Below, one piece after another: positions 1 to 32,000 of a stretch of DNA of 32,000 nucleotides; position 1 is the first letter of the stretch, and each line of letters starts with the position of its first letter. The DNA comes from Nitrososphaera viennensis EN76 (lineage in GTDB: Archaea > Thermoproteota > Nitrososphaeria > Nitrososphaerales > Nitrososphaeraceae): assembly GCF_000698785.1 (NCBI RefSeq), contig NZ_CP007536.1, positions 750,001 through 782,000 on the forward strand. The letters run 5' to 3'. A model generated the notes under the pieces. That model was not told the origin of the DNA and made no database searches. It saw only the letters and a program-made list of their open reading frames with translations. The position numbers and the translations under genes are program-made.

Positions 1-3000
1 TTGACAGTTTCAGAGGAGTAAACACTGAACGCACCGTCACGTTTTCACAGGGCGTCACGCTTATCCATGGCCTCAACGGCATGGGCAAGACCACGGTTTT
101 ACAGGCAATCGAGTGGTGTCTGACTGGCGAGATCCCAAGTTTTGAAGGGCCAGACTTTAAGGAAGAGGATGCCATCGTAAATTGCTTCACGGACAAGAAA
201 TCCGCGTCTGTTATCCTTACGCTAGAAGATACCACTTCCAACAGAATCATGACGGTGGAGCGCCGACGCAGGCGGTCCAAGAGCTCAAGCACAACCAAGA
301 CCAATACCTCGCTCAAGGTAGGGATTGACGGCAAAGAGTATGAAAATGATCGTGCGGTGGAAATTCTTTCGCAGTTGCTCGGTGTGGGTCTGGAAGACCT
401 TGCAAAGAACACGTACATCCGGCAGGATGCCATTGACCAATTACTCCATGAAAAGCCGGAGGAGAGGTCCCGGGCCCTCGACACGATCCTCGGCACCGAC
501 AAGATTCGGGGGTTCCTGGATGCCATCAACGTAAGCACTTCGAGGACCAGAAATTCACTCAAAGAAAAGATAGAGGGGATCGAGATAGGCAGGGTTCAGA
601 TTGCAACAGCGCTGCAGGAAGAGGCCGAGGAGACAAAGAACCGGCTGCTGGCTGGGGGGATGCACAAAGAAGACCTTAACTTGCAGCAGGCCGTCAAATC
701 TGCGGGCTCCCTCTTTGATAAGATAACCAGTCTGGCCACTGCAGTTGGCGCCAGACCGCCTGCAAAGGCGGCTATACCCGCTGACCCTTCCGAGCTCTAC
801 GAGAGCCTCGAGAAGTATGCAAAGGATGCCGATGAAATAGACCGCGCAAGACAGGAAGTTCACTCACAAAAGTCTAACCAGATAGCCAAAATCTCAGCAC
901 CGATGAGCTCTCTGCAAGGACTCCGGGAAGGGCTGCAACAGTACAGTGGCAAGGACGTGTCATCACTACGCGGCAGTCTGGTTCAGAAGGAGAATGAGCT
1001 GCGCGGAATTGCCGAAGAGCGGACAGCAATATCCCGAGAAATTGCGCGCCTTGGCAGTAATTCCCGAGCCATCGACAATGCGCTCAGGGACTATGAAAAT
1101 GCTAGGCTACAGCTCGACCAAGTCGCTGGAGGGCAAGATGTTCAGGCGCTGAAGAAGGAGGAAGCGGAACTTCAGGCACAGCACAGTTCCAACCTTGCTC
1201 AGCAGAATGAGGCTCGTATCACGGCAGAATCACTTGGTAAGACATTTGAAGAACTGGACAGGCTCGTAACTTCCTACCGGTCAGGTGTTGAGCAGATATC
1301 GTCGCTTGGATTCGACTCTGCGGATGGCAGAGGCACGCAACAGATAGAGTCACTGCAGGCATCCATAGATGAAATGAAGTCCAAGTCAAAGGAGGCCGGC
1401 GAGAAGCAGGTCAGGCTTGCAGGTCTGGTCTCGGAGCTTCGAACAAGCAGTTCTACCATCGCATCTGTTCGGCGCACCGCAGAAGAGCTTGAGGCAAAGA
1501 TATCCGCGTCGATCCAAAAGTTTGGCGATACTGAGGCAAGAACAAAACTCCAGGAGCAAAAGTCATCCAGCCTTCGGGAAATAAAACAATCGCTTGATTC
1601 CTTTAACACATACGATAGCCTCGTCGGGAAGGCAATGGAGTATATCCGTACGGTCCGGCCTCTAAACTGCCCTCTCTGCGAGAGGCCTTCAGAACCGGAC
1701 CATCTTCTGGCATTACTAAACTCAAAGGTGAAAGGTGATATTGCCAAGAAGATTCAAGACCTCTCTGCAAAGGCCACGCAAGAAAGCGAATACCTTGACG
1801 AGCTGGCAAAAGATACAGACGCGCTTTTGGGATATAGAAGGGACCTGGAAGTGCAAAAGACAAGGATTGCTGTCGAACTTTCCCGGCTATCGACCTTGTT
1901 AGGGGTTACAGTTAATGCCGACTTTGATTTTGAAGGAAAAATAAAAGAGCTATTGAAAGAGGCAGATTCTGCCCGGAGCCTTGCAATGGAGTTAGGGGGC
2001 CAGGTGCAAAAGTCAGAGATCAGGCTTGCAGAATTCAAACGTCTGCTGCAAAATAGGCAGGGCGCAGAGGAGAAGATACATGCGCTGCTGCGGTCCCGCG
2101 GCATCAATCTCGGCACCGGCAGCCTTGATGCAGAGTGCTCCACAATCTTGGAGGGCATAGCCAAGGAAAGGCAGCAGGCCAATAGAGACCTTGACCAATT
2201 GCTGTCGGGCGCAAACGAGGTCTTTGCAAAGCTGACAACAGTAAAATCAAAGGTCGCAGAAATTGGAAGGGCATCAACACGTGTCAAGTCTGCAGGAGAG
2301 ATACTCGCAGGGCTGCTCGCTGCAGACGCATCAACTTCTGGCGAGGTCCTCGCGGGGATGGCAAAGGAGGCCATTGAACTTGACAGTAAAGAGATCGAAA
2401 CGCTGACAGCAAAGGACAGGAATCTGGAAGAAAGCAAGACCACCAAGACCAGCGAAGCGGACCAGATAAGAAGTGACCTTGGCAACATGGCCAAACTGAT
2501 TGAGTCAAAGACACGTGCAGAGCGAGACCTGCAGTCTCTGCTCAAATCCAGCGAAGTGGACGAGCGGCTACTTCAGAAGGCTGATGAAGAACTTCAGGCG
2601 CTAAAGGCTATCGCAGAAAAATATTCCTCAAGCGGCCAGTATGCCCGCGAGATCTCGGAGGTCAAGAATGGGTATAAAGAATTGCTTGCAGGTCCGGTCA
2701 TTTTCTTGGTGCAGGAAAAGAAGGCAGAAGAGGCCATAGAAAAGGAAAACGCCCTCTCAAGGAAGAAGGAAGCACTTGAGGCAAATATGAGGGCGGTTGA
2801 AGCGCTCGAAGGTTCACTGCAGGCTATAAGGGAGGCTGCAAACGCGTACCTGCAGAACGAAGTACAGAACGTCATACGCAGCCACGGCGAGCAGATTGAT
2901 GCCATCTACAACAGAATCGTAAGACACCCTGCGTTCCAGCACATCGAAGTCGAAGTGGATACGAATGGACCCACAACATATTCTATCAAGGTCAAAGATT

Positions 3001-3335
3001 CCAGTGGCGGGATAACGACATCGGCGCCGGTACGCTTCAGCACGGCCCAGCTTAACAGTTTTGCCATATCAATCATGGTGGCAAACAGCATGAAAGCGGG
3101 GCTACCCTTTGCAGTCCTTATGATGGACGACCCAACACAGAGTATGGACAGGCCGCACAAGGAATACCTCGCGGAGTTAATATCTGACCTCATGGAGGAC
3201 AAGCAGATGATAATCGTTACATCAGACATCGAGTTCAAATCACTTGTACAAGAAAGATGCAAAGGAAACCTTCAGGACATCGAGCTCAGGGGCTGGTCAG
3301 AGGATGGGCCGGAAATAGTTGCCCGCACTATTTGA
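1..3335 (+). CDS. Rad50/SbcC/SMC-like ABC ATPase with long coiled coil and CxxC zinc hook (5' end truncated by window edge)
   Basis: Frame 3 is open from nt 3 (DSFRGVNTERTVTFSQGVTLIHGLNGMGKTT), so the true start lies just left of the window. Walker A GLNGMGKTT is at nt 69-95. A Q-loop-like YIRQD (Q at 423-425) is followed by EERSRALDTILG, as in Rad50/SbcC. About 900 aa of E/K/L/Q-rich heptad-like sequence follow. CPLC at 1668-1679 sits near the protein midpoint, the zinc-hook position. Signature-like FSTAQLN is at 3036-3056 and Walker B/D-loop FAVLMMDDPTQSMD at 3108-3149. The stop is TGA 3333-3335. Confidence 0.85.
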   Translation, partial: DSFRGVNTERTVTFSQGVTLIHGLNGMGKTTVLQAIEWCLTGEIPSFEGPDFKEEDAIVNCFTDKKSASVILTLEDTTSNRIMTVERRRRRSKSSSTTKTNTSLKVGIDGKEYENDRAVEILSQLLGVGLEDLAKNTYIRQDAIDQLLHEKPEERSRALDTILGTDKIRGFLDAINVSTSRTRNSLKEKIEGIEIGRVQIATALQEEAEETKNRLLAGGMHKEDLNLQQAVKSAGSLFDKITSLATAVGARPPAKAAIPADPSELYESLEKYAKDADEIDRARQEVHSQKSNQIAKISAPMSSLQGLREGLQQYSGKDVSSLRGSLVQKENELRGIAEERTAISREIARLGSNSRAIDNALRDYENARLQLDQVAGGQDVQALKKEEAELQAQHSSNLAQQNEARITAESLGKTFEELDRLVTSYRSGVEQISSLGFDSADGRGTQQIESLQASIDEMKSKSKEAGEKQVRLAGLVSELRTSSSTIASVRRTAEELEAKISASIQKFGDTEARTKLQEQKSSSLREIKQSLDSFNTYDSLVGKAMEYIRTVRPLNCPLCERPSEPDHLLALLNSKVKGDIAKKIQDLSAKATQESEYLDELAKDTDALLGYRRDLEVQKTRIAVELSRLSTLLGVTVNADFDFEGKIKELLKEADSARSLAMELGGQVQKSEIRLAEFKRLLQNRQGAEEKIHALLRSRGINLGTGSLDAECSTILEGIAKERQQANRDLDQLLSGANEVFAKLTTVKSKVAEIGRASTRVKSAGEILAGLLAADASTSGEVLAGMAKEAIELDSKEIETLTAKDRNLEESKTTKTSEADQIRSDLGNMAKLIESKTRAERDLQSLLKSSEVDERLLQKADEELQALKAIAEKYSSSGQYAREISEVKNGYKELLAGPVIFLVQEKKAEEAIEKENALSRKKEALEANMRAVEALEGSLQAIREAANAYLQNEVQNVIRSHGEQIDAIYNRIVRHPAFQHIEVEVDTNGPTTYSIKVKDSSGGITTSAPVRFSTAQLNSFAISIMVANSMKAGLPFAVLMMDDPTQSMDRPHKEYLAELISDLMEDKQMIIVTSDIEFKSLVQERCKGNLQDIELRGWSEDGPEIVARTI

Positions 3336-3349
3336 GGCTGCATTCAGGA

Positions 3350-3793
3350 ATGTCTGAAGAAGCAAGGATACGCGACGGGATAGAACTGGCCTCGGCAAGG
3401 AAGAGGTTGCAAGAGCTTGAGGCCAGAAAAACTGTCCTGTTGGCGCATCTTGCAGAATTAAGACAGGTGCTGGCCGGCACGAGGCCGGTTTCAGAGCTCA
3501 GCTCCGAGATGATATCCCGGTTCACCATAGATGTCAGAGGCGCCACTGACAGGTTCCTGCTCAGGGGCATCGAGGACAAGCTCGATTCTCTAGCAAGGGA
3601 GACCGATGCAAAGATCTTTAAACTTAAAGAGTTGCTGGCCCATGCAGCAATATGCCCACGGTGTAACGGCTCAGGTTCGATAGTTAAAGAGAGTGTAGAG
3701 AGGGACCCTGACAACGCGCCGGTTACACACATGACAGTCAGCAGCTGCCCCCAGTGTGGCGGCTCCGGTAAGGCAGAGGCTGAGATGATCTGA
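3350..3793 (+). CDS. Coiled-coil protein with two DnaJ-type CxxCxGxG zinc-finger units
   Basis: ATG 3350 lies 14 nt after the upstream stop and gives 147 aa. The N-terminal half is helical/heptad-like (LQELEARKTVLLAHLAELRQVL). CPRCNGSGS (3653-3679) and CPQCGGSGK (3746-3772) match the CxxCxGxG repeat of the DnaJ zinc-finger domain. The longer track ORF from 3257 overlaps the upstream gene and is not favoured. Confidence 0.65.
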   Translation: MSEEARIRDGIELASARKRLQELEARKTVLLAHLAELRQVLAGTRPVSELSSEMISRFTIDVRGATDRFLLRGIEDKLDSLARETDAKIFKLKELLAHAAICPRCNGSGSIVKESVERDPDNAPVTHMTVSSCPQCGGSGKAEAEMI

Positions 3794-3894
3794 TAGGACC
3801 GATATACTCTGCACTGTACGAAGCAGCCGTCAGCGAAAAGCAGATAGAGTCAAAGGGCAGAGCGTCAAAGGCCGGACACGAGTTTGAGGACAGG

Positions 3895-4440
3895 GTGGCA
3901 GAGGCGCTTGTTACGTTTTCTTCGGTAAGCGGGGTCAAGAAGAGGGCCACACTTGCCTACCCAACACTATCGGGCATGAAGCACCAGTACGATTGCATAT
4001 TTGTACTAGACGGCGCGACCTACGTCGTAGAGTGCAAGAAGCAGAACCAGCAGGCCTCAAAGAACCAGATATACTACTTCAACTCCACAATAACGGACCA
4101 CGCCCTTGGGATGAAAGTCGACGGCATCCAGGGCGAGATACGTGGCATTTTTCTTTCCACCACAGACCTTGACGAGCCGTCCGCGATATATGCTGTTTTC
4201 AGCGGCATCAGGGTGATAACTCCTGGCACGCCGCCACCGGAATACATGGCTGAAAGGACCGACCCGGCAAGTGATCTGTTCCGGATAATCAAGTCTGTCA
4301 TTTCAGGAATCCCTGCAAAAAACCCGCTGTTTTTCGATAAACTCAAAAGGCCTGACAGATCCGCGCCGACAGTTTACGAGGAATACATGACGGCTCTTGC
4401 GGAATGGAAGGCAGGCAGAGGGCAGAAGGAGGGGTCCTGA
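3895..4440 (+). CDS. Small PD-(D/E)xK (restriction-endonuclease fold) nuclease; 5' boundary uncertain
   Basis: YDCIFVLDGATYVVECKK has D at 3991-3993 and E-C-K at 4030-4038, giving a D-x12-ExK core. The first canonical start is GTG 3895. However, the frame is open from 3784 and the upstream extension encodes GHEFEDRV (see finding). The stop TGA 4438-4440 overlaps the next ATG by 1 nt. Confidence 0.7.
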   Translation: MAEALVTFSSVSGVKKRATLAYPTLSGMKHQYDCIFVLDGATYVVECKKQNQQASKNQIYYFNSTITDHALGMKVDGIQGEIRGIFLSTTDLDEPSAIYAVFSGIRVITPGTPPPEYMAERTDPASDLFRIIKSVISGIPAKNPLFFDKLKRPDRSAPTVYEEYMTALAEWKAGRGQKEGS

Positions 4441-5471
4441 TGGTCGATAGCGACGGCAGACTCCCCCGGTTCTCAAGGTTCGAGTATATACTGGACCTGC
4501 TCTCCACGGTGCACGATGGAGGGGCTGAAGGAACCGAACTGGCAGCTGTCCAGAAGGCGCTCTCTGACAGAAAAGAATCGTTTGAACAGGTAAAGCTCTT
4601 GGCCGTCGGAAAGCGCAAGTCTGTGAACAGGGGTGTAGAAGGTACGGAGGAGCTGACACGGGAGTGCCTGTCATTTGCGGTCAAGAGCGGGCTTGTGAGT
4701 GTCGATGTTTCCTCCCATGGAAGACTGACGCTCACCGACTTGGGACGTGAACTGCTTGCAGCTAGCAAAAAAAATGAGGTAAGTGGAACATTCATTGAAC
4801 GTATTGCCTCGCTCTACCTCTCGTCATACAGGAGGGCTTCAGGCGTCCTTCTCGCTATACTTGGGAGGGAAGGGGGTCAGGTTGACATCCCAGATACAAG
4901 GCATGGCGGGAGACTCACCCCCGAACAGATAGAAGAGATCTTGGGTGTCAGGTGCGATGCCGTCAGCCTGATAAGCTTCAGACTTTTGCTGGACCAGGCC
5001 CGGCTCGTCAACTGGTTCACCTTTACCGAGGGAGACGGAAGACTGATGTGGAGGATCTATGCAACATGCAAGATCTTCGACGTCAGCGACCCTCAACACC
5101 GGGGCGAGGGAGTGCTCTCCTTCAGGTCTCAGGGGCGCACTGTTACAATCAAGATGAACCAGACAAGCATAGAGGAATTTGAAGACGCTGCCTGGTCGGA
5201 ATACATGAAGTTGACAGATAACTATGAGGACATCCCTGTATACTACTGGCAGCTCCGCTCTCCAGTCTGCTACGGGTTAAGAATATCTGATAGCACTTAT
5301 GATTCCCTGCTGTTGGCGATGAAGGATAGCCGACGCTTCAGATTCAGCTGGTCTTCCGGCTCTATGCCTTCTAGCGAGGCCAAGGGCAACCTACTCAAGA
5401 ACCTACCGCCGATGGCAGCCGACGGGTACCATATGGTGTATGTGAGCATGAGCAGGAGGAAGACGGGTTGA
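4440..5471 (+). CDS. Hypothetical protein, winged-helix-like N-terminal region, no catalytic motif seen
   Basis: ATG 4440 overlaps the upstream TGA by 1 nt (translational coupling) and gives 343 aa. Segments such as FEYILDLLSTVHDGGAEGTELAAVQKAL and AVKSGLVSVDVSSHGRLTLTDLGRELL resemble helix-turn-helix plus wing. I recognise no other family signature. Confidence 0.6.
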   Translation: MVDSDGRLPRFSRFEYILDLLSTVHDGGAEGTELAAVQKALSDRKESFEQVKLLAVGKRKSVNRGVEGTEELTRECLSFAVKSGLVSVDVSSHGRLTLTDLGRELLAASKKNEVSGTFIERIASLYLSSYRRASGVLLAILGREGGQVDIPDTRHGGRLTPEQIEEILGVRCDAVSLISFRLLLDQARLVNWFTFTEGDGRLMWRIYATCKIFDVSDPQHRGEGVLSFRSQGRTVTIKMNQTSIEEFEDAAWSEYMKLTDNYEDIPVYYWQLRSPVCYGLRISDSTYDSLLLAMKDSRRFRFSWSSGSMPSSEAKGNLLKNLPPMAADGYHMVYVSMSRRKTG

Positions 5472-5476
5472 CCGAT

Positions 5477-6748
5477 ATGGAAAGAGGAGGGAACGGCATT
5501 TACACCCTATACGGCCTTTCTGATAACCCATTTCCGCAGAGCCCGACCGTAATAATAGACAGTCCCGATAAACGCCTTAATGGAAGGATCTTTTATGAAG
5601 GCATATTCCCAGACAAAGTGGCCAAGTTCAAGGAACTACTAGAAAAAAGGACAAACATGATCTATGTCCGTGGGAGCCAGTATGTCAAGGGGGACGGCAA
5701 GTCGGCTCTCATGGCCCATGCTTTCTTTATGTACGAGCGTAGGCAGGACACGGCCGTGGCGTTTATACGCTGTACTGGCAGAAACGGAAAGGTCAGTACG
5801 CCCGAACACTATTGCAGGGAGATCATACGGCAGCTCCACCAGCGGGGTTATCTGTGGAAAGCCTTTGGAGCTTTGACAAACATGTTCCTTGCAGAGAGCT
5901 CCAAGTACGTGTATGCTAGGCCAGGGGCTGCGCTGATGTTTAAAAAACACAACGTGCCACCAGATACGCTCCCTTTTACCAGATTCACCAACATTTCCCG
6001 GGTCGGCGAGTTTGCAAAGGTCCTCTCGGAATGGATTGTAGCAAAAACAGGATGCAGTGCCAAGTTCACACACGAGCTTGTCAAGGCCTACCTAGAACGG
6101 CCTGCCACCATGGAAAAGGAGGTTATCGTGAAGAATTCTGACAAGATTGAGGATTTTGGCGACTGTCTCAAGATATTGAGGGCTGGAGGGTTTGGCTGGT
6201 GCTATTTCTTTCTGGACCAGATGGAGGAGTCGCTTGACATACCTGCAGGTGCAATTGGCAATTTCACATCAGCACTCAGGCGGGTCATCGAGAAGAGTTC
6301 GGGTTTTGCCACACTCGTCGCGACCCTTCACGCCAGTTCAGTTCGGACCCTTCTTGATAACCCTGAAGGAAGGGTCAACATACAGAGCTTTGCGCCACTT
6401 GATGAGAATCATTATGTGACACTCTATCCTGACGACATAGTAAAAGACAACAGGGTGGTCGGACTGGTCGAGACGTACCTCCGAGAGTTCACCATTGATG
6501 CCACAAAACCATCTCCTTTTGACCCGCAAGTGATAAAGTACGTTGCACACCTGTACAGAGGTAACCTTCGAGAAATCCTAAGGACAATGCACCATATGAT
6601 CATGTCCGCAGCCAGCAAAAGACAACAATTGATAGACATGGCGTATGTCAAGGCAAACCATAACGAAGCTGTGGGAAAAGAGTTTTCAGAGGAGACGTAT
6701 CAGCAGTTCATGACATCGATGCAACTTGGCCGGAGACCTTCTTCCTGA
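5477..6748 (+). CDS. P-loop NTPase (AAA/ORC-like, deviant Walker A)
   Basis: The start is ATG 5477, or alternatively TTG 5468 overlapping the upstream stop in TTGA. P-loop-like GSQYVKGDGKSAL is at 5672-5707. Walker B-like CYFFLDQMEES lies near 6200-6232. ATLVATLH follows as a possible sensor-1 strand. The helical C-terminal part is consistent with an AAA lid. Confidence 0.65.
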   Translation: MERGGNGIYTLYGLSDNPFPQSPTVIIDSPDKRLNGRIFYEGIFPDKVAKFKELLEKRTNMIYVRGSQYVKGDGKSALMAHAFFMYERRQDTAVAFIRCTGRNGKVSTPEHYCREIIRQLHQRGYLWKAFGALTNMFLAESSKYVYARPGAALMFKKHNVPPDTLPFTRFTNISRVGEFAKVLSEWIVAKTGCSAKFTHELVKAYLERPATMEKEVIVKNSDKIEDFGDCLKILRAGGFGWCYFFLDQMEESLDIPAGAIGNFTSALRRVIEKSSGFATLVATLHASSVRTLLDNPEGRVNIQSFAPLDENHYVTLYPDDIVKDNRVVGLVETYLREFTIDATKPSPFDPQVIKYVAHLYRGNLREILRTMHHMIMSAASKRQQLIDMAYVKANHNEAVGKEFSEETYQQFMTSMQLGRRPSS

Positions 6749-6770
6749 CTGCTTTCACGTTATATCTGCA

Positions 6771-6801
6771 ACAGTCCAGATGATTGTATCTTTTGGACTG
6801 T
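6771..6801 (+). terminator. Possible hairpin plus T-run between convergent genes
   Basis: ACAGTCCA (6771-6778) pairs with TGGACTGT (6794-6801), giving an 8-bp stem with a 15-nt loop ending in TCTTTT. It lies 23 nt after the stop at 6748. Archaeal termination mainly needs oligo-T, so this is weak. Confidence 0.2.
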
Positions 6802-6903
6802 GGTATAAGGGATTAGAAACCCGGACTGAAAAGCAAGTGTAGAATCATTACCGCTTTATGTTCCCCCTCTCCCACGTGCGCTGCCATTAAATGATGATGG
6901 TGG

Positions 6904-9900
6904 CTATTCTTTGGTAATTCTGCCGGCTGACTGACCTCTCAGTCCCTCGATCCTGTCACGTATTCTCTCGATCTCCCCACGGGGATTGCGCCACCAGTTC
7001 CTGCTCCATATCCTTTCCACCACCCACCCCCTACTCTCCAAGAATTCTTGACGCATCACATCCCTTTCTCGGGTGCTCTTAGCAGAATGGAAAGTTGCTC
7101 CGTCGCATTCTATGCCGATGATATAGCGGAAAGGTTCATCCGGATGCACAACCGCCAAGTCTATTTTGTAACCCGAATAGCCTACCTGGGTATCCACCGT
7201 GTAACCTATCTGGGTCAGACGATCATGAACCATCTCTTCAAATGGACTCTCGAATAGAAAGCCGCTGGCGGAATTTTCTCGTTTAAAACCGTTATATAGC
7301 GAGGCAAGTATGACGCCTGCACTCTGACGATTGTTCTCGCTGATTGCCTTTGCGTATCGCAAATAGTCTTTCAGTCTCTTTGGCCCGCTATTTTTGGCTG
7401 CGTCAGTTCGAAGCTCGTCCGGATCAATTGAGCATACAACGACTATTTCCTTTCTGGCACGCGTCACAGCGACATTCAGACGGTTCTCTCCGCCCTCTTG
7501 GTTAAGCGAGCCAAACCTAATGTGCAGATTTCCATCCGGATCCCGCGCATATCCTACCGAGAAAATGATGATATCGCGCTCGTCTCCCTGCACGTTCTCT
7601 ATGTTCTTGACGAACGGTCTATCATCCAGCAAGTTGCTCTCTGGGTTTTCAGCCTCACCGTAAAGCGTGTCAAATTCCGGATCCTGTTTACGCCTCCTGT
7701 CTATTTCATCCAGTATTGCTATTTGCTGGGATTCATTGAAAGTGATTATGCCTATCGACTGGTGCTTCGTATTTTTCCTATCGTCTGTCAAGATTCTTTT
7801 GACTTCATCTATCACCAACTCTGCCTCCGGAATGTTCTTTCTATCGGTCCAGACACCATTCCCGCACTGTATCCACCTTATTGGCGGTTCGGCAGGAACC
7901 TTCAGTATGTTGGGGGACACCTGAAGATGTCCATCGTAGAAAGCGTGATTCGAGAAGTCAATAAGCTCTTGGTATTTTGACCGGTAATGCCACGCAAGGT
8001 ATCGGGGCCCATAAATCCTCTTGGCAAGAACTAGCAAGCTCTCAGAAAGCATAGTTTCGTCCACGAGCTCCTCTTCTAAACTTTCGTCATCGTCTCTGAC
8101 TCTGAACAGATCGAACGGACGGAGCTGTTTCTCGTCTCCCATTATCACTACATTTCCTCCCCGGTACAGCGACGGCAGGGACCGTTCTACAGCAGACTGA
8201 CTCGCTTCGTCGAAGATGATGAAATCAAATAGGTTCCGTTTCAGCGGGAATATTGTAGATGCCGCTTCAGGTGACACGAGCCAGCAAGGTGCGACATTGA
8301 ATATTACTGACTCGTACTTCTCTATCAGCATTCTGACTGGGAGGACGTGTCTTTTCTTGTCAAATTCGTCTGCCAGTTTGCTCCATTGCACATATTCTGC
8401 CCGATACGACCTCTTTCCGCCGGGAGTTAGACCGGGTTTCACTATCCCTGCTTCTATTTGAGCAGCAATCCTCTGGACCACCAGATTCTTATGTTCTTTC
8501 AAGAGCTTGGCAAGTCGTTCACGGTTTTGTAGATATGTCTCGAAGGGCTGGCCTTTCAAGGCAGGGTTTTCTCGCTCAATGTAATCGATCCAATGGGCAT
8601 AGAACTCCTCCCTTACCACATCTGCCCAGTTGGTTTCCGACATCAATTTCATTGTGCATTCCTGAAGGACTTTTCTCTGCATGGGTGTCATAGCGGCTTT
8701 TCTTGCATCGTATGCTTGGAGGGCATCGAAATCTGCAAGAGATTCATGCATTTCTGAAAACCTTGAGTGCAGGTCGGCCAGCCGGCCGGTGGAAATCATC
8801 GAATTGATCCCATCAAATCCAGACTCATTCAGATATTTCGACAGGTTCTCGATGTTCCTCCATATCTCCAGACCTCCTTTTGCCCGCTGTATCATGCGGG
8901 TTACCCATAGCGGGTCGTCACGGACGTCTTGTACGCCGAGTATCCTCTTTGCATTGGAATGGGCTTCAACCCATCGCCCCTTCAACTTGCGGAACATTCC
9001 ACGTTCGCTCTCAAGAATGCGGAGTGCTTCCAAGAGGACGTTCTGGTCATGCATGGTGGAGGCAACGAGGGGTTCTGGCTCCTTGCTGCCAAGCTGCGTT
9101 ACAAGGGTTCTCAGTATTTCACTGATCCCGTTCTTGTCGTTGAACCCAAGTACAGAGAAGTCTTTTCTATGAACCCACGGATGTGTGATGTTATCGAATC
9201 TTTTGCAGCTATCTTCAGCGTTCTTGATTGCTTCAAGTAACTGTGGTAAATCTAGGTAACTGGTGCTAGCTGCAATTTTGGACAAGTCAAGTCGAGGTAC
9301 GTATCCGGGTTTGGCCGCTATGTAGAGCTGGTGCACTGTTAGGCCTCCAAAATACTCCTTCCACAAGGCGTCCACGATGCGTCTTTGCATGCCCACAATC
9401 TTATCTATCTCCTGAGAAACGGCATCAAACCTTGACTTCATAGAACCTGGATTGACACTGTTTATGCCCGTCGGACTCAGCAATCTTCCGAGTTGTTGGT
9501 ACAGTTCCTGCCTATCTGTTACGGGATCGTGCAGCAATGCAGCATACTTTCCAAGGCCTACCTTGTCAAGACGTTGGTAAACGACGTCAAGAGCGGCCCT
9601 CTTCTGGCAGATGACAAGCACCTTCTTTCCCTTGGCCAAGGCATCAGCGATCAGGTTTACTATGACCTGCGACTTGCCCGTTCCGGGAGGCCCGCGTACA
9701 ACTGTACATTCATTGTTGTGGGCAGCCACTATGACACTGTCTTGACTGGAATCGCTATCAAGTGCAATATTTAGGTCCATTGCAGAAATGTCGTCAAGAA
9801 CCACCGATTCGGCTTCTTTGTCTCCGTTTCCTTCGCTCCAGATATCTTCTGTTGCTGGTGCCTCCAGCAAGTCATCTATAACGCCAAGATTGATTTCGCC

Positions 9901-10944
9901 AGACAGGACCTTCTTCAGCAACTCTTCATAATCTGCATAGATTGCAGTGTTGCCTTGTGGAAAGTTGCCAATAATTTTGAAGTTCACAAGATGGAGGCCC
10001 TGTCTGGGCATGGTAGATTCGTCTTGAGACGAGACTGGTTCCAACGTCTCGATCTTTTCGAGCCTATTCTCGGACGACTTCAAGGGAATGTTATTCCTGA
10101 TTAGCAGGTCGATTAGCCCCTGCAAGAAGAGCGATTCAACATCATGATTCTTGCCAGTGCCTTTGTCACCGTTGTTCAGGTTCTGCCGTTCATCTGCAAG
10201 ATCCAATAGATCCTCGAACTCATCATAAAACGATTCTGAAAATGAATATCCACCGATCTTTTTTAATGCCACAAGTAACGCCCGGTTCAATATCGGACTC
10301 TTGTCCTTCGAAAACGAGGCATACCAGCCCGGCGGCTTTCCATTTTCTCGGCGCTCTAGGGACATAGGAAAAAGTACCAGTGGTGCTCTGACATAGGTGT
10401 CCTGACCGATATGACCTTCAAGAAACGGAAAACCCAGATAGTTGTCCTTCAATCCAGTTTCGCGTTCTACCTGTGTGATGTTTCGATAAAGTGACTTTAG
10501 CTTCACCTTGGACTTTTCAGCAAGCTCCGAGTCGTCCGAGTCTGCAACAACACAAACCCCATTCTTGCCAAGAAGTGCCCTTTCGGCTACTTTTTCCGCC
10601 AGGCTGCTACCTCTGACTATAATCTTAGATAAATCGAAGCACCACTTGTCGTATATGCGGCGTAGCGTTATAGATCGATTTCTGCTTTCTATCTGGAGGA
10701 GCTTGTCGCGGTAACGTTCAAGTTTCTTGTACAATGCTGACTGTTGGGCGTCATTGTCTACTGTCTTTGCTTGCATGCTGGTCTGAGGAAAATCACCTGC
10801 GCGAACATCAGAAGGCACTTCGCTACCTACCTTAGCCTCTGCGGCAACACTCTGGGCCTGCGTCCAATTTTGTCGCACTCCGCAAGTTGGACAGAAATTC
10901 GCTTTATCCGGGATTTGTTGCCCGCAGTTAGTGCAGTAAGGCAA
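6904..10944 (-). CDS. Zn-ribbon + Upf1/DNA2-like SF1 helicase + C-terminal Vsr/DUF559-like endonuclease fusion (1346 aa)
   Basis: An N-terminal zinc ribbon reads CTNCGQQIPDKANFCPTCG. Walker A GPPGTGKS is at + coordinates 9670-9693 and Walker B IIFDEASQ at 8197-8220. Further helicase motifs are GDEKQLRPF, NVQGDERDIIIFS and RLNVAVTRARKEI. The C-terminal YKIDLAVVHPD...IGIECDGATFHSA (7081-7119)...RDVMRQEFLESRGWVVERIW matches the very-short-patch-repair-like nuclease domain. The start codon is TTG (10944-10942). Confidence 0.9.
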   Translation of the reverse strand: MPYCTNCGQQIPDKANFCPTCGVRQNWTQAQSVAAEAKVGSEVPSDVRAGDFPQTSMQAKTVDNDAQQSALYKKLERYRDKLLQIESRNRSITLRRIYDKWCFDLSKIIVRGSSLAEKVAERALLGKNGVCVVADSDDSELAEKSKVKLKSLYRNITQVERETGLKDNYLGFPFLEGHIGQDTYVRAPLVLFPMSLERRENGKPPGWYASFSKDKSPILNRALLVALKKIGGYSFSESFYDEFEDLLDLADERQNLNNGDKGTGKNHDVESLFLQGLIDLLIRNNIPLKSSENRLEKIETLEPVSSQDESTMPRQGLHLVNFKIIGNFPQGNTAIYADYEELLKKVLSGEINLGVIDDLLEAPATEDIWSEGNGDKEAESVVLDDISAMDLNIALDSDSSQDSVIVAAHNNECTVVRGPPGTGKSQVIVNLIADALAKGKKVLVICQKRAALDVVYQRLDKVGLGKYAALLHDPVTDRQELYQQLGRLLSPTGINSVNPGSMKSRFDAVSQEIDKIVGMQRRIVDALWKEYFGGLTVHQLYIAAKPGYVPRLDLSKIAASTSYLDLPQLLEAIKNAEDSCKRFDNITHPWVHRKDFSVLGFNDKNGISEILRTLVTQLGSKEPEPLVASTMHDQNVLLEALRILESERGMFRKLKGRWVEAHSNAKRILGVQDVRDDPLWVTRMIQRAKGGLEIWRNIENLSKYLNESGFDGINSMISTGRLADLHSRFSEMHESLADFDALQAYDARKAAMTPMQRKVLQECTMKLMSETNWADVVREEFYAHWIDYIERENPALKGQPFETYLQNRERLAKLLKEHKNLVVQRIAAQIEAGIVKPGLTPGGKRSYRAEYVQWSKLADEFDKKRHVLPVRMLIEKYESVIFNVAPCWLVSPEAASTIFPLKRNLFDFIIFDEASQSAVERSLPSLYRGGNVVIMGDEKQLRPFDLFRVRDDDESLEEELVDETMLSESLLVLAKRIYGPRYLAWHYRSKYQELIDFSNHAFYDGHLQVSPNILKVPAEPPIRWIQCGNGVWTDRKNIPEAELVIDEVKRILTDDRKNTKHQSIGIITFNESQQIAILDEIDRRRKQDPEFDTLYGEAENPESNLLDDRPFVKNIENVQGDERDIIIFSVGYARDPDGNLHIRFGSLNQEGGENRLNVAVTRARKEIVVVCSIDPDELRTDAAKNSGPKRLKDYLRYAKAISENNRQSAGVILASLYNGFKRENSASGFLFESPFEEMVHDRLTQIGYTVDTQVGYSGYKIDLAVVHPDEPFRYIIGIECDGATFHSAKSTRERDVMRQEFLESRGWVVERIWSRNWWRNPRGEIERIRDRIEGLRGQSAGRITKE

Positions 10945-11037
10945 AACTATACTCTACTTACCTCATAAGACATGGGCTGATAAAGTTTAAGATTTTTTAC
11001 GCCTGCGTGTTTGCCTACCGCCCTTTGATCCTAGTAG

Positions 11038-11046
11038 TTTTATATA
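11038..11046 (+). promoter_or_regulatory. TATA-box-like element for the UvrD-like gene (leaderless transcript implied)
   Basis: TTTTATATA is centred about 26 nt upstream of ATG 11068, the spacing expected between an archaeal TATA box and the transcription start. Confidence 0.4.
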
Positions 11047-11067
11047 GACAGAATCTAGAATTTGGTC

Positions 11068-14000
11068 ATGGCTGTCAGCCTGAATGAAGAGCAGAGGAAG
11101 GCCGTCGAGCACGAAGGTGGTCCACTGCTCGTTGTCGCTGGACCGGGGAGTGGCAAGACAAGGGTAATCGTAGAGCGAGTAAAACATCTCATCACAAAGG
11201 GATTCAGGCCAGCAGAGATCTTGTGTCTAACATTTTCTGACAAGGCTGCCGCTGAAATGCAGAGTCGTATTAAAAAAGAAGCAGGTACAACTGAAGTTGA
11301 AACTTCAACCTTCCATTCCTTCTGTCTGTCTATTCTTGAAGATAGCGTTCTTGAAACAGGCGTGAGTTTCAAATCCGGGTTGATTTCAAGGACCAACCAG
11401 CTGGTATGGGGGCTCAAGAACATCGATAGTTTCAACTTTGAATATATCGAAGTGGGAAACAATGCGGTTGATGTCATAGAATCCATCGTTGACGGAATTA
11501 GCGCGTTTAGAGACGAGCTGGTCAGCCCTGCAAGACTGAAAGAATACCTGACAGAAAAGAAAGCGGAACTCGAACAGCTGAAGAAGAATGCGTCGGACGG
11601 GGCAACTATGCCAGAGAACGCCTCTGCGCCTTCCAAACAGGACAAAAGGAGGAAAGCAAAGGAAAGGAGCGGCGCTGATGAGGAAAATGGGAATAACTCT
11701 GCAGAGATAGACGAGAAAATTGCCTTCCTAAGCCAGCTGGAGGACCTGCAGAAGGTCTACGAAAGATACGAGCAATTCAAGCGAAAAGAGTCGCTTATCG
11801 ATTACGACGACATGATACAGGTAGTCATTGAACTGTTCAAGAGCCGTCCGGATGTACTCAGACGCTACCAGAACAGATACGCACACGTCTTGGTTGACGA
11901 ATTCCAGGACAACAACTATGCGCAGCTGGAGCTGGTCAAGCTCTTGTGCCCGAGCGGCAACGTAACAGTGGTAGGAGACGACGACCAGAGCATATACAGA
12001 TTCAGAGGCGCATATCTTACCGTTTTCGACGATTTCAGGGATCACTTTAAGGAGAATGCGACTACGATTAAACTCGAGAGGAACTACCGCAGCACAAAGA
12101 ACGTCGTCGCGCTTGCAAAGCAACTTCTCGATCCGGTTCCAAACAGGGTCAGCAAGGGCCTCTTCTCTGAGAATGAAGATGGTGGAAAGGTGATAGTTGC
12201 AAGGTGCGCCACGGACGCGGCAGAAATAGACTTTGTAGTCAACAAGATAAAGAACGACCTTCTGGGCAAGGAGCTCAAAAGACGTGACGGTGCCATCTCG
12301 CCGATAACGTATAGGGACATCGCCGTCCTTTCAAGAAGGAGGCTTGAGGGAATAAAGTTTGCAAGGGCAATCAAGGCACACGGTCTGCCATGCACGTTCA
12401 TTGGAGAAGCAAGGATATTTTCAACTCCTGTAATCCGGGATTTGCTGGCTTACCTACGGGTGGCAGACGATCCCCTTGGAAATGGCATAGAGATTGCCCG
12501 CATAATGATAAACCACGGGGTAACTGAACAGAACGTCAAGATAATCAACCACGCGGCGAAGGCAAAGGCCAGAGAACTGGTAAAGAGAATTGACAGGACG
12601 GAGAGCGGGATTTCTGCAAAAGAAGATGCCGACAACAACCGCAACTACGGGACAGACTTTGTCTACGACGTGATGGAGCAGCTGGTCGCAGACCCCGATT
12701 CTTCATCGGTGTCGCAGGTCATAACCCAGAAGGACCTGATAAAAGACATTGTTTACCAGATAAGGGCAATAGTGGGACTGCGGAACAAGTCTCCCGTAGG
12801 CCAGTTTGTATTTGAACTCGTAATGTCCAAGACAGACCTGTACAAGAGGGCGCTTAACGACAGCTCTGAGGAATCCATACGCAACCGCCTGATTCTGCAT
12901 GAATTTCTCAAGATAGCGCAAGAGTTTGAGGCCATAGCCAAGCGCCCGGCCCTGAAAGACTTTTTGGACCACTTGAACCTGATGAGCGACTTTGACATCG
13001 AGATAAGGCAGGGTGAGGAGGAGGCAGATTCGATAATAGTAACTACGATACACCAGAGCAAGGGCAAAGAGTTTCCTATCGTCTTTGTAGTAGACGTTGC
13101 AGACAGGAAATTACCGCTACAATTTAGAGAGAAAAAGTTCTACTGCCCAAGCGACCTTTCACGCGGGCTGAAATTCAGAGACCTTGACGAAAAGGAACTG
13201 TACCTGCAAGAAGAGAGACGCCTGCTGTATGTGGCAATGACAAGGGCGCAGCACCACCTTTTCCTTACACTGGCCGAGATTTATGGCGATAACGTTCGAA
13301 AGACAAAGCCTTCCAAGTTTCTGGTTGAACTAAATTTTGAGAACAACCGGCTTGTAGAACTTGTCAGCTATGATGCGGCAACTGAGGCGCCGGTGCTTGT
13401 CTCTGATAGCAAAGTAGAGCAACTCAAACACGAATACCAGTTGCTGGCCACGAAATTTGTCAACCAGATGCAGCTAAAGAGCGCGGTTGAAAAGGTGATA
13501 GAGCTTGCCATGATACTCCACTACCAGTCAGGAAAACCGCTTTCTGACTTTAGGATCGACCAGATAATTTCGCCAGACATATCTGTTGACAGAAATCACG
13601 TCGAGGCTCAGCTAAAGAGCGAGCACGCGTCCCTCTTGGAGAAGGACAGCATGCATTTCAGTGCATCATCTCTGAATACGTACCAGGACTGCCCCCTCCA
13701 GTACAAATTCTCCCGGGTGCTTGAGGTGCCCACGCTTCCAAAGACGTTCTTTGACCTTGGAAAGGCAGTCCATTCGGTAGTCGAAGTCCTGACAAAGAGG
13801 CAGATAAACGAGCAAGGATACCTTCCGACAAAGCAAGATGCAATAGGTCTCCTTGACAGGTACTGGGTTTCAAGCACCTATCAAACGGCAAAGGCTGAGG
13901 AAGAGGACCGCACAAGCGCCGAGAAGATGCTCGAATTCTATGTCAGATGGTGCGAGCAGAGAGTCAGAGAAGGTTACACTCCTTTTGCTGCAGAGAAGAA

Positions 14001-14400
14001 TTTTGAGATTGAAATTTCTGGCAAAAAGCTGGTCGGAGTTATCGACAGAGTAGACCTGACGCCTGATGGAGAATACGAAGTCTTTGACTACAAGACAAGC
14101 AGGTCAGGTCTGAATGCGAGCCAGATAAAAAAAGACATTCAGATGAACGCCTACTGCATCGCAATCCAAAAGCTCTACGGGAAGCTGCCGGTATCTGCAT
14201 CACTGCTTTATCTCCGGAAAGAAGAGAAGGTTTCATACCTTGTGACTCCCGGGAGTGTAGAGCCTGTCAGAAGAGAGATGGAAGTGCTCATCGACGGAAT
14301 ATTGAACGAGAGGTTCGACCCTGTTCCGGATTACTTTACCTGCAAATACTGTGACTACAAGAGCATATGCGATGCGAAGGAAATTGAAGATGAAGAATAG
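11068..14400 (+). CDS. UvrD/PcrA-like SF1 helicase fused to a C-terminal Cas4/AddB-type PD-(D/E)xK nuclease with 4-Cys cluster
   Basis: The start is ATG 11068; the track ORF begins at TTG 11062. Walker A GPGSGKT is at 11140-11160 and Walker B VLVDEFQDNNYAQ follows. Other helicase motifs are GDDDQSIYRFRGA, TIHQSKGKEFPIV and LYVAMTRAQHHL. The nuclease core is IDRVD...EVFDYK (DYK at 14086-14094). The cysteines are C at 13690-13692 plus CKYCDYKSIC (C-x2-C-x5-C) at 14341-14370. Confidence 0.9.
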   Translation: MAVSLNEEQRKAVEHEGGPLLVVAGPGSGKTRVIVERVKHLITKGFRPAEILCLTFSDKAAAEMQSRIKKEAGTTEVETSTFHSFCLSILEDSVLETGVSFKSGLISRTNQLVWGLKNIDSFNFEYIEVGNNAVDVIESIVDGISAFRDELVSPARLKEYLTEKKAELEQLKKNASDGATMPENASAPSKQDKRRKAKERSGADEENGNNSAEIDEKIAFLSQLEDLQKVYERYEQFKRKESLIDYDDMIQVVIELFKSRPDVLRRYQNRYAHVLVDEFQDNNYAQLELVKLLCPSGNVTVVGDDDQSIYRFRGAYLTVFDDFRDHFKENATTIKLERNYRSTKNVVALAKQLLDPVPNRVSKGLFSENEDGGKVIVARCATDAAEIDFVVNKIKNDLLGKELKRRDGAISPITYRDIAVLSRRRLEGIKFARAIKAHGLPCTFIGEARIFSTPVIRDLLAYLRVADDPLGNGIEIARIMINHGVTEQNVKIINHAAKAKARELVKRIDRTESGISAKEDADNNRNYGTDFVYDVMEQLVADPDSSSVSQVITQKDLIKDIVYQIRAIVGLRNKSPVGQFVFELVMSKTDLYKRALNDSSEESIRNRLILHEFLKIAQEFEAIAKRPALKDFLDHLNLMSDFDIEIRQGEEEADSIIVTTIHQSKGKEFPIVFVVDVADRKLPLQFREKKFYCPSDLSRGLKFRDLDEKELYLQEERRLLYVAMTRAQHHLFLTLAEIYGDNVRKTKPSKFLVELNFENNRLVELVSYDAATEAPVLVSDSKVEQLKHEYQLLATKFVNQMQLKSAVEKVIELAMILHYQSGKPLSDFRIDQIISPDISVDRNHVEAQLKSEHASLLEKDSMHFSASSLNTYQDCPLQYKFSRVLEVPTLPKTFFDLGKAVHSVVEVLTKRQINEQGYLPTKQDAIGLLDRYWVSSTYQTAKAEEEDRTSAEKMLEFYVRWCEQRVREGYTPFAAEKNFEIEISGKKLVGVIDRVDLTPDGEYEVFDYKTSRSGLNASQIKKDIQMNAYCIAIQKLYGKLPVSASLLYLRKEEKVSYLVTPGSVEPVRREMEVLIDGILNERFDPVPDYFTCKYCDYKSICDAKEIEDEE

Positions 14401-14510
14401 GAAGGAATGACTATTGCGCCCGACATAACAAGAACTTTCGCTCATGCGCCTTCTAGTCAGAGCGGCGAGACGTCGAACATGAAAACCTCCATGCGCCTCA
14501 ACAAAAAGTC

Positions 14511-14517
14511 TTATAGA
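14511..14517 (+). promoter_or_regulatory. TATA-like element upstream of the methyltransferase gene
   Basis: TTATAGA is preceded by the purine-rich ACAAAAAG and is centred about 24-26 nt upstream of GTG 14538. Confidence 0.35.
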
Positions 14518-14537
14518 ACCTTGCGAGATAGTGGGGC

Positions 14538-17500
14538 GTGGCTGCAGGAAATCACTATGTGAACCTGATCATACAGGCATTAGGCCTTGAACCTGCATCG
14601 TTCCACCCTGCACCCTTCAACTTCTCCCAAAAACCTGCACCGAATGTCTGGAAAGCATTTTCCATCGAGACTGTTTTTCCCATATTCAAAATAAATGCCC
14701 CAAGAGGGAAGGTTGTAGATATCAGAAGTTTTGTTGGAGGCATACAGGCAGACACCTATGTAATAATTGCGGAACTTGACAGTGCTGTTGTTCTTTGCAT
14801 CAAAAGAGTCAACAAGCAGAAAGGCGAGCAACCCTTAATCTTGCCTCTACGGACCGAGGAAGACTTTGACAGAGTAGTAAACGTTCTTCGCAAGAACAAC
14901 TTTACTTCGGACCAGCTGTCAGCGCACATGTCAATTAGCACAGTAGTTGATGAACTAAAGTCCGGCGCAGAGCGCTATTTTATCAATCGAGGACTGTTTT
15001 CAAACTACTTTTTGCGTGAAAGGCTCGACAAGACGCTTTCAGACAGAAAGAGGAATATTCAATCAGAAAGTGCGGGATTCTTGTCCAAGTTTCCTTATGG
15101 AATACCGTCGGATTTTTCAGCGGTTTCCACCGTACTTAACGCCCTTGGATACAGAGCAAATAGCAACAAGATAAGCGGCGGCGGGAACATCGAATACGAA
15201 TTATTTTCCGGGTCTAACCGATTAACGACTGTTGTAGCTATAGCCGCCGATGCAGAAAACCTGGATGTAATGAGAAGCGACGACAGGTCTGTTCCCAGTG
15301 TTCAGGCCGTTGCCGCTCTTGACCGTTGTCAATGGGCCATCCTTACCAACGGTCGTTTATGGCGACTGTATTCCTCAAAAGTCTCTTCGGCAAGCACTAA
15401 TTACTTTGAAGTTGACATCGATGGTATAACTGACGAAAAAGATCCCAAGCTCAAGTATTTCCTCTCATTGTTTAGTGCCAACGCCTTGGAGCCGAAAGGC
15501 AGCGAATCTGACCTAGATGTTATCTTTGAAGAAGGAATACAGTATGCCAAAGAACTCGAAGATAACCTTAGGAATAAAGTCTTTGAAAAGCAACTCTTTC
15601 TTGACCTGGTACGTGCCGTCATCAAGCATTCACCCTCAAAGAAATACTCGGAGGAAGTGCTGGCAGAAGGAAAGAAAAGAGCGCTAAAACTGCTTTACAG
15701 ACTATTATTCATATTATATGCTGAATCCCGTAATTTGCTGCCCACAGGCGACTCGAGATACGAACACATTTCCATGAGCAAGTTAAGAGAGCGACTTCCC
15801 TCACTAGAAAAGGAAGGAAATGGTGCCCAAGCATGGCAGGCTTTGCAAAATCTTTTCAAGGCAATCAGCAGCGGGGATCCCAATGTCAACGTGCCGCAAT
15901 ATGACGGAGCGCTCTTTGAACACGACAAGGATATCGACAGCCTAGAAGTGTTGAACAAACATCTTGTCCCCGCATTACGAGCATTGACAGAGATCGATGG
16001 CAAAGGTATCGATTATCAGAATCTTGGCGTAAGGCAGCTTGGGTCTCTATATGAAGCGCTTCTTGAATATACTGTAAGCCAAGCCCAAACAGACCTGGTC
16101 ATTATCAAGGATGAAATTTTAGACATGTCATTTATCTCGGATCTTAAGGGTAAACCAGAACGCATCATCGAGAGAGGAGACATTTACCTTACGTCAGGAG
16201 GTCTGGCAAGGAAAGGAACTGGCAGTTACTATACTCCAGACAAGATCGTAAAGTTCCTGGTCAAGAAAGGTCTTGAACCAATTTTTGCTGATAGAGAAAA
16301 AAAGTTCGTTCAACAGCTGGATGTCTGGCACAAGACTAGAAGCGAAGAAGCAGCGATAAAGTCTACGGAAGTTCTACTTGACATCCAAGTTGTTGACCCT
16401 GCTATGGGGAGCGGCCATTTTCTCGTTAGTGTCGTCGACGAGATTACAAGATGGATTATGGGCATCCTGGAAAGACACCCGGACGCGCCACTAGCTAGTG
16501 AAATTGGCAAAGACAGAGAGGAGATCATTCTTGAACAGGAAAAGAAAGGCATCAAGCTTGACAGAGAACTTTTAACATTCAATGTCATTTTAAAAAGGCG
16601 CGTTATGAAGAGGTGTGTCTTTGGAGTTGACATCAATCCTCTTGCAGTGGAGTTAGCGAAGCTGTCGCTCTGGCTCGACTCCTTCACAATAGGTACTCCG
16701 CTGACCTTCTTGGACCACCACATCAGGGCGGGAGATAGCTTGATAGGGCTATGGATGAATAATCTGAAGACCAAAGGTCAGGATAGCACAACCCTTGATG
16801 TCTGGACGGATAACGTTGAATCTATCGGGGATATCCTGCAAAGAATCAGCTATCCTGCAGACTTGACGATGGATGAGGTGAAAAAGAGCAAGGGCAGCTA
16901 CGAAGATTTCAAGGAAAAGAACAAACCTCTCAAGGTATTGCTAGACATGCAAGCTGCATCAGTTATTGACCCTGAGCTGGCTGACAAGCTGCCCCGGAAT
17001 TTGAAGCTAGTCGAAGATACCGTCAGATTGGGAAACATTGACAAGGTCTCGTGGTCTGCACCGATAAAGAAAGTGATGGAATATGCAGAGAAATATCGCT
17101 TCTTCCATTGGGAACTAGAATTTCCCGATGCATTTTCTGACGAAAGAAGAGGGTTTGATCTTGTGGTGATGAATCCTCCGTGGGATGCAGTAAAGCCGGA
17201 AGACGATGACTTCTTTTCCCAATATTATCCACAGTTTCGAAGATTGAGAAGTAAACCAGAAAAAGAAAAGGTAAAACGTAAATTGATAAATGACGCATCT
17301 ATTGCCAAAGCTTTCAGAGACTACACAGAGCGTATTGAGAGAAAAGTATCGTTTTACAAATTATCAGGCCAGTATGTTCGAAGGGGCGGGGGAGATACTG
17401 ATATGTGGAAACTCTTTTTGGAGCGCGCCCTTACGCTTCAAGCAAAAAATGGAACCCTTTCTATGGTCATTCCCTCGGGCATCGTAATCAACGAAGGAGC

Positions 17501-18689
17501 AAAGACACTTAGAACCGCATTGCTTGAAAGACGAATAAGGCACTTGTATGAATTTGAAAATGCCAAAGGCATCTTCCCCGATGTTCACAGAAGCTACAAA
17601 TTTGTAACGCTGGTAGTCGACAATGCTGAACCGTCACAAGATTTCCCGGCGGCATTCTATGTTCACGAAATGGCTTTCCTTGACTCTGATATAGAGCATG
17701 ATAAAATTGTGAAACTATCTCGACAATTCATTCAATTGGTTTCCCCAAGTAGTTTCTCCATACCGGAAATTAAAGGGATAAATGAATTTGAAATATTCTC
17801 AAAACTTTACAATAACCATCCGCTTCTGTCAGAAGGAATTGATGATGGCAAATGGACTTTCAAATTCGTAACTGAGATGCACAGGACAAATGCAGCTGGG
17901 TTGTTCGAACAACTCGGAAGAGGATGGCAACTGTTTGAAGGAAAGTGTTTCCACCAGTTCATATTAAATTACGAAAAGCCAACACTTAGCGTCTCATCGG
18001 TGAAAGGATTAGAATGGACCTCGAAGATACGAGAATATGGCAGATTTAATAAGGAAATCCACCAAGTTCCAAGACTCGTGTTCCGTGACGTAGCTGCATC
18101 AACAAACGTTCGCGGAATGATTGCATGTATAATACCAAAACACACATTTGTCGCAAATACAGCACCGGTAATAATTCCTAGATATAACGGCGAATTATTG
18201 TTAGAAGGAGAGTATCTTAAAACGATAGCGTATCTTGCAGGAATATTTAATTCTACTACATTTGACTTTCTCATAAGAAGACGCATTACAATGCACCTCA
18301 ACTTCTTTTACATCGAACAGACGCCGGTGCCGTCGAGGAAAAACAATGCTCTTGTCAATGAAATTGTAAAGATATCTGCAGAATTAAGCAGTCCGGACGA
18401 ACGATTTGCGGAACTTGCAAAAACCGCACGGTCTGGATATGGTAGTGTGGACATTAAGAAAAGAATTGAATTGACTGCCAAACTTGATGCATTGGTTGCT
18501 TACCATTACGGCTTGAGCCGTCAAGAATATGAATACATACTTTCGACATTTACAGGATTTGAGGAAGACGATAAATTGAAGGACATCACCGAAGTCAAGT
18601 GGGATGATACTCTGATCCGAAAATTCAACGGAGAAGTTAGAAAAAGAGCTCTTGGGTATTTTGATGCGACAGATAAAGGAGAAAATTGA
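14538..18689 (+). CDS. Large PglX/MmeI/Eco57I-like N6-adenine DNA methyltransferase (gamma-class, 1383 aa)
   Basis: The start is GTG 14538; GTG 14559 is the alternative, and there is no early in-frame ATG. The N-terminal region contains FINRGLFSNYFLRERL and WAILTNGRLWRLY (15333-15371). It then has QYDGALFE, LGSLYEALLEY and YYTPDKIV. Motif I DPAMGSGHFL is at 16395-16424. GVDINPLAVELAKLSLWL follows, and motif IV NPPW is at 17172-17183. About 500 aa of C-terminal sequence could be a target-recognition region. Confidence 0.9.
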   Translation: MAAGNHYVNLIIQALGLEPASFHPAPFNFSQKPAPNVWKAFSIETVFPIFKINAPRGKVVDIRSFVGGIQADTYVIIAELDSAVVLCIKRVNKQKGEQPLILPLRTEEDFDRVVNVLRKNNFTSDQLSAHMSISTVVDELKSGAERYFINRGLFSNYFLRERLDKTLSDRKRNIQSESAGFLSKFPYGIPSDFSAVSTVLNALGYRANSNKISGGGNIEYELFSGSNRLTTVVAIAADAENLDVMRSDDRSVPSVQAVAALDRCQWAILTNGRLWRLYSSKVSSASTNYFEVDIDGITDEKDPKLKYFLSLFSANALEPKGSESDLDVIFEEGIQYAKELEDNLRNKVFEKQLFLDLVRAVIKHSPSKKYSEEVLAEGKKRALKLLYRLLFILYAESRNLLPTGDSRYEHISMSKLRERLPSLEKEGNGAQAWQALQNLFKAISSGDPNVNVPQYDGALFEHDKDIDSLEVLNKHLVPALRALTEIDGKGIDYQNLGVRQLGSLYEALLEYTVSQAQTDLVIIKDEILDMSFISDLKGKPERIIERGDIYLTSGGLARKGTGSYYTPDKIVKFLVKKGLEPIFADREKKFVQQLDVWHKTRSEEAAIKSTEVLLDIQVVDPAMGSGHFLVSVVDEITRWIMGILERHPDAPLASEIGKDREEIILEQEKKGIKLDRELLTFNVILKRRVMKRCVFGVDINPLAVELAKLSLWLDSFTIGTPLTFLDHHIRAGDSLIGLWMNNLKTKGQDSTTLDVWTDNVESIGDILQRISYPADLTMDEVKKSKGSYEDFKEKNKPLKVLLDMQAASVIDPELADKLPRNLKLVEDTVRLGNIDKVSWSAPIKKVMEYAEKYRFFHWELEFPDAFSDERRGFDLVVMNPPWDAVKPEDDDFFSQYYPQFRRLRSKPEKEKVKRKLINDASIAKAFRDYTERIERKVSFYKLSGQYVRRGGGDTDMWKLFLERALTLQAKNGTLSMVIPSGIVINEGAKTLRTALLERRIRHLYEFENAKGIFPDVHRSYKFVTLVVDNAEPSQDFPAAFYVHEMAFLDSDIEHDKIVKLSRQFIQLVSPSSFSIPEIKGINEFEIFSKLYNNHPLLSEGIDDGKWTFKFVTEMHRTNAAGLFEQLGRGWQLFEGKCFHQFILNYEKPTLSVSSVKGLEWTSKIREYGRFNKEIHQVPRLVFRDVAASTNVRGMIACIIPKHTFVANTAPVIIPRYNGELLLEGEYLKTIAYLAGIFNSTTFDFLIRRRITMHLNFFYIEQTPVPSRKNNALVNEIVKISAELSSPDERFAELAKTARSGYGSVDIKKRIELTAKLDALVAYHYGLSRQEYEYILSTFTGFEEDDKLKDITEVKWDDTLIRKFNGEVRKRALGYFDATDKGEN

Positions 18690-21600
18690 ATTGGCCGGAA
18701 AAAGAGACATCATAGATAATGACAAAGACAAGTATACCATGGCCGCATTTCTTAATGAAGAGCTAAAGAACTTCAAGAATAATGGAGCAATCGATATCTC
18801 ATCAGGGTACTTTAACGTTGCAGGATACAATCTTCTTCGAGAATCTTTATGGGAGTTTACCAAACGTCCGGAATTCAAACTAAGGATGCTTTTTGGTAAA
18901 GAGGCCATCAAGGAAGAAAATGATGCAAAAAGCTTTGAAGAACAGATAGAGACGATAGACAAGACTGCCGACCAAGAATATTCCGTAGCCAAAGAACTGT
19001 CAGGCATGACTCTAGAGTGGGAGTCTGCAAAAACCGTTGACGACCTAGTTGCTTTCTTGAAACAAAATAAGGTAGAGGTCAAGACTAACAAGAACCGGTT
19101 CAATCATTCAAAGTGCTACATACTTGACGATTCCGCAGTAGTCGGTTCAAGCAACCTCACTGCTGCTGGCCTGAAGCACAATGTTGAGCTTAACGCAGTA
19201 TTGTACCAGGCTTCCGCAATAAAAGAAGTCAAAGAATGGTTTGAGAAACGGTGGATAGATGCCGAGGATGCCAAAGCCGAACTAATCAAGACACTGGAAG
19301 AATCCAAGTTCGGCCATCCGCTTGAGCCATACCTGATGTATATGAAACTCCTCTATGAATACTATCGCCCACGACTAGAGGAACTTGAAAAAGCAAAGGC
19401 GGCAAGGGTCGAATTAACCGAGTTTCAGAGAGATGCGGTGGTCTCTGCGCTCCGCATACTGGACAAGTATGGCGGAGTAATAATAGCTGATTCAACAGGG
19501 CTTGGAAAGACCCACATCGGCCTATCGCTGTTGAGAGAACTGGCTTCAGTTAGAAGGAAAAAAGTTCTCCTTGTTGCACCAAGACAGGTTCTTGACTCCG
19601 TATGGGAGCCAAGACTGTTGGAGGAGAGCATCAAGACAAAGAACAAATCTTTGGAAGTGACTGGAACCGACTCTTTTGATCCAACTGATTATCTTGATTA
19701 TGACGTCGTCATTGTAGATGAGAGTCACAATTATCGCTCTGCTTCTACCAAGAGGCATAACAACATCATGAAGGTGCTGGCAGGTGGAAAAAAGAAGCAA
19801 GTCATTTTGATGACTGCCACCCCGGTGAACAATTCTCTCATGGACCTGTACAACCAATTAAGCCTCATTACGGCAGGAGATGACACCCATTTTGCAGACC
19901 TTGGAATAGGCGACTTGAAGGCATATTTTGTAAGTGCGGACAGAAAACAACTTGCAAGCGGTATAGAGGATATTGTCAGGCTCCTTGACGAAATTATGAT
20001 CAGACGTACAAGGTCCTTCATCAAGGAGAACTATCCTGAGGCAACACTGAATGACAGGAAAATCACCTTCCCGCAACGACGACTGACAAAGGTGCAGTAC
20101 AGTCTAACCGAGCTTTTTGGTACTGAAATTTACAGTCAGGTCATAGAAACAATTGACAACCTGAACCTTGTTCCATACAGGGTTGATGCATATCGTATTG
20201 ACATTGAAGAGGAGGAAAAGAAAGAAGTCGAACAACGTGCTTCGTTGCAGAAATATGGACTACTAAAGAGATTTGAAAGCAGCGCAGAAGCTATCAGGAA
20301 AAGTATTGACAGGCTGCTTAGATTCTATACTACTTTCTCCGCGGTCCTTGATGAAGGAAAAGTCCTTAACAACAAGAAATTTCACGAGATACTCTCTGAA
20401 TATCAGGATGAAGAAGAGTTTGACGACGATAGGTTCTTGGAAGAACTTGCCAAGATAGAGCTTGAACCGGTAAAGGGTCTTGACATTAAACGGATGCAAA
20501 AAGAGCTGCGGCAGGATATCAAGAAACTGGAACCGCTCAAGGAAAATCTGTCCAAGATGCAACCGTGGGCAGACTCGAAGCTAAATGCCCTGAAGCACTT
20601 GTTCATAAAAGACAGGATCTTTGAAGAGGGGGGAAAGAAAGCGGTGGTCTTTACGCAGTTCGTAGACACTGCTAACTATGTCTACGACGACTTGAAGAAA
20701 AACATGCCTGATAAGAAGGTCTTGATTCTTACAGGGAGAACTAACCCCGAAACAAGAAGGAAAATTTTGATGGAATTTGCCCCGCGTTCGAACAATCCTG
20801 AAAACAAAGTAATAGAAAGAGAAGCTGACATTCTTGTTTCTTCAGAGGTTCTCAGTGAAGGTCAGAACCTCCAAGATGCCAACTATGCGATTAATTACGA
20901 CCTGCCATGGAATCCGATGAAGATTGTACAACGTGTTGGCAGGGTTGACCGCCTCACAACCCAATTTCCAGAAGTTACGTCGGCAGTATTCTTTCCGGAA
21001 AAGGAACTTGAAGACGAACTGGGGCTGCTCGTAAAGCTGACCAAGAAGATTCAAAAGGCAGCAGGCACGGTGGGAGTAGAATCCTCGATACTGGGGGAAA
21101 AAGAATCGCCAAAGAACTTTAATGCATTTGAGAAAATCAAGAAAGAAGATGCCTCGCTTCTCGACGACATGGAACGCAGCTCCGAGCTGCTTCCGTTGAT
21201 GACGCCCTATCAGACCATCCTAAGCTACCTAAAGAAGGTGGGCGAGAAGGAGCTAAAGGGAATACCCTATGGAAAGAGAAGCGGAAGGAATTCACAAGAG
21301 AGTGGAGTCGTGCTAGCCTATAGGGAAAAACACAGTAAAGACTCTATTCATTTCCTGTTCTTTGATTACAAGGTCAAACGTATTGAACACGTGGGCGACA
21401 TTAACTGGATATTCAGGCTGCTAAAGTGCGAGGAAGAAGAACAGTTGACGATACCGCTGGAAGGCTACGAATTATTTAGGCAACTAAAGATTATAGACGA
21501 AAAGGCACGTCAGGAAATATTGATAGCAGTTAATGCTCCATTTAATGCTAAAAAAACTCAGAAAATTAAACCAAAATATCAACACGAGTTGGTAAGTATT

Positions 21601-21900
21601 CTATTCCAGGCAGTCCATACAGGGAAAGCTACGAAAGAAGAGATCCTTCCGGTGTATTCCATAATAACCAGTGCAAACTTTACCGCATGGGATAACGATT
21701 TTAAGAAAATGTACGAGTCGTATCAGAACAATCAAGACATACACAATCTTGTAACGTCGCTGAACAAGTTGTTTGAACAATACAAAATCAAGACACGGGA
21801 ATCCCTGGCACCCAAAGAAGTGAAACCTGAAGACTTGGTGCTGGTAGGTTGTATGTTCCTCTCTAATCCGTCATTTAGAGACTGGAATATGCTTGCATAG
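18664..21900 (+). CDS. PLD (single HKD) nuclease domain fused to SNF2-family helicase
   Basis: ATG 18664 overlaps the methyltransferase 3' end by 26 nt; alternative starts are TTG 18652 and ATG 18739. HKD-like HSKCYILDDSAVVGSSN is at 19105-19155. SNF2 motif I DSTGLGKT is at 19489-19512 and motif II DESH at 19717-19728. Motif III is LMTATPVNNSLMDLYNQL, and motifs V/VI are SEGQNLQDANYAINYDLPWNPMKIVQRVGRVDR. Confidence 0.9.
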   Translation: MRQIKEKIELAGKRDIIDNDKDKYTMAAFLNEELKNFKNNGAIDISSGYFNVAGYNLLRESLWEFTKRPEFKLRMLFGKEAIKEENDAKSFEEQIETIDKTADQEYSVAKELSGMTLEWESAKTVDDLVAFLKQNKVEVKTNKNRFNHSKCYILDDSAVVGSSNLTAAGLKHNVELNAVLYQASAIKEVKEWFEKRWIDAEDAKAELIKTLEESKFGHPLEPYLMYMKLLYEYYRPRLEELEKAKAARVELTEFQRDAVVSALRILDKYGGVIIADSTGLGKTHIGLSLLRELASVRRKKVLLVAPRQVLDSVWEPRLLEESIKTKNKSLEVTGTDSFDPTDYLDYDVVIVDESHNYRSASTKRHNNIMKVLAGGKKKQVILMTATPVNNSLMDLYNQLSLITAGDDTHFADLGIGDLKAYFVSADRKQLASGIEDIVRLLDEIMIRRTRSFIKENYPEATLNDRKITFPQRRLTKVQYSLTELFGTEIYSQVIETIDNLNLVPYRVDAYRIDIEEEEKKEVEQRASLQKYGLLKRFESSAEAIRKSIDRLLRFYTTFSAVLDEGKVLNNKKFHEILSEYQDEEEFDDDRFLEELAKIELEPVKGLDIKRMQKELRQDIKKLEPLKENLSKMQPWADSKLNALKHLFIKDRIFEEGGKKAVVFTQFVDTANYVYDDLKKNMPDKKVLILTGRTNPETRRKILMEFAPRSNNPENKVIEREADILVSSEVLSEGQNLQDANYAINYDLPWNPMKIVQRVGRVDRLTTQFPEVTSAVFFPEKELEDELGLLVKLTKKIQKAAGTVGVESSILGEKESPKNFNAFEKIKKEDASLLDDMERSSELLPLMTPYQTILSYLKKVGEKELKGIPYGKRSGRNSQESGVVLAYREKHSKDSIHFLFFDYKVKRIEHVGDINWIFRLLKCEEEEQLTIPLEGYELFRQLKIIDEKARQEILIAVNAPFNAKKTQKIKPKYQHELVSILFQAVHTGKATKEEILPVYSIITSANFTAWDNDFKKMYESYQNNQDIHNLVTSLNKLFEQYKIKTRESLAPKEVKPEDLVLVGCMFLSNPSFRDWNMLA

Positions 21901-21956
21901 AATTTCTTACCAGGGCAGTAATCCCTAAAACATAGCTGTTGCTACCTGAAATATCC

Positions 21957-23324
21957 ATGACAAAGAAGGTAACGGATCCAGGGTTTGTGAGTCAGCGTGA
22001 GGAGCTGAAATCTCCGGTAAGGGAATTCGTCCACGACCCAGTTCATGGACCAATAAACCTGGAACCCCATGAGAAGCTCTTTCTCGATACTCCAATCTTT
22101 CAGAGGTTGCGAAGGGTAAAGCAGCTGCAGACTGCACACTTTGTCTATCCGGGTGCAAACCATACCAGATTCGAGCACACTCTCGGGGTATTCCATATTA
22201 CATCGTATTTTGCTGAAAATGTACTTGAACAGCTGGTCGATAATGGTGTCCTGAAACACGCCGAAAAACTGCATTACAAGCGGCTTGTCAGGCTCTGGGC
22301 ACTCTTCCACGACGTAGGGCATGGTCCATTTTCCCACACCTTTGACACAGCTGTGATGTCCAAGATTGGAATGAACCATGAAAAGCTGTCTATCAGGATC
22401 ATTAAAGAAAACGACGAAATACACAAGGGATTCTCATCAAAGGAATTCAAAGCAACAGGCCTTTCCATCAGAGATGTCATAAAGGCTCAGGAGGACTCAC
22501 TTTCCAAGTTTAATCCAATCGAGAAGGCGCTTCTGCAGATAATAAAGGGCCCGTACAGCGCAGACACCACCGACTATTTGCTCAGAGACTCGTACCATAC
22601 AGGCGTAGAATATGGAAAGGTTGCATGGCAGAGGCTCATCTTGACTTCCAGAATCGTCGGCGACAAGATGTGCCTTGAGAAACGATCCAAGGCAGCGCTG
22701 ATTTCATTCTTCTTTGCTAGGCATCAGATGTTCGATACCGTCTACTACCACAGGACCAACAGTGCTGCAGACAGAATGATAAGGGACATACTGGAGAGGG
22801 CTTCAGACACAATCCTGCCGTACGTCGAGGACCTGAACAAGTACGTCGACCTTGACGAAGAGAGCCTCCTCCAGATGCTAAAGAACAGCAGCGATAAAAC
22901 AACAAGCCAGATGACGAGAGACTACATGAACAGGAGGATTCCATGGCGCCTAGCCTACGAAGAACAAAAGCCCATAAACGAATCCCTCCTCATAGAACTC
23001 CTCAGGAGCGAACAGTATCAGAAGGCTATTCAGCAGAAGATAGGGGAAAGGGTTGGTAACGAGTTGAATTTTTACGTCACCGGCTTTTACATCCCTGAAA
23101 CACCACTAAACCCGTTCAGAAACATTGCAGAGGTGGACATCTACAACCACGACACCGACTCGGTAGAAAGCTGGAACTTTATTCATGACCTGTACATGCA
23201 CAGCCCTTTCCATACCTGGTTGCGAGTATACATTGACAAAAAGCACGGTCAAAAGGACAAGGCTGCCCTTGTAAAGGCTGCAAAAGACGTCTTTTCAGGC
23301 AGCGTGGCCGAAGTGCACATGTGA
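21957..23324 (+). CDS. SAMHD1/EF1143-like HD-domain dNTP triphosphohydrolase
   Basis: The start is ATG 21957; the track ORF starts at TTG 21939. The motifs are HTRFEHTLGVFH, ALFHDVGHGPFSH (HD at 22308-22313) and ADTTDYLLRDSYHTG, the typical metal and substrate motifs of dGTPase/SAMHD1-type HD enzymes. Confidence 0.85.
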   Translation: MTKKVTDPGFVSQREELKSPVREFVHDPVHGPINLEPHEKLFLDTPIFQRLRRVKQLQTAHFVYPGANHTRFEHTLGVFHITSYFAENVLEQLVDNGVLKHAEKLHYKRLVRLWALFHDVGHGPFSHTFDTAVMSKIGMNHEKLSIRIIKENDEIHKGFSSKEFKATGLSIRDVIKAQEDSLSKFNPIEKALLQIIKGPYSADTTDYLLRDSYHTGVEYGKVAWQRLILTSRIVGDKMCLEKRSKAALISFFFARHQMFDTVYYHRTNSAADRMIRDILERASDTILPYVEDLNKYVDLDEESLLQMLKNSSDKTTSQMTRDYMNRRIPWRLAYEEQKPINESLLIELLRSEQYQKAIQQKIGERVGNELNFYVTGFYIPETPLNPFRNIAEVDIYNHDTDSVESWNFIHDLYMHSPFHTWLRVYIDKKHGQKDKAALVKAAKDVFSGSVAEVHM

Positions 23325-23654
23325 TTGTGCCACCGTAGGCCCAACATCGATCCCAAGAATTGAATATGTGGTCGATTAGACGCCCCCTTGCCCACTCGTA
23401 TTTGTCAACCTTGTTTTCGCACAGGGTCATCAGCTGCATTTTCTGATCCAGGTCAATTCAACCGTATTCTGATGGCGTGCCTCTGAATCTTATCCTACAA
23501 CACAAAGGTTTGCGGGGATCCTACTTTTAGACAAGCTTCTGACACCTTTCATGAAGGGTTTAGCGAATGCTGCGTAGGACAAGAATGCTTGGCGAGCTTG
23601 TTTTTACAAAGGAATCGTGTCGGGATTAATCAAGCTGTAACCAATATTGCTTAT

Positions 23655-24632
23655 TCAACTACTGCCTTTAAACAAGTCATCAAGGGTTCCTTGCTTCTTG
23701 GCAAAAACATTCATGAATTTCTCGACATCATTCGCATCTGCTCTTTCAACAGAGTCTTTAGTCCGGTGAATGAACTCAATCCAATCCTGCGGACCTCTTG
23801 TTTTCTTGACGGCAACAATAAGATGATAGTAATAGCCACCTCGCCCCTGAATTTTGATTGGTATCACAACATCCTTGTGTTGTCTTATCTGCGACATGTA
23901 GAGCTCCAAGAATTCCCCGTTTGTCCTACACTGCTGCCATGCGTTGGTTCCAAAGAAATCTGTTAACGTAGACGCATACTTGACGTTATAGTCGACAGAG
24001 CCCACGACCCGCTGCACGGACTGGAAGTTGATTATTACATCGCTCCAAGCGTCCAAAAGCAACTCAAGAGTACGCCATCGTACATCCATTCCGTAAGGGT
24101 CTACAAACGCCAAGATGGGCGTATTTCGTGGCACAAGTGAAAGAGCGTGTCTCAGTCCGTGGCCCCCGGGGTTGTTGATGTCACTGTTGACGTCGCCATT
24201 AATTATGTGCGCCGACGGCATCAGTTTCTGAAGAGCCTCACAATATGATTTTTCCTTTTCAACCAGGACATAGCCGTCAAAGGCTTTTCTAGCTTTTTTC
24301 ATCGCAACCATCGGGGAGCCAAAGACTATGGCGTTATCCACATCCTCAATCTTATTGAGACCGCAGCCGGCATTCGTTTCCAGATAGTACATTCGACCTA
24401 TTCTACTCTTGACTATGCTTGTGTACATGTCAACGTAATTTCCAAGAAAAGCGAGTTTAAGAATGGCCCAAGAGTCGGCAGGCATAGCCTGCTTCGTCGT
24501 TCCATACAACTGCTTCGCTTCGTCTTCAAAACCATGAAGTTCCTCCAATCTTTCTATCCACCAGTCAAGGTATGTTTTTGGCTTACGACTGGGGCTTTTG
24601 CCGCCACTTCGGGTATTATTGCGGGCACTCAA
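23655..24632 (-). CDS. tcmP: Three-Cys-motif partner protein (TcmP-like), Rossmann methyltransferase-like motif order
   Basis: The start is TTG at 24632, 5 nt after the upstream stop. LETNAGCGL (24357-24383) resembles SAM motif I. It is followed by VLVEKE, INGDVN and AFVDPYG (DPYG at 24090-24101). The family name is from my memory of the TIGRFAM/NCBI naming and was not searched. Confidence 0.7.
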   Translation of the reverse strand: MSARNNTRSGGKSPSRKPKTYLDWWIERLEELHGFEDEAKQLYGTTKQAMPADSWAILKLAFLGNYVDMYTSIVKSRIGRMYYLETNAGCGLNKIEDVDNAIVFGSPMVAMKKARKAFDGYVLVEKEKSYCEALQKLMPSAHIINGDVNSDINNPGGHGLRHALSLVPRNTPILAFVDPYGMDVRWRTLELLLDAWSDVIINFQSVQRVVGSVDYNVKYASTLTDFFGTNAWQQCRTNGEFLELYMSQIRQHKDVVIPIKIQGRGGYYYHLIVAVKKTRGPQDWIEFIHRTKDSVERADANDVEKFMNVFAKKQGTLDDLFKGSS

Positions 24633-24637
24633 CTAAA

Positions 24638-25744
24638 CTATTCCTGCCCATAACACTGGCATGTTAATGGCTTGAACTTTATGCCAAGTTTGGATAGTAG
24701 TGCTGTTGTCTCTTTGCAGATGCTTACTTTGTCCAGCGGGTAGCCAAGTGAATGCAGCTTGTCGAACATGAACCTGTACATCTCTAGCCTAGTTGTGGTG
24801 CTGATCTTCTTGCCCCAACCGGTATCTTCTGCAAAAAATGAAGCCCATTCCATGTCTGTTCCTGACTTTTCTGCATAGTGTATGGTTTTCCAAAGGCCTC
24901 TAGGAGTTCCGAGAATAATGCGGCGTGGCTCAAATTCAGAGATGATCCTAAAAACCAAGTCCTCATATTGTTGCTTCCAGTCGGGAACAGGAAACATAGG
25001 GTCAATTCTAACTCTGACTTCATACCCTTTGGAAGAAACCATACTTGCAGCCCTTATTCTTTCCTCCGGGCTAGGAGCAGCCTTTTCCCATCGTTTCGCT
25101 ACGTCAATGGCATTGATACTCCAAGCACAAATGGTGTTGCGACGCGGCTTTTCGAGTAGGAACCCGATACTCTTGGGTCCCATCTTTGTAAGTAGCAGCA
25201 CCTTGTGCTTCTTTTGCTCTTCAAATTTATCCACTATTTGACGCATAAGTTCAGGTTTCATGAGGGAGTCCGACAATTCGCCGGTATTGAAGATAGCAGG
25301 TTTTCCGTAATTGAAAGTTGGGTCACCAAATACCCCATCCAACGCTTTCAGTACTGAATCCGGCTTGACAAAACGGGGCCGCATATTTCCGCGGTTTGTT
25401 CCTCTAAGATAGCAATACGAACAGTCCAGTGGACAACCAAAGGCCCACCTTACTTCCCAGAATTCTCCACATCCAATATCTGGGGGGGTCTTGTGAAATA
25501 GTCCAATTATACCTCTCCCATAGGACGCATTTTTTGTTTCACTCGGGGCACGCCCTTCAGTCTCGGGGTGAACCAATGACGCAAGCCTATTGACTGTTAA
25601 AAAGGGGTCTATCTTCAGAGTATCTTTCCCTACAATCTCTCTCTTCTTTTTGCGTATTGTCTTCCAAGCCTTGTACGCGGCTTTTCTCTGTCTAACCGTA
25701 GGGGTATTCTGACTCTTGTCGAAATCATCAAGATTATCTTTCAA
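24638..25744 (-). CDS. Radical SAM protein of the SplB / COG1533 'DNA repair photolyase' type
   Basis: WAFGCPLDCSYCYLRG carries the CxxxCxxC cluster at + coordinates 25412-25435, about 105 aa into the protein. The only upstream in-frame start is TTG 25744, with AAGGAG 14 nt upstream. The protein is 368 aa. Confidence 0.8.
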   Translation of the reverse strand: MKDNLDDFDKSQNTPTVRQRKAAYKAWKTIRKKKREIVGKDTLKIDPFLTVNRLASLVHPETEGRAPSETKNASYGRGIIGLFHKTPPDIGCGEFWEVRWAFGCPLDCSYCYLRGTNRGNMRPRFVKPDSVLKALDGVFGDPTFNYGKPAIFNTGELSDSLMKPELMRQIVDKFEEQKKHKVLLLTKMGPKSIGFLLEKPRRNTICAWSINAIDVAKRWEKAAPSPEERIRAASMVSSKGYEVRVRIDPMFPVPDWKQQYEDLVFRIISEFEPRRIILGTPRGLWKTIHYAEKSGTDMEWASFFAEDTGWGKKISTTTRLEMYRFMFDKLHSLGYPLDKVSICKETTALLSKLGIKFKPLTCQCYGQE

Positions 25745-25886
25745 GAGTAATCATGCTCCTTGAAGGATGTCTGCAAGACAATTACAACTACACCGGAATT
25801 GGTTGATGTGGTATAAAACGTAGCTATGCCGTGAGGGGGAGGGGGTGTCCGCTGGCGCAGAATTCCTCGAATTTATTAAGCAGTTT

Positions 25887-25906
25887 ATTCGACTAAGATT
25901 CGACTA
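25887..25906 (+). promoter_or_regulatory. Tandem 9-bp direct repeat between TATA-like box and ATG of the Gp37/Gp68 gene (putative operator)
   Basis: ATTCGACTA occurs at 25887-25895 and again at 25898-25906, an 11-bp period. It lies immediately 3' of TTTATT (25884-25889) and ends 4 nt before ATG 25911. Confidence 0.25.
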
Positions 25907-25910
25907 GTTC

Positions 25911-26681
25911 ATGGGAGACAAGTCTGCCATACAGTGGACCGATGCGACATGGAACCCTAGTACAGGTTGCTCAAAAGTTTCTCCAGGATGTAGAAACTGT
26001 TACGCGGAACGCCTCTCTTTAAGACTAAAAAGAATGGGTAATCCAAAATACAAATCAGGATTCAGTTTTACTTTACACCCGGATGCTCTCGACGTTCCTT
26101 TAAAGTGGAAGAAACCAAGAAAGATCTTTGTGAATAGCATGTCGGACCTGTTCCATGAATCAATGCCCGACGATTATCTCCTCAAGTGTTTTGAAATTAT
26201 GGAGAAGGCCGATTGGCACATCTATCAGGTGCTGACAAAAAGGCCAGAGCGGATGCTTGCGTTCACAAAAAAGTACGGGAAGGTCTCTGATCACATTTGG
26301 CTTGGAACGTCCGTAGAACTTGATCTCTACAAGAAGAGAATCGATATCCTGAGAAAGGTTCCATGCAGGATCAGGTTTGTCAGTTTTGAACCCCTTTTAG
26401 GGCCGATAAGCGAAGTCAACCTAAAGGGTATTTCTTGGGCAATTGTCGGTGGAGAAAGCGGGCCTTATTTTCGAGACGTAAAGATTGAATGGATAAAGGA
26501 AATACAAGAGCAATGTGCGCAGCAAAACGTGGCGTTTTTCTTCAAACAGTGGGGAGGCAAGACTCCCACGGCCAGAGGGCGCTTATTGGATGGCAAAGAA
26601 TGGAACGAGTATCCAAGCATGCCGACTGAAGGAAAGATATCGGTGTTCCCAGTTCAAGAAAATACACATACGAGGATCTGA
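25911..26681 (+). CDS. Gp37/Gp68 family (DUF5131) three-Cys protein
   Basis: The N-terminus IQWTDATWNPSTGCSKVSPGCRNCYAE matches my recollection of the family consensus. The C-x6-C-x2-C motif is at 25968-26000. The protein is 256 aa with a clean ATG start. Confidence 0.85.
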   Translation: MGDKSAIQWTDATWNPSTGCSKVSPGCRNCYAERLSLRLKRMGNPKYKSGFSFTLHPDALDVPLKWKKPRKIFVNSMSDLFHESMPDDYLLKCFEIMEKADWHIYQVLTKRPERMLAFTKKYGKVSDHIWLGTSVELDLYKKRIDILRKVPCRIRFVSFEPLLGPISEVNLKGISWAIVGGESGPYFRDVKIEWIKEIQEQCAQQNVAFFFKQWGGKTPTARGRLLDGKEWNEYPSMPTEGKISVFPVQENTHTRI

Positions 26682-26817
26682 CTTGTTATCCAAGCACTCA
26701 AGTTGTTGGTCCCCCAAGCGCAACCATCGAATATCGACAATCGCAGATTTTTAAGCCAGACTGAAGAGTTACCAGAAGCAGCCAAAGGGCCCCCCCTCCC
26801 CCCAAAGTGTCCCCAGC

Positions 26818-26824
26818 TTTATTT
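26818..26824 (+). promoter_or_regulatory. TATA-like element for the Cys-rich miniprotein / Orc1 transcription unit
   Basis: TTTATTT is centred 26 nt upstream of ATG 26847. Confidence 0.3.
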
Positions 26825-26846
26825 GCTAACGGGCGGTCCTGCAGTC

Positions 26847-26993
26847 ATGCATGAGTTTCTCGGTCCCATCAAGCCGTCCTATCATGAATGCAAGGGTTGC
26901 GGTAAGCGAAAATCGCTTATCTGCACCAGATGCGGTCTGTGCTTTACGTGTCATCCGATAATAGAAAGGCGCCGCGTGCCAGTTGCGGCGTGA
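26847..26993 (+). CDS. Cys-rich 48-aa miniprotein (possible zinc ribbon)
   Basis: The protein reads MHEFLGPIKPSYHECKGCGKRKSLICTRCGLCFTCHPIIERRRVPVAA. It contains CKGC plus C-x2-C-x2-C-x2-C. The TATA spacing fits a leaderless start, and it ends 29 nt before the orc1/cdc6 ATG. Confidence 0.3.
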   Translation: MHEFLGPIKPSYHECKGCGKRKSLICTRCGLCFTCHPIIERRRVPVAA

Positions 26994-27022
26994 TCCGCTG
27001 AATAGGAGTCGAGAACATCGTC

Positions 27023-28225
27023 ATGGCTAAAAATATTGTCCAAGACATACTTCAAAAACATACCATATTCAAGGACGAATCAGTGCTGGACGTAGAGTAT
27101 ACCCCTGATAGCCTGATGCACAGGGAGAAAGAGATAGGTTCACTAGCATTATTTTTCAGGTCCTTGATAGAAACACCTGGTAAAGCCTCGCCTGTTGCCC
27201 TCATCTACAGCAGGTCAGGAACTGGCAAGACATCCATAACAAAGACTTTTGGCGGCATAGCTGCAGACATGCTCAAGTCAAAAGGCATCGACCTGAAATA
27301 CGTGCACATCAACTGCAAGTTTGTCACAAACATGCATGCTTTGATGCAGCAGATAGTACGTTCCACGACAGGCGCAGATGTCAAGGGCTTGAGCCCTGAC
27401 CTGATGTTCAGGGAGATGTACAGGCAGCTTGAAGCCAACGACAAGTACCTTTTGCTTACGCTGGACGAAGTCGACTGGTTCATCAAGAGGACTGGTGAAG
27501 ACCTGATCGAGCAGCTGACCAGATACAGAGAAGAGCTTTCAAAACCAAAGCGGCTGGCAATAATCTTCGTGGTAAGAGACTGTAACATTGGCAGCATGGC
27601 AGAGCTTGAGCGTGGCAAGCTCCACAGGACCTTTGGCGCAAGAACGCTGAAGATGGAGCCTTACACCAAAGAGCAGCTTGTAGACATCATCAGCCAGAGG
27701 GTGCAGATGGCATTCAAAACAGACGGATCGGTTCCCGATGACATAATTGACTTTATTGCAGATATGACGTGTTCGGTAGGCGATGCGTACTATGCGATAC
27801 AGATACTGTGGAAGGCAGGCAAATGTGCCGATAACTTTGGGATGAACAGGATTATCCCAGAGCATGTCAGGATGGCCAAATCTATGACCGACCCAAAGGT
27901 CAGAAGCGAAGACCTGCTGTCCTTGCCAAGGGATGAGAAAGTCGTACTTCAAGCTGTGGCGAACCTCTTGAGAATAGAATCCAACATCTATGTGAGCCTG
28001 ACAGAGATAATCGATGAATACCACGTACTGTGCGAGACTTACAAATGCGACCCTGTTGACAGTCAGACTGTTAGGGAATACCTGCTTGACCTGTCAAGGA
28101 TAGGATTCCTGGACACCAAACATGCAAAATCTAAACAACAGCTGGGAGCAAGCATCCATGACGTCCCTATCGTAATCCTGCTAGAAGTGCTTGAACCCAT
28201 GGTAGCAAAAGAGCATTCTGATTAA
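27023..28225 (+). CDS. cdc6: Orc1/Cdc6-family AAA+ replication initiator
   Basis: It has the typical N-terminus FKDESVLDVEYTPDSLMHREKEIGSL. Walker A SGTGKTS is at 27215-27232 and Walker B LLLTLDEVDW follows. The C-terminal region (VVLQAVANL...LTEIIDEYHVLCE...REYLLDLSRIGFL) looks like the winged helix of archaeal Orc1. Confidence 0.85.
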   Translation: MAKNIVQDILQKHTIFKDESVLDVEYTPDSLMHREKEIGSLALFFRSLIETPGKASPVALIYSRSGTGKTSITKTFGGIAADMLKSKGIDLKYVHINCKFVTNMHALMQQIVRSTTGADVKGLSPDLMFREMYRQLEANDKYLLLTLDEVDWFIKRTGEDLIEQLTRYREELSKPKRLAIIFVVRDCNIGSMAELERGKLHRTFGARTLKMEPYTKEQLVDIISQRVQMAFKTDGSVPDDIIDFIADMTCSVGDAYYAIQILWKAGKCADNFGMNRIIPEHVRMAKSMTDPKVRSEDLLSLPRDEKVVLQAVANLLRIESNIYVSLTEIIDEYHVLCETYKCDPVDSQTVREYLLDLSRIGFLDTKHAKSKQQLGASIHDVPIVILLEVLEPMVAKEHSD

Positions 28226-28241
28226 AGTCGGAACGAGTGAC

Positions 28242-28532
28242 TTGGCAATAAACGATGATAATGCAAAGTCCAATTGGATAGAACAGATTCTGTCGTCCCG
28301 GGTCAGGATAAGAATACTCGTTCTTCTAGCAGTTAATCATGGTACCGGCTTTAGCAAATACAAGATATCATCAGCAACCAACGTTTCTGCCAAGGAAGTC
28401 TCAAAGCACATGAAGATACTTGTGGAGGCTAAACTTGTGAGAGCTGTTGGCGGCGGAGTTACCTTGTACTCCTTTAACGATAGTGGACCCGCGTTACTTT
28501 TCGCTGAATTTCTTAGGCGCAGTATCTCCTAA
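28242..28532 (+). CDS. ArsR/winged-HTH-like small transcription regulator
   Basis: RVRIRILVLLAVNHGTGFSKYKISSATNVSAKEVSKHMKILVEAKLVRAV has an HTH plus wing pattern. TTG 28242 is the only in-frame canonical start, 16 nt after the orc1 stop. Confidence 0.55.
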   Translation: MAINDDNAKSNWIEQILSSRVRIRILVLLAVNHGTGFSKYKISSATNVSAKEVSKHMKILVEAKLVRAVGGGVTLYSFNDSGPALLFAEFLRRSIS

Positions 28533-28820
28533 ACTAGCAGTTTATTCTTGCATTTACCCCACAAAAATTGCAGAATTTTGCGGCTCTCGCTTTAATCGGT
28601 TAGCCTTTCTGTATGAAGCTCATGTACGATTTTGATATGTAAAAGATCCATAACATTTGCACATTTCATGAAAAAACTGCAGCTGGGTAGGGGGAGGGGC
28701 TGGATGTACTGCACTGCTTAAAACCTCGCCTCCTCTCCCAGTCCTGAGCGACAATTGTCTGCGGCTGGTGATGGGAAGGGGACGGCGTACCTCGCCGTCT
28801 ACTCTGAAAGGCTTGTGCAG

Positions 28821-29171
28821 ATGGTAGAACACAAGCTTGAGGGCAGCATGGAAAGGCTCCTCATGCCGGTCGCACATTCTGCAGACATTGTACAAGAAGT
28901 AAAAGCGCTCTGTACTCTTGGCGGCAAAGGAGAAACCATCATGAAGGTTGCGACATACCTGCTTGAAAAAGACGTTAGGGCAAAAGAAGTTGCAGATGCA
29001 TTTGGCATAAACGCCAGCACTGCTCACCGTTCGCTAGAAAGACTAGAACAGCACGGCTTTGCTTTAAAGGATGAACGCAGCAGGCTATGGACTTTGAACA
29101 AAAGGAGGTTCCCGCTGCTTTATTCGCTCTCCCGCACCAGCACGGTCATTTTGTCGACCCGGAAAAGTTAG
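28821..29171 (+). CDS. Winged-HTH DNA-binding protein (start uncertain)
   Basis: IMKVATYLLEKDVRAKEVADAFGINASTAHRSLERLEQHGFALKDERSRLWTL is a clear wHTH. Candidate starts are TTG 28755 and ATG 28821, 28848, 28863 and 28941. The 3' end is firm. Confidence 0.45.
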   Translation: MVEHKLEGSMERLLMPVAHSADIVQEVKALCTLGGKGETIMKVATYLLEKDVRAKEVADAFGINASTAHRSLERLEQHGFALKDERSRLWTLNKRRFPLLYSLSRTSTVILSTRKS

Positions 29172-29246
29172 TTACGCACGAAATTTGCGCGTGATGCAAT
29201 AAAAGTTTAACCGCTTTTGCAGGTATATAGTACTGCTTGAAGACAG

Positions 29247-29510
29247 ATGGTCTACATCATAAAAGACTGGAACGTTTTCAAGCAAGCCGCGCTGAATAGC
29301 AGCTGCCACAACGACCGGGGCTGCTATCAAATCATAGACAGGGGACGAGGACAGGAAGTAAAGATTCTGGCAGGCAAGTTCGGTTATGCTGGCAGATTTG
29401 TGAGCGGTGATCCAGAGCTTGAAGAGGTCATCGGTTTTTGCCAGAAACAATCCTTTGCAGAAATAGCAAGCGGCCACATAGAAGCTGACTCGTTTTTTTC
29501 AGGGCGGTGA
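29247..29510 (+). CDS. Hypothetical 87-aa protein upstream of tfb
   Basis: TATATA at 29224-29229 lies about 20 nt upstream of ATG 29247. The stop is 7 nt before the tfb ATG. No motif was recognised. A 101-aa ORF on the opposite strand covers the same DNA, so this is a weak call. Confidence 0.25.
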   Translation: MVYIIKDWNVFKQAALNSSCHNDRGCYQIIDRGRGQEVKILAGKFGYAGRFVSGDPELEEVIGFCQKQSFAEIASGHIEADSFFSGR

Positions 29511-29517
29511 AAGGGGG

Positions 29518-30732
29518 ATGTCCGGATATCCATACCGTTTGCTGCGAAGCGAGAACTCTGCACAAACCCAAGGCTTCACACCACAAGCTTCAGATGAGAA
29601 TTCGCTAGGAAGGATTGGTTGTGAAGATTATCCCTCCGACAAAAGCGATGCAGGTTTATCACCTTCGCCCGTTGGCGAACAACATCGACAGCAGTCTGTC
29701 AATACGTGCAGGGTATGCTGTCATGGGATGCTGGTCTATGATGGAGGTGATGTGGTCTGTACAGCCTGCGGCGCTGTGGATGACGAGCAGAGGTCGGGCA
29801 TGCCGAATGACAGCGGCTGCTATCCTTCGCCTCATCCACACATGCACGGTGCTGCAATGAACAACATCTGGTCGATTACAAGGTCTGGCAACGGTACTGC
29901 CTTGCTGACAAGAGATGAGAAAGAGAAACTCGGCCTCCAGACAGGCGCTTACAGGCATACGTTAAGGTCGCCGGAGGAGAAGGTTGTAAAGATTATCGAC
30001 CGGGTCTGTGACAGAAACAACCTGGCGCTCCCAGAAAGCCTTGTCAAAGAAGCCGTGTACTGGGCAACCAAGATCACAAACGCGCTGGCATCAAAAAGGA
30101 AAGAAGACCAAGTCAGGATAAAGGTCTCCCCTGCAGAGATATCCATATTCTCTATAAGAAAGGCCTGCAAAACATCAGGGATATCTTGCTCTACACAAAG
30201 GCTGGTAGATGCACATCGGAGAATCGGATACAGCAACATTGCAGACAAGAAAATCCTCAAAAACCTGAGGAGAATCAGCTTTGTAACAGGAATAAAATAC
30301 GAAACCCTTGCTCCCAGAGACTATGTCTTCAACCTCACAAACTGTTTGATCTCTGACGAAGGCACAAGGTCCAAGCTGGCAAATATTGCAAACCCTCTGG
30401 ACTATATTGAAAGGAGAATCTACAGCAGGTCACTGGAGATACTTGCAGAGGTCCGCGGAGAGGGTAGAAACAATGTCATGATAGCCGCAGCCGCTATCTG
30501 CATTGCCGATAAGATTGAAGGCGAAGTGCTGGGATCCAGCATGATAGCAAAGGCGCTCCACCTAGACAAATACAAGGTTTCTCTTGCAATAGAACGTATC
30601 CTGAGCCAGATGCGCGAAGGAGGAAAAGAAGTGAAATTCCGGACCAATCCAGCTGCAGAGTACAGGTCGCAGGTTTCTGGCGAATTCGCAAGATTCGGGC
30701 AACGATGGCGGCCGAATGAAGGAGAGTCATAA
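29518..30732 (+). CDS. tfb: Transcription initiation factor B (TFIIB/TFB) paralogue with extended N-terminus
   Basis: The zinc ribbon CRVCCHGMLVYDGGDVVCTACG is at 29707-29769, preceded by about 63 aa with no similarity I recognise. The C-terminal roughly 200 aa are two helical repeats consistent with cyclin folds (VVKIIDRVCDRNNLPESLVKEAVYWA ... IAAAAICIADKIEG). Confidence 0.8.
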   Translation: MSGYPYRLLRSENSAQTQGFTPQASDENSLGRIGCEDYPSDKSDAGLSPSPVGEQHRQQSVNTCRVCCHGMLVYDGGDVVCTACGAVDDEQRSGMPNDSGCYPSPHPHMHGAAMNNIWSITRSGNGTALLTRDEKEKLGLQTGAYRHTLRSPEEKVVKIIDRVCDRNNLALPESLVKEAVYWATKITNALASKRKEDQVRIKVSPAEISIFSIRKACKTSGISCSTQRLVDAHRRIGYSNIADKKILKNLRRISFVTGIKYETLAPRDYVFNLTNCLISDEGTRSKLANIANPLDYIERRIYSRSLEILAEVRGEGRNNVMIAAAAICIADKIEGEVLGSSMIAKALHLDKYKVSLAIERILSQMREGGKEVKFRTNPAAEYRSQVSGEFARFGQRWRPNEGES

Positions 30733-31825
30733 GGAGATAATCCATTTGAAATCTGCCGCCCTGTCAAAAAACAGCATACAGGCGATATCCCTCGACCAGC
30801 TGAAAAAGAACGAATGGAACTGCAACACGATGACGAAGGAAGAGTTTGAATCCCTTAAAACCAGCATGAAAATCGAAGGTCAGATAAATCCGGTCCTAGT
30901 CACTCCACGCGGTGACTATTTCCTCATAATAGACGGTGAAAAGAGGTTCGCTGCAGCGACGGACCTTGGGTGGAAGTCATTGCAGGCCATAGTCGAAGAC
31001 GGTGTTAGCGACGACCAGGTAAAAGTCAGGTGCTTTACATCGCACTACAACAGGGGATTTCTGGATCCGATAAAGACGTTCAATCTGTTTTATGGTGAAT
31101 GGGTGAGAGAAAGCAGCAAGGCCTATGATGATGGCGAAGATGAAGGCGGTAGCGGCAAAGAGAAGGTGACGACAAGGCAGCTGGAGCAAAAATACGGTGT
31201 GGACCATTCATGGATTGTTCGAATTCTTACAATAAGAGAAATACCCGAGCCCGTACGGAAGTATATAAGCTCTTTGGTGCCCCGGGCACCAAGGCGGTTC
31301 TCAATAAAACATGCATTGGTACTGGCAGAAAAAGCAAATGTCATCCCTGAAGAGGAATTGAAGAAGGTGGTCGATTACTTTTTCAGCGCACAGAACAAGA
31401 AGGTGGAAAGCTACACGGACTTGAGATTTCTTTTGGAAACTGTGGTACAGGAATTACGTAACAAAACTCCCAACGATGATGATGTTGCTGACGGCTCCAA
31501 TCGTCAAGACTTTGATGATAATGACCACAACGATGCGCCAGACAAAACCGGAAAAGAGTCTGCTGGTAGCCGCAACGGCGGTAGTTCTACAGCATCAAGA
31601 CCAAAATCAAGGCCTTATGTTGAGGGGAATTTCGACTGTGAAGGCTGCGACAGCCACTACGTGATTGACTGGAACAATAAAAGAGTGCTAAAGCTCACTG
31701 CTGAAGACACATTTGTAAGGGCCTCAGAGGTCCAAACCCTGCCCGCCAAAGTTACTGACGGGTGTCCCAGGTGCGGCAATCAAATATCCATTGATTTTGA
31801 GGGAAGAACTTTCAGGTGGAGTTAG
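30716..31825 (+). CDS. ParB-like nuclease/partition-domain protein with acidic linker and C-terminal zinc ribbon
   Basis: ATG 30716 overlaps the tfb 3' end by 17 nt. PVLVTPRGDYFLIIDGEKRFAAATDLGW (DGEKR at 30932-30946) is the ParB N-terminal-domain signature. There is a D/N-rich low-complexity linker. The C-terminal CEGC...CPRCG is a Cys4 ribbon. Confidence 0.75.
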   Translation: MKESHKEIIHLKSAALSKNSIQAISLDQLKKNEWNCNTMTKEEFESLKTSMKIEGQINPVLVTPRGDYFLIIDGEKRFAAATDLGWKSLQAIVEDGVSDDQVKVRCFTSHYNRGFLDPIKTFNLFYGEWVRESSKAYDDGEDEGGSGKEKVTTRQLEQKYGVDHSWIVRILTIREIPEPVRKYISSLVPRAPRRFSIKHALVLAEKANVIPEEELKKVVDYFFSAQNKKVESYTDLRFLLETVVQELRNKTPNDDDVADGSNRQDFDDNDHNDAPDKTGKESAGSRNGGSSTASRPKSRPYVEGNFDCEGCDSHYVIDWNNKRVLKLTAEDTFVRASEVQTLPAKVTDGCPRCGNQISIDFEGRTFRWS

Positions 31826-31918
31826 CTGATCACCGTAATCAGCCAGAACAATACATCTTCCGGTTTGATTCCTATCTTTTAAACTCTTGGAAACCTCGCT
31901 TTTGGTGCACAAAGAAAA

Positions 31919-32000
31919 GTGAATCACCTAAACAAGCTGAAGTCAGACAGGAGGGCAATCAGTCCGATACTGGCAACAATAGTCCTTATAGCCATAACAG
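31919..32000 (+). CDS. Archaeal type IV pilin-like protein, N-terminal class III signal peptide only (3' end beyond window)
   Basis: GTG 31919 is the only canonical start after the TAA at 31880-31882. The translation MNHLNKLKSDRRAISPILATIVLIAIT matches the archaeal pilin N-terminal pattern (basic residues, A-[IV]-S-P-[IV]-[IL]-A-T, then a hydrophobic helix). Confidence 0.5.
   Translation, partial: MNHLNKLKSDRRAISPILATIVLIAIT

What the first reader, a model, noticed from the sequence alone, without database searches (positions are those of the whole stretch)
1..6748. Five-gene coupled operon built around a Rad50/SbcC-type zinc-hook ATPase without Mre11/SbcD: candidate new SMC-family surveillance/defence system
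Seen in sequence: a >=1095-aa ABC ATPase has Walker A (69-95), a mid-coil CPLC hook (1668-1679) and Walker B DDPTQSMD (3108-3149). It ends about 60 aa after Walker B with no effector domain. Four more genes follow with 14-nt, overlapping, 1-nt-overlap and about 5-nt junctions. These are a coiled-coil 2x CxxCxGxG protein, a 181-aa PD-(D/E)xK nuclease, a wHTH-like 343-aa protein and a P-loop NTPase. Established knowledge: Rad50/SbcC pairs with Mre11/SbcD. Lamassu (LmuB SMC + LmuA effector + LmuC), Wadjet (SMC + kleisin + KITE wHTH + nuclease) and RloC (zinc-hook ATPase + tRNase, DDPxxSxD Walker B) are defence precedents. Inference: this composition, gene order and protein size match none of those as I know them. 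The wHTH protein could be a kleisin/KITE analogue and the nuclease the trans effector.
Basis: partly seen in the sequence, partly recalled or inferred. Interest (0 to 1): 0.8.

Follow-up and report, generated by a model that had tools for sequence, protein, structure and literature searches.

The report
Zinc-hook ATPase plus nuclease/AAA+ defence operon
An ammonia-oxidising archaeon carries a rare, uncharacterised gene cluster, probably for antiviral defence, that joins a Lamassu/SbcC-type DNA-sensing zinc-hook ATPase to a separate three-protein unit (nuclease, triple winged-helix protein, ORC/BrxC-like AAA+ ATPase) that elsewhere works with a SIR2 enzyme instead.

Summary
All motif coordinates and the tightly packed genes are real. 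The window matches Nitrososphaera viennensis.

Three corrections:
- The nuclease is 216 aa, with a non-canonical start at 3790, not 181 aa.
- A conserved 54-aa gene (S) sits just upstream of the ATPase, outside the window.
- The Zn-finger protein (Z) is accessory.

The ATPase is of the "long LmuB" (Lamassu) type. It matches PADLOC LmuB at 8e-55, has one CPxC hook and has Walker B hhhhDD. No partner matches LmuA, LmuC, Mre11, kleisin or KITE.

About 30 related loci show two modules:
- S + ATPase (± Z).
- Nuclease + triple-wHTH protein (W) + ORC/Cdc6/BrxC/TnsC-like AAA+ (P).

Every nuclease-type N-W-P trio with enough flanking DNA lies next to S-A, in five different arrangements. Distant W-P pairs instead follow a SIR2 gene, beside restriction-modification genes and with no SMC-like ATPase. 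W is therefore not a kleisin/KITE analogue.

Neighbouring genes are typical of defence islands.

Verdict: a candidate composite defence system and a new variant of the Lamassu-like SMC kind. The mechanism is inferred, not shown.

The parts
3..3335 (+). A: zinc-hook SMC-like ABC ATPase of the long-LmuB/SbcC type. About 10 N-terminal codons are cut off by the window edge. Motifs: Walker A 69-95, Q-loop 414-431, CPLC hook 1668-1679, signature FSTAQ 3036-3050, Walker B plus D-loop MMDDPTQSMD 3120-3149, H-loop 3150-3167.
   Evidence: sequence. Pfam AAA_23 2.5e-19 and SMC_N 1.8e-10. PADLOC LmuB PDLC03865 8e-55 and PDLC03859 2e-45; homologue P0003 aligns end to end; the nearest solved relatives are archaeal Rad50 heads, 3e-9; hook and hhhhDD are present in all complete ATPases examined.
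3350..3793 (+). [not shown]
   Evidence: DnaJ_CXXCXGXG 8.8e-5, below the Pfam cut-off; both motifs are invariant in 12 orthologues. Z follows the ATPase in about 14 loci and is absent in L003, L005, L007, L008 and L015; weak anti-TRAP and DnaJ matches.
3790..4440 (+). N: 216-aa PD-(D/E)xK nuclease. Motif I GHEFED 3874-3891, motif II YDCIF 3988-4002, motif III VECKK 4027-4041. It has a roughly 80-aa helical tail. The start is non-canonical (CTG 3790 or ATA 3793). The mechanical ORF from GTG 3895 would lack motif I.
   Evidence: orthologues of 210-224 aa. (3 synonymous to 1 non-synonymous change upstream of 3895). (E33, D68, E81, K83 invariant in 16/16). (CARF_PDDEXK models, 7e-5 for the L003 orthologue). 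No structure was predicted.
4440..5471 (+). W: 343-aa protein made of three tandem winged-helix domains. It has an invariant N-terminal peptide RLPRFSRFEY (4458-4487). It always sits between the effector gene and P.
   Evidence: AF2 model, pLDDT 84, pTM 0.84. (best match FokI 2fok_B, E 1.9e-3, probability 0.96; then tandem-WH proteins). (only 107 relatives among 1.84 billion representatives). (no family match).
5477..6748 (+). P: 423-aa AAA+ ATPase of the ORC/Cdc6-BrxC-TnsC clade. Motifs: N-terminal NPFP 5525-5536, Walker A KGDGKSA 5687-5707, Walker B FFLDQMEE 6206-6229, lid GNLREILR 6560-6583. It has no winged-helix domain of its own. An alternative TTG start lies at 5468.
   Evidence: AF2 model, pLDDT 88. 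(BrxC 9zll_B 1.7e-5; TnsC 8fcu_Q 5e-5; Cdc6/Orc1 2qby_A 1e-4). (invariant motifs). (100 % identical to an NCBI hypothetical protein of Nitrososphaera viennensis).

Best explanation
This is a composite, two-module DNA-surveillance (defence) system.

Module 1 is the zinc-hook ABC ATPase A, with a 54-aa helical partner S encoded just upstream (outside the window) and the optional coiled-coil/zinc-finger protein Z.
- A is a relative of long LmuB and SbcC.
- I infer that A dimerises through the CPxC hook.
- I infer that it uses ATP-driven head engagement, slowed by the Walker B E-to-D change, to recognise DNA ends or abnormal replication structures of an invader. Rad50, SbcC and LmuB work this way.

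Module 2 is N-W-P.
- The AAA+ ATPase P lacks a winged-helix domain of its own.
- The triple-wHTH protein W, together with P, would form a DNA-bound ORC/BrxC-like platform split over two polypeptides.
- That platform would carry the small PD-(D/E)xK nuclease N as the executing enzyme.
- Distant relatives of the platform carry a SIR2 NADase instead and work without module 1.

In the nuclease-type systems I infer that module 1 supplies or gates the trigger, and that N then cuts DNA.

Shown computationally: the domain identities, the intact catalytic motifs, the conserved linkage and the effector swap.

Inferred only: all protein contacts, the nature of the trigger, and whether the outcome is invader-specific cleavage or abortive infection.
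For: 1. The ATPase belongs to the LmuB/SbcC lineage and has all ABC motifs.
   - PADLOC LmuB 8e-55 and 2e-45.
   - End-to-end alignment for P0003, L012 and L024.
   - One CPxC hook and hhhhDD in all complete members. These are the published marks of long LmuB (PMC12663957).
2. S always directly precedes A, including where the gene order is permuted: L005, L031-L033, L035, L036 and L041.
3. Linkage of the two modules.
   - Every nuclease-type N-W-P trio with enough flanking DNA is adjacent to S-A.
   - Five different arrangements occur: SA(Z)NWP; NWPSA(Z); NWP and A-S convergent; P-W-N and S-A divergent; S-A-Z and P-W-N convergent.
   - This holds in Nitrososphaerota and Bathyarchaeia with ATPase identity down to 28 %.
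   - In the window the genes overlap or are at most 14 nt apart.
4. Effector exchange, a hallmark of defence systems.
   - Loci L043-L047 have SIR2_2 in place of N, followed by W and P homologues. They match my P profile at 1e-25 to 1e-52 and my W profile at 1e-17 to 1e-21.
   - They lie beside restriction-modification genes, and in L043 also beside a PDC-S68 helicase.
5. Catalytic residues are conserved: N E33/D68/E81/K83 in 16/16, and the Walker A/B motifs and arginines of P.
6. Defence-island context.
   - Window: Hhe/ProA-like helicase-nuclease, type IIG/DrmMI-like methyltransferase, PLD-SNF2, HD, and a PDC-M41 pair.
   - L005: AbiJ, PLD, a methyltransferase and an OLD-like ATPase with PIN.
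   - L007: type I S subunit.
   - L018: type IIG methyltransferase plus a BrxL-like protein.
7. Patchy, rare distribution: 107 W relatives among 1.84 billion representatives.
Against: - There is no experimental evidence of any kind.
- No complex prediction could be run, so every contact (S-A, Z-A, W-P, N-platform, module 1-module 2) is inference.
- S-A-Z occurs without N-W-P within 3-8 kb in L012 (between housekeeping genes), L013, L016 and L018.
- SIR2-W-P occurs without S-A. Each module can therefore exist alone, and adjacency may reflect synergy rather than one machine.
- The loci were found with pattern- or word-seeded searches, so the co-occurrence counts are not exhaustive.
- The AF2 models rest on shallow alignments (7 and 11 sequences).
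- Foldseek TM-scores are low: 0.32 for W against FokI and 0.44 for P against BrxC.
- Bacterial relatives of the ATPase sit next to AddAB-like genes, which fits a repair role as well as a defence role.
Confidence: 0.5

Rival explanations
1. Two independent defence systems share a defence island. S-A-Z would be a stand-alone SMC-like system and N-W-P a stand-alone effector/AAA+ system. They would be neighbours without working as one machine.
Against: All nuclease-type trios with enough flanking DNA are directly adjacent to S-A, in five arrangements and two archaeal lineages. Defence-island neighbours normally change between such distant genomes. In the window and in L004/L028/L029 the start of N overlaps the stop of Z, which suggests co-translation.
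Confidence: 0.17
2. This is simply a divergent long Lamassu. S would be a shrunken LmuC. N, perhaps with W, would stand for LmuA. The mechanism would be the published one: LmuB senses DNA ends, then the effector oligomerises and aborts infection.
For: LmuB profiles are by far the best matches of the ATPase. It has the long-type marks hhhhDD and a single CxxC. S sits just before the ATPase, as LmuC sits before LmuB. Lamassu is reported from Thaumarchaeota genomes.
Against: No LmuA or LmuC model matches S, Z, N, W or P. The best values are LmuA 0.069 over a 27-residue stretch and LmuC 0.039 in 1 of 12 W proteins. N is 216 aa and has no room for the long LmuA C-terminal domain. An AAA+ ATPase is not part of any described Lamassu. 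W-P also function with SIR2 and without any LmuB. The gene number and order differ.
Confidence: 0.13
3. This is a DNA-repair or recombination complex. A Rad50/SbcC-like clamp would use a PD-(D/E)xK nuclease in place of Mre11/SbcD to process double-strand breaks or hairpins in the host or in an integrated element.
For: The nearest solved relatives are Rad50 heads. Bacterial relatives (L024) are followed on the same strand by AddB- and AddA-like helicase-nucleases. An AddA-like gene lies at 11062-14400 in the window. S-A-Z in L012 lies among housekeeping genes.
Against: The distribution is very patchy and rare. Gene orders are shuffled. The system is embedded among restriction-modification and other defence genes. 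The nuclease is replaced by a SIR2 NADase in the sister trios, which makes no sense for repair. Walker B is DD rather than DE. The ATPase fails the Rad50 equivalog cut-offs: 65 bits against 1087.
Confidence: 0.1
4. This is a maintenance, partition or replication-control module of an integrated conjugative element. An ORC-like AAA+ with wHTH proteins would mark an origin and an SMC-like protein would organise the element's DNA.
For: P belongs to the initiator clade of AAA+. The window also holds Orc1/Cdc6 and ParB-N genes and a UvrD-like helicase. The integrative-conjugative element NitVie-E3 of N. viennensis is reported to carry Cdc6/Orc1 and a UvrD-like helicase (PMC6563490). An integrase is near L013 and L043.
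Against: N keeps an invariant nuclease active site, and the SIR2 alternative points to a killing or cleaving output. No P homologue was found in 72,556 plasmid or 50,697 phage records. Several loci show no element genes nearby.
Confidence: 0.05

Closest known systems
Long-type Lamassu (LmuA-LmuC-LmuB; e.g. the Bacillus cereus B4077 hydrolase-protease system)
   Same: The SMC-like zinc-hook ABC ATPase is closest to LmuB profiles. It has a single CxxC and Walker B hhhhDD. Short forms are about 800 aa. A small gene sits immediately upstream of the ATPase. It lies in a defence island. The logic of a DNA sensor joined to a separate effector is similar.
   Different: No LmuA: there is no effector fused to the LmuA C-terminal docking domain. 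No detectable LmuC. Extra partners are present (Z, the triple-wHTH W, the AAA+ P). In the window the ATPase comes first rather than last in the operon. The Nitrososphaera form is 1120 aa, longer than described long LmuB.
Rad50-Mre11 / SbcCD
   Same: ABC heads separated by long arms with a central CxxC zinc hook. The nearest solved structures are archaeal Rad50 heads. It is paired with a nuclease.
   Different: No Mre11/SbcD phosphoesterase. The nuclease is a small PD-(D/E)xK protein. Walker B is DD rather than DE. It falls far below the Rad50 equivalog cut-offs. It is rare and patchy rather than a core gene.
BrxC (BREX) and ORC/Cdc6-type AAA+ ATPases with wHTH domains
   Same: The best structural matches of P are the BrxC N-terminal ATPase, Cdc6/Orc1 and TnsC. 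BrxC carries a wHTH - alpha/beta - wHTH triad after the ATPase (PMC12839542). W supplies three wHTH domains in trans.
   Different: W and P are separate proteins, with W encoded first. There is no PglZ, PglX or BrxB and no BrxC coiled-coil tail. There is no sequence-level match to BrxC models in PADLOC.
Tn7-type TnsA-TnsC
   Same: An initiator-clade AAA+ (TnsC-like fold) is encoded with a small PD-(D/E)xK nuclease and a DNA-binding selector protein.
   Different: No DDE transposase and no transposon ends were examined or seen. The similarity is at fold level only, and the order and context differ.
Wadjet / MksBEFG (SMC + kleisin + KITE + nuclease)
   Same: An SMC-superfamily ATPase is encoded with winged-helix proteins and a nuclease.
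   Different: It has a hook, not a hinge. There are no JetA, JetB or JetD matches. JetC matches at only 0.006, in one homologue. W occurs without any SMC-like ATPase, so it is not a KITE or kleisin.
SIR2-based multi-gene defence systems (SIR2-HerA, Thoeris, SPARSA)
   Same: The sister trios SIR2-W-P use a defence-type SIR2 (PADLOC Aga_SIR2 and SIR2 models, 1e-17 to 1e-21) coupled to an ATPase.
   Different: The partners are W and P, not HerA, TIR or Argonaute. The window's own system uses a nuclease.

Membership tests
Lamassu (long type) | LmuB: SMC-like ABC ATPase matching LmuB profiles | tested here: met
   PADLOC PDLC03865 8.3e-55 and PDLC03859 2.3e-45. P0003 aligns at 6-1106 against 4-992 of 1007 profile positions.
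Lamassu (long type) | Single CxxC zinc hook and Walker B hhhhDD (PMC12663957) | tested here: met
   CPLC at 1668-1679 and LMMDD at 3117-3131. The same holds in all complete homologues. The definition is read.
Lamassu (long type) | LmuA: effector domain fused to the conserved LmuA C-terminal docking domain | tested here: not met
   No LmuA model matches N, W, P or Z at E<0.05. The only hit is 0.069 over 27 residues of the nuclease motif in one orthologue. N is 216 aa.
Lamassu (long type) | LmuC: middle component encoded just before LmuB, SbcD-CTD-like in long systems | tested here: inconclusive
   A 54-aa gene S always precedes the ATPase. It has no LmuC profile hit and no PDB sequence match. 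Its fold was not modelled. The LmuC hit of W (0.039) occurs in 1 of 12 members only.
Rad50-Mre11 / SbcCD | Mre11/SbcD calcineurin-like phosphoesterase partner | tested here: not met
   No Metallophos match in any operon protein. None is listed next to the ATPase in the related loci.
Rad50-Mre11 / SbcCD | Rad50/SbcC equivalog-level sequence match and Walker B hhhhDE | tested here: not met
   NCBIfam Rad50 models score 42-65 bits against cut-offs of 700-1087, on the N-terminal head only. Walker B is DD.
Wadjet / Mks (SMC-kleisin-KITE) | Hinge-type SMC (JetC) with kleisin JetA, KITE JetB and Toprim JetD | tested here: not met
   No JetA, JetB or JetD hits. JetC matches at 0.0062 in one homologue only. 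There is a hook instead of a hinge. W is found without any SMC-like ATPase.
RloC | Zinc-hook ATPase fused to a C-terminal anticodon-nuclease domain | tested here: not met
   The ATPase ends 67 aa after Walker B. No RloC model is among the listed PADLOC matches: 25 of 55 families are shown for the window protein, and all 23 for homologue P0003.
PD-(D/E)xK nuclease superfamily (protein N) | Motifs E ... D ... (D/E)xK on the restriction-endonuclease core | tested here: met
   E33, D68 and E81-C-K83 are invariant in 16/16. CARF_PDDEXK profile hits reach 7e-5. The fold itself was not modelled.
AAA+ initiator clade (ORC/Cdc6, TnsC, BrxC) (protein P) | AAA+ fold with Walker A/B and a lid carrying a sensor-2 arginine | tested here: met
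   AF2 model of pLDDT 88. Foldseek probability 1.00 to BrxC, TnsC and Cdc6/Orc1. GDGKS, DQME(D/E) and GNLR are conserved.
BREX | BrxC together with PglX methyltransferase, PglZ and BrxA/B | tested here: not met
   No PglZ, BrxA or BrxB is in the operon, and P gives no BrxC profile hit. A truncated BrxL-like gene is adjacent in L015 and L018 only.

The most novel reading that the evidence does not exclude
This is a previously undescribed archaeal immune architecture. A self-standing 'effector + triple-wHTH + split ORC/BrxC-like AAA+' system with exchangeable effectors (PD-(D/E)xK nuclease or SIR2) has, in its nuclease form, become obligately coupled to a Lamassu/SbcC-lineage zinc-hook ATPase. 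That ATPase has its own mini-partner (S) and neither LmuA nor LmuC. An SMC-like DNA sensor would then signal to an AAA+ switch rather than directly to an effector.
Probability: 0.4. Interest if true: 0.75.

Novelty: new variant of a known kind. Interest (0 to 1): 0.62.

Why it matters
SMC-like ATPases of the Rad50/SbcC/LmuB lineage are emerging as sensors of foreign DNA. So far they are known to act with Mre11/SbcD or with LmuA/LmuC.

This locus shows the same sensor type joined to a different partner set. The effector platform in that set also exists on its own with a SIR2 enzyme.

If the linkage is functional, it gives:
- a natural test case for how a zinc-hook ATPase passes a signal to an unrelated AAA+ machine;
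- a new effector-swapping family (effector-W-P) that current catalogues miss;
- one of the few candidate defence systems specific to Nitrososphaerota and Bathyarchaeia, whose virus defence is little studied.

It also bears on the proposed path from SbcCD through long Lamassu to short Lamassu, by adding a side branch with a 54-aa partner in the place of LmuC.

Tried and rejected
- **Kleisin/KITE reading of W: rejected.**
  - W co-varies with P and the effector, not with the ATPase.
  - W occurs in SIR2 trios without any SMC-like protein.
  - MukBEF appears only at rank 50 of the fold search.
- **LmuC reading of W: rejected.** The 0.039 hit is seen in 1 of 12 family members.
- **181-aa gene model for the nuclease: rejected** in favour of 216 aa.
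- **Five-gene unit: replaced** by S + A (± Z) plus N-W-P.
- **Homology between the archaeal nuclease N and the 176-aa D...ExK protein that follows the bacterial ATPases: not detected.** hhalign probability was 0.2 %.
- **The bacterial small upstream protein resembles S only weakly.** hhalign E 6e-4, probability 29 %.
- **Sequence searches of the PDB gave nothing usable.** This applies to N, W, P and S. Z gave only weak anti-TRAP/DnaJ zinc-finger and coiled-coil matches.
- **No P homologue in the plasmid or phage collections**.
- **Viral structure library search for W: no significant match**.
- **Bacterial-type promoter and terminator scan: uninformative for an archaeon**.
- **Some resources were not available.**
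  - The Krishnan et al. 2020 ABC-ATPase classification, which may describe this clade.
  - The supplementary tables of the 2025 Lamassu paper. I therefore could not check whether the N. viennensis ATPase is already listed as a long LmuB.
- **Literature searches found no description of this gene set**.

Full report
**What is in the window**

Bases 1-6748 carry five co-directional genes on the + strand. I name them as follows.
- A: ATPase, 3-3335.
- N: nuclease, 3790-4440.
- W: winged-helix protein, 4440-5471.
- P: P-loop ATPase, 5477-6748.

Q-loop, signature (FSTAQ), D-loop and H-loop are also present, and the protein ends 67 residues after Walker B.

The junctions are 14 nt, a 4-nt overlap, a 1-nt overlap and 5 nt.

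P is 100 % identical to an NCBI hypothetical protein of Nitrososphaera viennensis that lies on a 2.53-Mb contig. The window therefore comes from that ammonia-oxidising archaeon or a near-identical strain.

**Corrections to the observation**

1. The nuclease gene.
   - The mechanical ORF starts at GTG 3895 (181 aa).
   - Orthologues are 210-224 aa and align with the window's frame upstream of 3895.
   - That stretch contains the invariant motif-I glutamate (GHEFED, 3874-3891).
   - It differs from the 94 %-identical locus L001 by three synonymous changes and one non-synonymous change.
   - There is no ATG, GTG or TTG in frame after the preceding stop. Translation must therefore start at CTG 3790 or ATA 3793, overlapping the stop of Z.
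2. A conserved small gene.
   - A 51-61-aa helical, acidic ORF (S) lies immediately upstream of the ATPase in every related archaeal locus that extends that far.
   - In this window it would lie just beyond base 1.

**What the proteins are**

A (ATPase):
- Pfam sees only generic AAA_23 and SMC_N.
- NCBIfam Rad50 and SMC models match the N-terminal head far below their cut-offs.
- The nearest solved relatives by sequence are archaeal Rad50 heads, 3e-9.
- PADLOC gives strong matches to two LmuB models, 8e-55 and 2e-45. The homologue P0003 aligns with the 1007-position model from end to end.
- The 2025 Lamassu study defines 'long' LmuB as close to SbcC, about 800 aa, with a single CxxC and Walker B hhhhDD (PMC12663957).
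- All complete ATPases of this family (706-1121 aa) have one CPxC-type hook and hhhhDDP(T/S)Q.
- A is therefore a long-LmuB-type protein.

N: has the PD-(D/E)xK signature E33 ... D68 ... E81-x-K83, invariant in 16 of 16. It gives weak profile hits to CARF-associated PD-(D/E)xK domains.

W: has no sequence family.
- Its AlphaFold2 model (pLDDT 84) is three tandem winged-helix domains.
- The best match is the three-wHTH recognition domain of FokI (E 1.9e-3, probability 0.96). Other tandem-WH proteins follow.

P: modelled at pLDDT 88.
- It is an AAA+ ATPase of the initiator clade. Its best matches are BrxC, TnsC and Cdc6/Orc1.
- It has conserved Walker A/B motifs and a GNLR lid motif.
- It has no winged-helix domain of its own.

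**Conservation and the two-module structure**

I assembled about 30 distinct related loci from four sources:
- the protein collection;
- a pattern scan of GTDB genomes;
- a pattern scan of metagenomes with the P profile;
- an exhaustive HMMER search with the W profile.

I mapped all six proteins onto these loci with my own HMMs.

Three facts emerge.

1. S and A are always adjacent and co-directional, and Z follows A in about half of the loci.
2. N, W and P always occur in that order as a block.
3. Every nuclease-type N-W-P block with enough flanking DNA lies next to S-A, but in five different arrangements:
   - S-A-(Z)-N-W-P (window, L001-L004, L007, L008, L028, L029);
   - N-W-P-S-A-(Z) (L005, L031-L033, L041);
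   - N-W-P convergent with A-S (L035, L036);
   - P-W-N divergent from S-A (L015, L019);
   - S-A-Z convergent with P-W-N (L014, L020).

The hosts are Nitrososphaerota and Bathyarchaeia, and ATPase identity falls to 28 %. Such persistence through rearrangement argues for a functional link, not chance adjacency.

Each module can also stand alone.
- S-A-Z occurs without N-W-P within 3-8 kb in L012 (between SHMT/PGK and thiolase genes), L013, L016 and L018.
- The more distant members of the W family sit in a different trio:
  - a SIR2_2 protein of 304-347 aa;
  - then W;
  - then a P homologue, which matches my P profile at 1e-25 to 1e-52.
- These trios have no SMC-like ATPase nearby and lie beside restriction-modification genes. 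L043 lies beside MT-A70 plus BglII, and L044/L045 beside N6_N4_Mtase plus EcoO109I.
- The SIR2 proteins match defence-type SIR2 models, while W and P again match nothing in PADLOC.

An effector-W-P unit with exchangeable effectors (nuclease or NADase) is the pattern typical of defence systems.

Bacterial relatives of the ATPase (Dehalococcoidales and Caldisericia, about 710 aa):
- They keep a small upstream ORF, weakly S-like (hhalign E 6e-4).
- They are followed by an unrelated 176-aa protein with a D...ExK motif.
- In L024, AddB- and AddA-like genes come next.

**Context**

The rest of the window is a defence island, possibly inside an integrated element.
- A Hhe/ProA/PDC-S37-like DUF4011 helicase fused to an MTES_1575 nuclease, 6904-10944, minus strand.
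- A UvrD-PD-(D/E)xK AddA-like protein.
- A type IIG/DrmMI-like methyltransferase, overlapped by a PLD-SNF2 helicase.
- An HD protein.
- A PDC-M41A homologue, a radical-SAM gene and a DUF5131 protein that matches PDC-M41B.
- Then Orc1/Cdc6 and a ParB-N protein.

Krupovic et al. report that the integrative-conjugative element NitVie-E3 of N. viennensis carries Cdc6/Orc1 and a UvrD-like helicase (PMC6563490). I could not verify that the window lies in it.

Other loci are flanked by:
- AbiJ, PLD, a methyltransferase and an OLD-like ATPase with PIN (L005);
- a type I S subunit (L007);
- HNH (L008);
- a type IIG methyltransferase plus a truncated BrxL-like ATPase (L018).

**How it most likely works (inference)**

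- By analogy with Rad50/SbcC and LmuB, A should dimerise through the zinc hook. ATP-dependent head engagement would then let it recognise DNA ends or aberrant replication structures.
- The E-to-D change in Walker B, shared with long LmuB, suggests slow hydrolysis.
- S sits where LmuC, or the Rad50-binding C-terminus of SbcD, is encoded. It is a candidate head or coiled-coil-base binder.
- W plus P together resemble an ORC/BrxC-type AAA+ with its wHTH domains supplied in trans. BrxC carries a wHTH - alpha/beta - wHTH triad after the ATPase (PMC12839542).
- I propose that W-P form a DNA-bound switch that holds and activates the effector: N here, SIR2 elsewhere.
- In nuclease-type systems, the S-A(-Z) sensor would gate that switch.
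- None of these contacts was tested, because the structure-prediction quota allowed only the W and P monomers.

**Comparison with known systems**

- Lamassu: the ATPase meets the LmuB and long-type criteria. LmuA is absent, LmuC is undetectable, an AAA+ ATPase is foreign to Lamassu, and W-P function without any LmuB. This is not a Lamassu member as defined, but a relative built on the same sensor.
- SbcCD/Mre11-Rad50: not a member. There is no phosphoesterase, Walker B is DD, and scores are below the cut-offs.
- Wadjet: not a member. It has a hook rather than a hinge and no kleisin, KITE or Toprim protein.
- RloC: not a member. There is no fused nuclease domain.
- BREX: not a member. Only the fold of P is shared.

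**Novelty and limits**

- Pfam, NCBIfam and PADLOC (2023) have no family for W or P, apart from sub-threshold Pfam matches for P.
- Only 107 W relatives exist among 1.84 billion representative proteins.
- Full-text searches found no description of the gene set.
- I could not read the 2020 Aravind-lab ABC-ATPase classification or the supplementary tables of the 2025 Lamassu paper. Either may already list this ATPase clade.
- I rate it a new variant of a known kind: Lamassu-like, SMC-based defence with a new partner module.
- The defence function and the coupling of the two modules are plausible but unproven.

Noticed in passing
window 3781-3895: The nuclease gene has no ATG, GTG or TTG in frame between the preceding stop (3781-3783) and GTG 3895. 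Yet the conserved N-terminus, including catalytic motif I, is encoded there. The start must be CTG 3790 or ATA 3793, overlapping the stop of Z. The 94 %-identical loci L001 and L002 have the same CTG-ATA.
   Followed up: partly
just upstream of window base 1; L001:4335-4499, L003:133-297, L005:11261-11431: A conserved 51-61-aa acidic helical ORF (S; consensus ...LP..eD..LLk.Ll.....GGkeAv..l...i..l.G) always directly precedes the ATPase, even when the gene order is permuted. It is a candidate analogue of LmuC or the Mre11 Rad50-binding domain.
   Followed up: partly
window 6904-10944 (-): A 1346-aa protein with a zinc ribbon, DUF4011, an SF1 helicase (AAA_11/AAA_12) and an MTES_1575 nuclease. 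It matches PADLOC PDC-S37 (1.5e-203), Hhe and NCBIfam ProA, all below the equivalog cut-offs. It is convergent with the operon. A related helicase lies within about 4 kb of the operon in L001, L002, L007 and L008.
   Followed up: partly
window 11062-14400 (+); L024:4410-10972: A UvrD helicase fused to PD-(D/E)xK (AddA-like) lies 4.3 kb downstream. In the Dehalococcoidales locus L024, AddB- and AddA-like genes follow the related small-ORF/ATPase/176-aa trio directly on the same strand.
   Followed up: partly
window 14538-23324 (+): A type IIG/DrmMI-like methyltransferase (1383 aa) is overlapped by a PLD-SNF2 helicase (PADLOC C3a139 2e-69, DrmD-like) and followed by an HD/HD_assoc_2 protein. This is a DISARM-like or type IIG-like set. 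A homologous PLD-SNF2 gene also neighbours the bacterial ATPase in L021.
   Followed up: no
window 23655-26681: A PDC-M41A-like gene (23655-24632, -), a radical-SAM/SPL-like gene (24638-25744, -) and a DUF5131 gene matching PDC-M41B/M30B at 1e-104 (25911-26681, +). Together they form a candidate defence pair with a radical-SAM partner.
   Followed up: no
window 27023-28225 and 30716-31825 (+): Orc1/Cdc6 and ParB-N-domain genes. With the UvrD-like helicase, they fit the published description of the integrative-conjugative element NitVie-E3 of N. viennensis (PMC6563490). Element borders were not checked.
   Followed up: partly
L043:8957-12123; L044:7278-10433; L045:3221-6364; L046:349-3514; L047:2151-4060: Recurrent three-gene units SIR2_2 - W homologue - P homologue, without any SMC-like ATPase, lie beside restriction-modification genes. 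In L047 the contig ends at W, so no P homologue is seen there. This is an apparently undescribed SIR2-based candidate defence system.
   Followed up: partly
L015:4399-5835 (-); L018:10415-11851 (+): A 478-aa BrxL-like protein (BrxL_N plus the BrxL ATPase domain; the alignment stops at position 470 of the 680-position BrxL model) sits directly after P in L015 and directly after Z in L018. It may be a further optional partner.
   Followed up: no
L019:7892-8113, 13201-13729; L020:5596-8077: Apparent decay. In L019 only fragments of W and P remain around an intact S-A-Z. In L020 the ATPase is split into four ORFs, which could be pseudogenisation or long-read assembly errors.
   Followed up: no
L021:7187-10078; L022:8992-11672; L023:3-2503; L024:1345-4229: A bacterial minimal version (Dehalococcoidales, Caldisericia). 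In L021 and L024 it is a roughly 80-aa ORF with an acidic tail, then a roughly 710-aa zinc-hook ATPase (Walker B FDDPSQSM), then a 176-198-aa protein with a DIDA...FE(V/L)K motif that is not detectably related to N. L022 and L023 show only the ATPase and that protein.
   Followed up: partly
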